Positions 1 to 64,000 of a DNA stretch of 64,000 nt are shown in pieces; positions within the stretch are counted from its first letter, which is position 1, and every line of letters begins with the position of its first letter. The notes beneath the pieces are model-generated. The model saw only the letters and a list, made by a program, of their open reading frames with translations. It did no database searches and had not been told where the DNA came from. This DNA is from the human T2T-CHM13v2.0 reference genome, Homo sapiens. The stretch lies in the NCBI RefSeq assembly GCF_009914755.1, contig NC_060926.1; one strand, written 5' to 3'. The position numbers and the translations under genes were made by a program.

Positions 1-3000
1 AATATTAGCACTTGACTAGCTTTAGCTTACCGATGCCAAGACTAGTTTCCTAGTAAGGAGTCTTTAGACTTGTGTAATAATAGGACTCTAAGGAGGTGAC
101 TTCTGTAAAAACAGGAGTCTATAGGTGGAGAGGGGCACACGAATTACCCAATTGCCTATTAGTCAGCTCCTCATAGTCTCTTAGTTCTCAATTCGATTCT
201 TAGACTTTAATTTTTCTCCTACCAGCAACCAATTTTGTTCATAGGGGATGAGATGAATTCAGCAAGGCAAAACATTTGCAATCGCACACCTGTGTGTGTG
301 TAAGATGTTAACAGAGAATGTACAATTGAACAACCAGCCATTGCTTTCTCCCAATCAAGGCTACTCTGATTTTTCTTGTCCTCTCTCACACAACCTTACT
401 ACCAGTGTGCATGTGTGTACATGCACATGCACACACCCCCACACATAAACACACAACCACCAATCACAGTGAGCTTATTTTGTGTTTAGGTTTGGCTTAG
501 ACCTCATTTGTTTTTCTAAGGTTGTAGTTTATATGCCAGCCATCTGCAGGCACAAGTCCTCACTGTTAAACTTCTGTTTTTCCCTTCCTGAATTCCTCAG
601 GGAATGCTGGTCAAGCCTGGATCAAGGGTACATGTAGAAGATATGTCAACTGTTTCTGCCAGATAAAGAAATGGAAATGTTTTGTAAATGCCAGAGCTAA
701 AGCATGGTCCCAAACAATGGATACCATCAACATGAATCAAAGAGTAATGATTAAATTATATTTTATTCTCAAAAAAGGCATGATAATGAGCTTTAAATAC
801 TACAAACCAATGGGATGTATCTGAACAAATGCTAAATCGAAAGTTAATTGAGGATGTACAAAAATCATGCAAAATAACACACATCAAATTATTAAATGAT
901 TGAGCAAATAGTCTTCATGAAACTTTAAAATAGCCATGTGGAGTGGTCAGGAGATGCAATGTGGCTTGGACTCTCGAAGGTAAGAAGGCTTTCCAATTGC
1001 CCTCCATTTGCCCTTCGTCATTTTACAAAGGTAGAGGTAGGCTCTGCTGATTGTGCTGAATAACGGGTAGGGAAAGGGGATGTACATTTCAGTAAAAACA
1101 CTTAGAGGATGGTGACCATGACCATCTAGTTAGATCCTTTCTCTCTTCCACAAATATGGATTAAGCAACTATAGTCCCTAAGGCACTACAGTAGCTGTGG
1201 AAACAGCTCCCTGGTAGAATAAGACTCCACCCAAGCCATGTCCCCATGGATAAGTGCTGTCTCATAGGCAGCAGAGGATGGACCTCTGTTGAAGGAAGCT
1301 GAGGATGGTATCCCCAAAGAGAAAGCATTTTTACCAGGCTAGGGGAATCATTTGTTAAAACTCTGAAACATGCCTTTTGTGAAAATCATAACCTTTTGGG
1401 GGAACAGAGAGAATTTTTTTAAAGCTACAAAGGAGCCAGAACGAAGGAAGAGGAGATGAGAAATGAGAAACAGATTACAGCAATGAGCACAGTGTGTGTG
1501 CACGTGCCTGTGCAGAGGTGTGGAGGTGTTGAATACATTACCTAAGAAGTTTGGGCTTCATTCTGGGTGCAATAGTGCATAAGAGATTAGGGGTCATAGC
1601 CTCTTTTGAGAAACTGATAAAACACTGATCTTTCTCCCAGGGGAAAAAATAGCATACAGACAACCCTGCAAAAATTCATAGACAAATTCACATTTTTCAC
1701 AGTGTCTCTGAAGCCCATGTATGGACCACATATTTATAAAAATATGCAGTGCAGAGCATTAAGCAAAAAAGATTGCTAGCAGGAAATGGACACATCTTAA
1801 GATTAACACGATTTATTCATAACTGTGTGTGCAAAATTTCATTATTTATATACATTTACTAGAAAGCACTATAATATTTGGTATTATTATTCTACCCACT
1901 TAAAGTGAGATCTAAGGAATGATTCTATTCCCGATTACCTGAATTCAAGTTTAAAAAGTTTGATTCTCACCAAACCTTCTCTGCGACACGATTACAATTG
2001 CACAAAAATCAAGCATCCTGAAAATTGTAAGTTTTATATGAATATAAAGAACTTAAAATAGTTGTTATGTGAGGATAGTAAGATTACGGGGGATTAAAAC
2101 ATTTTCTTCATGGGGTTATGAATGTATTAATTACGTATATATTTTAAGAATTCTTCGGTGGCTCTGCTCTTCTTGATTAAAAAACGTGGAAGAAAAAACA
2201 GAGCACATCTCTTCATGTCTTGCTCATCATTGTCCTCTCATCTATGGAATGTGACTAGAAAAAAAAATTAGAGCATCTTAAAGATCAAAGTGACATTTGA
2301 GGTCATCTTATCCAAACGCACAGCCCACAATAGACTCATCTTAGAAACATCCAGCATAGAGATCTCTGCTGATAGGTCACCCAGTTCAAAAGCAAACTCT
2401 CCCTTGCTGAATGGAGACTGTGTTGAGCTGAAACTTTTGACCCTCAACTGTTGCATAAATTTGGCTTTATTCTTCCCATTGGAGCCACAGAGAACATGAG
2501 TATTTTCTGTATTGTTTTTTAAATAGTAATCTATCAGTTGTTTACAAATAGCTATTAAAATCACCTCTACCTAGGCATCTAAGGGCCTCCTATGCAATAT
2601 GTATGCCAAAGTTAAATCAGAGGACTAGCCACCCTATTTCTCATTCTTGTCAGGCCCTCAGTTTCCACCATATTGATTTTACTATACTAATTATCAAAAT
2701 GGGTGTATGGAGGCAGGTATATTCCCTAGGCAAAGGCGGCCATCTTATTTACAGCATGAAATTTCAAGAGAACCTCAGTACATTTGACAAACAGCAGTGT
2801 ATGCTGATATAAATCAAAAGGACCAGTGGTTCTTTCAGTCCATGAGCAATTTTATTGGCATATTCTGAAATAGTTGGTCTTCTCTCCTTCTACTAGGCAG
2901 ACTGCAAAAGCTAAAAGTCAGCATTTAAGGGGTCAGATTCAACGTGAGCCATTCATAACATCACAGGCTATGCTGGGGCAGTACATCTACAGGGGCATAG

Positions 3001-3366
3001 CGAGGACATCATTGTCTCAGCCACCTCCTAGGACACATGGAATACATGTGAGCCACATGGAATACAAGTGACTGATGAAACTGAAAACTGCAGCCAAGGT
3101 GGTTCACACTGTTTCCCAGTCACTGTCACCTCTGTCCTTCTCAGAGGGCTCCCCATGCTGACTGAGGTCCAGGAACAGATACGTGCTTGGGCGATCAGCC
3201 CTTTCTCCTCTCACTTCATCGCCAAGTGCATCACTTCAGTGCTTCCAAGCATAGCTCTGGCTGCTTTCTATGTTTTTTTGTTTTCTAGATGCTTCTGGGA
3301 GGGATCCAACTTCACATTCAATGCCTCCTGAGACTGCAGGAGCCTCTCAGGGTGAGAATGCAAGTC

Positions 3367-3428
3367 GGCCTGGAGGCCACGATGGCTAATGACAGGTGGG
3401 CCTGGAGGCCACCATGGCTAATGACAGG
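3367..3428 (+). repeat. 32-bp tandem duplication (2 copies)
   Basis: GGCCTGGAGGCCAC(G/C)ATGGCTAATGACAGG at 3367 and 3399. Confidence 0.9.
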
Positions 3429-5782
3429 CTTGGTTCCTGGAACCCAGGGCTGTGGCAACAGGAGCCAGAGGCATCCAGTGTGAGCCAGAACCTTCTTGCA
3501 GGTGGATAGGTGGATCTTTGAGACTTTGAGAGAGACCAGAAAAGGCGAATGTGTCCTCAGGTAAAAGGGTAAGACAGAGTTGAGGGAGAGGGTAAAGTAC
3601 AAAACCCAAAACAGGGGACATCTGGACATCAAGATGAGAACCAAAGTTAAGAAAGAGGCACAAGGAGTCAGTAATGTTGCTGGGAGGAGGGCTGAGATAT
3701 CTAAATGTTGTCCTTATTGGGTACAGACCACATGGTCCTGGGACAATGACCTGGACCATGAAAGGGATCCAGGCGGCCAGGACATGTCCTTCGCATGTGG
3801 CTATGTGACAAGCACCCCAGCTTTGTAACTTATCAAAACAGATCACATCAACACCCTATGTTGGCAGTGTGTCTTTGGGCAAATCACTTCACTGAGCTTC
3901 ATATGAAGATGGTCCTAGCTCTGTGACAGTTTTACCAAGGTTGGTGTTAACATACACACAGTGCCTCCTACAGTATCTGGCATGTAGCTGATGACCATAT
4001 GTTGTCAGCATGTCAACATCATTGGTGTTGTCTTAAGGCTCGCTGTGTCCAAACTCAGCCCATTCTCCAAGCATGCCTTAGCCTAGTTCCTTCCCTGGAG
4101 TAGTCAGGATTTTCAGCTGCATGAATCCAGTATTCAGAATTTTCTGGGAAACTCCTAATTACAAATACTCTACCTCATTGTCCCATAAATCAACTTATCT
4201 GTGCAGGTTTTCTGATTGCTTGTTCAGAAAACAACTTCTTCCTATTCAAGGAACTTTAAGGACTACCAATTTTTTGACTTTGTTTGCTAGAAGTCTACAG
4301 AGCCTCCCTGGATGCTGCCAGTGTAGACAGTGCAATCCCACTGGGGTTATGTGTCTGAATTGATGCAGATGGAGCTTTTATCTAGACTCGAGAGGTAGAA
4401 AGAAGAGGTAGGAGTTTGGGTTTAACTGAGAACTGGGAGTACAGAGAGGTGGTTGAGGGGGACTCTTGGTGGTTAGTGGGAAAGCCAGAGAAAGACAGAT
4501 CTTTGCTAGAAATGCTATGAGTCTGGAAACAAGAAACACAGTTAGGGGCCAACCAATGGAGACTGGCACTGGGTCAGGGGAGAGGTCATTCTTTTGCCTT
4601 AGCCCAGATCCCAACACCTCTCTGGCACCCCTTCCACCTGGCTGGTGGCCTCGGGAGCACTTGGCTCATCTGCACAGACACGGGACTTCTTTCCATGGGT
4701 ACTTGAGGCCAAGGCAGCAATAAGCCTCCTGCAAGGAGCTCCATGGGTGGCAGGCATAGGCAGTGATGCGGGCCAGGAGACATGACAAATGCTCTTCAGA
4801 GCAACCCAAGGGTGTTGCTTCGCAAGGTACAGGCAATGCTGGGGAGTCATGGCTGTGGCCACAGACCATGGAGCTGAAGATGCCAGGAATGATGACCATG
4901 ATGAGGAGGAGGGGGAGGATCGGTGAAGAAGAGGATAGGATATCACAGTGTTGCAAAAGGAGTGCTCTTTTCTAGCCCTCAGTCATAGGTTCTGGAAAAT
5001 TTAAGGAGAAATTGTTCTCACACTAAATTTGAGCCAGTACTCACAGTTTCTCATTGCCAGAAGGAGGCTTAAATTCATTCAGTTAATGATACATAAGCAG
5101 GATTTTCTACTCAAGTCCCCAGAGAACTATGCATCTGTCCCTTTACAAAGCAAGGAAACTGAGGCAAGAGGAGCTGAGGCATGTGCTGCAAGCTAAAATC
5201 CCCATCCTGCATTCCTCAGTGGACCTCCCTTCCCCAGGGAGGGCTTGAGCCTGCACATTTAATCAATAGCTTGATAGATTTTCTTTCTCTGCTTTCAAAA
5301 GATATTATTTCTAGGCTGTGAAAAAGCACGGGAAATTTGCATTTCAATATAGAATGTTTTTTAACAACAATAAGAACCCTGCTCTTTTCAGACTAAGATA
5401 GCAGCCTGTTTTCCCCTTTCTGAATCAAAGGGGCCACTGGATACTCATTGAAGACCTAGAGGAAAGCATCCCTCCCTCTCTAGTCCTGGGTAAAACAGTG
5501 AGGGTCTGCTCTAGGATACAAGTGGCCCCTATTGACAGCCAGTAGCCCACAGCAAGGAAATTATCAAAAATTTAACTAATTTTGAGTTAAGTGTTTGAAA
5601 GACAATTCAGGATAAATTAATAAAGTGATCAAGTAGCCTAGATTTTAAAATAGGATAAACATAAAGCCTAACATCAATTTTCTCTGCATAAAGATTATCT
5701 GTTTCCTTCTCTCTTCTCTCAATAGGAGGTATGTGTCTTGCTGCTTAGCCTAACCTCTCCTTCCAGCCTTCTGGACCCTACC

Positions 5783-6164
5783 TGATATGGTCTGGCTCTG
5801 TGTCCCCACCCAAATCTCATCTTGAATTGTAATCTGAATTGTAATCCCCACATGTTAGGGAAGGGACGTCGTGGGAGGTGATTAGATCACGGGGGCAGTC
5901 CCCCCATGCTGTTCTCATGATAGTGAGTGAGTTCTCATGAGACCTGATGGTTTTATAAGGAGCCTTTCCCCCGCTTCACTCAGCACTTCTCCTTCTTGCC
6001 GCCATGTGAAGAAAGATGTGTTTGCTTTTCCTTCCACCATGATTGTTAAGTTTCCTGAAACCTCCCCAGCCCTGTGGAACTGTGAGTCAATTAAACCTCT
6101 TTCTTAATAAACTACCCAGTCTCGGGTATTTCCACATAGCAGCGTGAAAACAGACTAACATACA
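5783..6164 (+). mobile_element. MaLR solo LTR (THE1D/MSTA-like)
   Basis: TGATATGG...CCCCACCCAAATCTCATCTTGAATTGT start; ATTAAACCTCTTT and AGACTAACATACA end. Confidence 0.9.
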
Positions 6165-9100
6165 ACCCCTCTCCACTGCTCCTCAAGACCGGGCTTCAAC
6201 TCTGCTCTTTCTGTTGCTCTTCAGGCTTTTTCCCTCTCTTAGCTCCTTTCCTCTCACTTTGCAAACTATATGCAAATTTTCCCAATCCACTGTTTAATTT
6301 AAAACATAAAGAATGAAGATCAACCACCTTTTATTTTGTGTTGGTCTTCTTCCCTCTCCTTCTTTCTGATTCTAGGAAAGCAGTCAGAAAATAGAAAACC
6401 CACCCTCAGTCCCCTAACTCCAAGCACTCTCTACCACCCTCCTCTTCCCTCTCTAGATTTCATTATTCCACTTCTGAAAGTGCTACACTTTCCTCCCTGC
6501 TATGTTGAGTATTCATTACAGCTTAATCATCTCAAAGCCTTGGGTTAAACTGACTCTAACACAGAAAGAAAAGGTTAATAATCACAGACATGATAATTGC
6601 TCTTATATCTATCCACATGTGCAATAAGTCATGCTGCAGCAACCAAAACTGACAGAGAGAGGTGTTCTGCTGAGGCTGCCAGAACACACCTAAAGGGAAG
6701 CCCAGTGTCAAGGAAACCTATTAGAATGATTGTATTAGTGGTAAATGGAATGCAAATGACAAGGTCTTAAAAAAAGATGAAGTCAAGCGCTCTCTGATGA
6801 ACACAAGCCAACTTTTGAAAGAAGGATGAAAGATCTTGAAGTGAAAAATAATAATAACAATAATGCATCTTTAGGAATCAGTCAATGTAAGGGCAAGGTA
6901 TGGGGTATCTCACTAACCATCAGGTTGGTCAAGATTCAAAAAGGAAAGAAAAACATTGTTAGAGTCTAGAATTTGATGGGTGCCAAGATACAATCTAAGG
7001 CTATCAACACAGGCAAGAATCTGATGAATTTCACCAATGTAACCAAGCGTGGAATAATATATTTCCCAAACCACCTAATCATTTGCCCAAAAATATAAGA
7101 AGTATCATTGTCATTATCAGTTTACCTTAAATATTATATTGATTAATAGAATAAATGGGGATTCCTCGGCCAACAAGATGTCCTGTATTTCTGAGCAATA
7201 TTTTCATGTATTGCAAATCTAATTAACTTCAAATCCATTGTCTGGTCTCTTGTGTTCAAAATTAATGAGATTTTTATGCAGTCTATCGGAGAAACAGCTT
7301 CATGTCCTCCTATCATTTCCTCAGATGCTCAGAGCCACAAGGACTTCCAACTAGAAAATTAAATAGACAACACTCTTTACGTTTGATCAAATGTTACATC
7401 CACACATCTAAATTTCAAAGCTAAGGTCAAAGTATGGAGTCGACATATGAGCCCTTTTTTAGTTAAGACATTTTGAATATGCCTGCCTTTATCTGCACCA
7501 TACCTCCTTTAGGGGGCCGAGCCCCACCTGCCATTCTTAGACTGTGACTGGCTCCTCGCTGGGCTCTCAGGTCCTCTGCCCACCCTGTAAATGGCCACTC
7601 TATAGCCAGAGCACTCAGTGCTCAATGGGAAATTGTATTTATTCCTCTGTGTCTCTTGTTAAAGTATTCCTTTGGGAGCAAAGAACAACCTCCTCAGCAT
7701 GGTTCACAAAGGTTTCCAGAATCTCACCCTGCCGTGCGTCTCTCATCTACCTCTCCAGCAGGGCTGCACCCTTGGCCCAGGTGGGAACCACCCAGTGATT
7801 TGAAACTCCCTACATTGTCCAGCCTGCCTTCCTGCTTCTGCCTTCACCCTGATCTCCTTCAGAGGCAGTTTACCCCTCTTCTGTGAAGTCTTCCCATTCC
7901 TCCCTAGACAGTCACAGCTCCATTGCCTGTTTTTCAAAGTAGCACAAAATTCCACTTTTAGATTGATTTCTGAGGGTTTATTTGCCTTTCTGCCTTCTCC
8001 AGTTGAGTGTAAGTTCCTGGGGTCACAGGCTCTGTTTTATTTATTTTGCTCACTTATTTCTAGGTGCTGTCACAATGAGTGTTTGGAAAATATCTGTTAA
8101 GGAAAGGAAATGGATGAAATGAAATGAATAAATGAATGAGTCTCTGTATCCCGAGACTGGAGCCAGCTCACTCACTGGACAAAGCCGGTGAGGCTGCCAG
8201 CGTCATGTTCAGGCCCCAGCAAGTTGTTTGGTCCCTGCTGTCTTGTGTTTGCATTTAAAAGGGCTTGCCCCAAGCCTCCCAGTGGGGACAGAGGATGGGA
8301 GGGACGCAGATCACATCTCTTTTCCATAGGTTACAGAGTACTCACTCCCTAAGTCTCGCGTTCCACTGCTAGTATCTTTGGCCTAACAGGCTCTCCCAGA
8401 TTTCATGAATGCCTCCTTACAAAGAAGGGGCAAGAGGCATGCAGAGAGGAGCTGGTGCTGGGCTGGCTCAGCCACCCTGGGTCACATTTCCTGTCCCAAA
8501 CCCAGAGGGACACCCTTTGCCTCTCCCTCCTCCCCAGATAGCCAGGCTGTGATGGACAAGGACCTCCCTCTGTTGCCACTGGCAGATTCCCAGTTCCCTT
8601 CAAGGGTCTGGAGGCATAGGATGTGCAGGGACTGGATGCACCAGGAAATTCAATGAGGAGAAATCAGTCCAATGGGCCGTCTTCCAAAGGCAAATGACCT
8701 GAAAGCTCAGTGGCTAGTAGGTAACCAGCTCCTCTTCCAGTAAGCCCCGGAGTAAGAAATGTGTCTTCTGGACTCAGAATCCCAATATCTCTTTAAATAA
8801 TTACTTGTCCCTGTGTAGGCAAGTTTGGAAAGAAGCAAAAATTTTATAATGTAGACTGTTTTGAACTTCCTGATCTCAAATCCGTAATTCCGAATATTCT
8901 CAGAGCAGGTATCTAATCATATTAAACAGATCATGTGTTTCCTGAGGTCGGATCCATATGCACTACCTGGGACCTCCCTGTAACACTGTTCACAAGTATG
9001 ACCGGGAGGAAAAGTGTATTTTTGCCTACTTTGGGCCAGACACATCCCCTAACTCATTTCATTTGAGCTTTTCTGGAATACAGGTGTTATTCTCCCAACT

Positions 9101-10322
9101 TTACGGATGAGAAAATGGGGCCTCAGGGAAATAAAACGACTCACCCAGAGTACCCAGCTGGGGTCCCTGGAACCTCACTCTGCAGGTCCCAAAGCCTCTG
9201 TTTTGTCCACAGGACTTCAATGTTCCTGCCTGGTGAGGGTCGCTCAGACTATTCTGAATGGGCTTAGGGGTCTTGGTATCAAGAAGTCCCCGTGGGTTAA
9301 CAATCTTACTTGGGAATAAGGGACCCAAATTTTCTGAACCCCAAAGCACAGCATAGTCTGCCTTCTGTAAGGTAAAATACAAGAAGTGAGGACTGACCCC
9401 CTTTACCTCCACGCCCCCAGCCCTCACCCCCATCCCAACCTTGTTACCAAGATGAGGGCGCCTTTTGCCATTTCCAGTGTGAAACTTCTATCTGGTAAGG
9501 GGTGGTCAAAGTGAGTCACAATATTTGATTAGCTGTGAAAAGTGCTCTTAATGTCAATGATGGAACTCTTCTATCAGGTTAGGGTGAATAGGAAGGGGAG
9601 GACAGAGAAAAGATCAGGCCTAGCAGGATGCGGGGGAGCAGAGACTCAACTTCAGAGCCATGGTCTCCAGTTCTCACTTCCCCACTTATTATACGCAACA
9701 ACTGACCTCCACTGCTGAGCACTCCTGTGTCCAGTTTCCACATCCATAAAACAAAAATAAAGCCCTCTTAGCATTATCACTATGGGGTTAAATGAGAAAG
9801 TGTACATGAACATAGGAAGCACATAAATGGAGTTCTTACCTTGGCCCAAAAGAAATGCTCCCATCCAGGATTTGTCCTGAATGTGATAACTGGCCTCCCC
9901 ATGAGATCCACAGCAGAAGGGCCAACCTTGCTCTGCACATGCTCGGTCCAGGAACCCCACCCTGGGCCATTTCAGTAGTCAAAGAGGCCACAGTGAAGAC
10001 AGATATAGAAATTTAATTCTTGTCAAAGTTTTTCTAGTGATGTCATTCACATATGACAACCAAAAAACTGTCATCTAGAAAGGAGCCAGAACATATTATG
10101 GTTAAAAACAGAGAACTGGGAGGCTAGCGTAAGGAGCTGTAGTGATCTATGTGTACAATGGACCATGACATAAAAGCTTAATGAGCAGCTTCAAAGTGCT
10201 ACTTAGAACATCTCTGTTACTCAGGAAGTCTTCTGTCATGCTCTGTGACACTCATTTGTAAACTGTAGGGATGCTATTTTTTTATTTAGTTAGACCATTA
10301 GACCAAAAATATGTTTTGGCAA

Positions 10323-10468
10323 AAGAGAAAGGGGAGGAGGAGGGAGGAGAGAGGGAGGGAGAAGTGAGGAGCGAGGAGGAAGGGAAGAGGTGCAAGGAGA
10401 AAGAGTGAGGAAGGGAGAGAAATAAGAATAAGAGGGAGGAGGAAGAGAGAAAGGAGGAAGAGGAGAAA
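10323..10468 (+). repeat. GA-rich polypurine tract
   Basis: Almost all A/G. Confidence 0.9.
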
Positions 10469-11396
10469 ACTTGCAGCGGAAGCTGGAAAAAATCAGATCC
10501 AGATGGGGCTGCTGTGCTTGGCTGGGGAGGAGGGCCAGAGACCTGACTTTCTGCCTGACTGAAGGCTCTTCTTTGCTAAACACCTCTTGCATTCCCTCCT
10601 TAGGAGCCCCAGGAGAGATTAGATAGTAGTGCACCCAGAAAAGCCCGACCAACAGAATACCTGGGAATGACCTCGCGTGGCTCTGGAAGGGCGTCCAGGA
10701 CATAGCAGTATTTCCATGTCCACCTCTCCCCTCTCCAGCCACACCAGGCACCACCAGCACCCACTCGCACCATGAGCTCCCATGACTCCACCCACTGGCA
10801 TCCCCTAAGTCCATTTTCCAGGCTGTCTTCCTAAATCTATCTTCTTGTCTAAAACTCAAGAGCTACTCATTTTCTGGGTGTGTCCTCCATCTTTCGTGAA
10901 AGTTGTCTCCTCTTCCCTCTTAGCATGCATTAGTTATTCCTGATTCCACGGGAGCAATATCGCCATGGCACTGTCAGTGCCTTGTAGGTCTGTCTCCCAG
11001 CTAGGTTATGACCTCCTGAAGGAAAGGACGATCTCTTAGCTTCTTTTATCCCCATAACAGGCTTAGCACATAAGAAATGATCAATAAATTTTAAGTGAAG
11101 AGTAAAGAAATTACCCTGGAGAATGAAAATTCAGTGGGTGTTCTACTAGCACATATAATAAAATAGCTATTTCATTCAATGAGAGTAACACAGCAAGAAT
11201 TTGAAGGAACATTACGGAAAGAGCACAATTCTTGGAAGCAGTCAAGCTTTGGTTCAAATTTTTAAAGTTGGGTGACTTTGTGCCTCACCTTCCTCATCTG
11301 TGAAATGGGGCTGAGGATGTACTCAACTTGCAGGTGCGTTCTGGTGGTCAGGTGACTTTGTGAGTGAGAAAGGACCTGGCTCAGGGCAGCCCGCAG

Positions 11397-12000
11397 TATG
11401 TCAGTTACCTGGGATGGCTGTAAGAAAGTCCCACAAACTGGATGGCTTAAGCAACAGAAATCTTTTCCTTTCATGGTTCCGGAGGCCAGAAGCCTGAAAT
11501 CAGCCGGGCCATGCTCCTTCTCAAACCCATGGAAGAGAATCATTCCTTGCCTTGTCCTAGCCTCTGATGTTTGCTGGAAATCCTTGGCATGAGATATCTG
11601 AGGTATGGAGAGGTCACGTCACTTGCCAACGGCAGCACAGCTGGGAGTGGCCACACACCGGCTTGGAACCCGGGCTGTCTGGCCTCAGAATCTGGGTTCT
11701 TCACATCACATTTGTATTGTCATTCGACTGGCAGTGCGCTCACAGCTGCCTCTCCCTGTCTGACAGTGAACTCACAGCTGCCTCCCCCTGATTTCCTGCC
11801 TTTGCTGTCCAATGGCCCCTCTTCTCCTTATATGCTTCTGTCTTCTCTTCTTGTAAGGTCACAGTCCTACTGGATTAGGGCCCACACTAATTACTTCATG
11901 CTAACTAATTACATCTACAAAGTCCCTATTTCCAAATAAGGCCACATGCACAGGTCCTAGGGGCTAGGGCTTCTACATCTGTTTGAGGGACACAATCAGC
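11397..12000 (-). mobile_element. MLT1 MaLR LTR interrupted by a MIR-derived segment
   Basis: GGCTTAAGCAACAGAAAT...GGATTAGGGCCCAC...ATTTCCAAATAAGGCCACAT...GGGACACAATCAGC pattern. Confidence 0.75.
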
Positions 12001-12013
12001 TGGGACACTCCGT

Positions 12014-12280
12014 GAATGACGATAGAAATGTGACATGAAGAACAGAAACTCTGAGGCCACACAGCCCGGGTTCCAAGCCAGCGCAGCCTCTCCCGGCTGT
12101 GCTGCCCTTTGGCGAGTGACTTGACCTCTCCACACCTCGGGGGCCTTATCTGTGACGTGGGAATCAGAATGCTACTAGCTCGTAGAGGTGCTGGAAGAAT
12201 CTGTGAGTATATAGAGGTAAAGGGCTTACAAAATGCCTGACTTATGGAAAGTGCTACACAAATGTTAGCTATCGTCATAT
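12014..12280 (+). mobile_element. MIR SINE
   Basis: GGGTTCCAAGCC...TTGGCGAGTGACTTGACCTCTC...TATCTGTGACGTGGG...GTAAAGGGCTTA...GTTAGCTAT. Confidence 0.7.
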
Positions 12281-13866
12281 TCCCAGTTGAAATACACTCT
12301 CCCTGTATTCATAGGTAGCCCTGTGTGGGGAAGATCAGATACACATGTGCATCGGAGAGGGTCTGTGTGTGCAGGGGGCCGTGAAGACTGGTTATGGGCA
12401 CTCATGAGTGAGAAAGATGCAGAGAAAGATTATGACAACCGAGTTTATAGAAAATGATTTAAAACATGAGGCAAACACCAATGCCTCTTCTGGAGACCCC
12501 CAAAAAGGTCCGCTTTGTTCCTCCAGCAAAGGCACCCCACATGTTGTAGTCACCTGCACACAGGTGAGTGCCACTTCTCTCAAGGGACAACTGGTTCCAA
12601 TGGCTTCACACTCTATTCCAGAGCCGTGGCAGCAGGTGGCCTTGTCCTGGGGCCCTGGCCGTCTGCTGCTGTACAGGGCATCTCATAAGCAGCACAGGGG
12701 CAGAGCAGCACAGTGAGCATGGTAACACGGCTGTGTGAGAGGCAGGCCATCTGGGAAGCCCTGCTAGGCAGAGACCCAGAAAAGCGAGGTCAGCAGCAAG
12801 TTGCTTTCCATGTATTTCTTTCCATTCAGAGCTAATATTCAGTTTTCACGTTACAAATAACTATCCCTAGCAATGTTTTACTTCAAAATCTGAATGGAGC
12901 GTTTAGGGAGAAGAACAGTGGTCAATGCACCTTGGACCAAGGCTCCTGCTCCCCACCACATCTGGAGATGGTTTGTCACTGCTTATCCAACCCGTCTCCC
13001 CATGACCACCATTCTCAGGGGGCTCAGCCTCTGTGTGAGAGCAGGGGCTGCACGGCCACCTCTCCCATGTCTTTGCCCTGGCTGGTGTCACTCTGCAAAG
13101 GCTGCAGGGGACAACGGGGGCCCCAGAGGGAGAGCCTGCAGAGAGGGACTTGGCCAAGCTGGCTAGCATAGACCGCACACTGGACAGAAGTTCGCAGACT
13201 AGGAAATCAGTGCCAACTGCCCAAAGGCTGTGCTGTTGGGGAACAGCTGGGATGGGGCAGTCAGCAAGACTGGGGATGCATGGGCTCCCCTGAGCCTTCT
13301 AGGCATCTCCTGGGAAAAAGCCGACCTCAATGCCTGGGCTACCCCAGGGCAAGGTGGGCCCTCCTTCTGTATTTGCCGCTTGATCCATGGGACCATTGTG
13401 TGCTCACTTCTTCCTTTAATCGACCCCTAGCACTGTTGAGAAACAGGATCCCTGCCAAGTACTGGGGACAAGTGCCATAGGAAGCTTAGGATCCAAGAGA
13501 GAGCCACAAGATTCCAGAATACAGGGCCTCGGAGAGAGGCGAGCAGAGCCTACACAGAGGAGAGACCCATACTCTGCCTGAAAATGACAAGGAGGGTCCC
13601 TGAAGAAAAAGATCCCCGAGCCAGGCCCTAACAACGCAGAGAAACCTGCCAGGTCAGTGCAAGCCCAGGCACTGGCTGGAAACAGACAGAGGAGGACCGG
13701 AGGCGTCCTCAGAGGTGTGAATGATGAGGGCCTATGTGGCCAGAAAGCCCACATCAATTAAAGCAGAAGTCATCAAGAAAGATCATGCTCACGGACTTAC
13801 ACTCAAGCCCTATAAGCGGTGTATGCATGCGAGTGTGTGTGTGTGTATCTGTTTACACATTACATG

Positions 13867-14010
13867 CAGTGATGTGTTGGTGAACGTTTAACAGCTGGCT
13901 GGGGATGGAAGAACCCTCCTTTGTCACATTTGTTCACTGCCGTGAGGTAAATGCTCCAGGTGCCAGGTCAGGAGCCAGGAAGTGCTCAGTGGCCTTGCAC
14001 CAGCACCAGC
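13867..14010. mobile_element. Probable hAT-type DNA transposon (MITE) remnant
   Basis: CAGTGATGTGTTGGTGAACGTTTAACA start and ...GCACCAGCACCA end resemble degenerate terminal inverted repeats. Confidence 0.4.
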
Positions 14011-15062
14011 CAGCCCTAACACGCCTTGCGAGGTGGATATATGTATGCAGCATTTGAATTCTTTTTTAAAGTTATATTCCTATGTAGGACCTATCAATTT
14101 TCAGACCTATCAATTTTCTTCAAGTGTGAGTCTATTTTTTCTGCCTTGTATCGTTTTCCACTCCCTGCTTCTCTTTCCTAAGTGGGATGAGAATTCCAAG
14201 ATGCTTGTGAAGCAATCATAATGCCGGATGCTTTTGATTTTTGCCATTTCCCCTCCTGTACAGTTATCGTTCCCATATCAAATTCAACATTTATTTTAGC
14301 TACTTCCTTTTATTCAGTTCAAAGCATTCAAATTAGCTTTTATAAAAAGACCTCAGGACTTTGGGTTAAAGGGCAGATTGAACATCCTTACCCTCCTAAA
14401 ATCCCATTAAAATGACAACAAAGAGATAAAACTAAAAGGCATAAACTTTAAAGGACAAAGGGAACCGGAGAGAAGACAACATCAGAAAGAGAGAAAAGTT
14501 TAGAGGCTGAGAAACATCAACAAGCAGCACCTGACTCAGCAAAGCAGGAAACCTGAGACCCCAGCTCAGGAGCCAGCAGGCCCTCACTCACCCCCTGAGG
14601 AGGCTCGTGGACTTGAAGCCCCATTGGGCAGTTACAGCGAGAGGCAGTTGGGCTGGGAATTTATAGAAGCGGCAACGCGGCTCCCAGTGCCTTCCTCCAA
14701 CATCAGCTACAGGGGAGCTGCCCTGCCCCACCCTTGTGAAAACACGGGGGTCACTAGAGATGCTGAACCAAAGGATCCTGGAGCCAGGACAGCAGCCCCA
14801 CCGAGCAGAAGCCATCACACACAAAATGGGAGGAGCCCATGACAGTCTGCCCACAGAGCAAGGGGCCCCGCCTTCCGTGCCCTGACCAGAGATCAGGCAA
14901 CAGATGGAGGACGCGTCAGTGGACAAAACAGCTAGGTTCCTGCCCAGTCCCCAGCAGCAGCACAAAACAACCCCACTGCATCCACACAGGAGCACACACA
15001 GCCATCCTGAGAGCTGCTGTCTGCTTGCTTTACCCAACACTTACATGTGATTAGATGTGTAC

Positions 15063-15358
15063 GGGAGGCAGAAAGGGAGGGAGGGAGGAAGGAAGGAAGT
15101 GGAGGAGAGAAGGAGGGAGGAAAAGAGAGAAGGAGAAAGGGAGGGAGGGAGAGAAGAAGAGAGGGAGGGAGAGGGAGAGAAGGAGGGAGGGAGGAAGAGA
15201 GAAGGAAGGAAGGAAGGAGAGAGGGAGGGAAAGAGGGAGAGGAAAAAAGAGGGGGGAGCGGGGAGGAAGAAGGAAGAAAGGGAGGGAGAGAGGGAGGAAG
15301 AAAGGGAGGGAGGAAGGAAGGAAAGAAGGAAGGAAGGAAGGAAGGAAGGAAGGAAGGG
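15063..15358 (+). repeat. ~295-bp polypurine (GGAA/GGGA)n tract
   Basis: Nearly uninterrupted purines ending in (GGAA)n. Confidence 0.95.
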
Positions 15359-15384
15359 TTAGTATCCTATGCCTATCTTAACAA

Positions 15385-15785
15385 ATGACTACTAACTTGG
15401 TCACTTAAAGCAACAGAAATATATTCTCTTGCTGTTTTGTAGCCCAGAATCCTAAATCAGGGTGTCAGTCTGGAGGCCAGAATCCTACTCCCCCGTAAGG
15501 TTCTAAGGGAGAATCTGTTTCTTGATTCTTCCAGCTGTGGTGGTTCTGGATGTTCCATGGCTTCCAGTCCTTGCCTCTGTCTCCACGTGACCTCCTCCTT
15601 GCTCTCCATGCATCCTCTGAGGGCATTGCCATTGGATTTAGCACCCACCCTAATAATCCAGGATGATCTTCTGTTGAGATCCCTAGCTTAATGTCTGCAA
15701 ATTCCCCTTTTCCAAATACGGTGACAGGTTCTGGGGGTTAGGACTTGAATTTATCTTTATGAAAGCCACCATTCAACCCACACAG
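15385..15785 (-). mobile_element. MLT1 MaLR LTR
   Basis: CTTAAAGCAACAGAAAT...GGAGAATCTGTT...GGATTTAG...TTCCAAATACGGTGACA...ATTCAACCCA. Confidence 0.8.
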
Positions 15786-16064
15786 AAGAAACAAGGAAAG
15801 ATAAAAAGAAGAAAAAAAGTGAAAAAAAGGAACCTTAAAAAATGAGAGAATGAGGACAAGAAAAATATCTTCTTTGAAAGGACAGAAAGGTGGTCACGAA
15901 ATCCCCTGTTTGAGAAGAGATGGCAAGGCAGACGCTGCATCCACAGAGGAAGAGCAGGGTGGGGAGCAGAGCAGGTGCACACCACGTTCAAGCAGCACCC
16001 CCCACAGTGGCAGGAACCGGCCACAACCCAAGCTTTCGTCCTTGAACAAAACATGCAACATGCA

Positions 16065-16440
16065 TGCAATGGCATAGTATTCAGCCTCAAAAAGAGGAAA
16101 TTCTCACACGTGTTACAGTATGAATGAACCTGGACCATATTATGCTAAGTGAAGCAGGCCGCTCACAAAAAGACAAATGCTGTGTGATTCCACTGATACG
16201 ATGTAAATTCTCAGAGACAGAAAGTATAATGGCGGTCACCTCGGACTGGGGATAGAGAGAGGGTAGGGTGTTGGTGCTTAATGGGTACAGAGTTTCAGTT
16301 TTGCAAGATGAAAAGAGGTCCGGGGGTTGGTTGCACAGCACTGTGAAATGTACTTAACACGACTGAATTTAACAACTACGAAGTCTTAAGATGGTAATTT
16401 TTTCATGTGTGTTTTCCCACAATTAAAGTTCATTTAAAAA
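16065..16440 (+). mobile_element. Old L1M 3' end
   Basis: ATGAACCTGGACCATATTATGCTAAGTGAA...AATGGGTACAGAGTTTCAGTTTTGCAAGATGAAAA. Confidence 0.85.
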
Positions 16441-16730
16441 TGACAGGGGGCATTCTGAGAGCAACTTAATCTTTGGATACTAAGTGTATGATAGCTGAAA
16501 CTGAAAATTTCGCGGAAACATTTTCTCAGTCTTAAATGAGTTTGTTTTCATAGAAAATGGTGACATCTTGAACAGAGCCCCAGTACCTGTCTCCAGAGCC
16601 AGCCTGACAGCACCACGTGTCAGTACTACATGACACACACGTCACTGGGGCTGCGTCACACACTGCCCAAAGAAAGAGTATTTGGAAAATTAGAAGTATA
16701 GAATTTCCAACACAGAAAATACAAACTGGC

Positions 16731-17483
16731 TAGGGTGAGATAAATATCTCACTGTGGTTTTGATTTGCATTTCTCTGATGATCTGTGATTATTAAAAAGT
16801 CAAAAACTAACAGCCTGCTGGTGAGGTTGTAGGGAAAAAGGAACACTTATACACTGCTGGTGGGAGTGTAAATTAGTTCAACCATTGTGAGAGACAGTGT
16901 GGCGATTCCTCAAAGACCTAAAAACAGAAATACCATTAGGCCCAGCAATCCCATTACTGGATATATACCCAAAGGAATATAAATCATGTGTCATAAAGAC
17001 ACATGCACCTGTATGTTCACTGCAGCACTAGTCACACTAGCAAAGACATAGAATCAACCTAAATGCCCAGCAGTGGTAGACTGGATAAAGAAAATGTGGT
17101 ACATACACACAATGGAATACTACGCAGCCATAAAAAAAGAACAAGATCACGTCCTCTGCAGGAACATGGATGCAGCTGGAGACCATGATCGTTAGCAAAC
17201 TAACACAAGAACATAAGACCAAACACTGCATGTTTTCACTTGTAAGTGGGAGCTAAATGATGAGAACACATGGACACATAGAGGGGAACAACACATACTG
17301 GAACCTGTCAGAGGGTGGAGGGTGGATGGTGGGAGGAGGGAGAGGATCAGCAAAAATAACCAATGGGTATTGGGCTTAATTCCTGAGTGATGAAATAATC
17401 TATACAACAAACCCCCATTACACAAGTTTACCTGTATAACAAACCTGCACATGTACCCCTGAACTTAAAATAAAAGTTAAAAA
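16731..17483 (+). mobile_element. 5'-truncated, 5'-inverted L1PA insertion with 15-bp TSD
   Basis: L1 ORF2 end, 3'UTR and A-tail. TSD AAAATACAAACTGGC at 16716-16730 and 17484-17498. Confidence 0.93.
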
Positions 17484-20379
17484 AAAATACAAACTGGCAT
17501 GTAGGGAATTACAATAGGCTGAGCAATAAACTCAAGTCATCCGAAAGATCCTGAGAAAGGTCCCAACTGTAGACCACTTCAACTTCAAATATCTCTTCCC
17601 ATTTTCTCCATCATAAGCTTGGACTCGTCAAACCATGTCTCTTAATTTTCATGTAGAAACTATGGACTCAGGATGCAGATAGAAGAGAATCAAAGAACTT
17701 ACTTTGGAAACGAATGAACTTCAGAATCATTACATCGAAAAGGTGGACCTCTCAGGAGAGGAAATGACCCACAGGAAGTGACATTTCTAAAGAAATGAGT
17801 GGTAGAGCCCAAGCTCTCACTCTGGTGCCCACACATACTTCTGAATTCTGACGTGGAAAAGTTTCCTTTAAACGCTGGATAGTTCATGGAAAAGGCAGTG
17901 AGGAAAGATAAGACTTTGAAGGTAGACTTCAATTTCTGCCCTTTGGGCCTTAAATAGTTATTTTAACTTTTTCTCCAAAATTGTATTCTTTGACCTTTTC
18001 ATGAGTCTACGGAAATTACATGCTGACACACCCCGTGTGCGCATGGTGGGTTCTGTCTGCCGAGGGGAAGTAGAATACAATATTAAATAATAACAATGGC
18101 AACACACATGTATAAAGCCATTAGAGGGTATGTTAACCTGGGCAAAATAATTGCTTTCATCTAATGAACAAATATTTCAGATGTGTTAGCTAAGACAAGT
18201 AGTTTTCTAACAATTCTTAGAACAAATTTAGAAGGTAGACACTAGTATTAGCATTAGGGATCCAAAGCTAATCTACATCACCTTTGCACAAATATGGAAA
18301 ATGACAATTAGACAGGTGAAGTAATTTGCCTGTAAATTACTTCAGCTTGTAACTTCCCACCAGCTTGTAAAGGCAGAGATGAGGTTCCTTGCAGATCTTT
18401 CTGAATTCATTTTCTTCTCACTCTCTCACTTCCAAGTGTGCTTCTCCTCCAAAGTCTGGCTCTTTCAAGCTTGAGGGTTTCAGCCTGGCCCCAAGGCAGT
18501 GAGAATTAATCCCAACACAAATACTATGTGTGCCATTTTACCACATTGGTGTGCAAACCTTCAGACCCTTGGAGCACTTAAATCACAGCTCAGGAGAATA
18601 GAGATGAGACAGACAGAGACAGAGACAGAGAGAGAGAGAAAGATGATTTCATTGACATTCTGGTTTGTTTAACAAAAAGAAAGCAAAGATCCCCTCCATC
18701 TAAAAGTGTCATGTGTCATCTCAATTTCTCAGTATGTTTGCTCCCCTCACTCACCCTGCCTGGATATGTCCAACCCAGGACAGCAACCCATGGTCCACCA
18801 GCTGGGGCAGGCAGGTGCTGCATGTGTCCTCAGCCTCCGCCAGGCCTGGAAACTCTGCACAGGGACACAGGTGCCCCCATCACCCTCTGCTACATGAGTT
18901 CCTTTCACAGGGGATGGGCTGGCTGCCCCATTAGGGTGTGTTGACCTGCTCCTGAGGGTGCCAAGACTAACCAAGGCTGCTCCCACTGGCTTGTCTTGGC
19001 TTTGATACCTCTCCCGCACCTCTGTTTTATCTCCTGGCTGGCAGGGAGGGTCTGGAAACCAGGAGGCAGGGCACAAGCTGGGTCTGTCCTGCTCACTGTT
19101 CATCAGGGCAGGAGCACAGTGAGGCTTGGTGCTGTGGCTGGAGCACAAGCATTTGTTCAGGGAGATCTCAGATGTCAGAGCTGGAGGCACCAGGGAGAGC
19201 CCCAATTTTGGTGTTTAAGATATTGTTATCCATGCAGCCCTAAGATATAAAAGAAGTAAAGCAGAGAGCTGTGCAGGTGGGTCGGAGCAGAGGACTCGCT
19301 CTCTGCCAGCGTGGGGTCCTTCTTCTTTACAGTGACCCCAAGTGACCTCTGCAGAGCAGAGTTTGAAACCATAGATTTAATGGAGCCTCTTCATTTTTCT
19401 TATGAGGAAATAGACCCACGAAGAGGAAAGGCAAATGCAGGAGACCACACTGACTTTTAGCACTGGCTTGCCTCTCCAGCAGTCTCTGGATTCCCAACTC
19501 CAGGCTTTTTCTGCTGTCCTCTCTCACCCAGAAGAGATTTAGCAGGAAGCAGCCTGCTCACCAGGTCAACTACTGCCCACTCGGGCAGATCCTTCAGGTC
19601 CCCTTTTTCTTCTCAATCCCACTTGCCTCTTGCTGAGCTGTGTTTTAGTGTGTGTCAATTTATAATTAGATGGAGAACACGGTCCATTTGCTAAGGTACA
19701 TTTCGGTCAGTGACAAATTTCAGAATGGCAGTGCATTAGTTACAACCAATTAGGAGGAAATGATCACTGTGAAGTGTCCATATCTACTGCACCGGGACAG
19801 AAGCCAACATGTAACATTTATGAGTCTTACCTCATCAGGCTCAGTAGATGGTGAAGAGGTTTAAATCCAATTCAGAAAAATATTTAATGTAAAGACTGAA
19901 TCTTTAGGACTATAAATTCCAGTTAGTGGAACGAAAAGAGGTTACTCCATGTATCCATGCATCATCCAACCCCTGCTTCCACCCTTACTGGCAGGAACAG
20001 AGACTGGAAAACCTCAGCATTCCGAAGACACACAACTTATGTTCAGGTCTTGTTTCTGTGAGACCAGTTTTAACATGTGTGACCTCAGGATCTTCCTTTC
20101 TCTTATATATTAAATAGAGATAAAAATACACACCTTGCAGGGTTGTGGGATTTTAAATGGGTAAAATTTCCAGAGAGTTTGCTCAGCACATGGTAAGTTT
20201 TCAGTGAATAGCAACAGTTATCTCTATGCTAGCAGTGCCTACATGTAGGGGTACTGCTTAATACGAATTAAAGCGAACATGTGTCGTTGCAGCAAGTAAG
20301 CATGTAGTGCCATGTACTCGCCAAACACGTTGCTGCATCTTCAGTAGATTTCAAATGCAAAATGCAGCTCTTGCCATCA

Positions 20380-21560
20380 AAATAACTCATGAGAGATAGG
20401 TGAAGAGAAAAATTAGCATATATTTTAACACTAAAATAATTTTGGATGGATTACAAAATAGAAGTAAAAAGTGAAATCATGAACTGGAAGAAAATTAAGA
20501 CTAAAAAGTATCTTGGAATTGGGAAAACTTTCTAAACAAAGCATCAAAGTCAGATGCCATTAAGGAAAAGGTGAATACGTTTCAATTCTACATAAAAAAC
20601 GTTAACACTTCTTCAGGAAAAAAAATAACATAAAGCCACGCTTGGAAAATTTGTACAATGCAAAAGACACAGGACCTGTATGTAAATATATAAAGGTACG
20701 TAAATATATAAAGGAATCTCTACCAATCGATATTCTAGAAGGACAGTGACCCAGTAGGGTAATCAGCAGAGTATGTGAAGAGACAGAGGACATACAAAAG
20801 GCTTAGAAACAGAAGCTAATGTACAGACTCATTTATATTAAAAAATACAAATTAAAACAGTGCTATGGGATTGTTTGCTTATATAACTCACGAAAATTAA
20901 AACAGGAGGATATTTTCCACTGTTGGTGTGACTAAATTAATGTAACTTTTTTTGGATGCCAAGGTGATCAATTGTGAACAAATGAAAAATAAAATGAATG
21001 CATTCTTTGACTCAGTGGTTACTTTATAATGCATTTATCCTACAGATATTCTCATAGGGATACACAAATACATGTATGCACACATATAGGCACACATACA
21101 CACATGCTGGTGTTCATTGGAGGCACTGATGATTCTAGCTAATAACTGGAAACAACAGTCAATAATCCACTCAATAAATTCAGATTGATCTATACAATGA
21201 AATGCTGCACAGATGTGAAAACAGGTGAAGTAGCTATATGTTCATGTGAAAATAATTCCAAAGTATGTATATTTTCCAAGCAATATTTTAATATTCTAGA
21301 GAGAAAAACAAGGTATAGAAAAAAATTGCATTGTAAGCTGCTGTGTGCTTTAGTAACAAACTAAAAATAGAATATGCATAGTGACTTCACACATGGCCAT
21401 TTTCTGTAAGGGCACATAAGGAACAGTGCATGTCAGCCCCGGGAATGGGCACTGGATGTTCAGGCAGAGGGAGACTCACTTTTCACCGCATATTTTTTAC
21501 ACTGTCTTTTAATTTTTAGCCTGTAGATGCATTATTTCACACGACAACACAACATTTCTA
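20380..21560 (+). mobile_element. Ancient L1ME/MC 3' fragments
   Basis: A-rich degenerate ORF2-end motifs (AAAATACAAATTAAAACAGTG, CATTCTTTGACTCAG, AATAACTGGAAACAAC). Confidence 0.6.
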
Positions 21561-21943
21561 AAATAATGAATAGATGTGAAACAAAGGCCAACAAAAGGTT
21601 AAACTGTGGCTAATTCAGTCCCCTGAACACCGGGAGGAAGGAAGGCTGAGTGGGCCCAGGGGACTGAAGAAGGGTCCATTTCAGAAGCCAAACTTGATCA
21701 GGGATTTGAAAGAACACGAGGCAGGAGTGGGAGAAGCTGGGCAGCCCAGGTGGGGATGAGCAGGGACAATGAGAGGCACGGGCTTAAGGGGTGAGACCCT
21801 GAGTGTCCCTGGGGTAGCACAGGAGCCCCGGTAGTGGGAAGCCTGCTTGGCCCAGTGGGGAGAGTGCAAGTCAAAGAGGGAAGTAAAGAAAAGTCTCCCA
21901 GGGGGAGTGGTGAGGCAGTGAGGCTATTTCCAGGATTGCTCTG

Positions 21944-22333
21944 TGTACTAGTCAGGGTTCTCTAGAGGGACAGAACTAATAGGATAGATTTATGTATAAA
22001 GGGGAGTTTATTAAGGAGAATTGACTCACACGATCACAAGATGAGGTCCCACAGCAGGTCATCTGCAAGCTGAGGAGCACGGAAGCCACGGGAGAAAGAT
22101 GGAGGCCAAAAGACTAAGCCAGTCTAGTCTTTCCATGTTCTTCTGCCTGCTTTTATTCCAGCCATGCTGGCAGCTGATTAGATGGTGCCCACCCAGATTG
22201 AGGGTGGGTCTGCCTCTCCCAGCCCACTGACTCAAATGTGAATCTCCTTTGGCAACACCCTCACAGTCACACCAGGAACAATACTTTGCATCCTTCAATT
22301 TCATCAAGCTGACAGTCAATATTAACCATCACA
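21944..22333 (-). mobile_element. MLT2A (ERV-L) solo LTR
   Basis: TGTACTAGTCAGGGTTCTCTAGAGGGACAGAACTAATAGG...ATTAACCATCACA, with 5-bp TSD CTCTG/CTCCG. Confidence 0.9.
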
Positions 22334-24444
22334 CTCCGGGAGCTGAGAAGAGAATGGAGTGGCTTGGTGGGTCCTGGCTACAGCTACAAGACTGATGCCT
22401 GATTAAAGCACCGGGAAGGTGGCAGAACGGAGAGAGAGCGAAAGACAAACCCAAGGGTCATTCCAGAGGCAGATGATGGGAAGGCGAGGACTCGGATTCC
22501 CAATGGACTCCAGGGAGCCCAGGAACAGAGGGACCATGGACACAGGGACTGAGGCCTTGGGAGAACCAGGTCCAGAGACAAGACGAGGAAATGACGTCAG
22601 ATGCGTCGGAGCGGGGCTGGAAGCGGACAGCAGTACTGAGGAAACGCAGCTCTGCGGCAGGAGTTGGAGGAAGCGTGGGTGCTCTCATCTAGAGAGAAAA
22701 AAGAAAGTCTCAGCACCCCAGGAGTTGCCCCCAGAAGTCACCCAGGGGAGAGAAATCATAATTTTCCCCATGCCCCTCCAGAGAGGTGACTGGAACCAGG
22801 GGGTGGAGAGAGGCCGGAGCGCACGCTCACCCCAGCGTTGAGCTCCAGGCTCCTGGGTAAACTGGGACGGACTGCTGCAAAGGAAATGTCAGCTCCCAGG
22901 GGACGGAAGGGGCAGGGGAGGAAGTACGTCTGTGGTTCCTTCTTGACCTGGGCTCCTGTGAGCCTGAGGGAAGGCGGGGCTGACAGAACAGTTTGGAGTC
23001 ACTCAGCAGAGGTGACGAGAAGCACCTGGAGAGTAGCTGGGTCCCTCAGGTGTGGGGAGCCCAGAGCCAGCCTGTCACCCCCTCAGCTCCTGCAGGCCTC
23101 GAGGAGCTAAAATATATCTTTCATGAGCTCTGTGTATAGCTAGAACCCGACTTTTCCCTTCCGCGTGCAGACCCATATCCACCGTAACTAATACAATGGG
23201 ATTTCAGATGGGAAATCTGTCCTAAGAGAAGGAAGAACAAGAGACGAGTGAAATCAAAATGCAGTTTAAGGGATTGGAACAAGACTCTTATATACTGGCT
23301 GAAAACTCACCTCCTAAAATTATAGTCATTGGATATGAGAGCTGAGAGGGAACTTACAAATCTTTTATTGAGAGGCAGTGGAGTGTAGAGTTTAAAAGCG
23401 TGGCTTCGAACCCCATCAGCAAGCTACTTAACCTCCTTCCGTCTTTGTTTCCTGATCAGTTAGGTGGGGAGAAGAGCATTACCTACCTCGAAGGATTGTC
23501 CTGATGATTTAACAAGCTGCTATTTGTAATGTGCTTAGAACTATGACTAGCAGAAATTAGGAGCTGTAGAAATATTGCTTACATTAACACTCTTTTCCAT
23601 CAGTCCTTTCACAGATGAGAAAATGGCAGAGGTGTGCGGTAAACTAGTTTCTTCACATTTATTCAGCGAGCTAATGACCTGCCTGGTCCTGGAACCCTGG
23701 GCTCCAGATTCTTCCCTTGTAGGGAAAAACAAGCCTCCATGAAGCAGGACCCCCACCCCATCCCGCCTGGAGCCATCACTGCCTGGCCTCGTGCTAACAT
23801 CTCTTTCTTCAGAAATTCCACCAGACTAAACAGAGGAAGCTGCCCTGTCTCTAAGTCTAGCCTGCTGTGGCTGCTGAGAGTACTTGCAGCCTACATGCAT
23901 CTCCAAACTGGCCCCCACTGCTGGGATTTGGAGACTGTTTTGGCAAAAAGTAAGAGGCCAGAAAGTCAAGTTATCTCTAACCTCTCCTCCAGAGAGTAGA
24001 ATACCCCCAGTGTAGTCCCCAGTGACTGCATCCTATTCCATCAAAGCCGGGTATCACAGCTCACTTAACCTTTCCCTATTGTTAAGCAATTTGCTTTATT
24101 CCAAGTTTTGCTCTCATAAGTAATGCTGGGATAAATATTTTTGGTTTATTGACTTTTATTGCAGTTCTAATGATGTCTTTGGGGAGTACAATTTTGATGT
24201 CAAAAGGTAAACACATTTTTTAAATTCCTGGTGCATTTTCCCACGTGGCCTTCCATAAGATTTGTATCTTTTTACATTCCCATGGCAGGGGATGCTGTCT
24301 CACAGACTCTTCTCAGCAAGCAAACATTATATTTTCTACAAACGTTTGTTAATTTTGATGATTGGAAAGTATATCCTGTTATTTTTAAGTCAGTAGAATT
24401 CCAGCAGTTTTCTTCCCATCAAATACCATTTAACTTTCCATTTT

Positions 24445-24571
24445 GGAAGGAAGGAAGGGAGGGAGGGAGGGAGGAAGGGAAGGAAGGAAGGAAGGAAGGG
24501 AGGGAGGGAGGGAGGAGGGAGGGAGGGAGGGAGGGAAGGAAGGAAGGAAGAAAAGGAAAGGAAGGAGAGAG
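24445..24571 (+). repeat. (GGAA/GGGA)n tract
   Basis: Direct reading. Confidence 0.95.
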
Positions 24572-25441
24572 GTAGAAGAAACAGATAATATATCTCCTAT
24601 TCAACTCCTTCATGGGCTTGTTGCGACAATAAAATGAGATAATATATTTCAAATGTTAAAGAGTGCTACATAAATGTCAAGTAGGAAAAAAATGAATTCC
24701 ACAGTACTGACTTCCAGTGAGCACTTATGAATCCTATTAATTAAAAAGGCTTAGACAACTTCATGACATTTAACTGCACTATAGATAATTCACGTATATG
24801 GTCCTTGAGAATCTGAGCTGTTCTGGGAAATATGATAAAAATGCATGATATCTGCCAGGAAGATTGCAGTCTTTTGAGAGAAACTACTTTAAACCAAAAG
24901 CATGCTTTGTCCGGGTCTTAGAGAGCAGGCAGGGTGAGATTCGCTTTGCAGATCACACACCAGCTCGGCCATTTCCTGATGCTCAGACGAGGACTTTTCT
25001 TCAAGGAATGGGGCTGACTTTCATTACATTGCACTTCCCTGTTCTCAGGGAACACAACTGGATCTGCAGCAGATAGCTCCTCACATTTAGGAAACAGAAT
25101 CGGCTTTTTAAATGTTTTGTTGATGCTGTAAATAATCGTGCTGATGTTGCTGCTTTAACCCTGCCAATCCCCTGGCTGGCTTTGTCACTCCCATCAGGTG
25201 CCCAAACATCTCCAGCAAAGCAGCTTTCTCCCATCACCCAACTTAAAACCTCAACCTGTCCCTGTTGTACTCCTATCCCCTCACGAACTTGACTTGTCTG
25301 TGGTATTTACACCACCTGATATCTTATGCATTTTTTTTCAGCTAATTGCAACTTTACTGATTTTAAAAGCATGTAGATATCTTTGAATTAAAAGAAACAA
25401 AACAATTTTTACAATTTTGAAATTCTAAGCACATTATGTAC

Positions 25442-25742
25442 TTTTTTTTTTTTTTTTTTTTTTGAGACGGAGTCTCCATTGCCCAGGCTGGAGTGGTGTG
25501 ACCTCGGCTCACTGCAACCTCCACCTTCCAGGTTCAAGCAATTTTTCTGTCTCAGCCTTCTGAGTAGCTGGGATTACAAGCACCCACTATCACAACCGGC
25601 TAATTTTTGTATTTTTAGTAGAGATGGGGTTTCACCTTGTTGGCCAGTCTGGCCTCAAACTCCTGACCTCAAATTCAAATGATCCACCTGCCTTGGCCTC
25701 CCAAAGTGCTAGGATTACAGGCATAAGCCACCATGCCCAACC
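25442..25742 (-). mobile_element. AluS
   Basis: Poly-T followed by the reverse-complement Alu body. Confidence 0.95.
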
Positions 25743-25820
25743 TAAGATATGCTGTTATTATAGCATTGCAACTTCTTAGTGTTACAAAATCTGTACATTT
25801 AAACACATTAAATGAACCAT

Positions 25821-26141
25821 TTATGCAGCCAACAAACATATTTTAAAAAGCTCATCATCACTGGTCATTAGAGAAATGCAAATCAAAACCACAAAGAGAT
25901 ACCATCTCATACCAGTCAGAATGGCAATTATTAAAAAGTCAGGAAACAACAGATGCTGGTGAAGCTGTGGAGAAACAGGAACACTTTTACACTGTTGGGA
26001 GTGTATATTAGTTCAACCATTGTGGAAGACAGTGTGGCAATTCCTCAAGGATCTAGAACCAGAAATACCATTTGGCCCAGCAATGCCCTTACTGGGTATA
26101 TACCCAAAGGATTATAAATCATTCTACTATAAAGACACATT
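25821..26141 (+). mobile_element. L1PA ORF2 fragment lacking its 3' end
   Basis: ATGCAGCCAACAAACAT...GAAATGCAAATCAAAACCACA...TACTATAAAGACACAT. Confidence 0.9.
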
Positions 26142-27590
26142 TATTTGTTTATTGCCTGTCTCTGTCCTTCAGAACGAAAGCTGTGCGAGGACAGAGACTT
26201 TGTCCACATTAGTTTAGGTTCTGTGTGTTCCCAGCAGTTGCTAGACTGACTGTCTATTAGAAAATGCTCAGCAAAAGCATAAGTAAGACTGTAACTACGG
26301 GATGAAAGTTCTTCTAAAAGTCCACAGAGAATGGCGGAAAGAGTAAGGGTCTACCATCAGAAGGAGGAATTCCGGTCTCTGCTCCTTATTAACTGGGACC
26401 TTCAGTAGAGTCATACAACTTCTGCTTTCTCTGAAAAGTGATATAAAATCTTGTGACTTTATAGCTGGGAAAAACTGAAATGATTTATAAAGGAGCCATT
26501 AGTGAACAACAAAGAGCTCCACAAATGTAACACTATACACACTTGGGATTCTGTCTCTCAGTTTTTGGTTTTTTTTGTTTTTTGATAGAACCATCAGTAG
26601 AGACTGGCTCTGCATCACCTGAGGCATCACAGAGCACTGGTGGAGCCCTTTCCTGGCTCCAGAGTCAGACAGACATGAGATGGATTCCAGGACCCACGGG
26701 TAATTAGCCACATGACCTGGGGCTGGTTACGCAACATCAGTGTAGCAGCTGATGCTTGGTTTGATGTGAACAATATGCACAATGAGGTGTATGAAACTCG
26801 TAGCAGATGCTTAGTGGTCATCTTTTCCTTGACTAGAACGTTTACTATTTCCAAGGGAGATGCATTCTCCATTGGAAAAGTATTTGGTTTTTAACCACAA
26901 AAAGAAAGAGGCCTCTTTCAAAGTTTTAATTCATAAGACAGTGTCACTTATGTCAGGTGATGGGGAAAATGCTTAAGGTGATGCTCTCTAGTGGCAAAAA
27001 TACAGTCCTTAACTGCCCATTTTTGTCTACTAATAAAATTAAATAATAAACCACCATTGCTCTTGACCTTGGGGGAGAACATTTACCATCAGCATGCTTA
27101 AAGTCGAGTAAATCTGCTCTGCATTGGGACAGTCCCTCCTGTGGAAAGTCATGTTTATGTTTATCTAATGTCGTCTCCTGCAGCTGGGAAGTCTTGGTTT
27201 TCCAACTTTCAAGATAACCAGCAGTGAATATTAATAGGTGTGCTTCTCTTTGAAGCCAGAAAATGCATAAAATTCTGGATGTTCTCAACAAGACAGCAGA
27301 AAGGAGAAGGAGATTGACCTCAACTTGGAGCTTTTCCTGGCCAGGGCTGAGATGGCTCTTTTTCATTATAATATCTAATTTTATCCTCACAAAAGACCTT
27401 TGAGAAAAATGATGACATTTCTGATTTATAAATGAGAAAATGAAGTCTCATGGAAATTAAATAACTTGTCCACAATCACACAGCTAAAAGGGCCCCAATC
27501 CGAATCTCAGTCAAGTCTGATTGACACTTCAAGTCAATGTTCCACATTTGTACCTCAATAAATATTTGAGAAATATTTATTGAGCTCCTT

Positions 27591-27662
27591 TGCAAAAGTC
27601 ATTGTGGTGTTTAGCCATTACTTTTAATAGCAAAACCACCACAATGACTTTTGCACCAACCT
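27591..27662. mobile_element. MADE1 (mariner MITE), left end clipped, inside an L2
   Basis: TGCAAAAGTCATTGTGG...CCACAATGACTTTTGCACCAACCT palindrome. Confidence 0.88.
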
Positions 27663-30218
27663 GGTATATACCAGGCATTGTTCCAAACACTGAAATGACA
27701 GTAATGAGCAAAACAAAGTCCATGCCTTCATGGAGTGCAGACTCCAGTTCAGGAGTAGAAATCAACACAGGCATATTACAGATATAGATAAGGTTGTTGA
27801 TATGCACGTGGGTACAGGCAGAGCTATGCATATAGATAGAGATACAAGTGTAATCAGAGACACAGATGCAGTTATGATGATGGATGTGATACAGACATAG
27901 ACATGGCCATGGACATAGACATAGACAGAGGTAGGTATTAATAGTAAGGAGGTAGAGCCAAGGGGAGGAGAACGATGCAAGGCACTATCTGAGACTGAGT
28001 AGTAGAGAAGGCCCCTTGTAAGAGCAATGCTGAATAGAGACCTGAACCAAGGCCTGAATGAAGCCCTAAGCATGATGAACAGGTGGGTGAGTTGATTTTA
28101 ATTAAGTTTAGTAGGGATGGTATTGGGTGCTGCTCAAAGAATAGACTGTAGGGGGCGGTAGAGCATTGTGTCAGCAGGAAGATCAGGGAGGAAATGACTC
28201 AGTTGATTCTCATGGGAGATGAAGGACTGGACTAAGGAAGTGATAGAAATGGTCACTCCTTAGTCATCATAGAAGTCACTTCGATTTCCCTAGGGAACAT
28301 AAAGTGAAGTCTTTTTACAAAAGACTGATTTACTTGAAGGTTTTGAGGGAACCAATGCATTATGGAACACATTATATACCAATACCATGCTTTCCCAAGT
28401 TATTAGAATAGTAACAGAATGGCATAAAACAGCATATCTTGTGTTATGATCCTGTTAAAAATTATAAGGCATTTAAGACTATAAGTGACTTCCACTCATC
28501 ATGGCAAATTAAAGTCATGGCCCACTAGAAATGGGCTCTTGGTCCTCCTCATGTCTGACCTTCTTATTTTGCAAATAAAAAACTAAAGTCCAGAGATGAA
28601 TAACTTGTCAGAGGTCACAAACTCAGTTAGAAGTGGTACCTACATCTGCTTGTAGCCAGAAGTTCCTTCATTCATTACTTTGCATGTATGCACATAGAAG
28701 AGGAAGAATTAATAATTTTTAAAATTAATAAAATGACCACAGTTCCACCCAAAGTTCACCTTATAAATGTATCTCCAAATTCCCTAACCCTAACCCTTAT
28801 TTTTAATGCAAGCTCTCTTCAGGTAGAAATAGTCTAGAGACACTAGTGAGGACATTTGGAGGCATGAGGAAAACTCTTCAATCGTTAGTTATTACAACAG
28901 GACATACTGAAAAAAAATTATGGCTTAAAATAATTACACATTTATTGATGGATATTTTCTTAATTACAGCTTCAGAATGGAGAACTTGAGTGTTTGGATT
29001 TTTTTTTCTTCAATTAAAACACAGAAAATAATGTTTTCAATCTCAAAGATGAGCATAAATGCATTAGGTTTGGAAAAGCTTACAGACCAGGTTCAGCCAA
29101 AAGTGAAATTTGATAGCTCCCTTGAATGCCTTCTTATTTGAGAGAAATGGGACACACCCTCAATTATGGCAAAATAAGCACAACCATTAATGTCATGCAT
29201 GTTAATAAAAATTTTGGAGACTCCACAGAAAAGTTTATGATGTGTTTTCTAAACCACAGTATTTTGGCGATTGCTCAATAATTACAAGAGCCTGGGCCTT
29301 GCAGGACCCATTAGCTGTATCCAACATAAGCAGTGCATCCAGAGTTCTACAATGACGAGGGGGTAGGGAGGTTTTAAGAGCAAATAAACAAGGACACATA
29401 AAATCCCCAGAATGTCTCTTAAAGCCAAATTTCAAATCATTACCTCACATGGAAGAAAACATATGCATCCATATATATGTACCTAAAAAAATGTGTGTGT
29501 ATGTACATATCATTTACTGCATCAGATATGCTGAGACCATACTGCATTATAAAGAGCACTAGAAAAAGAACTGCAGAACTTCTATTCTCGCGTGCATCTG
29601 CTACTAACAAATTACATGACCCTAGGCAGGGCAGGCCTCTCTGTGGGCCTCATTTTTCACCACTATTAAAGAAAGAGATTGCGTTCCATGATCACTAAGG
29701 TTTTCCTTTGAATATTTTTCTGACCCTGGGGGCTGTATTTAGAATTCTTGAAGCAAGAAATTAGCCACTTTTAAAGATTTGCTACTTTGACCTAGAAGTG
29801 TTCCCTGTTTTGTCCTTTGTTTTCCCATTAGAGAAGAGATTTAAATAAAAATGAAAGGAACTACTGTTGTTTTTCCAGACACAGTTTGTGTGTAATGAGG
29901 GAAGTGATTATCTCGGCAAAAGCACAGTTCCCTCATAAAGGTTCAAAATTAGCGCTTTTCCTCCCTCTAGTGGAAATGTAATGTATTTGATCTAAATTGA
30001 ATTGGTTTCAGTATTTATCAAATTTTTAAAAAAAGAGAGAAAAAGAGTTGGCATATCTAAAACATAATCAGGGATTGAACCAAATGCAATTTGTTACAGG
30101 TTTTCCACACAAATGTCTTAAATATTTTACTTATTTAAATAAATTCAAAATTAACAATGAAAAGCTGCAAAGTAGATTTAGATCAATTGAAGTTCTCCAA
30201 ATGAAATAGACAAGTCCA

Positions 30219-30509
<291 letters not shown>

Positions 30510-31183
30510 GAAATACACAAGTCCACATTAGATGCTTGGTATTTAATTTATGCCCACATGCATCTGAAAATCAGTCCACGTATAAAAATTACTAGGTCAA
30601 AGCATGTCACTGAATAGGACAAGAAACACAGCACTAACAACATTAATAAGAAAGAAATGTTTACTCCATTGTAATTCGATCTAACATGTATGGTATCTGT
30701 TTTACATGAGGGTTTTCTGATTCCCTCTCTCTGAAACCTTTGTTAACTCCCTCAGGCAAAGTAAATCAGAATCAGACCAGGTTTGTCTGACCCACCTGTG
30801 CCAGGGTGGGCAGGACCACAGTGATGATCACCAGGTGTGTATGTCTGCCTCTCTATTGAGGGAGACTCTTCTTCTAATTATTTTTCTCTCCTTACAGTTG
30901 TAGAGCAACAGAGAGACATGGCGAATTGGAGAAATTGTGACTCCAAAGGTATTCCCATTCCATTGTCTAATAATCTGAACAGTTGTTTGTTTGTTGTAAG
31001 TAAAATCAAATAGCACCATGCTGGCTGAATTCAGTCTGCAAGCCACACCAAGGACAGCCTTGCTTAGCCCTGGAAGGCAGAGATTTTCCATGGAAGAGTT
31101 GTAACAAGATGTGTGCTTTAAAGCATGAAAAGAGTGAAAATGCAAAACCACACCTAAAAGGTTCTTAAAAATATCAAACATTC

Positions 31184-31642
<459 letters not shown>

Positions 31643-31804
31643 TCACCTGGAAGATGCAAATAAAATAAATAAACAAAGCCCCACCTTAGAGAAGATTGAA
31701 AGTTTGCAGGAATCACTGTAAGTGAAGCAATAATTAATAGTGGCAGAAAAATACGTACAGATATTGCATCCAAGAAAAAAATATTTTCAAAGAACCTTAA
31801 ATAA

Positions 31805-31978
31805 TGAGAAAAGAAAGATGAAAAAAAGGAAGGAGGAAAAGAAGAAATGCAGGGAGAGAATGCAGAGGAGGAGTAAATGGAGGAGGGAAGAAAAGAAAGA
31901 GTAAAGAAGGGAGGAAGGAAGAGAGGAAAAAAGAAAAGGAAGACAGAAAGGAAAGAAGAAAAGGGGGGAAAGGAGGGG
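31805..31978 (+). repeat. GA-rich tract
   Basis: Direct reading. Confidence 0.85.
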
Positions 31979-32119
31979 CTTTGGAATTTAGAAACTTGAT
32001 AGCAGAAATGAAAATCTTAGTAGAAGATTTAAACACAAAGTTAAAGAAATCTTACAAAATAAAGATATAAAAAGTCACATATGAGGGAAAGATAGGGTGG
32101 TTTTGCTTGTTTAAAATAC

Positions 32120-33780
32120 TACACTAGGGACTTTTGTGTCTTGACAAGATGGAGTAATAGAAAGCTTTATCCCCCAACATGAAGAAACCAAATAATCAGA
32201 CAAGGTTATGAAACAATAGTAACAACTGAAAATGTCCCTGTGACCAGAGAGAAATGAGGTGAGCCCTACAAGTGCCTGAGCACACTGACTTCTGGGAGTT
32301 TGCAGACTGAAAGATTAAACAGGAAGAATCCAACAGTCTCCCTGAGTAGAGGGATAGAGCTGGGAGTCCCAGGAGACCAAGGCAGTTGGAGCTAGAGATG
32401 CACAGAGAGAATGTTTGAGTTCTATAGAGAGTCTTCCTTGATCATTGAACCGTGAGAGTGAGAAATGCTACCTAAGGCCAGGTGAAGAAAATTCCAAAAA
32501 GATTAGAGGAACTAGAACCCAGGGTCAGGGTCAGACACTGCCTGGTGTCTGTTCTTACTAGCCAGACTATACAACTTTATAGTCCATTAGGTTGATCCAT
32601 TGCAATTGAGCACTACAAAAGATTAGTGAACTTGAACACACAGCAATAGAAACTACCCAGAAAAAAACACAGGGCAAAAAAGACTGCAAAAAAATAAATA
32701 AAAGACCATCGGTGAGTTGTGGGGCAGCTTCAGTCAACTAATACATATGTAATTAGAATCCCCAGGGAGAAAAGAGAGAAGTGACAGAAAAACTATTTGA
32801 GCTTTTTTCTTTTTCAAAATTTAATGTAAACTATAAATCCACAGATCAAATACAGATTCAAGCACATGAATAACTGTACACCAAAGCACATCATAATCAA
32901 ATGATTCAAACCAGAGGAAAAGAAAAAAAGCAGCCCAGAAATGATACAGGTTACATAGAGAGTAACAACCAGAAGGGGACAGCAGATTTCCCATCAGAGA
33001 TAATGCAAGTGGGAAGACATTGGAGCAACATTGTTAAAGTACTAAAAGAAATAAACAAACAAACTCTGCAACCTAGAATGCTACACGAAGGGAAAATCTC
33101 TCTCAAAAACTAAGGTAAAATATAGACTTTTCTACATATACAAGAGCTGAAAGAATTCATCACCCACCAGCAGACTCACCGTAAGAAATGTTAAAGAAAG
33201 TCATTCAGAAGAAGAAAAAATATTAGACGGAAATAGAGATTTACACAAAAACATGAAAAACAACAGAAAGTGTTGCACACGGTGCCCAGAGCAGTTTATT
33301 TGCAACAGGTAAAATCTGGGACCAACCCAGGTTAAGGACAACATGTCCAGAAGATGAAATACTACTCAACAAAATTGAAAAAGAAATATAGAGGATGGAA
33401 TAAATCATTGATCCACAAACCAACATGTATGAATCTCAAAATAATTTTGCTGCTAATTGAAGAAAGTCTAATAAAAATGGCACAAACTGTATGATTCCAT
33501 TTATCTAAAATTCTAGAAAATAAAAACTAATTTTCTGTACAGTCAGACCTGTGTTTTCCTGGGAATAAAAAGGTCAGGGAGGAGGGCAGAAGGGTGGGAT
33601 TGCAAAAAGACCCAAGGACATTTCTAGAGGTAATATTACAGTTTGCTGTCTCTACTGTGGTGATGGTTTCATGAGATTATACATATGTCAAAATTAATTA
33701 ACTTGTACATTTTAAATGTGTGTACTTTTCTGCAAGCTATTCATACCTCAATAAAGCTGCTAAAGATGGCATTTCTAATT
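32120..33780 (+). mobile_element. Ancient L1M fragments (5'UTR/ORF1 and 3' end)
   Basis: Degenerate ORF1 (ADFPSEIMQVGRHWSNIVKVLKE...QPRML) and 3'-end motifs (ATGAATCTCAAAATAATT, ATACCTCAATAAAGCTG). Confidence 0.75.
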
Positions 33781-34408
33781 TTCCATGCTGTTGTAGAAAA
33801 TAGGGAAAATTTTTAAGATGTCAAAAAAGTCACAGATTATCACTGAGAAAAAATGTATTTTTGATAATTTACATCTTCTTAGGTGCTCAGCATTCTGCTT
33901 AGCATTATATTAAAAGGATTTATCTCAATGTATTTAACCAGTGTGTATTATAAATAAACACATTATACACATACATAAATATATTCTGATTATTTAAAGA
34001 TAATAGTTATAATAAAACCTTTTTATGTGTACCACTGATTATTTTCTTGGTGTATGTTCCAAAATGATCCACGTGTCCAAACACTTTTAAGATACTATAT
34101 AATTGCTCCTAGAAAAGAGATTTTACAGAGAGAAGGATCAGCACAAAAGGAGATTAGTCTAGTCTAAGAAAAAAATAAACAAAACCAGGCATGTACCACT
34201 GAGGAAGGAAGACAATGGAGAAGTGCTATGTCTGCTTCACAGCTGTTTCCCTGAGTGGGTAGACTGTTTGAGATAGAACACCAGGCACTTTCATTCCCAG
34301 GCCTATTCTATTAATACTTTTGCATACGTGAAGACTGACTGAGCCTCCTACTTACTAATAGAAGTGCTTGCTGTGCTTAGGGAAAATTTATTTTAACTTA
34401 AAGGACAT

Positions 34409-35195
34409 TGCAGTAATCTGCTCAGGCTGCCATAAGAAAATACCACAGGCTAGTGGCTTAAACAGAAATTTCTCACGAGGTGGGCATGGTGGCTCACAAC
34501 TGCCATCCCAGCAACTCAGGATCCTGAGGTGGGAGGATTGCTTAAGCCCAGGAGTTTGAGGCTGCAGTGAGCTATTTCAGCCTGGGAAATAGAGAACCAT
34601 CCCAATAAGAAGAAAGAAAAGAAAAAGAGAGAGAAAGAAAGAGAGGGAGGGAGAAAGAAACAGAAAGAAAGAGAAAGGAAGAAAGAGAAAAGAAGGAAAG
34701 GAAAGGGGAAAGGAAAACAGAAAGGGAAGGGAAAGGGAAAGGGAAAGAGAAAGAGAAAGAGAAAGAGAAAGAGAAAGAGAGAAAGGGAAAGAGAAAGAGA
34801 AAGAGAAAGAGAAAGAATTTATTTCTCACATTTCTGGATGCTAGGAAGTCCAAGATCAAGGTGCCAGCCAGGTAGGATTCATTTTAAGCCCTCTTTTCTT
34901 GGCTCATGGGAGGCCACCATCTCACAATGTGCCCATATAACCTCTTCTTTATGCAGACGCAAGGAGGCAAGGGCAGGGAGGGGAAGAGAGAGAGTGCACG
35001 CATGGAAGGGAGAGAACACTTTTGTGTCTGTTCTTATAAAGACACAAATCCTATTGGATCAGGACCCAACCCTTGTGACCTCAGTAATCTTAATTACTTC
35101 CTTAGAGGTCCATCTCCAAATGCAGCCACTCTAGGGGATAGGAATTCAACATAAGAATTTGGAGGTGGGGGGACACAAACATTCAGTCCATAACA
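34409..35195 (-). mobile_element. MLT1A-like LTR with an inserted Alu monomer (34479-34605) and GA-rich tail (34606-34816)
   Basis: The MLT1 sequence is split at AGAAATTTCTCAC / GAATTTATTTCTCAC around the insert. Confidence 0.8.
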
Positions 35196-35299
35196 AACAT
35201 TCAACTGTTTGAGTAATTCAGAGTGGGGCTCAAAATGTAAAACATTTTGATGAATCACATTAATTGTCATGTTGATAATGTGCCACATCATACATTTTA

Positions 35300-37160
35300 A
35301 TGTAGCATTATTTGTGATTAATTCTCTTACCTTTGTTTTTTTTTTAAATGTCAGTACTTCACCTTATTTCGCACATTTTTACTGTACATAGAATTCTATG
35401 TTGGTATATTTTTCTTTCAGTACTTTAAAGATCTTGTTGCACTCTCTTGCCCATAGTTTCTAATATAAAGTCAGCAATAACTTACATCTTTGTTTTCATA
35501 TAAATATTTATAATGTATTTTTTCTTCAGCTGCTTTCAAGATTTTATCTTTGGTTTAAGTGTTTAGATGAGTGCATTAATTTTCTAGTTATGCTGTGACA
35601 GAATACTCAAAACTGGGCCGCTTTAAACAACAGAGATTTATTTTTTCACAGTTCCAAAAACTAGAAGTCCAAAATCAAGGTGTCTTCCCTCTGAGACTCT
35701 GAATAGAATCCTTCCTTACCTCTTCCATCTTTTGGTAGTGATGATCATATTTTGGTGTTCCTGGCTTTCAGCTGCATCAGTCCAATCTCTACCTCTATCA
35801 TCACATGACATTGTGTCTCATGTCTCTGTCTCATCTTCCCTTCTTATTATGAAGACACTAGTCATAATGGATTAAGGTTCACTCTAATCCAATATGATGT
35901 CATCTTAACTTGATTACATCTGCAGCAACCATATTTCCAAATAATGTCACATTCTGAAGTTCCAGAAAGGACATCAGTTTTAGAAGGTCACTGTCCAATA
36001 CAACTATGATATGCCTAGGCATTGTTTTCTTTGGATTTACAATGATGGGGGTTCACTGAGATGTTTTGAATCTGTAAATTTATGTTTCACTATATTGGAG
36101 AAACATTTTGTGAAAACATTTACCCATAAAAGGGGAAATATGGTTCCTTCACATTTAAAAAACATTTCATTCTCATTCTCTTTTCATTCTAGAATTCCAA
36201 TTAGACGTATGTTAGATCTTTTCATATTGTATCACAAATCTCCAATGCTTTGTTTATATTTTGGAGCAGATAATTTCCACTAATCTATCCTCAAGTATAT
36301 GGACTCTTCCCTTTGTCAATTCTATTACACCGCTAAAGCCATCCAGTGATGGCTTTTAATTTCAGCTGTTGTAATTTTCAGTTCTATAATTTCCATTTGA
36401 TACCTTTTTAGAGTTTCCACTTCTCCACGAGCTTTCCTATCTTTTCATTTATGACATGCATATCCTTTACATCCTTGAGCATAATTATAATAGCTGCTTT
36501 AAATTTCTTATCTGCTAACTCCAACAACAGGGTCACCTTGGGGTTATTCTCAATTGATCAATTTCCTTCTCTTGATAATGTTTTATATTTTCTTGGTTCC
36601 TTGTATGTTGCATAATATTGGATTGTATATTGGATATTGTGTATATTACATGGTGGAGACTCTGGATTCTGTTATAGTCCTCTAAAAAGAATTGAGTTCT
36701 AGAGGGCAATTAGCTTCATTTGACAAGAACTGCACACCTTCTTTTGGATGTCAGCTCAAATCTCATACAAATATTTTAACTTTTGGTGAAGTCTATCCTG
36801 CACATCTATGATTTGTGAATTAGCCAGAGATTTGGGCAGAGTATATACTCAAAATTTAGGGTTTCCCCCTTTTGGCTATCTTTTTTGCAAGATTGTCCTT
36901 CATTTCCCAGTGGTCTCATTTCATAACAGAAAGACCCTTATGTCTTTTCTATCAGGGTTTAGTCACCAAGGTGGAGCTGACATGGGCCTATCATTAGAAT
37001 AAAAACCTAAGACATTCCTTTCTTCCAAGTTTCAAGTCCACTCTAAAATCTTCCTCTCTTCTTTACATTGCCTGCAGAACATTTTTTTCTCCAGAGTTGA
37101 CAGTTGTTTTCCACAGGAAGTACAGCTATGATAAGAGCTTACTTAGTCATACCAGGTGCA
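35300..37160 (-). mobile_element. Ancient L1M 5' region with a nested MLT1 LTR (~35573-36003)
   Basis: T-rich antisense L1 ORF1-like sequence plus MLT1 motifs (AAACAACAGAGATTTATT, GGATTAAGG, TTCCAAATAATGTCACATTCTGA). Confidence 0.7.
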
Positions 37161-38551
37161 GAAACAACATGGCATTGAGCAGAAGACACTGTAGCTGAGG
37201 AATTACATCTGTTTCTAAATTATATAATGACATATTTGAACCCAGATAAAAGGAGGGAAAAATATGACTCAGAGAACAAATTGCCATGAAGTCAACTTTT
37301 CAATCTGAGTTTGTTCATATCTTTTCTGCTTCTGTACAAGTGATTAATGCACTCTATATCTCAAAATTCAGTGGTGAAAATGAATACTGACTTAACATTG
37401 GCAAGAATCAAGAAACTCCATTTGGGATCCCATCAGAAAAAGAAAGACATATATTTCAGGGCCTTCTGAAGACCTGGTCTGTTTTCTAAGATAATTTAAA
37501 CTGTCACTTACAAAGTTGTATATAACAAAAATAAATTTGAAGGATGTCTGCCCATTTCTCAAAGCCAAGCTCCACTCCCTTCCCTATAAATTTTTTTCTA
37601 ATGTGTGCTTATATCAATATTAACTCATTTCACAACTGCCTATGCCATACCCAATAGTCCTTTGTTATATATTTACTTTTCTATTTGAGAATAATAAAGT
37701 TAGAAAGTAAGAGATCAGTTATACAAACTCACCATAAATGAGCACATTAAGTATATGTTAAGATATAACATTATTTTCTCTGAGAGAGAGAGAGAGAGGG
37801 ACTACCAAATCACCATACCTTGAACAAGATAGAGATGAATGTTCCTTTCCCGTAACAGTTCAAGGTAAGCAGCAAGGGCAGGTGAGCTGACTCTACCATC
37901 TCAACCTATAACTTCCCTCTCACAGTCAAAGTGACTTCTTCAATTCTTATTATCTTCCAATGAGCAGAAAGGCAGAAAAGGACTATGGGATCTGAGCACA
38001 ACCCTCTGTGAGAGCAAAAACAGTCCTGAAGAGGTACATATTTATCTGCTCACACCCCATTGGCTAGACCATACTTCAGTGGCACATATGGTTGCAAGAC
38101 AGTCCAAGAAATGCAGTCATAATCTAGAAAGTCATGCATCCAGCTAAAATTCTGTCACCAAGAATAAGTGGTAAGTAGATACTGTGGGACAAACAGCATT
38201 ATGTCACTCTCTAAATACATGAAATTTATGAGGACTAAATCCTGACATATTCTTGACTCCTTAAATTTGCAAATACCTCTCTCCCATATAATATATACCT
38301 TAAAATGCACATTGAACAAGAGATAATCACAGAATTGCACTGACATTGTGGTGCTAGGCTCAGCTGGCCCAGCCCTTTCCACAAAGGAGTGGTTAGCTAT
38401 TTTCCATGTCTGCCTCACAGACTGTGATTTAACTTCATGCTTTGGAAAATGGTGTGTTAGTAGCTGGCCATGTGCCTTCAACTTGCTTAGGAATATTTGA
38501 AACTATGTAAGCGGATCAGTGCCTGATCCCAACTGTTCATTGGATCAAATG

Positions 38552-38555
<4 letters not shown>

Positions 38556-38588
<33 letters not shown>
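38556..38588 (+). repeat. (CA)n microsatellite
   Basis: Direct reading. Confidence 0.95.
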
Positions 38589-38589
<1 letters not shown>

Positions 38590-39051
38590 CATTCCTGAAC
38601 AGTCTGACTTAATGGATCTGTAGCAGGGTCATGGCATCCCTTGTTGTAAAACTTGCACAGGTGATTCTAATGTATAACCAGAGTTGGGAACCACTGAGCT
38701 AAGACATTCAAACTCCACGTTGGCTGTGGGAGACATCAAAAAGCATTGGGCATGTCTCCTGGCTTCAAAAATATTTTAAACTGATTCATTGTCCATATCA
38801 CATAATTCGTACTTTATTATATATTCTAATCCTCTAGTGTAACTTATGTCTAGACTATAACTTTGAGAATTAAACAAGAAACATGAATTGACTGTCATCT
38901 TTGTACCTGGCACTTTCAGGGTATGACAACTTTTACATAGGAAAGCGTCAAGGTTCCTTCTCTCAAGGCACCCTAGTCTAGCAGATAGAAAGAAAACTCC
39001 ACAGGATCTAGTCTGTTAAGCTCTAAGCAATCAATCAATAATTGCATATAA

Positions 39052-39337
<286 letters not shown>

Positions 39338-39340
39338 TCA

Positions 39341-39670
<330 letters not shown>

Positions 39671-39877
39671 ATTTTAGTCCCATATGTTAGTGAAGGTGTC
39701 CTAGGTTCTTGGTGCAAAAAGTAAAAGAATATACATTCAACTCTGTGTGGATCAGAAACCCAAATCAAGAATGGCTTAAACCAGGTAGAAATGTGCTCAT
39801 CACATGTACAAGGAGGCAGGGCCCAGGGCTGTGGTGGCACTCCACATGGGAGTACCATTCATCTTTTTCTCCATCTC

Positions 39878-41613
39878 TCTGGTTATAGCATTGAGTATGC
39901 AAGGTCCAAACATTATCACAAGGCACACGGGAAAAAGAGGTCCTAGTAGAGAGCTAACCAGGTCCAAAACAAAGACTAGAATCCATTAAAAAGGGATTGT
40001 AGCCAACTGAGTTTGCATTTTCACCTAATTTGTCAATGATTCTAATTGAGTCTTTAAGCACTCATAAATTCTCCTCTACCTAACTGGAGGTGTTGATCCA
40101 GAAACAGCATGTTTCATTTACAAATGCACAAGCGCCCCTTACTTCAGCCATAAGGACATCAAGAGTTTGTCTATTTTGCATGGCCACTGAGGCCAGAGAA
40201 TTTATGGGCTGCTCTTGGGCTTTTATGGCTCCTACAGTTACCTTTCACCCTTGTTACATCATGATAGAAATATTAAGCACTGATCTTTCAAGAAGGGGAA
40301 CACCGCCAAGCCAAAATAGGCCTCTGGCTATTGCATATTTTATTCCGTTTTTCTAATATAGGATTGCCATGTGCATATTCTTGCCAGTTCTCTCTCTTTC
40401 ATTTTAATCTCCATATGATGGCATAGAGATAAGTGATCTCCTGTTTTGGTATGTGTGATGGAATGCACTTTCTGTAAAAGAGCCCAAATTGGCGATGTCA
40501 CCCAACAATGCTACCCTGTCAGTGGGGTTTAAAAATAACAAATTGGGGACCATTGCCACTATAGTGCATGTTCCTCTCCAGCGCCTGGGGAGGAATAAGC
40601 ATAGCCTGGAGCCACAGAGAAAGTAAAGCCCTGTTCCCTGAAGGGATGGTTCTATGTTGTGATTTATGAGGGTTCCAGCTAAGTTTAGTCCAGGCCTTAT
40701 AAGGTTGCCTTCCCTACATCTAATTCAAGCATCTTTAGAATAAGGATATCCATACTTAGTATAGTCATCCACAGTATTGTTTGGAACTTTACATGCTGGG
40801 AGGGAAGAATCTTTTTGGCAAATATAGTTTTGAAAGATCAGAGACGCAATATGTTCCAGCCAGTATCTTAGACAACCCTCCTTACAGCGGCTATTGGCCC
40901 AGACATCCCCTGTTCATTCACAAATCTGCAGATCACTGTCATTATCAAATATCATACAAGGGTCCAGGATTCCATGTGTGGGCATGTTTGGGAAGGACCA
41001 TGTGCTATTTATTACCTGATAATAAGGTTGGCGAGGGGTGGCATTTCTGCCCGGGGTAGACATTCCCATTGGGAACTCCACCTGGGAGGTCTGGCTAGAT
41101 TGTTAAAATTTTTCCACAGTCTCTCCCAATGTTTGGTGTCACCCTTGTTCCTTCTTAGTCTCCAGATCTCTGTGCTCTCAGCAATTACAAGCATACTGTT
41201 GCAATTATTTAAGGTTTCCCGAGTATGGTCCTTTTCCTTTACTCTTAAAGCAGAGACAGGCATTGGCTATCATTCTATCAACTTCACCTAGTCTAAGGGT
41301 GTGAGTTTTACCATCAGGAGGTGTGTCTTTCTGGGTGGAGTTAAAAATGCTCCCATACCATGTTCCCTTTATACCTATTAGGTCCTTAATGATTTAAGGT
41401 AAAGCCATCAGAGGGAAACCCTAAGATAGTGAGTTCTGAATCATCAAAGAGTCCATTGGTGTTATTAAACTGAGTAAATTGTTCAGGGCAAACCCAGTAA
41501 TCAGTCTTGTTGTAGAGATCGGTAATATCTGATATTGTAGGAGCCAAAGAATGTGAGGCATTGCTACATCTAACAGTGAATGCTAGTAAACTTGATAGTA
41601 ACAAAATCTTCAT
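39878..41613 (-). pseudogene. ERV env pseudogene, truncated after the transmembrane anchor
   Basis: Signal-peptide-like MKILLLSSLLAFTVRCS; degenerate CXXC (YWVC); ISD-like MQNRQTLDVLMAEVRG; CX6CC CAFVNETCC (40130-40104); anchor LGPLFPVCLVIMFGPCILN. Confidence 0.88.
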
Positions 41614-42006
41614 GTTTATCTCTTGCCTGTGACTACTATCCCTGCTATATGAATAATAACTAAGCAAAAGATTATGGCAATTGAGACTCTTTTCCCAATA
41701 TTCCACTTAGAAGGTGCCACAGTATGCAGTCCTACTGCAAAGAGCAAGGTGAGTACAACAATTCCCATATGTGTGAAGTAATAAAGTTCCACTTTAAATC
41801 TTACTCACCGAGATATATAATTTCTTCGTGGGGGTGGTTTATGAGGTTATGAATGGAATCCCATGGATAATCAAAATCTCCCTGTAAGTATGTGACAAAG
41901 AGAAGTTCTAATATCTAACAGCAAATCTCAAGAGGAAAGGTAGAAATGACTTTAGTATCTGGTAAGGAAGGGTGGGATTGAACTGAACAGAGAGTTCCCA
42001 CTCATT

Positions 42007-45000
42007 TACTTATCTTTTGGATTTTCAGTTTGAAATCCCCAGACTTTTCACACTGATATCTGAGATGTTCTTCTGGGATGTCAGGGGTCATTCCAGGCCT
42101 TGACTCGAGTGTGATGAATCCAAGATTCCAGTCCCACAAACTTCACTGCCGAGCAGGTGGAGAGAAGGATGGTATAAGGTTCCTCCCAGCTGGGACCTAG
42201 AGAGGGGAAAAGAGAGGAAAAATCCTTCACCAGTACCAAGTCTCCTTGGTAGAACAGAGGTGGCCCTAGTTCTTGGGGTTGGAATTCTGATAACTGTTTT
42301 AATTCCTGCTAGAACTGGGCCAGGGAGGTTACATGTTTAACCAATTCAGAAGTTCTCTGATGTAATATAAAATCATTGGTAAGGAAAGGCCGTCCATATA
42401 CCATTTCAAAAGGGTGAAGGAACACCCCTTCAACCCCAAATTTGAAGGGGTGCTCCTCACCTGCACTAAGGCTATAGGAAGATAAGCAGTTTAGAGGAGG
42501 TGAGTTTCTTGAGACCACTTCCTGAGGTGTCTCTTAATGATATCATTTGTTTTCTCCACCTTCCCTGAAGACTGCAGTCTTCAAGCACAATGAAGATGGT
42601 ATTGTATGCTCAGTGCTTTTGAGACCCCTTGGGTAACAGCTGCCTTAAATGAGGGGCCATTGTCACTTTGGAGGTATTTAGGGAGTCCAAAACGAGGAAT
42701 TATTTCATTGACTAATGCTTTTATCACCTTAGAGGACTTTCTGTTTGACATAGAAATGCCTCTACCCAGCTAGTGAAGGCATCCACCCACAACAAGAGGT
42801 GCTGAATTCCCCTTATCTTTGGAAAATGGGTAAAATCCATTTGCCAGTCCTCCCCTGGGCAGTTTCCCATTCTTTGTGTTGCTGGGGATGGGGAGATGCC
42901 ATTTGTTGAGGGGATTGTTTTTGAGGCAGATCTTATAAGCATTAACAATTTGTTTGACTGTTTTTGGTAGATATTTACCTGAGAACAACCTCTGGGCTAT
43001 TTGATGAGTTTTATTCTTTCCCAAGTGAAAAGTTTGGTGAAGGATCTTAAGAACTTTCCACTGACTGGAGACTGACAAATAACATTTGCCATCCTCTGAT
43101 TGTAACCATCCTGAGGGCTGAAAAGTGTATCCTCGAGAGGTGGCCCATTCTATCTCTGCAGGAGAATACTGAGGCTTTATTTCCCTTATGGAGCCCTCCC
43201 AAATTAGACAGCCTTCAAGTGTGCTGGGACTTTGGGGTCTTCTTACTGCTGACTTAGCTGTTTGGTCTGCTAGCCTATTTCCTTCAGCTATTTCATCCAT
43301 CCCCTTCTGGTGTCCTTTGCAATGTATCATTGCCACTTCCTGCAGAAGGAAAACTGAGGACAACAATCTATTTCCTAATGGTATTTAATAAAAGAGCCAT
43401 TAGCAGTCAGGGAGTGTCTTTCTTTCCAAATAGCGGCATGAGCATGAAGAACCAGGAAAGCATACTTAGAATCCATATATATGTTAACTGCCTTAGCTTT
43501 GCTTAGTTCAAGCACCCTCATGACAGCAATTAACTCAGCTAATTGAGCACTGTACCTGGTGAAAGAGGTGTGCTTTTAATGATGTCATCCAGGGTGACTA
43601 TTGCATACCCTGCCCTACAGGTTCCTTGTTCTATAATAGAACTTTACCTGTAAAGACAGCCCAGTCTCAGTTTTCTAGAGGAGTTTCCTGGATGTCCTCT
43701 CTGGCTGCATAGGTTTGCATCACTATTTTTTCACAATCATGTTCAGGTTCTCCAATTTCATCTGGAAGGAAAGTGGCTGAGTTCAGGAAAGGACAGGCCT
43801 TTAACTGAACTGCAGATCCCTCCAGCAGCAAAACTTAATATTTGAGGAGGCGATTATCTGTTAGCCAGAGACTTCCTTTAGAGGATAACAGTCCCTTTAC
43901 ATTATAGGGGGTGTAAACAATCAGGTCATTCCTCATGCTCAACTTAGTCACTTCTGGCACCAGCAAAGCCACCACTGCAACTGTTCAGAGGCAAGCTGGC
44001 CATCCTTTAGCCATCAAGTCAAGTTCCTTGCTTAGGTTACTGGATGGCTGCTGGGCTGGGCCTCAGGCCTGAGTTAAGACTCCCAAAGCTATCCCCTTCC
44101 TTTCTGAGATGTGCAGATTAAATGCCCTCCCTATGGAAAGACTGAGGGTTGATGCTTTAAGTAAAGCTTGCTTTAGCTGTTTAAATGCCTTCTGAGCCTT
44201 AGGTTCCCAGATCAGGGAGTGAGTTTTAGCTATTGAGTTTCTTTTATAAGGTGATATGAAGGGTGAACTATTTCACTGTACCCAGGTATCCACAATCTGC
44301 AAAAAACCCCAAAATCCTCTTAGCTGTTTGAGGGTTTTGGGAAGGGGGAAGGAGGAAAGAGGCTGAATCCTCTTCTCATCTAATGTGCTGGTTCCTTCTG
44401 ATAAGACTAGACCTAGGTACCTTACCGAAGTTTGACAGAGCTGAACTTTAGATTTGGAAATTTTATATCCACTACCTGCTAGAAAATTAAGAAGAGCCTC
44501 AGTGCATTTTTGAGAAAGTCCCTCAGTTGGGACACAGAGGGGAATATCATCTACTTATTGTAAAACTTTAATCTGAGGATGAGAGAATTCAGAGAGGTGT
44601 TTTGATAATGCTTGCCCAAACAAGTGGGGGCTGTCTCTGAATCCCTGAGGCAGTACTGTCCAAGTCAACTTGGTAGCCTGATTGGAGGGATCCTCTAAAG
44701 CAAACAAGTATTGGGAGGTGCAATAGCATGCAGAAAAAGACTTCCTTTAGGTCCCACACTGTGAACCATTTATTTCCCTCAGGCATTTGAGTTAGCAAAG
44801 TATTAGGATTACAAACCACTGGATGGATTGGAATTACAGCTTCATTAATGAGATGGAGGTCCTGAACTAGTATCCATTCCCCACTGGGTTTCTGTACCCC
44901 TAATAGTGGAGTGTTACAAGGGTTGTTGCAAGGTCCAAGAAGGTCCTATGCCTTTAAATTATTAATGATGGCTTAAAGTCCTTGAGGGGGTACTGCATTA

Positions 45001-45492
45001 GGGGGTACTGCTTCTAGTTAGGGAAGGAGGTGGGATCCTTAAGGTGAATCTGGACCAGGATAGCAGTTGCAGCCTGACCAATTTTCCTGTGACTTGCCCA
45101 CACCTCTGGGCTAATATTGATTTCTACTAAGGGGAGACAAAGAATCTGTCCTGGAACCGTAAGGATGGTGGCTCCCATATGGGCTAGAATATCTCTAGTA
45201 AAAGACTGGGATGCTCAGGCATGATTAAAAAGGCATGAGTAAATAGCAATTCCCCCCTACTACAACCGAGGGGCTATGAAAAATATTGGGTTAAAGACTT
45301 TCCTTAGACATTCACCATGGTTGTGATATGGGAGGAGAGAAGGTCAGGACTGGAGAGGAGAACAGAGAGGCTGGCTCTGGTGTCCAGAAGGAAGTCTACC
45401 TTTCTCCTTTCTACGTCCAGAATCAACCAGGGATCCTGGATAGTAATGGCAGTTCGAGTTGCTGGAGCCAAGAAATTGAGCCCTAGGACCCA
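42007..45492 (-). pseudogene. ERV pro-pol pseudogene
   Basis: Protease VDFLLDTRA (~45380, DTG mutated); RT TVLPQGFRDSP (~44640) and *VDD (44557-44546); RNase H HCKGHQKG...GNRLAD; integrase EDWQMDFTH. Confidence 0.92.
42088..42196 (-). CDS. CMPK2: ERV-derived alternative terminal coding exon of CMPK2 (SQLGGTLYHPSLHLLGSEVCGTGILDSSHSSQGLE*)
   Basis: Acceptor TTTTTCCTCTCTTTTCCCCTCTCTAG|G lies in the integrase 3' region. Joined to a phase-2 CMPK2 donor it gives 35 open codons to TGA at 42090-42088. Consistent with my recollection of a 366-aa CMPK2 isoform. Confidence 0.7.
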
Positions 45493-46886
45493 TTAGTCCT
45501 GCTGGACCATCTGGGAGACTGGCTCTGGACCTAGCAACCTATATCTCCAGGGACAGTTTGACTTCCAGTTGTCTCCACCACAGGGTGGACAGGGTTGAGG
45601 TGGCTTCTTCTTGCTGTCTGGGCAACCCCTTTTAAGTGCCCCAGTTTGCCACAGTGGTAGTGATTAGCAAATGCACCTGGGGGATTCTGGATTTTATAGG
45701 CCTCTAATGTGACCAGTAGAGCCTCTGTTTTTTCTCATATTTCCTCTTCTTCTCCTGGGCTTCCTCCTGGACTCTATTGTAAAAGACCAAAGTAGCCACT
45801 TTCAAGAGGTTCTCTAGAGTACTATCTGGACCTATGGCCAGTTTCTGCAACTTCCTTTTGATATCGGGGCTGCCTGGGTAATAAACTTGTCTTTTAAGAT
45901 TAGCTTTCCGTCAACTGAATCAGGAGATAGGGAGATATGTTTCACTAATGCCTCTCTCAGCCTTTCTATAAACGCTGAGAAATTTTCATCTGGTTTTTGA
46001 TCTATCATGGACAACTTACAATAATTAAGAGGTTTGGTACTTGTCCTTCTCAAGCCTTCCAGTATGCACATCCAAAAGTGTTTTCTATTCAACTCATCTA
46101 TGGGATCATTGGCATTCCAACTGGGATTTTCAAGGAATACTGCCTCCCTCCCTATTGGTAATAGAGATTCTGCCACTTGTTCACCTTCTTTTTCTCTTTT
46201 GCTCTCCCTTCTTTTAGACTTCTTATCTTCCAGACTTTTAGACTGGCTATAGGAGATACATTGTTCATCTCTGAATGTTTCTGCTTCCTGTTAGGTTTTG
46301 GCTTAAAAGTAGCATAGCATCTCTCCATGTAAGATAAAACACTTACGTTAAATTTTGGAAAGACTCTATACATCTATTAGGGTCATCAGAGAACCTGTCC
46401 AAAGTTGGGAATTCCTTAAGTGGCACAACCAGAGGAACTAATGATTTGGCTATTGGGAGCCCTGAATAAGTGAGGCAGGTAGGGCACCCAGAAGTTGCAT
46501 TTGAGGATTCCCCAAAGGGTTTGACTCTCTGATTTTGGGGAAGTATCTTTTGTAGCCTTGTCTGACATGGCTGCCAAGAGTGTGGGGTCAACTGTACAAT
46601 GCTTACAAAGATTTGGGTTGTCTCGCAGGGCAAAGAAAGCTTGTATATAGTAAACCTTGGACCATTTACCCTCCTGCCTACAGAAAATATCTAGTTGTTG
46701 AATAGTATATAAAAAAAGACTTCCCTCAGAAAGCCAGGTTTTTTCATCCCCAAGATGGTAAAAAGGCCATGTCCTTGTACAATAGAATATGAGCCATTTT
46801 ATCATCAGAACCTCAGCATCAAAGGAGTTCCAGTGATTCAGAATGCACTCGAGGAGATTACAGACTGCAGATGGTTTGTTACCCAT
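45493..46886 (-). pseudogene. ERV gag pseudogene
   Basis: HERV-W/9-like MA start MGNKPSAVCNLLECILNHW; capsid/MHR segment DQKPDENFSAFIERLREAL; two degenerate zinc knuckles (..HCGKLGH.. and CPPCGGDNWKSNC); ends QQD-TAA. Frameshifted. Confidence 0.9.
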
Positions 46887-48383
46887 CTAATAAGAGATGG
46901 GAGACAAGGCATCCCTCAGTCCCCTTCCTCCTCTCTGCGTTACCCAGGGTGGAGGGAAAGAGAGAAAAGGCATTCCTCTTCTCCTTCCTTCTCTCCTCTG
47001 GGTCCCTGCAGCCATCATAGGTGCCGCCCCATGGATGCAAGCATATCCTTCACCCATGGATCCAGAGGAGCCAGTAGGGCAGGACTAGTCATGCTCACCT
47101 GCATAAGGCTCTAGCTTTCTGCCCTGCTGGATTCCTAGACCCACTCAACCCAAAAGGCTCCCAAAGTACCCTAAGAGGCCTAGGAGAGATTCTGTAGTAG
47201 TTGGGTTTGGGCAAGACTCTTTAATGCAGGGAATGTCCTAATACCATCTGTGGCTTCCCTTGCTATAGCCCCAGTGAAAAATCAGAATTCCACAGAATGG
47301 GACTGATTAACTTCCAAACATAAAATTCCTTTTTTAAAAAATCCCATTGTAGTTGAATGCAGAACAGGTGCCTCAAATGAGCATAAGAATTGAATGGCTG
47401 CCATTCCTTTGATGGGGAGAGTATTGAAGCTAAGATTTGTCTTATCAGGATGGCTACCTCCCAGCTGTTGAAAGTGGAGATTTTTTTTGTTGTTTGGTCT
47501 ACAAATAGGACATGGGCTCTGATCACTGATAGAGGAACGTAAAAGGGAAAAGAATTGGGAAACAAGGAGTTTGGGGCAGAGGGATGATAAGGCTCCCCAG
47601 GGAGAAAAATTCCTTTCCACTAGGTGGCATTGTAGGGTTAGAAATGTTAGGTAAAAACTCTGACTCCAAATTCTTTTCAGGCAAAAGTTAGAAAGAGAGA
47701 TTTGGGGTTTGATAGGTTGCCCCCATAGCAAGCCCAGACCGTAAGAAAATTAACTTCTCTCATAAAAGAACTGTTTAAATTCACTGGACAATGCTGAGCT
47801 ATTATATGGAGGAAAAAAACAACCCAAAAGGAGACGAGGATATTCACTCGGGGTGAAAGATCCTCCCATATGGTGCCATGAATGTCTATTATTGAGGGAT
47901 AGAAAGGCCCTTACTAGGTGAAAATTTAGACTGAAGTCTTGAATTCCCTGTTTCCAGGAAATCACAAAAACAACAACTCTTTGAATTACATTCTTGATTA
48001 TTAAGATACCAACTAACTCTACTCCGCAAGATTATATCCCTAGGTTACAAAAACACCCACAACATTGCATAGAAAGAAGAGGTTGGAGACATGATAGCCA
48101 CAAGAAGAAAGAAGGAAAATGCAATAGGAAAAGATTGCAAGTCTTTGTGCTGACTCCCTGATGGGCTGTAGGGGACTGGAGTTAGTCCAAGGGCCTTCAG
48201 ATAACACTGAGGGGGTAGCCCCAGCCAGAAACCTTCAGTTGCCCTGGGACCTTCCAATCCCACATGATGGCTAGGCCCTCTGTGAAAGCAAACTAGACTG
48301 GAATAGACAAGAAGCCTCAGAAATGCAAGTAAAGGTGAAAGTTAAAGGTCAACTCTTAATCATCCTTCTGATGAATTCCCTTC

Positions 48384-48401
48384 TTCCCAGCCAATGCACC
48401 A
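48384..48401 (-). promoter_or_regulatory. Primer-binding site complementary to tRNA-Gly
   Basis: TGGTGCATTGGCTGGGAA versus TGGTGCATTGGCCGGGAA, the complement of the tRNA-Gly 3' end plus CCA: 17/18 match. Confidence 0.85.
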
Positions 48402-48433
48402 AAATGTGTTGTAATCTTACCAATGCACCAAGA

Positions 48434-49182
48434 TGTAACAGTCTCCCGTTGTCTGAGATAATATCCAGAGTTCTTTGTCCTAATTCCAAGAAGATTAAGG
48501 AGTGCAGACAACAAGGGTGAAGTTGGAGTGAAACTTTAATAAGCGAAAAAAGAAAGCTCTCTGCCAGCAGAAGGGGGAGCTCTAATGGGGTGCCCACTAT
48601 GAGGCCAGTTGTGGGGGTTTTACGGGCTGGAAAGGGGAATGAATGTGCTTAGTCTACCGGCTGTCTTGGAGAAGGCATGACTCAGCTTGGCCAGGCACCC
48701 TGGCCCAGGACCAATCAGAAAGCCTGGCCTAGGACCTTTGCCTGGGACCAATCAGGGGCTGAAGTTATGATTCACAGAGGCCAGACTCACAGTCCAAAAA
48801 CTGGCAAGGAAAGTGCCCACTGGAACTAACTGGAGCCCACTGTGCCCACGCCCACAAAAGGAGAAAAAAACTTTTTCCTGGGAGCCTGCTGACTATACAA
48901 AGGACAAAGGTGTTTTTATGCCAGGACTTGTTCCCTCATCTGAGTGAGCCAGAGGTTTGTGCAAGCTTTTATCTGAATGGGCCAGAGGCTCTCCTATCTG
49001 TGCAGCCGTAGGCATGTCTCCAGGCACAACACCCTGTGCTAGTTCCCTTATCAGTGCCTGCAGCTTGATTTTTTCCCCAGGCTGCTTTTTACATTATGTG
49101 GGGTGAGGCACTGACTGGTGGGCCGAGGGCTCTCTGGGGACCCTTCCCTTGCTATTTACCTAAGGCAAGCTAATTCCTTTTA
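48434..49182 (-). mobile_element. 5' LTR (~750 bp, LTR27/MER61-like)
   Basis: The minus strand begins TAAAAGGAATTAGCTTGCCTTAGG and ends GACTGTTACA directly before the PBS. It contains two CCAAT boxes (48711, 48748), AP-1 TGACTCA (48678-48684) and ATTAAA (48540-48535). Confidence 0.8.
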
Positions 49183-49834
49183 GTGTCATCCTCATCTCTT
49201 GGTCCTTAGATGGCTATCACCTCTGAATACAGCCGATATGAAGAGTTAAAGGGGAAAGTGATAATATCCCCTTGACATTTCAGGTATTCCTTCTGCTCAC
49301 ATACTATTGGCAAGAAACTAGCCAGTCGCCCACCTCCAGCTGTTAAGGGAGCCTTGGAAATGCACTAGGAATTATTGGCACCCATGTACCAAGCTAAATA
49401 TTACATTACCATGGAAGAAAGGAAGAATAAATTTTGGGGTAACTAATGGTCTATCACAGGAACAAAACCAAAGCTCGTCTTGCAATGAGCAGAGCCAAGC
49501 AAAGGGTTACTTGCCATCAGTTTTAGGGTAGGAGGTGCTATTTTACAAAATACTCGTAAGTCATATATACCTATCAGTATATAAAAAGTCCAGGTGTAAA
49601 AAGAATGAATTACAAAATGTCTTTAATATTTGTAATGAGGAAATGATATGTAAAATAAAACAATAGCCCTCCCCTTTCTCTGAAAGCACTCTGACCACAA
49701 ATTCCACTTAGCCTGCCAGCTCACACCTTTCAACTTCCTTTACCAAAATTTCCCTCCTTTACATCACAATATTAAAAGGGGAATCTGAGAAAGCACTTTT
49801 CAGACAAATCAATATGTACCCAGGATGACAGCAT

Positions 49835-51367
49835 AGATTAGTAAACCACAGCAAAGTTTATTCATGTGCCAGGGACATAAAGATACATTAATTGTTTGTT
49901 TTTCTAGGCTGCCAGTATAAGCTTTTCAAAATGTTTAAAGTAAATAAAACCAATAATACAGCTAGATACCACATTGCAAAGAACCCTAATGCTATTTATC
50001 AGCTTTAAAATACTTTCAACTGAAATCAATTACATTTTAATATACACATATTATATAGAAATTACCTATAGCTCTTTTAAAAATCCTATGACATTAACAT
50101 GAAACTTTATTAGAATTTAAGATTCTATATGCAGACCTGATAAAGCCTTAAATTTAATTATTTTGGAGTAATGTCTTCTTAAGAAATGGTAGATAGGATA
50201 AAATAATTTACAGATTTATCTGCCTTTGAACTGGAAGGAATTTTAGGTAATCACCTGGTTCAACCTACTCCCTAAAGTCACACAGCTCTATAATTTCCCC
50301 CTCACTCAGCTACTTTTTTCTGTCTAAAGATATGTCAAAGCGATTTCATATGTAATCATGAGACATTCAAGTGCAAGATAATTTACCAAGAAATCCCACT
50401 CCAAGATCCACTGTACTTATTTAACAAGACAAATTAAGTTTGTGTAATGAAAATACACAACAAACATTGCATTTAGCGTTTTGACTCCACTTTTAATTAA
50501 TGAATCATAGCTCCTATGCTGAGGAAACATATTATGTATAGATTAATATAAATAAATTACTGGATTGGCTAAATGAAATGCATCCAGTTCAATGGAAAAT
50601 GTGCATTCTATTCAGAGCCATACTTTAGAAAAAAAGAAAAGAAATATAAATAAGCAAAATATAATTCAGAGAAGGTTGGTATATTTGCAGTTGGAGCATC
50701 TTGGCTTGAATGTCTTTATATATGACTCAGAAGCCTATCAAAAGGGCTCTGAGCCTCAGACACAAGATCAATGCCTTCTTTGTAAGTGTTCCTTACCCAA
50801 AAATGGCTCTGCAGGAGTGTCCTTGGGCAGCCAGGACACATAGACAGCCTCTGCAGGAACACTTGGCTCTAGAATTTGGGACTGAGGGAGATGCAGCGAG
50901 CCCATCATGACGAGTGCAACCAGATGTGGAAGAAGCCAATGTGGGCATGTCACGATCTCATCAGCATGCCAGTGTAGGAGAAGCAGAGGCTCCGGGGTCT
51001 CCCTGCTGATCTGGAAGATCTTGTCTGCTGCTTCTGTACACCTGGTGCTGTCTGAGTAAGACAGGTCTTCCAGATATTTGGTAGTGATTAAGTGAAACAT
51101 ATGTTCCAAGAAAATGTTTACTATGCCAGGAAGAAAGCAATCGCTGGCCTCTCACTGGAACATGATGAGAGGGACCTTTGTGATGACGGGTCCATCAGTC
51201 AGAAGAGGGTACGATGGCTGAAGTAAAATTAAGATGCCTGGTCTCCAGTTTTCTGCCACACAACATGCTTGTAGAACAGAAATTTGGGAACACTGCATAA
51301 CAAATGGTGGATGTAGATGTTTCAAACAACATCTAATCTAGTTAGACGTGGCACCTGGCCAGAGTAA
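49835..51367 (-). other. CMPK2: CMPK2 3'UTR (~1.5 kb)
   Basis: Follows the stop codon and is AU-rich in its distal half. AATAAA on the minus strand at 50111-50106 and 49862-49857. The exact cleavage site is inferred. Confidence 0.8.
49857..49862 (-). terminator. Main CMPK2 polyadenylation signal AATAAA
   Basis: tttatt on the + strand, ~1.5 kb after the stop, with GT/T-rich sequence downstream on the minus strand. Confidence 0.7.
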
Positions 51368-51491
51368 CTACGGTTCACTAAAACTATTCTGGATTAGGCT
51401 TAATACCGTCTGCAGGACCTTTTCTCTGGAGGGGCTGGCATCAACCACATGGCAGCCAGGATTCTCCATCCGCTGGTAGGACATTTCTACC
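51368..51491 (-). CDS. CMPK2: CMPK2 terminal coding exon 5
   Basis: TGTCCCCAG|G acceptor. Translates (K)VEMSYQRMENPGCHVVDASPSREKVLQTVLSLIQNSFSEP with TAG at 51370-51368. Confidence 0.96.
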
Positions 51492-52967
51492 CTGGGGACA
51501 GGCAAAACACAAAGAGTTGGTCTACTTTTTCACACAGCTATTTGCATTAATGTTCTTTTCCTACCATAGTATAAATAGCTTGAAGCAAGCTTCCCATGTC
51601 ATTTATCTCACTGTAACTAGCTTTGCCCACAGAAGACGTTCATGCATTTTGTTTAACAAATAATAAATGAATAATAATGTTTAATAGCTAGCACTTGTTG
51701 AATACCTGTTTTCTGCCAAGCATTAGCATTTTGCATGATTTTTCTCATTTAATTCTCAAAGTAACCTTAGGAGGGAAGACTATTGTCATCCCTGTTTTGC
51801 AGAGAAGGCAACTGAAGCTCAAAGAATTTAGGTAATTTGTTCAGTGGCAAATTTCCCCCAAGTCTGTGCCCTGAATAATTTTCATACAAGCCACAGTCCT
51901 TAATATATGCATGGGACTCTTCTAATATTTTGCCAGAAATCTACATATCCTTTCCATGCTAGCTAGCCTTCATGTGTATACAGAGTGACTAGTGCCTGTT
52001 TCTTTATGGAATCCTTATAGCACTGTGGTTAAAATAGGGGTGTCGAGGTGGATCGTCTGCATTCACAACTCTGCCTGACCACTTCCTAGCCAAGTGAATT
52101 GGTCAAATCTCTTCTCCTCTCTGTGTCTCAGTTTCCTGTTCTGCAAAATGAAGACTGAAACCGTACCTTCCTTGCAAATGTTCACTGAAGTTTAATGGAA
52201 TTAATACAAGTAAATTGCTTAACATAATATCTTTACCCACAGCAGCTACCATTATTTATAACATTACTATGTTATGATAACAGGGCTATCATTGTTCAGT
52301 TAGAGAAAATATTTCTGCTTCAGTTTTTAAAGGCAGTGGTGTAGAACTGATTCATACTCAGTCATGAGGCAGGAGGCCTGGCCAGACTCTCTTCTGCAGT
52401 CGTGTTTATAACTTTCTAATTAAAACAAAAACACTGGCTGCAAAATCAGAAAGATTTTAATCCCGGTTTTACTAGTGAATAGTTATGTACATTTAGACAA
52501 ATCACTTAATCCTTTGAGCCTTAAAGTTGTAAACTGTAAAATACGGCTAATGTTTTCCTCACAAGGATGACATAACATCAGTAAAATGCCTGACACACGG
52601 GAAGCATCTAATAGGTAGATGTTACTATGAGCTCGTTATCTAGTGCTCTGTGTGATTATACTATGACTGGGGAAACTGAGGCACAGAGACACTTACTGTC
52701 TTACCCAGGTGCAGCTGCTCCTAGCACAGCCAGGATCAGTGGCAGGGTCTGATCCCTAGTCCGATGACCTTTGCTTTAAGATAACAATGCTGCAGCCCTG
52801 TGGTGACAAGCCCATTGGAAGGGGCTGAAGTAACTTAGAGGATGTTGTCTCTTGTGTTTGAAAACTGGAAACAATATCACTTCCTCACAATCCTAAAGCC
52901 AGTGCCAGTGGTTCATCTCCCTTCAGGAATGCCTGCCGCTCACATTGCATTGCACTGGGACACCTAC

Positions 52968-53201
52968 TTTTGACGAAACACACTGTTGGCCTCAAGTTCT
53001 GCTTCTTCCCTGGTCTTCTCCATGCCCCGGCCCTGCAGCCTCTGCAACCTCTCCTCAGGACTCACAGTGAGCAGCAGGATAAGGTCAGGTTTGAGCAGGT
53101 CCTCTGGCCACTGGTACACAGGGTGATGGGCTGGGGGCAGGTGCTGGAGACCCCCACTCACCTCAGTGGCTATGGCATAGGTGGCCGTGCTGTGCCAGTA
53201 C
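52968..53201 (-). CDS. CMPK2: CMPK2 coding exon 4 (234 bp)
   Basis: CTCAG|G acceptor, then YWHSTATYAIATEVSGG...EANSVFRQ, then AA|GTAGGT donor. The phase matches the previous exon (AG|G = Arg of the DRY motif). Confidence 0.97.
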
Positions 53202-54399
53202 CTGAGAAGGAATGGGGTAGTGAGTTCTCTGTCTGCAGAAGAAGTCAAAGTAGCATCTGAAAATCAGCAGCCAGGAATGATGAAACCAGGGTTGGCTCTA
53301 CAGAAGTTTTTCTAGTATTGCATAAGTTAAATAAAATTAAATTTTATAAACTAAAAAAAGTTATACAATATTGTTTAAAAAATAAAATTGACAACAGTAA
53401 TAATGCAGTGTGTTCTTCACACAGCTCCATTGACCCATCTCAAACTACCATTTAGTGTGGCCTCCCCTCTGTCATCACATCTTTTTGGTCCTGCTGTCCG
53501 CATTCCTCTATGAAAGAATGGAGGGTGACAGGGGACAATGAACCTGTTTGGCAGTTCATTTGTATTTAAGGGCTGTGTCTTGGCAGACTAAAATCCTGGA
53601 AAGGCCATGTCAGTTCCTACACTGTTTTCACTTGAACTTGCCAATGAAATTCACATTCTGGGACCCCTGAGGTAGAAGCCTCTTTGTTTCTCCCAACTAT
53701 CCAGTCTGCTGATGGTGCCTCAGTATGAGACAGGGAGACAAATATGCCCTGCCCAGCTCCATGAAAGTCCTCCCTAAGCAAGTCAGTCGCTCCTTCTGCT
53801 GGCTGTTTTAAAAAGTGATTTTGGGGGAGGAAAACAAAGTTATTACCATACACAAAAGTCAAATCAGTCTCTATTTAAAAATGCCTAGTGGCTTCCTACA
53901 ACCTACAGGAAATGCTTGGTCTTCTGGTAAGACACAGAACATCCCTCCTAGTCTGCACCTGCTTACCTTTTCCTCTGGTGAGAGTGAGGTTCTCAGCCAG
54001 CAAAACTCTCCTCTCCCTTCAGACTCCTAGGAAGCCCCCAAACAGAATTGACTGTTTTCTCCTCTGTGCTCTCAAAACCCTTTCTACGTGACTCTACTGA
54101 AAAACTCCTCATTGCAAATCAGAACTACTTGTTATAAGTGTAATATCTATTGTCTCCTCCATTAGGTAATTTCTTGAGTGGGAAATCTTTTTTAGTAATG
54201 CATGTCTGGCACATAATAGATATGCAATGAAAGAATGTTATTTGGGTGTATAAATGAATAAATGAATTAGAACGATTTCATTTATCAGCATAGTTTATTA
54301 TACTCTTGCCCTGTTCATGCCATCTTCCAATTTTAAAGGACTAAATGGACAATTCAGATCCAATATAAAAGGACCATCACTCACAATAAATATTTATGA

Positions 54400-54783
<384 letters not shown>

Positions 54784-55176
54784 TAAAATTTTGATCATTT
54801 TAGAATTGAACTCCTCTCCACAGTGAAAAGTACACAGTGGTATCCACATAATAAATTCCCTGTGTTACCTGAACTGTACATTATTCTGCCTGTGTCCCCC
54901 GCCCCACCTGTTTTGTACATGTAGGTAAAAGTCATCTAAGCTAATATAGCCTCCATCTCCTCATCTGGAAAACACAGATCATGCAAGGTTTGTTTTCCTT
55001 CCATAGTTGTTACAAATACAGACAAGTGCTTAAAAAAAACTGTATCACACTGTTACTATAAGATAAATATCTAATTCTTATCAGACACTGGTTATAACTA
55101 AAGCCGGATCATTGCAAATTATGATAACAGAACACAGGACAGCACTGAAAAGGACACAAGTAAAAAATTCACTTGG

Positions 55177-55431
<255 letters not shown>

Positions 55432-56560
55432 AAAAATTCACTTGGGAGTTGATAATCTCAACACCATCCATCCTTCAAAGCCCTTGTTCACCTCCAAAAG
55501 TGTGCTCTGAGAGCTTCAGGCCACTGCCAGCTCCTGTGAATTCTGCCTGGACACCTTCCTATGTGTTACTTACCCAACTCCTGTTACTCACAAACTTGTA
55601 CTTTCACTCTCTCTGCCAGATGAATTTTGTCCCTCAAGCTCAAAAAAAGCCAATTAGGGTCTCAGTTTTCTTTTTCTGGTACTTAAACTATAATTTACAC
55701 CATGGTCAGCACATGCTCCAGATTCATTGAATTAAATACCTACCTATGAATATAGAGTCTGATATTATCTTATTTTTAAAGTCTTCTTTATTGTAGAAAA
55801 ATCACCAGCAAGAATAGATTTTTAAAGGTAATGGGGTGATTAAGACTCCAACCTTAACCACAGTCCCCGTTAAAAATTACTGTCTCTCATATTTTTCAGC
55901 TAGATAATGGTACTGTCTAAAATGGATTTTATTAAAATCTTTAAACATGAATAAAATCCACAAAGACAACAAATAACTGCTCTTTTCTTTTCATCTGACA
56001 AGGTGATACAGCATTTCTTTAAAGAACTAAATTGCAGGCAATTCACACACACAAAGAAGACAAATCAAGGGAAGAATTAAGGACCTGTTTCCTATAGAGT
56101 TCTCCCATTGAAAATACGGCTGCTTGTTTTAAATAATTGCACCCTTAGCCCATCAATTTCAGACGCTTCCCACTATTTAGTATTCTCCACTCCTGCTATC
56201 AGGGAAGCCACATTAGTTCAAATCAAAAGCAATTTGCCAACACATTATACACTGCTCATATAATAATGCTTTATATTTTAATAGCAATTTCCTATTTTCA
56301 GGGTACTTCCACACACATCCACTCACTGAATCATCATCACAACTCTTGACAGTAGGCAGGGAAGGGGGCATGAGTATCCCCACTTAACAGATCAGAAAAC
56401 TGGGGGACAGAGTGCAGAAATCCCTGCCTGCACACAGTGGCCAGTGCTGCTTCAGGATCCGCAGGCATCCTAGGACATAATGGACCTCGAAAGTCATACC
56501 CTACTAGGAAAACCTTAGTCTTTCTCTTGGAAATAAAGGGGACTGTATCAAAAAAGATGT

Positions 56561-57044
56561 CAATATGGTTTGGTTCTTTGTCCCCACCAAAATCTCATGC
56601 CAAAGGGTATTAGGTTGGTGCAAAAGTCATTGCGGTTTTTGCCATTAATAATAATATCAAAAACCACAATGACTTTTGCACCAACCTAATAATTCCCATT
56701 GTTGGAGATGAGGCCCTGTGGGAGTTGATTGGATCATGGGGGCAGACACCCCCCTTGCTGTTCTCGTGATGGTGAGTTGTCATGAGATCTGGGTGTTTAA
56801 AATGTGTAGCACTTCCCCCTGCTCTCTCGCCTCTGCCCCTGCCCCTGCCCCTGCCTCTCTCTCTCTCTCTCCTGTTGCCATTGTTTCCTCTTCAATTTCC
56901 ACCATGATTGCAAGTTTCCTGAGGCCTCCCCAGCCATGCCTCCCATATAGCCATGCAGAATTGTCAGTCAACTAAACCTCTTTTCTTTATAGATTACCCA
57001 GTATCAGGTACGTCTTTATAGCAGTGTGAGAAAGAACTAATACA
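56561..57044 (+). mobile_element. MSTA-like MaLR LTR
   Basis: ATATGGTTTGG...CCCCACCAAAATCTCATG start and GAACTAATACA end. TSD GATGT/GATAT. Confidence 0.88.
56610..56689. mobile_element. Complete 80-bp MADE1 with TA TSD, nested in the MSTA LTR
   Basis: TA|TTAGGTTGGTGCAAAAG...CTTTTGCACCAACCTAA|TA. Confidence 0.95.
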
Positions 57045-58804
57045 GATATCACATATGATAACATCGGGCATGTTAACAATAGGGCAAAAACATTTTCCAG
57101 GCAAAGCCTTCCCATAAAGGAACAAGATTTCGTATCCTTCTCAGTTCATCCTAAGATTCCATGTAACTTGCCAACCTTGAAATTATTATTGTTATCCCCA
57201 TTGCCATCCCTATTGTCATCCCAGGATTAAAACTACTCAAGGGCCATCACAGCCTAGACTGCAGCCACAGCCTTCTAGCTGATTCTTTTTCCTTTCTTGC
57301 CCCTCCCCCACCACACACTTTATTCTCCACATACAGTCAGGGTGGTCTCTTGATGGAATATTTCAGACATACAGAAAAGTGTACAGAAAAAGATATACTT
57401 TCAAGAAAGGAGTAGTAGTTCTGTGTCCAGATAGGACAAATCAGCTTTTCAGTGACCAGCTTACCCACCAGGAACAAGTGGAAAAACTAGAGGAGTCAAA
57501 ATTAAAGCCTGGTAATACTAATGTCAACAGGGCTGTTAGTCACAGGGAATTGGCAAATACTGCTGTGGGGAGGGGAGGAGACTCAACATTCTTTCAACCT
57601 CTTTAGAATACTTTTTGCAACATCTACCAAACCTGAACAGCCACAAACCCCATGCCCCTGCAGTTCTGCTCCTGGGAACCTATGTAACAGAACTGCATCC
57701 ATATGTGCACCAAAAATGCATAAAATTTAGTTCACAACAACACAGGCAAATCTTCAAAACACATGTGGTATGAAAGAAGTCAGGTGCAAATAAAACTCCA
57801 TACCTAACAAATAGTTGCATCTGTAGGCAGTTTAAGAACAGGCAGAACTAATATATGGCTATGGCAGTTGGGACAGTTGCTACCCCTGGGGAGGAAATGG
57901 GCAGTGACTGGGTGGGGGCAGAACAGGGGTGTAGGGGCTGTGGCAGGCTCTCATTCTTGATCTGGGTACAGGTGACTTGACTGTGTTCACTTCTTGAAAT
58001 TCCTTGAGATTTACATTTATGATTAATGTTCTTTACCAACTATGCCATACTTAAATGCAATTGCTTATGTTTACAAAAATAAGTAAATCTTTGGAGAAAA
58101 TGAACATTCAAGAAATGTTAAGAAATAATCCAATCACAATCAAAGTCCTTCTGATCTCCTTATCAACCACATTTATCTCTACTTCCCAGAGAACAACTTT
58201 CTTAAATCTGCTGTTCAACATCCTTTCATCTCTCTACTCTTTGCAGTATGGATAACTGCATGTATTCTACTGAATAAACATCTTTTGGCAACTTGACATT
58301 TTCATTCAACATTACGGTTTTGTAATGTGTGTGCCCTCATGCATTGCACAACATATTTACACTGCTGCTGTATGGTTTTCCACCTTATACATATGCTGGT
58401 ATTTATTTATGCTTTCTCCTGTTGATGGGCTTTAGGTTTTTCAAATTTTGCAACAGTATGAAGGAAGCTGAAAGAAACTTTTGTGAGTGTTTCTTCAGTA
58501 GGCAGGAGCAATCTTCCACTTTGCTACATCTTTTCAAACTGCTCTCTAAGTGATTATGCTACTATCATATGATATGTTCTGACTAGCATCATATGAGAGT
58601 TTCTATTGATCCATATCATATGAAGAAACCTTTAGTTATAGTAGTTTCACCAACTGGAGGGGAGTAAAATGAAATCCAGATGGGAGTAAAATGGAATCTC
58701 ATGGTGACTATAATCTTCTCATCCATTTGTCATCGTGATGTAAGTTCAGTATGACCTGCTTGTCATATCCTTTCCTCTTTCTTATAGTATTTTTAAAGCT
58801 ATTT

Positions 58805-59129
58805 TTTTCTTCTTTTTTGTTTTTTGTTTTATTGTTTTTGGGATTTTTTTTTTTTTTTTGAGACAAGGCCCCTCTTGCTGTGTCATCCTCTTGCTTTGTC
58901 ATTGCAGCCTCGACCTCCTGGGCTTAAGGGATTCTCCTTCCTGAGTCTCCTAAGTAGCTGGGACTACAAGTGGGTGCCACCATACCCAGCTATTTTTTTA
59001 AATATTTTTTGTAGAGACAAGGTCTCACTATGTTATCAAGGCTGGTCTTGAACTCTTGGGCTCAAGCACTCTTCCCACCTCAGCCTTCCAAAGTGCTTGG
59101 ATTACAGGTGTGAGCCACTGCACCTGACC
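58805..59129 (-). mobile_element. AluJ
   Basis: Diverged reverse Alu with a long T-rich tail. Confidence 0.9.
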
Positions 59130-59143
59130 TAAAGCTATTTCTT

Positions 59144-59413
59144 TTCTTTTCTTTTTTTTTTTTTTTTGAGACGGAGTCTCGCTGTCGCCCAGGCTGGAGT
59201 GCAGTGGCATGATCTCGGCTCACTGCAGGCTCCACCCCCTGGGGTTCATGCCATTCTCCTGCCTCAGCCTCCCGAGTAGCTGGGACTACAAGTGCCCACC
59301 ACCTCGCCCGGCTAATTTTTTGTATTTTTAGTAGAGACGGGGTTTCACCGTGTTAGCCAGGATGGTCTCGATCTCCTGACCTCATGATCCGCCCACCTCA
59401 GCCTCCCAAAGTG
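59144..59413 (-). mobile_element. 5'-truncated AluY
   Basis: Reverse AluY with TSD AAGCTATTTCTT. Confidence 0.95.
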
Positions 59414-59972
59414 AAGCTATTTCTTACAGGTGAATTTTTAAAGTATAAATCAGTTTATGTCTCTCCTTTATCAGAAACATTCCAATGGCTCCCCAGTGCA
59501 CTCAGAATAAAATCCATTCTATGAATGGCCTACAAGCCCTACAGACCTGCCCCAACCTTCCTCTTCCCATTCATCCACAAAGCACCTCCACATCTACTAT
59601 GTTCTCAGAACATATAACATTTTCTAGTTGTCAGATATGTTAGCTTATTTCAGTCTTAGCTTCATTCTTGCAGATTTCTTTCTCCACAGTGCTTTCTGTT
59701 AACCCGGGAATTTTCACATTTGCCTTTTTTTTTTTTAAATCAGGGCTCTGACTAATGGTGCTTTCTCAGACAGGCCTTCCTAAACCATATCTAGTGGAGG
59801 GTTAGCCGTTTTTTAGCACATTACTTTGATTTTTCCTCTTCCCTGCATTTATCATGCTTTGATATTATCTTACCTCATCTTATGTATTATTTTATGTATT
59901 TGTTCACCTGATACTTTTCTTCTCCTATAATGTTAAGTTTGCTCCATGAAAATAGGGACTTATCTATCTCAT

Positions 59973-62222
59973 TGATATGGTTTGGCTGTGATCCCACTCA
60001 AATCTCATCTTGAATTCCCACATGTTGTTGGAGGGACCCAGTGGGAGGTAATTGAATCACAGGGGCAGGTCTTTCCCATGCTGTTCTCATGATAGTGACT
60101 AAGTCTCACAAGATCTGATGGTTTTAAAAAGGGGAGTTTCCCTACACAAGCTCTCTACTCTTGTCTGCTGCCATGTGAGATGTGCCGTAACTTCCACCAT
60201 GACTGTGAGACCTCCTCAGCGACATGGAACTGTAAATCCATTAAACCTCTTTCTTTTGTAAATTGCCCAGTCTCGTGTACGTCTTTATCAGCAGTGTGAA
60301 AATGAACCAGTACAGTAAATTGGTACCAGAAGTGGGGTGCTGCTGAAAAGATACCCAAAAATGTGGAAGCAACTTTGGAACTGGGTAATAGACAGAGGTT
60401 GAAGCAGTCTGGAGGGCTTAGAAGAAGACAGGAAAATGTGGGAAAGGTTGAACTCCCTAGAGATTTGTTCAATGGCTTTGACCAAAATGCTGATAATGAT
60501 ATGGACAATGAAATCCAGGCTGAGGTGGTCTCAGATGGAAATGAGGAACTTGGTGAGAACTGGAGCAAAGGTAACTCTTGTTATGCTTTAGCAAAGAGAC
60601 TGGCGGCATTTAGCCCTTGCCCTAGAGATTTGTGGAACTTTGAACTTGAGAGAATAATTTAGGGTAACTGGTGGAAGAAATTTCTAAGCAGCAAAGCATT
60701 CAAGAGGTGACTTGGATGCTGTTAAAGGTATTCGGTTTTAAAATGGAAACAGAGCATAAAAGTTTGGAAGATTTGCAGCCTGACAATGTGACAGAAAAGA
60801 AAATCCCATTTTCTGAGGAGAAATTCAAGCTGGCTGCAGAAGTTTGCATAAGCAATGAGAAGCCAAATGTTAATCACCAAGACAATGGGGAAAATGTCTC
60901 GAGGGCATGTCAGAGACCTCTGCTGCTGCCCCTCCCATCACAGACCCAGAGGTTTAGAAGGAAAAAAATGGTTTTGTGGACCCAGGGTCCCTCTGCTCTG
61001 TGCAGCCTAGAGACTTGGTGCCCTGTGTCCCAGCCACTCTAGCCTTGAGTAAGAGGCCAAGGTACAGCTCAGGCTCTTGATTCAGAGGGGGAAAGCCCCA
61101 AGCCTCGGCAGCTTCCATGTGGTGTTGAGCCTACAGGTACACAGAAGTCAAGAATGGAGGTTTGGGAACCTCCGCCTAGATTTCAGAGGATGTATGGAAA
61201 TGCCTGGATGTCCAGGCAGAAGTTTGCTACAGGAGTGGGGCTCTCATGGAGAACCTCTGCTAGGGCAGTGTGGAAGGGAAATGTGGGGTTGGAGCCCCAA
61301 CACAGAGTCCCTACTGGGGCACTACCTAGCGGAGCTGTTTGAAGAGAGCCACTGTCCACTAGACCCCAGAATGGTAGATCCACTGACAGCTTGCACCATG
61401 CACCTGGAAAAGCTGCAGACAACACCAGCCTGTGAAAGCAGCAAGGAGGGGGGCTATACCCTGCAAAGCCACAGGGATGGAGCTGTCCAAGACCATGAGG
61501 ACCCACCTCTTGCATCAGCATGATCTGGACATGAGAAATAGAGTCAAAGGAGATAATTTTGGAGCTTTAAGATTTGACTGCCCAGCTGAATTTCAGACTT
61601 GCATGGAGCCTGTAGCCCCTTTGTTTTGGTCAATTTCTCTCATTTGTAATGGCTGTATTTACCCAATGCCTGTAGCCTCACTGTATCTAGGAAATAACTA
61701 ACTTGCTTTTGATTTTACAGGCTCATAGGTGGAAGAGACTTACCTTGTCTCAGATGAGACTTTGGCTGTGGACTTTTGAGTTAATGCTGAAATGAGTTAA
61801 GAGTTGTGGGACTGTTGGTAAGGCATGATTGGTTTTGAAATGTGAGGACATGAGATTTGGGAGAGGCCAGGAGTGGAGTTATATGGTTTGGCTGTGTCCC
61901 CACCCAAATCTCATCTTGAATTCCCATGTGTTGTGGGAAGGACCCAGTGGGAGGTAATTGCATCATGGGGACAGGTCTTTACCATGCTGTTCTCATGATT
62001 GTGAATAAGTCTCACAAGGTCTGATGATTTTAAAAAGGGGAGTTTCCCTGCACATGCTCTCTACTCTTGTCTGCCGCCATGTGAGACATGCTTTGTACCT
62101 TCCACCATGATTGTGAGGCCTCCCCAGCCCCATGGAACTGTAAGTCCATTAAACTGCTCTCTTTTGTAAATTGCCGAATCTCGGGTATGTCTTTATCAGC
62201 AGCATGAAAATGGACTAATACA
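59973..62222 (+). mobile_element. Full-length THE1B-like MaLR (LTR 59973-60314, internal, LTR 61879-62222) nested in an L2
   Basis: Two similar LTRs flank the THE1 internal sequence (GTAAATTGGTACCAG...). L2 3'-end sequence continues on both sides. Confidence 0.95.
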
Positions 62223-62603
62223 CTGGTTTATCATTGAATCCTCTAAATTGAGACTAGTCTTTGGCACACAGGAGGTGTCCAGTAAGTATTTGTTGAATAA
62301 GCCAATGAACAAATAAATGACTGAAAGTATAGACTCATTAATGTCCCCGGTATGCTATTTCCAGCTTACCTTGGCAAGTTATTTTACCTTTCTGAGATCT
62401 ATAGTTCTCATCAGTAAACTGGGAATAACATGTAACATTCACCTACCCAAGTTATAGTTCCAGATACTAGTATTATATATGTAATTCTCTAGCAAATGCC
62501 ATGCCTGGTATAGGTAATTAACAATTCATAAGGAGAATTCCTATTATTATCATAATAACAGTTTGACTTAAACACAATTTTTTTCCTGGCATATACATGT
62601 ACG

Positions 62604-62606
<3 letters not shown>

Positions 62607-62636
<30 letters not shown>
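62607..62636 (+). repeat. (CA)n microsatellite ~50 bp inside the intron after CMPK2 exon 3
   Basis: Direct reading. It reads (UG)n on the CMPK2 transcript. Confidence 0.95.
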
Positions 62637-62638
<2 letters not shown>

Positions 62639-62684
62639 ATATATTAGGGAGAAAATGCCTAATTCAAGGCATCTTTATACCTAC

Positions 62685-62886
62685 CTGTCTACAATCACAG
62701 GAGATTTGGCAGATTCTTTAGCTATTTCGGAGGCCACAATATAATTGCCCAAAGAGTAAAAAGCTCTTCTAATGATAGTTGGTTCATCATCAAAGATCTT
62801 CCTCCACTGGCCAATGCAAGAGGGTGGTGACTTTAAGAGGACAGCCTTAAGTGAATCTGCCACTGACTGGGTCACCGTGGTTTTAC
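62685..62886 (-). CDS. CMPK2: CMPK2 internal coding exon (exon 3, 202 bp): end of P-loop and thymidylate-kinase-like domain
   Basis: Translates (G)KTTVTQSVADSLKAVLLKSPPSCIGQWRKIFDDEPTIIRRAFYSLGNYIVASEIAKESAKSPVIVDR. Acceptor CCTGCAG|GT and donor AG|GTAGGT on the minus strand. Matches the human CMPK2 protein as I recall it. Confidence 0.97.
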
Positions 62887-64000
62887 CTGCAGGTCATACA
62901 CAAAATATATACATCTTAACCACAGCCCCAAAGTTAACATTGACGTAGAAAGAGCACAGACGTTCTCTCAAACTGCAAATGAAATGAGTAGACTAAATAA
63001 CAGGATTCTTTATAAAAAGCTGTAGACCCATAGGAAGTTAGGATTTCTCCGTGTGGTATTAGGAAACCCGGAGGAAAAATTCTGGTTAGTGATCAAATCT
63101 GATATTGGGAGTCTAGACACAAGAGCCCCTTTTACGTGTGACTTTTATTCCCGGCAGCCCAGCTACTGCTCACCCTCTTACCATGTCCCCAACCCAGAAG
63201 ACTTTCTCTCCTCTTATTGTCTATAGTTGATGAACCCACACCTGGCATCCACAGCAACTCTTCTCGCCCCTCCTCTCTTTCTACCTTCTTCATACCCTGC
63301 TTCCACTTCTGTGCAATCCCTTTCCAATTTCCAGCCCTGGTTCTACCACTCACTCCTGTGCTTGCCCCTTTGGGCTTGGCCTTGGCCTTTAGAGCTTTTG
63401 TATCTGCTTTAGGCTTCAGCTTTCTCCTCAAAGGCACTGCTTAGGCCTCATTGACTTTCTGACTCCCCCTTGCACAGCCTCGGGTGACAGATTAGTCCCT
63501 TCCCAGAGCCCATCTCACAATTCTCAGCTGCTGCCTGGAGCTCAGGACAGGTGGTGATGAGAAGATCTACTCCAGCACACTGTGCACTAGTTTCTCTGAG
63601 CTCCTACTGTTTCGATTTATTTTTAAGTTTCTCTATCACACACTTAACACTTTATTGCCAACTATCTATTTTCTTTTTTTCTTAGGTTGTCAGGACGGAC
63701 CCTAACAGTAGCTACCATTTCTCAGTGTCTGCTAGGAGCCAAGTACTCAGCACGTTATACTCCTAATTCTCCCAGTGACTCTGCAAAACAGTTATTATTT
63801 AATCATCTGACAGAAGAAGAAATTGAGCACTGGAGAAGTTAATAAATTTACCCAAACTCACCCTCCTGATAGGCCTTGGTGCAGGATGCAAATGCAGGGC
63901 AGACGGAACCACTAGCCTGTGTTCTTTCTGCCACTCTATGCTAACTCCTTGTAACATTTGTATGTGTGGATGCTTGTGTTGAGGCTGAATTTTTATGTCT

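What the first reader, a model, noticed from the sequence alone, without database searches (positions are those of the whole stretch)
41801..42196. ERV pol-env junction as a cassette linking CMPK2 to the NRIR lncRNA
Seen: a near-consensus donor CG|GTGAGT at 41809, 387 nt after the acceptor, defining a 388-nt exon made entirely of proviral sequence. Recalled: NRIR, a regulator of the interferon response, starts in about this interval on the same strand. Inference: NRIR's first exon is ERV-derived, and some NRIR may be CMPK2 read-through. That would explain their co-induction. Splicing out at 41809 would place the TGA at 42088 about 280 nt upstream of a junction, making the chimera an NMD target.
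Basis: partly seen in the sequence, partly recalled or inferred. Interest (0 to 1): 0.7.

Follow-up and report, generated by a model that had tools for sequence, protein, structure and literature searches.

The report
Old retrovirus exon bridges CMPK2, NRIR
A decayed retrovirus just downstream of the human interferon gene CMPK2 supplies the splice sites for both an alternative CMPK2 last exon and the first exon of the lncRNA NRIR; CMPK2-NRIR fusion RNAs are already published, and NRIR's annotated start sits exactly on a splice-acceptor-like site, so part of what is measured as NRIR is likely the spliced tail of CMPK2 transcripts, predicted to be degraded by nonsense-mediated decay.

Summary
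On the minus strand, acceptor 42196, TGA 42090-42088 and donor TCG|GTGAGT at 41809 define a 388-nt stretch inside a catalogued, broken HUERS-P3-type provirus (RetroTector chain 466). RefSeq uses the acceptor for an alternative CMPK2 last exon and the donor for NRIR exon 1. CMPK2-NRIR fusion RNAs were reported in 2021 (TILT1-3), so the read-through is not new; that preprint does not mention a retrovirus or NMD. New here: (1) NRIR's RefSeq 5' end (41982) lies exactly behind a pyrimidine run plus CAG, a context found at 31 of 9,299 proviral positions, so exon 1 looks like an internal exon; (2) the CMPK2 alternative end (42071) has no AATAAA/ATTAAA; (3) the founding NRIR paper reports 3' RACE only, and its qPCR primer sits in the ERV exon; (4) the provirus keeps its 5' LTR and a conserved leader donor (47099) but has lost its 3' LTR, so an LTR-driven RNA is a rival source. 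Against: TILT and NRIR differ in kinetics and size of induction, and both papers argue NRIR is independent. The share of NRIR that is read-through, and NMD, are untested. This is a new member of a known kind.

The parts
48407..49188 (-). 5' LTR of the provirus (782 bp), same sense as CMPK2, ~650 nt past the CMPK2 3' end; ATTAAA at 48540, GAS-like TTCTTGGAA at 48492. Family probably LTR25 (inferred from the LTR25-int label on the adjoining internal sequence; not tested).
   Evidence: 49 other match rows at 72-87% identity, several being pieces of one copy; 3 of 7 compared copies end at 48406-48407; motifs; label
48384..48401 (-). Primer-binding site
   Evidence: Same 18-mer as the PBS of RetroTector chain 466
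47093..47101 (-). Leader splice donor CAG|GTGAGC just upstream of gag; likely the provirus's own major donor
   Evidence: AG|GTRA in 17 of 24 paralogous leaders, one of which did not align at the site; -11.1 kcal/mol with U1
42005..47737 (-). Broken gag-pro-pol (RetroTector: gag 8 shifts and 5 stops; pol 11 shifts and 10 stops)
42197..42220 (-). Acceptor A1 inside the integrase C-terminal domain, where gamma-type retroviruses have their env acceptor; used by a CMPK2 alternative exon
   Evidence: hub annotation; pyrimidine run >=7 of 8 in 26 of 29 paralogues, AG at the same or next position in 21 of 29, two of them misaligned
41809..42196 (-). 388-nt ERV cassette exon (long form)
   Evidence: its two halves are annotated to CMPK2 (42196-42071) and NRIR (41982-41809)
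42088..42090 (-). In-frame TGA reached from CMPK2 exon 3 (366-aa product) or exon 4 (444-aa product), 279 nt before donor 41809
42071..42071 (-). RefSeq 3' end of the alternative CMPK2 exon; no AATAAA/ATTAAA between 42300 and 41500 and no A-rich tract behind it; likely an incomplete end
41983..41996 (-). Acceptor-like site A2 (aactctctgttcag|) directly before the RefSeq 5' end of NRIR
   Evidence: same features at 31 of 9,299 proviral positions and 3 of 388 in the exon; AG in register in 4 of 29 paralogues
41809..41982 (-). NRIR exon 1 (174 nt), in the pol-env spacer; likely the short form of the cassette exon; an in-frame TAA lies 143 nt before the donor when it is entered from CMPK2
   Evidence: annotation
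41803..41811 (-). Donor TCG|GTGAGT
   Evidence: GT in 12 of 29 paralogues, with GTG 9, GCA 7, GCG 1, as at a decaying CpG
39882..41613 (-). Broken env, cut short at ~39882; no 3' LTR; AATAAA at 41013 and 40344
   Evidence: homology ends at query position 819-823 in most long hits; LTR sequence follows in 4 of 7 paralogues but not here; three env-region ORFs had no Pfam hit
30094..34946 (-). NRIR exons 2-4; exon 4 starts at an antisense-Alu acceptor
   Evidence: annotation
49834..62886 (-). CMPK2 exons 3, 4 and terminal exon 5 (AATAAA 49862); both upstream donors are in frame with A1 and must skip exon 5 to reach it
   Evidence: annotation

Best explanation
The stretch 42196-41809 is a piece of a broken HUERS-P3-type provirus whose splice sites carry a CMPK2 alternative exon and NRIR exon 1, and it likely works as one internal cassette exon (388 nt, or 174 nt from a second acceptor-like site) that splices a minority of interferon-induced CMPK2 transcripts onto the NRIR exons, giving RNAs predicted to be NMD targets. 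Steps: (1, shown) the provirus lies in the same sense as CMPK2, from 0.65 kb past its 3' end. (2, inferred) Polymerase running past the CMPK2 poly(A) site reaches the proviral acceptor, and exon 3 or 4 sometimes splices to it, skipping terminal exon 5. (3, annotated) A CMPK2 transcript uses 42196, and NRIR uses 41809. (4, published) RT-PCR products join CMPK2 and NRIR exons. (5, inferred) With the 3' LTR gone and no AATAAA/ATTAAA in the exon, the RNA leaves by donor 41809 and ends in NRIR exon 4. (6, predicted) The stop lies 279 or 143 nt before a junction, so translated copies would be degraded, which would leave the nuclear-enriched RNA that was named NRIR.
For: NRIR's RefSeq 5' end coincides with YAG plus a pyrimidine run, a context at 31 of 9,299 proviral positions (noticed after the fact). 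No TATA-like word lies in 42100-41960, and CpG o/e is 0.14 around it versus 0.71-0.84 at the CMPK2 start. The CMPK2 alternative end has no AATAAA/ATTAAA, and the two annotated ends are only 88 nt apart. [quoted passage not shown] Kambara 2014 reports only 3' RACE, with one forward RACE primer, and its NRIR qPCR forward primer starts at 41837 inside the ERV exon, so it cannot tell chimeras from a separate RNA. NRIR and CMPK2 both depend on JAK and STAT2.
Against: TILT and NRIR differ: after Mtb, NRIR rises >200-fold by 24 h versus 14-fold for TILT; with LPS TILT peaks earlier; the authors report promoter-like elements upstream of NRIR. Kambara calls NRIR independent because it is nuclear while CMPK2 mRNA is cytoplasmic, and cites an ISRE ~4 kb upstream; my scan finds one 1-mismatch ISRE-like site at 46277. 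NRIR knockdown raised a CMPK2 amplicon in exons 2-3, so chimeras cannot be a large share of CMPK2 RNA. A2 is a modest acceptor and no junction read at 41982 was seen. The TILT exon map and primers are images that I could not read, so which acceptor they use is unknown. NMD is untested.
Confidence: 0.62

Rival explanations
1. NRIR is mainly an env-type subgenomic RNA of the provirus itself: it starts in the 5' LTR, splices from leader donor 47099 to 42196 or 41982, then out at 41809 into host exons. CMPK2 chimeras are a by-product.
For: The 5' LTR is full length. The leader donor is strong and conserved in 17 of 24 paralogues. GAS-like words lie at 48492 and 47960; none of 7 compared LTR copies has the full 48492 word. 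A locus named HUERSP3_2p25.2 is induced log2 7.4-9.8 by four arboviruses in astrocytes (coordinates not confirmed). It would also explain why the NRIR 5' end is an acceptor.
Against: No transcript with a 47099 junction is in the hub's annotation. The LTR is old (72-87% identity to other copies) and CpG-poor (o/e 0.15). It has no ISRE at <=1 mismatch. The induced HERV signal is equally explained by CMPK2 read-through. Two GAS-like words are weak evidence (4 such sites in 26 kb).
Confidence: 0.15
2. NRIR has its own interferon-responsive start at or near 41982 inside the provirus (or at the second annotated start further downstream). The chimeras are a minor, separately regulated species and the AG before the 5' end is coincidence.
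For: Both primary papers favour independence. NRIR and TILT differ in timing and size of induction. Kambara mentions a second annotated isoform with another promoter, not detected in their samples. An ISRE-like site lies at 46277.
Against: No 5' mapping is reported in the text or primer table that I read (two supplementary files were unreadable). No core-promoter features lie at 41982. The chance of a 5' end landing on such an acceptor context is 0.3-0.8%. An IFN-induced signal was also reported in mouse at the syntenic region, where this primate ERV family is absent (recalled), which fits run-on from Cmpk2.
Confidence: 0.2

Closest known systems
TILT1-3 (Prabhakar/Arumugam et al., bioRxiv 10.1101/2021.03.22.436546; RNA Biol 2021;18:604, journal version not held)
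   Same: Spliced CMPK2-NRIR fusion RNAs, described as exon 4 of CMPK2-203 fused with exon 1 of NRIR-202; probably this very exon (whole preprint text read; figures and primer table not visible).
   Different: The preprint has 0 occurrences of retrovir, ERV, LTR, NMD, nonsense or transpos, treats NRIR as separately promoted, and does not note that its 5' end looks like an acceptor.
NRIR / lncRNA-CMPK2 (Kambara 2014, PMC4176326)
   Same: Same exons; the defining qPCR crosses the 41809 junction.
   Different: Described as an independent nuclear ISG; 0 occurrences of retrovir, transpos or LTR in the main text; 3' RACE only.
HUERSP3 noncanonical chain rvnr 466 (Vargiu 2016, PMC4724089, supplementary table 1)
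   Same: Same provirus: hg19 chr2:6987014-6978473 = window 48401-39860, same PBS.
   Different: A catalogue entry only; it lists no LTR and says nothing about splicing to host genes.
ERV exonisation and read-through (conjoined-gene) transcripts; env splicing of gamma-type ERVs such as ERVW-1 (leader donor to an acceptor before env; Gimenez 2010, PMC2853125, passages)
   Same: A host or LTR donor captures an acceptor at the 3' end of pol in a sense-oriented provirus.
   Different: Here env is broken and is spliced out; the exon ends at an internal donor and leads into non-coding host exons.

Membership tests
HUERS-P3-type class I ERV | LTR-PBS-gag-pro-pol-env order with gamma-type domains | tested here: met
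   env rests on RetroTector SU/TM motifs and DNA similarity, no Pfam hit
HUERS-P3-type class I ERV | Classified as HUERSP3 by pol similarity | tested here: met
   Published table row at exactly matching coordinates: noncanonical, mosaic LTR25-int / HUERS-P3 / MER52-int; not re-derived by my own tree
HUERS-P3-type class I ERV | Two flanking LTRs (complete provirus) | tested here: not met
   No second LTR in the window; homology ends at ~39882. It is a 3'-truncated copy.
Read-through (conjoined) transcript | One spliced RNA holds exons of two adjacent same-strand genes | not testable with these tools
   Published by RT-PCR and sequencing; no RNA data here
Read-through (conjoined) transcript | Usable splice sites that skip the upstream gene's terminal exon | tested here: met
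   annotation
Native retroviral env acceptor (A1) | Lies in the 3' end of pol and is conserved among related proviruses | tested here: inconclusive
   Inside MLVIN_C; pyrimidine run in 26 of 29 and AG in 21 of 29, but integrase codons could also preserve the run and use in the paralogues was not seen
EJC-dependent NMD substrate | Stop more than 50-55 nt before the last junction | tested here: met
   279 nt (A1) or 143 nt (A2) before 41809, with more junctions behind
EJC-dependent NMD substrate | Stabilised by UPF1/SMG1 inhibition | not testable with these tools
   needs experiment
Independent lncRNA gene with its own promoter at 41982 | Capped 5' end and promoter marks at the annotated start | not testable with these tools
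   Sequence shows an acceptor-like context, no TATA-like word and low CpG; CAGE data not available

The most novel reading that the evidence does not exclude
NRIR is not an independent gene at its annotated start. Most of it is the ERV-spliced tail of CMPK2: a primate provirus captures CMPK2 pre-mRNA, skips the terminal exon and sends it to NMD, acting as a cis brake on an interferon-induced enzyme. The NRIR knockdown and biomarker literature would then need re-reading.
Probability: 0.3. Interest if true: 0.65.

Novelty: new member of a known kind. Interest (0 to 1): 0.36.

Why it matters
NRIR is widely cited as a regulator of the interferon response (69 held papers name both NRIR and CMPK2), with opposite effects reported in hepatocytes and monocytes. 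If its first exon is an internal ERV exon fed by CMPK2 or by the LTR, its induction needs no promoter of its own, standard qPCR cannot separate the species, and the RefSeq CMPK2 isoform ending at 42071 is probably a 3'-incomplete, NMD-prone RNA. Public long-read and CAGE data could settle this. The components (ERV exonisation, read-through) are familiar and the chimera is published, so the interest is moderate.

Tried and rejected
3' LTR: none in the window; so no LTR-LTR dating. Poly(A) signal for the 42071 end: no AATAAA/ATTAAA in 42300-41500; weaker variants lie only downstream of 42071. Strict ISRE in 38000-64000: none; at 1 mismatch, two sites in the provirus, versus 6 in the 10 kb around the CMPK2/RSAD2 starts. 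Idea that donor 41809 is a conserved retroviral donor: not supported, GT in 12 of 29 copies. Pfam support for env: 0 hits in three ORFs. Mapping Kambara's mouse primers to the window: nothing better than 4 mismatches. Which upstream exon RefSeq joins to 42196: not in the table, and the isoform search was uninformative; both are in frame. Matching TILT amplicon sizes (400/800/1000 bp) to exon sets: A1 and A2 differ by 214 nt, which fits 800 versus 1000, but without primers other sets fit too, so it is not used as evidence. Coordinates of HUERSP3_2p25.2: not found. Journal version of the TILT paper: not held. tRNA scan: none. A first scan for CMPK2 exon 2 printed nothing; it was found through a published primer.

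Full report
Observation. The window is human chr2 (hub annotation). The donor is 3rd of 400 GT sites in the provirus by U1 duplex energy, a rough measure, and much the best within 800 nt of the acceptor. RefSeq uses 42196 for a CMPK2 alternative exon (42196-42071) and 41809 as the end of NRIR exon 1 (41982-41809).

The element. Pfam finds Gag_p30, RNase_H, Integrase_H2C2, rve and MLVIN_C in order on the minus strand; 7 of 15 ORFs sent had a hit, and the env-region ORFs had none. An LTR at about 49188-48407 has many matches of 72-87% identity. A row of the Vargiu 2016 supplementary table (PMC4724089; passages and table rows seen) lists chain 466 at hg19 chr2:6987014-6978473, a 'deviating HUERSP' classed as noncanonical HUERSP3, with gag and pol full of shifts and stops. 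Its PBS is the 18-mer at window 48401, and the same offset maps Kambara's NRIR end (hg19 6,980,595) to 41982, so the match is exact. Pol ends at 42005; the likely env start is 41613 (signal-peptide-like ORF). The exon is therefore the integrase tail plus the pol-env spacer. Homology with other copies stops at about 39882; LTR sequence follows a few hundred bases further on in 4 of 7 paralogues but not here, so this copy lacks its 3' LTR and the poly(A) site in it.

Splice sites in related copies (29 paralogues). A1 (42196): pyrimidine run of at least 7 of 8 in 26; AG in register in 6 and one base later in 15, two of which are misaligned. This fits the usual env acceptor at the end of pol in gamma-type retroviruses (established knowledge), though integrase codons may also preserve the run. 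Donor 41809: GT in 12, with GTG 9, GCA 7 and GCG 1, the pattern of a decaying CpG, so the GT is likely a by-product of decay and not a maintained viral donor. A leader donor at 47099 reads AG|GTRA in 17 of 24 paralogues and is likely the provirus's own major donor.

The annotated ends look artificial. The CMPK2 alternative exon ends at 42071 with no AATAAA or ATTAAA in 42300-41500 and no A-rich tract. NRIR's RefSeq 5' end at 41982 lies directly behind aactctctgttcag. YAG with at least 7 of 8 pyrimidines occurs at 31 of 9,299 proviral positions and 3 of 388 within the exon; I noticed this after the fact, and a bare AG would occur at 6-8% of positions. There is no TATA-like word and CpG o/e is 0.14, against 0.71-0.84 at the CMPK2 start. 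I read this as two nested forms of an internal exon, 388 and 174 nt, sharing one donor. No junction read at 41982 was seen; this is inference.

Coding consequences. CMPK2 exons 3 and 4 are both in frame with A1, giving 366 or 444 aa instead of 449, ending in SQLGG...QGLE. Entry at 41982 meets a TAA 143 nt before the donor. Both satisfy the 50-55-nt rule once the RNA splices at 41809. RNA that is not spliced there could end at AATAAA 41013 or 40344 and escape junction-dependent NMD.

Literature. The preprint finds different kinetics (Mtb: NRIR >200-fold, TILT 14-fold at 24 h; LPS: TILT earlier) and mentions promoter-like elements upstream of NRIR; it never mentions ERV or NMD. Kambara 2014 (PMC4176326; results parts 3-4, passages and primer table read; two supplementary files unreadable and possibly relevant to 5' ends) calls NRIR independent because it is nuclear, cites an ISRE ~4 kb upstream, reports 3' RACE only, and shows JAK/STAT2 dependence shared with CMPK2. 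Its NRIR forward primer starts at 41837 in the ERV exon and the reverse lies in exon 3; its CMPK2 amplicon spans exons 2-3. Knockdown raised that amplicon, so chimeras are a small share of CMPK2 RNA even if they are a large share of NRIR. A locus named HUERSP3_2p25.2 is induced by four arboviruses in astrocytes (PMC9694637, table passage); family and band match, coordinates unconfirmed. Searches for a printed ERV link: NRIR + endogenous retrovir, 13 papers, none on this locus by title, seen as a listing except passages of one; CMPK2 + HUERS, 0; lncRNA-CMPK2 + read-through, 0; five fusion or read-through phrases, 0 occurrences in the 7 of 8 papers listed; HUERSP3_2p25, 2; one five-term search, 1 unrelated paper. 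The library lacks most subscription papers and the journal version of TILT. Passages of PMC6371048, PMC12684935, PMC12392576, PMC9705363, PMC5820368, PMC8914027, PMC8112243, PMC9936219 and PMC2853125 added no 5'-end data.

Mechanism and rivals. Most likely (0.62): a minority of induced CMPK2 transcripts skip terminal exon 5, enter the provirus at 42196 or 41982, leave at 41809 and end in NRIR exon 4; NMD is predicted. Rival A (0.15): an LTR-started, env-type spliced RNA using donor 47099. Rival B (0.20): a true start near 41982, with chimeras minor. These can coexist; junction counts and capped 5' ends would apportion them.

Verdict. The feature is real and the ERV origin of NRIR exon 1 is secure. 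The chimera is published, and ERV exonisation with read-through is a known kind of event. What is added is the link between the catalogued provirus and TILT, and the sequence case that NRIR's annotated start is a splice boundary. Interest 0.36.

Noticed in passing
window 30451-30469 (-), NRIR exon 4: shRNA #1 of the founding NRIR paper targets Alu sequence: the 19-mer has 282 exact matches in the genome, an off-target concern. shRNA #2 lies in exon 3; its uniqueness was not checked.
   Followed up: partly
window 30495-30212 (-): NRIR exon 4 begins at an antisense-Alu poly-T acceptor, so two of four NRIR exons derive from transposed elements.
   Followed up: partly
window 48384-48401 (-): RetroTector types this PBS as P; from memory it is complementary to the 3' end of tRNA-Gly. 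Not tested.
   Followed up: no
window 48492-48484 and 47960-47952: Two GAS-like palindromes in the LTR U5 and leader; none of 7 compared LTR copies has the full 48492 word.
   Followed up: partly
window 48540 (-): The LTR's ATTAAA is in CMPK2 sense, 1.3 kb past the CMPK2 signal at 49862, and could end extended CMPK2 transcripts.
   Followed up: no
window 41616-41804 (-): A 62-codon hydrophobic open stretch lies in the pol-env spacer just after the donor; no Pfam hit.
   Followed up: no
window 30200-29600 (-): No AATAAA/ATTAAA near NRIR's annotated 3' end; AGTAAA at 30131 and AATACA at 29987 and 29739. Kambara's 3' RACE end lies ~350 nt beyond the then-annotated end.
   Followed up: partly
near RSAD2, outside the window: A second HERV locus, MER101_2p25.2, is reported as induced and correlated with RSAD2 in lupus and arbovirus data; probably also carried along by host ISG transcription.
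   Followed up: no

What the first reader, a model, noticed from the sequence alone, without database searches (positions are those of the whole stretch)
42088..42225. Proviral env splice acceptor captured by CMPK2, giving a retrovirus-derived C-terminus
Seen: a 23-nt pure pyrimidine tract plus AG (TTTTTCCTCTCTTTTCCCCTCTCTAG|G, first exon base 42196) in the integrase 3' region, sense to CMPK2. The donors of exons 3 and 4 are both phase 2. Either splice reads into an alternative frame of pol, SQLGGTLYHPSLHLLGSEVCGTGILDSSHSSQGLE*. Established: gamma-like ERVs such as HERV-W place their env acceptor at this position. CMPK2 is an interferon-stimulated kinase linked to viperin/RSAD2 ddhCTP synthesis and to mtDNA/NLRP3 signalling. 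Inference: exon 3 spliced to the ERV cuts the kinase at DR|Y and removes the lid and C-terminal region. The result would be a primate-specific, probably inactive isoform that also swaps the 3'UTR, and could act as a brake on an antiviral enzyme. I recall a 366-aa isoform of matching length. I do not know that its ERV origin has been described.
Basis: partly seen in the sequence, partly recalled or inferred. Interest (0 to 1): 0.8.

Follow-up and report, generated by a model that had tools for sequence, protein, structure and literature searches.

The report
ERV-derived alternative last exon of CMPK2
An already-annotated alternative last exon of the interferon-induced kinase gene CMPK2 is built from the integrase region of an old endogenous retrovirus and uses a splice signal the virus itself carried; it would cut the kinase short, but nothing yet shows that the product matters.

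Summary
That base is the first of a RefSeq-annotated alternative CMPK2 exon (42071-42196, hub table). The exon lies inside the MLV-type integrase C-terminal domain of a sense-oriented, degraded gamma-type provirus. The provirus has a 5' LTR, a tRNA-Gly-type PBS, a long pre-gag leader, gag, pol and env, but no 3' LTR. It starts about 0.65 kb past CMPK2's canonical poly(A) site. The exon is read +1 relative to pol and gives the 35-residue tail quoted. From exon 3 this makes 366 aa, cut right after D330-R331.

The acceptor is inherited from the virus. In 28 related copies the tract is 97% pyrimidine, and 25 of 28 have an AG within 3 nt. Substitutions inside it keep pyrimidines far more often than elsewhere. 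It is probably the ancestral env acceptor, though that is not proven.

The claim of a "brake on an antiviral enzyme" is untested. The annotated 3' end has no poly(A) signal. NRIR exon 1 starts 89 nt downstream in the same provirus and has an inherited donor. I found no paper describing this. It is a new member of a known kind (transposon exonization), of moderate interest.

The parts
42199..42222 (-). 24-nt uninterrupted polypyrimidine tract of the acceptor
   Evidence: In 28 related copies these columns are 97% pyrimidine, against 35-79% in flanking windows. 91% of substitutions keep a pyrimidine, against 63% at other pyrimidine columns.
42197..42198 (-). Acceptor AG (TAG|G)
   Evidence: AG is in the same aligned column in 7 of 28 relatives and within 3 nt in 25 of 28.
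42071..42196 (-). Alternative CMPK2 exon as annotated in RefSeq
   Evidence: Hub annotation table. No AATAAA or ATTAAA in it or downstream until 41013; a weak AGTAAA lies at 42010.
42088..42196 (-). Coding part of the exon: last base of codon 331 (or 409), 35 new codons and a TGA stop
   Evidence: ORF 42088..42336. No Pfam family for this frame (protein 15).
42096..42254 (-). Integrase C-terminal domain (MLVIN_C) in the pol frame; the acceptor sits in its middle
   Evidence: protein 1: residues 19-71 of ORF 42081..42308, E 2.4e-10, 40.4 bits (cut-off 29.2).
42081..42083 (-). End of the last open stretch of the pol frame (stop codon)
   Evidence: ORF 42081..42308.
62685..62886 (-). CMPK2 exon 3; ends ...V I V D330 R331(AG|), phase-2 donor
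   Evidence: hub table; numbering cross-checked with D330.
52968..53201 (-). CMPK2 exon 4; phase-2 donor; carries thymidylate-kinase profile positions 107-149 of 185
48405..49189 (-). 5' LTR of the provirus (edges within about 15 nt)
   Evidence: most matches span query 678-1445 of 48250-49850(-), a few start at 663; 348 first-look candidates. A TG lies near 49189 and a CA at 48406-48405.
48384..48401 (-). Primer-binding site, tRNA-Gly type (17 of 18)
   Evidence: 4 of 4 checked loci carrying the tRNA-form 15-mer are tRNA-Gly genes.
46887..48383 (-). Long pre-gag leader; acceptor-like site directly before the gag ATG
   Evidence: homology with other copies across the whole 47100-48400 query; site at 46887, 17 of 20 pyrimidines.
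42081..46886 (-). Degraded gag-pro-pol with many stops and frame changes
   Evidence: Gag_p30, RVT_1, RNase_H, Integrase_H2C2, rve (two pieces), MLVIN_C.
39878..41800 (-). Degraded env; the TM part reaches almost the end of the profile
   Evidence: TLV_coat positions 441-489 (40080-40244) and 526-557 of 560 (39800-39985). Homology with other copies stops near 39880.
41807..41982 (-). NRIR exon 1 (41809-41982) and its GT donor, inside the same provirus between pol and env
   Evidence: Hub table; (the only GTRAGT downstream of the acceptor); GT kept in 10 of the 16 relatives that cover it.

Best explanation
A gamma-type endogenous retrovirus sits in the same orientation as CMPK2. Its 5' LTR starts about 0.65 kb beyond the gene's normal poly(A) site. 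The virus brought a very strong 3' splice site in the last part of pol (integrase C-terminal domain). This is most likely the acceptor it once used for its env mRNA.

When RNA polymerase runs past the normal CMPK2 end, the phase-2 donor of exon 3 (or exon 4) can pair with this viral acceptor. The retroviral sequence is then read one base out of the pol frame. That gives 35 unrelated residues and a stop.

From exon 3 the product is 366 aa. It keeps the mitochondrial signal, the N-terminal domain, and the kinase domain up to D330-R331. It loses residues 332-449, so it should have no kinase activity.

Shown: the position, frame, viral origin and inheritance of the signal. Inferred: that it was the env acceptor, that read-through feeds it, and that the protein is made. 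I think it is most likely a low-level by-product of a strong inherited splice site rather than a selected regulator.
For: - The exon and first base match RefSeq (hub table).
- MLVIN_C covers 42254-42096 in the pol frame.
- The whole provirus is on the same strand: Gag_p30, RVT_1, RNase_H, Integrase_H2C2, rve; TLV_coat; 5' LTR; tRNA-Gly-type PBS.
- The canonical CMPK2 end has AATAAA near 49860 and the LTR starts near 49189.
- It is the only one of 349 YAG sites in the provirus with 20 of 20 pyrimidines upstream, and it is stronger than CMPK2's own acceptors.
- Of 29 relatives fetched, 28 cover the tract. It is 97% pyrimidine in them, with an AG within 3 nt in 25 of 28.
- Tract identity (0.70) is no higher than in the flanks (0.75). 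Yet 91% of substitutions in it keep a pyrimidine, against 63% elsewhere (odds ratio 5.7). So composition, not sequence, is conserved.
- It lies 116 nt before the pol stop and upstream of env, where simple retroviruses place the env acceptor (textbook knowledge, recalled). HERV-W has such an acceptor, AS2 (passages).
- D330 numbering and the 449 aa length come. Exon 4 holds the kinase-profile part.
Against: - No expression data could be examined, so use, abundance and the donor actually used (exon 3 or 4) rest on the RefSeq row alone.
- The annotated 3' end has no canonical poly(A) signal, so the mRNA as modelled may not exist in that form.
- None of the 39 related matches begins at the acceptor, so there is no retro-copied spliced env RNA to prove viral use.
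- No strict branch-point consensus lies upstream.
- The related copies share ancestry, so the statistics overstate independence.
- A 35-codon open stretch in an off-frame is not unusual; my own estimate is about a 1 in 5 chance.
Confidence: 0.7

Rival explanations
1. The acceptor mainly feeds a CMPK2-NRIR run-on RNA. Transcripts entering at 42196 do not end at 42071. They continue through NRIR exon 1 to the inherited donor at 41808 and splice on to NRIR exons 2-4. The 366-aa reading frame would then sit far upstream of the last junction, so the RNA would be non-coding or a target of nonsense-mediated decay. Part of NRIR would be made from the CMPK2 promoter.
For: - There is no AATAAA or ATTAAA from the acceptor down to 41013.
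- The annotated exon ends 17 nt after the stop, and the NRIR start (41982) is only 89 nt further on (hub table).
- The only GTRAGT downstream of the acceptor is NRIR's own donor.
- That donor is also inherited from the virus: GT is kept in 10 of the 16 relatives that cover it, and 4 carry an identical GGTGAGTAA.
- NRIR and CMPK2 are induced together. The NRIR paper found an ISRE only about 4 kb upstream of the NRIR start. My strict ISRE scan found none in 38000-50500.
Against: - RefSeq keeps the two as separate genes (hub table).
- The NRIR paper's methods describe RACE for characterising the RNA's sequence and treat it as its own transcript; the passages I saw report only the 3' RACE result.
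- No transcript data were seen here.
Confidence: 0.25
2. One reading: the ERV-tailed isoform is a selected, primate-specific, inactive form that restrains CMPK2 (a brake on an antiviral enzyme).
For: - The truncation removes the part of the kinase fold encoded by exons 4 and 5 while keeping the targeting signal and N-terminal domain.
- A transposon-made truncated decoy is documented for IFNAR2 (passages).
Against: - There is no evidence of selection on the 35-residue tail, which matches no family.
- Kinase-dead D330A and the N-terminal domain alone still restrict Zika virus. Loss of the kinase therefore does not make the protein inert or antagonistic.
- The transcript model lacks a poly(A) signal.
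- No paper found mentions such an isoform: 'isoform' occurs 0 times in the main CMPK2 domain paper.
Confidence: 0.1
3. The pyrimidine tract is only a feature of the integrase coding sequence of this ERV group and was never a viral splice site. CMPK2 uses it by accident.
For: - The tract lies inside the MLVIN_C-coding stretch.
- All relatives share ancestry, so shared features need no function.
- No spliced retro-copies were seen: 0 of 39 related matches start at the acceptor.
Against: - Exact sequence in the tract is less conserved than in the flanks, while pyrimidine content is almost perfectly kept. Coding constraint does not predict this.
- An AG follows within 3 nt in 25 of 28 relatives.
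- The position fits an env acceptor, upstream of env and near the pol end.
Confidence: 0.15

Closest known systems
IFNAR2-S: truncated interferon receptor made by an exonized Alu terminal exon (preprint PMC10515820; passages seen)
   Same: A primate transposon supplies the splice site and an alternative last coding exon of an interferon-pathway gene. The result is a C-terminally truncated protein.
   Different: Here the donor element is the internal pol sequence of a sense-oriented provirus beyond the gene's normal end, not an intronic Alu. No function has been shown. No poly(A) signal accompanies the exon. CMPK2's only row in that study's held supplement text is a different, L2c-overlapping exon.
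Retroviral env mRNA splicing, for example the ERVWE1 (HERV-W) donor with acceptor AS2 giving the 3.1-kb syncytin-1 mRNA (PMC2853125; passages seen)
   Same: The acceptor lies in the 3' part of pol upstream of env. The provirus has a long pre-gag leader, as HERV-W, HERV-9 and HERV-30 do, and an acceptor-like site just before gag.
   Different: The PBS is tRNA-Gly type, not the tRNA-Trp type that names HERV-W (recalled). The closest copies are only 69-79% identical. Here the acceptor is paired with a host gene's donor, and the downstream sequence is read as protein in a non-viral frame.
NRIR / lncRNA-CMPK2 (PMC4176326; passages seen)
   Same: It lies in the same provirus, on the same strand, 89 nt downstream. 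Its first exon and donor are also viral sequence (hub table).
   Different: It is annotated as a separate non-coding gene. The paper does not mention a retroviral origin ('retrovir' occurs 0 times).
HUERSP3_2p25.2, a catalogued HERV locus strongly induced by four arboviruses in astrocytes (PMC9694637, table seen)
   Same: It is a class I HERV locus in what I recall to be CMPK2's cytoband, and it is induced under antiviral conditions, as expected for a provirus fed by CMPK2 read-through.
   Different: No coordinates were seen, so identity with this provirus is not confirmed. The second locus there, MER101_2p25.2, is listed with RSAD2 as nearest gene.

Membership tests
Gamma-type (class I) ERV provirus | gag, pol (RT, RNase H, integrase) and env domains of the MLV type, in order on one strand | tested here: met
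   Gag_p30, RVT_1, RNase_H, Integrase_H2C2, rve and MLVIN_C; TLV_coat twice. All are on the minus strand, in order, and all are interrupted by stops and frame changes.
Gamma-type (class I) ERV provirus | LTR at both ends, and a PBS next to the 5' LTR | tested here: inconclusive
   A 5' LTR of about 785 nt with many solo copies is present, and a PBS matching tRNA-Gly in 17 of 18 positions. No 3' LTR exists. There is no internal match. Env homology ends near 39880. The stretch 37600-39100 is essentially unique.
Retroviral env splice acceptor | Pyrimidine tract plus AG in the 3' part of pol, upstream of the env start | tested here: met
   The AG is 116 nt before the pol-frame stop. Env domains lie downstream. 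It is the strongest acceptor-like site in the provirus.
Retroviral env splice acceptor | Conserved among related viruses as a splicing signal | tested here: met
   The tract is 97% pyrimidine in 28 relatives, with an AG within 3 nt in 25 of 28. Substitutions preserve pyrimidines.
Retroviral env splice acceptor | Joined to the viral leader donor in env mRNA | not testable with these tools
   No transcript data were available. 0 of 39 related matches start at the acceptor. The primary HERV-W paper is not held.
HERV-W | tRNA-Trp-type PBS (nomenclature, recalled) and close similarity to HERV-W copies | tested here: not met
   The PBS complements the tRNA-Gly 3' end. The best relatives are 79% identical or less. 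Family names of those relatives are unknown to me.
Transposon-exonization alternative terminal exon | The splice site and exon lie in a transposon and are present in an annotated transcript | tested here: met
   plus the hub RefSeq row.
Transposon-exonization alternative terminal exon | Its own poly(A) signal defines the new 3' end | tested here: not met
   No AATAAA or ATTAAA between 42196 and 41013; only a weak AGTAAA at 42010.
Transposon-exonization alternative terminal exon | The isoform is expressed and translated | not testable with these tools
   No RNA-seq or proteome search was possible. One proteome table lists only the canonical accession (only the first 300,000 characters are held).

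The most novel reading that the evidence does not exclude
The provirus behind CMPK2 works as a splice cassette that ties an antiviral gene to its own negative regulator. Its inherited env-type acceptor (42197) and the inherited donor (41808) form a 388-nt viral exon. Through this exon, interferon-driven CMPK2 read-through transcripts are converted into NRIR-type RNA. NRIR output would then be set partly by how often CMPK2 transcription ignores its poly(A) site, for example during infections that impair 3'-end processing. The 366-aa reading frame would be a side product of the same event.
Probability: 0.2. Interest if true: 0.65.

Novelty: new member of a known kind. Interest (0 to 1): 0.35.

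Why it matters
CMPK2 supplies CTP for viperin's antiviral nucleotide and also has a kinase-independent antiviral N-terminal domain. An isoform that keeps the N-terminal domain and loses the kinase would separate these two activities in primates only. That isoform is created by a retrovirus's own env splice signal.

The same provirus also supplies the first exon and donor of NRIR, a reported negative regulator of interferon-stimulated genes. One old infection may therefore have reshaped both outputs of this locus.

The practical value is modest. It gives precise junctions to count, and one acceptor whose deletion would test both ideas.

Tried and rejected
- LTR pair: the repeat finder and two blastn runs found no second LTR. 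The one weak hit (61% over 149 nt) lies outside the LTR. No LTR-divergence dating was therefore possible.
- First PBS guess: I first placed the PBS near 47272. One search showed that internal homology runs on to about 48307-48400, so I dropped it.
- ISRE: a strict ISRE pattern and the GAAANNGAAA core found nothing on either strand in 38000-50500, apart from one poor A-rich match.
- Branch point: no yTnAy motif within 73 nt upstream.
- Spliced retro-copies: none seen among the 39 related matches.
- Family name: only the catalogue label HUERSP3_2p25.2 was found, without coordinates. That paper's supplement held no mention of the locus label, CMPK2 or NRIR. The HERV classification tables could not be opened because the cap on papers was reached. 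The primary HERV-W paper is not held.
- Literature on an ERV origin of the exon: 10 searches, with passages read in 15 papers. None describes it. Searches gave nothing relevant. Supplements of bioRxiv-only records and any cut parts of long files were not seen and could hold a row for this exon.
Full report
**1. The observation**

On the minus strand the sequence reads ...GGA, then 24 pyrimidines, then AG|GTCCCAGCTGG. A script places the tract at 42222-42199 and the AG at 42198-42197. The first exon base, 42196, matches the hub's RefSeq row for an exon of another CMPK2 transcript, 42071-42196.

Exon 3 ends GTA GAC AG|gtaggt at 62685. Exon 4 ends CAA AA|gtaggt at 52968. Both leave two bases of a codon. 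Joined to 42196, either gives R (or K) followed by SQLGGTLYHPSLHLLGSEVCGTGILDSSHSSQGLE and a TGA at 42090-42088. This is the end of the stop-to-stop ORF 42088..42336 listed.

The site is unusual:
- Y20-AG occurs twice in the window, against 0.13 expected; 2 of 100 shuffles reached two.
- Of 349 YAG sites on the provirus's coding strand, it alone has 20 of 20 pyrimidines upstream.
- CMPK2's own exon 3, 4 and 5 acceptors have 12, 17 and 16 of 20.

**2. What surrounds it**

The minus strand from about 49189 to about 39878 is a degraded gamma-type provirus. Pfam finds the following:
- Gag_p30 (ORF 45832-46290)
- RVT_1 (44273-44554)
- RNase_H (43375-43575)
- Integrase_H2C2 (42770-43384)
- the rve core in two pieces (42581-42996)
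- MLVIN_C at residues 19-71 of ORF 42081-42308 (E 2.4e-10)

Env is confirmed by TLV_coat positions 441-489 (40080-40244) and 526-557 of 560 (39800-39985). Every gene is broken by stops and frame changes.

The acceptor lies in the middle of the MLVIN_C-coding stretch, 116 nt before the stop that closes the pol frame (42083-42081). The CMPK2 frame is one base off the pol frame and matches no family (protein 15).

**3. Edges of the provirus**

Searching the window's own genome with 48250-49850(-) gave many matches confined to query 678-1445, a few from 663. There were 348 first-look candidates, of which 40 were scored. This marks a 5' LTR of about 785 nt, from the TG near 49189 to the CA at 48406-48405.

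Three bases later an 18-nt stretch (48401-48384) begins. Its complement, in its tRNA form, is the 3' end of tRNA-Gly genes: 4 of the 12 fetched loci were scanned, and all 4 held a tRNA-Gly gene ending at the motif. With the CCA complement, the PBS fits tRNA-Gly in 17 of 18 positions. Several relatives carry the same form.

Homology with other copies then runs through a leader of about 1.5 kb to the gag ATG at 46886. HERV-W, HERV-9 and HERV-30 are described as having such a 'pre-gag' (passages). An acceptor-like site sits just before the gag ATG (46887).

On the other side:
- Env homology ends near 39880.
- Two stretches follow that are masked in the hub table (39097-39341 and 39365-39676). They match Alu-type repeats elsewhere in the window.
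- The stretch 37600-39100 is essentially unique in the genome.
- No second LTR was found.

The provirus therefore lacks its 3' LTR, and LTR dating is impossible.

CMPK2's canonical 3' end (49834, hub table) has a consensus AATAAA about 25 nt upstream. It lies about 0.65 kb before the LTR.

**4. Is the acceptor viral?**

A 431-nt query around the exon found 39 related places at 69-79% identity, besides itself. I compared the 29 that were given loci with the window, pair by pair and without building any consensus.
- 28 of 29 cover the tract; one (L018) has it largely deleted.
- In those 28, the 24 tract columns are 97% pyrimidine (663 bases). Four flanking 24-column windows are 35%, 43%, 60% and 79%.
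- An AG is in the same column in 7 of 28, and within 3 nt in 25 of 28. Most have TAAG, one base further on.

Base identity to the window is no higher in the tract (0.70) than in other pyrimidine columns (0.75). Yet 183 of 202 substitutions in the tract (91%) keep a pyrimidine, against 841 of 1341 (63%) elsewhere (odds ratio 5.7, Fisher p about 3e-17). The copies are related, so the p-value overstates independence, but the direction is clear. What is kept is composition, not sequence. A polypyrimidine tract behaves this way and a coding constraint does not.

Simple retroviruses place their env acceptor in the 3' part of pol (textbook knowledge, recalled; HERV-W has an env acceptor AS2). Together with the position of this site, I conclude that it was probably the env acceptor of this virus.

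This is not proven:
- None of the 39 related matches starts at the acceptor, as a retro-copied spliced RNA would.
- No strict branch-point motif lies upstream.
- I could not see where HERV-W's AS2 lies (paper not held).

**5. What the splice does to CMPK2**

CMPK2 is 449 aa. It has a mitochondrial signal (1-22), an N-terminal domain (23-201) and a kinase domain (202-449). D330A is catalytically dead (passages).

From the hub's coding coordinates, exons 3, 4 and 5 carry 202, 234 and 124 coding bases. Exons 1-3 therefore make 330 codons plus 2 bases. The Asp in ...VIVD R| is thus D330, which agrees with the paper.
- Exon 3 to the ERV exon gives 331 + 35 = 366 aa.
- Exon 4 to the ERV exon gives 409 + 35 = 444 aa.
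- Which one RefSeq models, I cannot see.

Exon 4 alone matches Thymidylate_kin positions 107-149 of 185 (E 4e-7). The 366-aa form therefore loses that part of the fold and everything after it, and should have no kinase activity.

The same paper shows that D330A and the fragment 1-201 still restrict Zika virus when mitochondrial. 'Inactive' is thus true at most for the kinase. 'Brake' has no support yet.

**6. A weakness in the annotated model, and a rival**

The exon ends 17 nt after its stop. No AATAAA or ATTAAA occurs from the acceptor down to 41013; only a weak AGTAAA lies at 42010. NRIR's annotated start (41982) is 89 nt beyond the exon's end. The only consensus donor downstream of the acceptor is NRIR exon 1's GTGAGT at 41808.

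That donor is also inherited. 16 of 29 relatives cover it, 10 of the 16 keep GT, and 4 carry an identical GGTGAGTAA.

The provirus therefore offers an acceptor-donor pair bounding a 388-nt exon (42196-41809). CMPK2 read-through RNA could pass into NRIR through it. I rate this at about one in four, and it is not exclusive of the main reading.

The NRIR paper reports an ISRE only about 4 kb upstream of the NRIR start and never mentions a retrovirus ('retrovir' occurs 0 times). My ISRE scan of 38000-50500 found none.

**7. What is known**

The exon is in RefSeq, so the splice is known. Ten literature searches and passages from 15 papers turned up no description of its retroviral origin or of a 366-aa isoform.

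The large catalogue of transposon exonization in immune genes does not mention CMPK2 in its text. In its held supplement text it lists only one CMPK2 row: an L2c-overlapping exon at hg38 chr2:6,866,426-6,866,511. Being LINE-derived, that is a different exon. Cut files and closed supplements could hide a row for this one.

A catalogued locus, HUERSP3_2p25.2, is strongly induced by four arboviruses (log2 fold change 7.4-9.8). It may be this provirus, but no coordinates were seen.

By its PBS the element is not HERV-W.

**8. Verdict**

- The acceptor is inherited from the virus and is probably the env acceptor.
- The provirus is defined. It has a tRNA-Gly-type PBS and lacks its 3' LTR.
- The cut falls exactly after D330-R331.

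The functional part is untested and somewhat weakened by the missing poly(A) signal and by the kinase-independent activity of CMPK2. This is a further example of transposon exonization in an interferon-stimulated gene. Its most interesting open point is the link to NRIR.

Noticed in passing
window 41807-41982 (-): NRIR exon 1 and its GTGAGT donor lie inside the same provirus, between the pol end and env. The donor motif recurs in related copies: GT is kept in 10 of the 16 that cover it. The NRIR paper does not mention a retroviral origin.
   Followed up: partly
window 48384-48401 (-): The primer-binding site fits the 3' end of tRNA-Gly in 17 of 18 positions. Several related copies share it. 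I know of no commonly named HERV group defined by a glycine PBS (recalled).
   Followed up: partly
window 46887-46889 (-): An acceptor-like site (17 of 20 pyrimidines, TAG) lies directly before the gag ATG, at the end of the 1.5-kb leader. It resembles the pre-gag intron acceptor described for HERV-W.
   Followed up: no
window 52961-52969 (-): The other alternative CMPK2 exon in the hub table (52168-53201) is exon 4 run on into its intron. The frame reads one more codon (K) and then TAG, so that transcript would encode 409 aa ending ...RQK.
   Followed up: partly
window 39097-39880: Env homology stops near 39880, almost at the end of the env profile. It is followed directly by two masked stretches that match Alu-type repeats, and the 3' LTR is absent. 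How it was lost is unknown.
   Followed up: partly
window 34587-34829 (+): A long purine-rich (GA/GAAA-type) low-complexity array abuts NRIR exon 2 (34830-34946) on its downstream side.
   Followed up: no
window 37780-37801 (-): The only other Y20-AG in the window is a TC-dinucleotide run followed by CAG. It lies outside the provirus, in the first NRIR intron.
   Followed up: no
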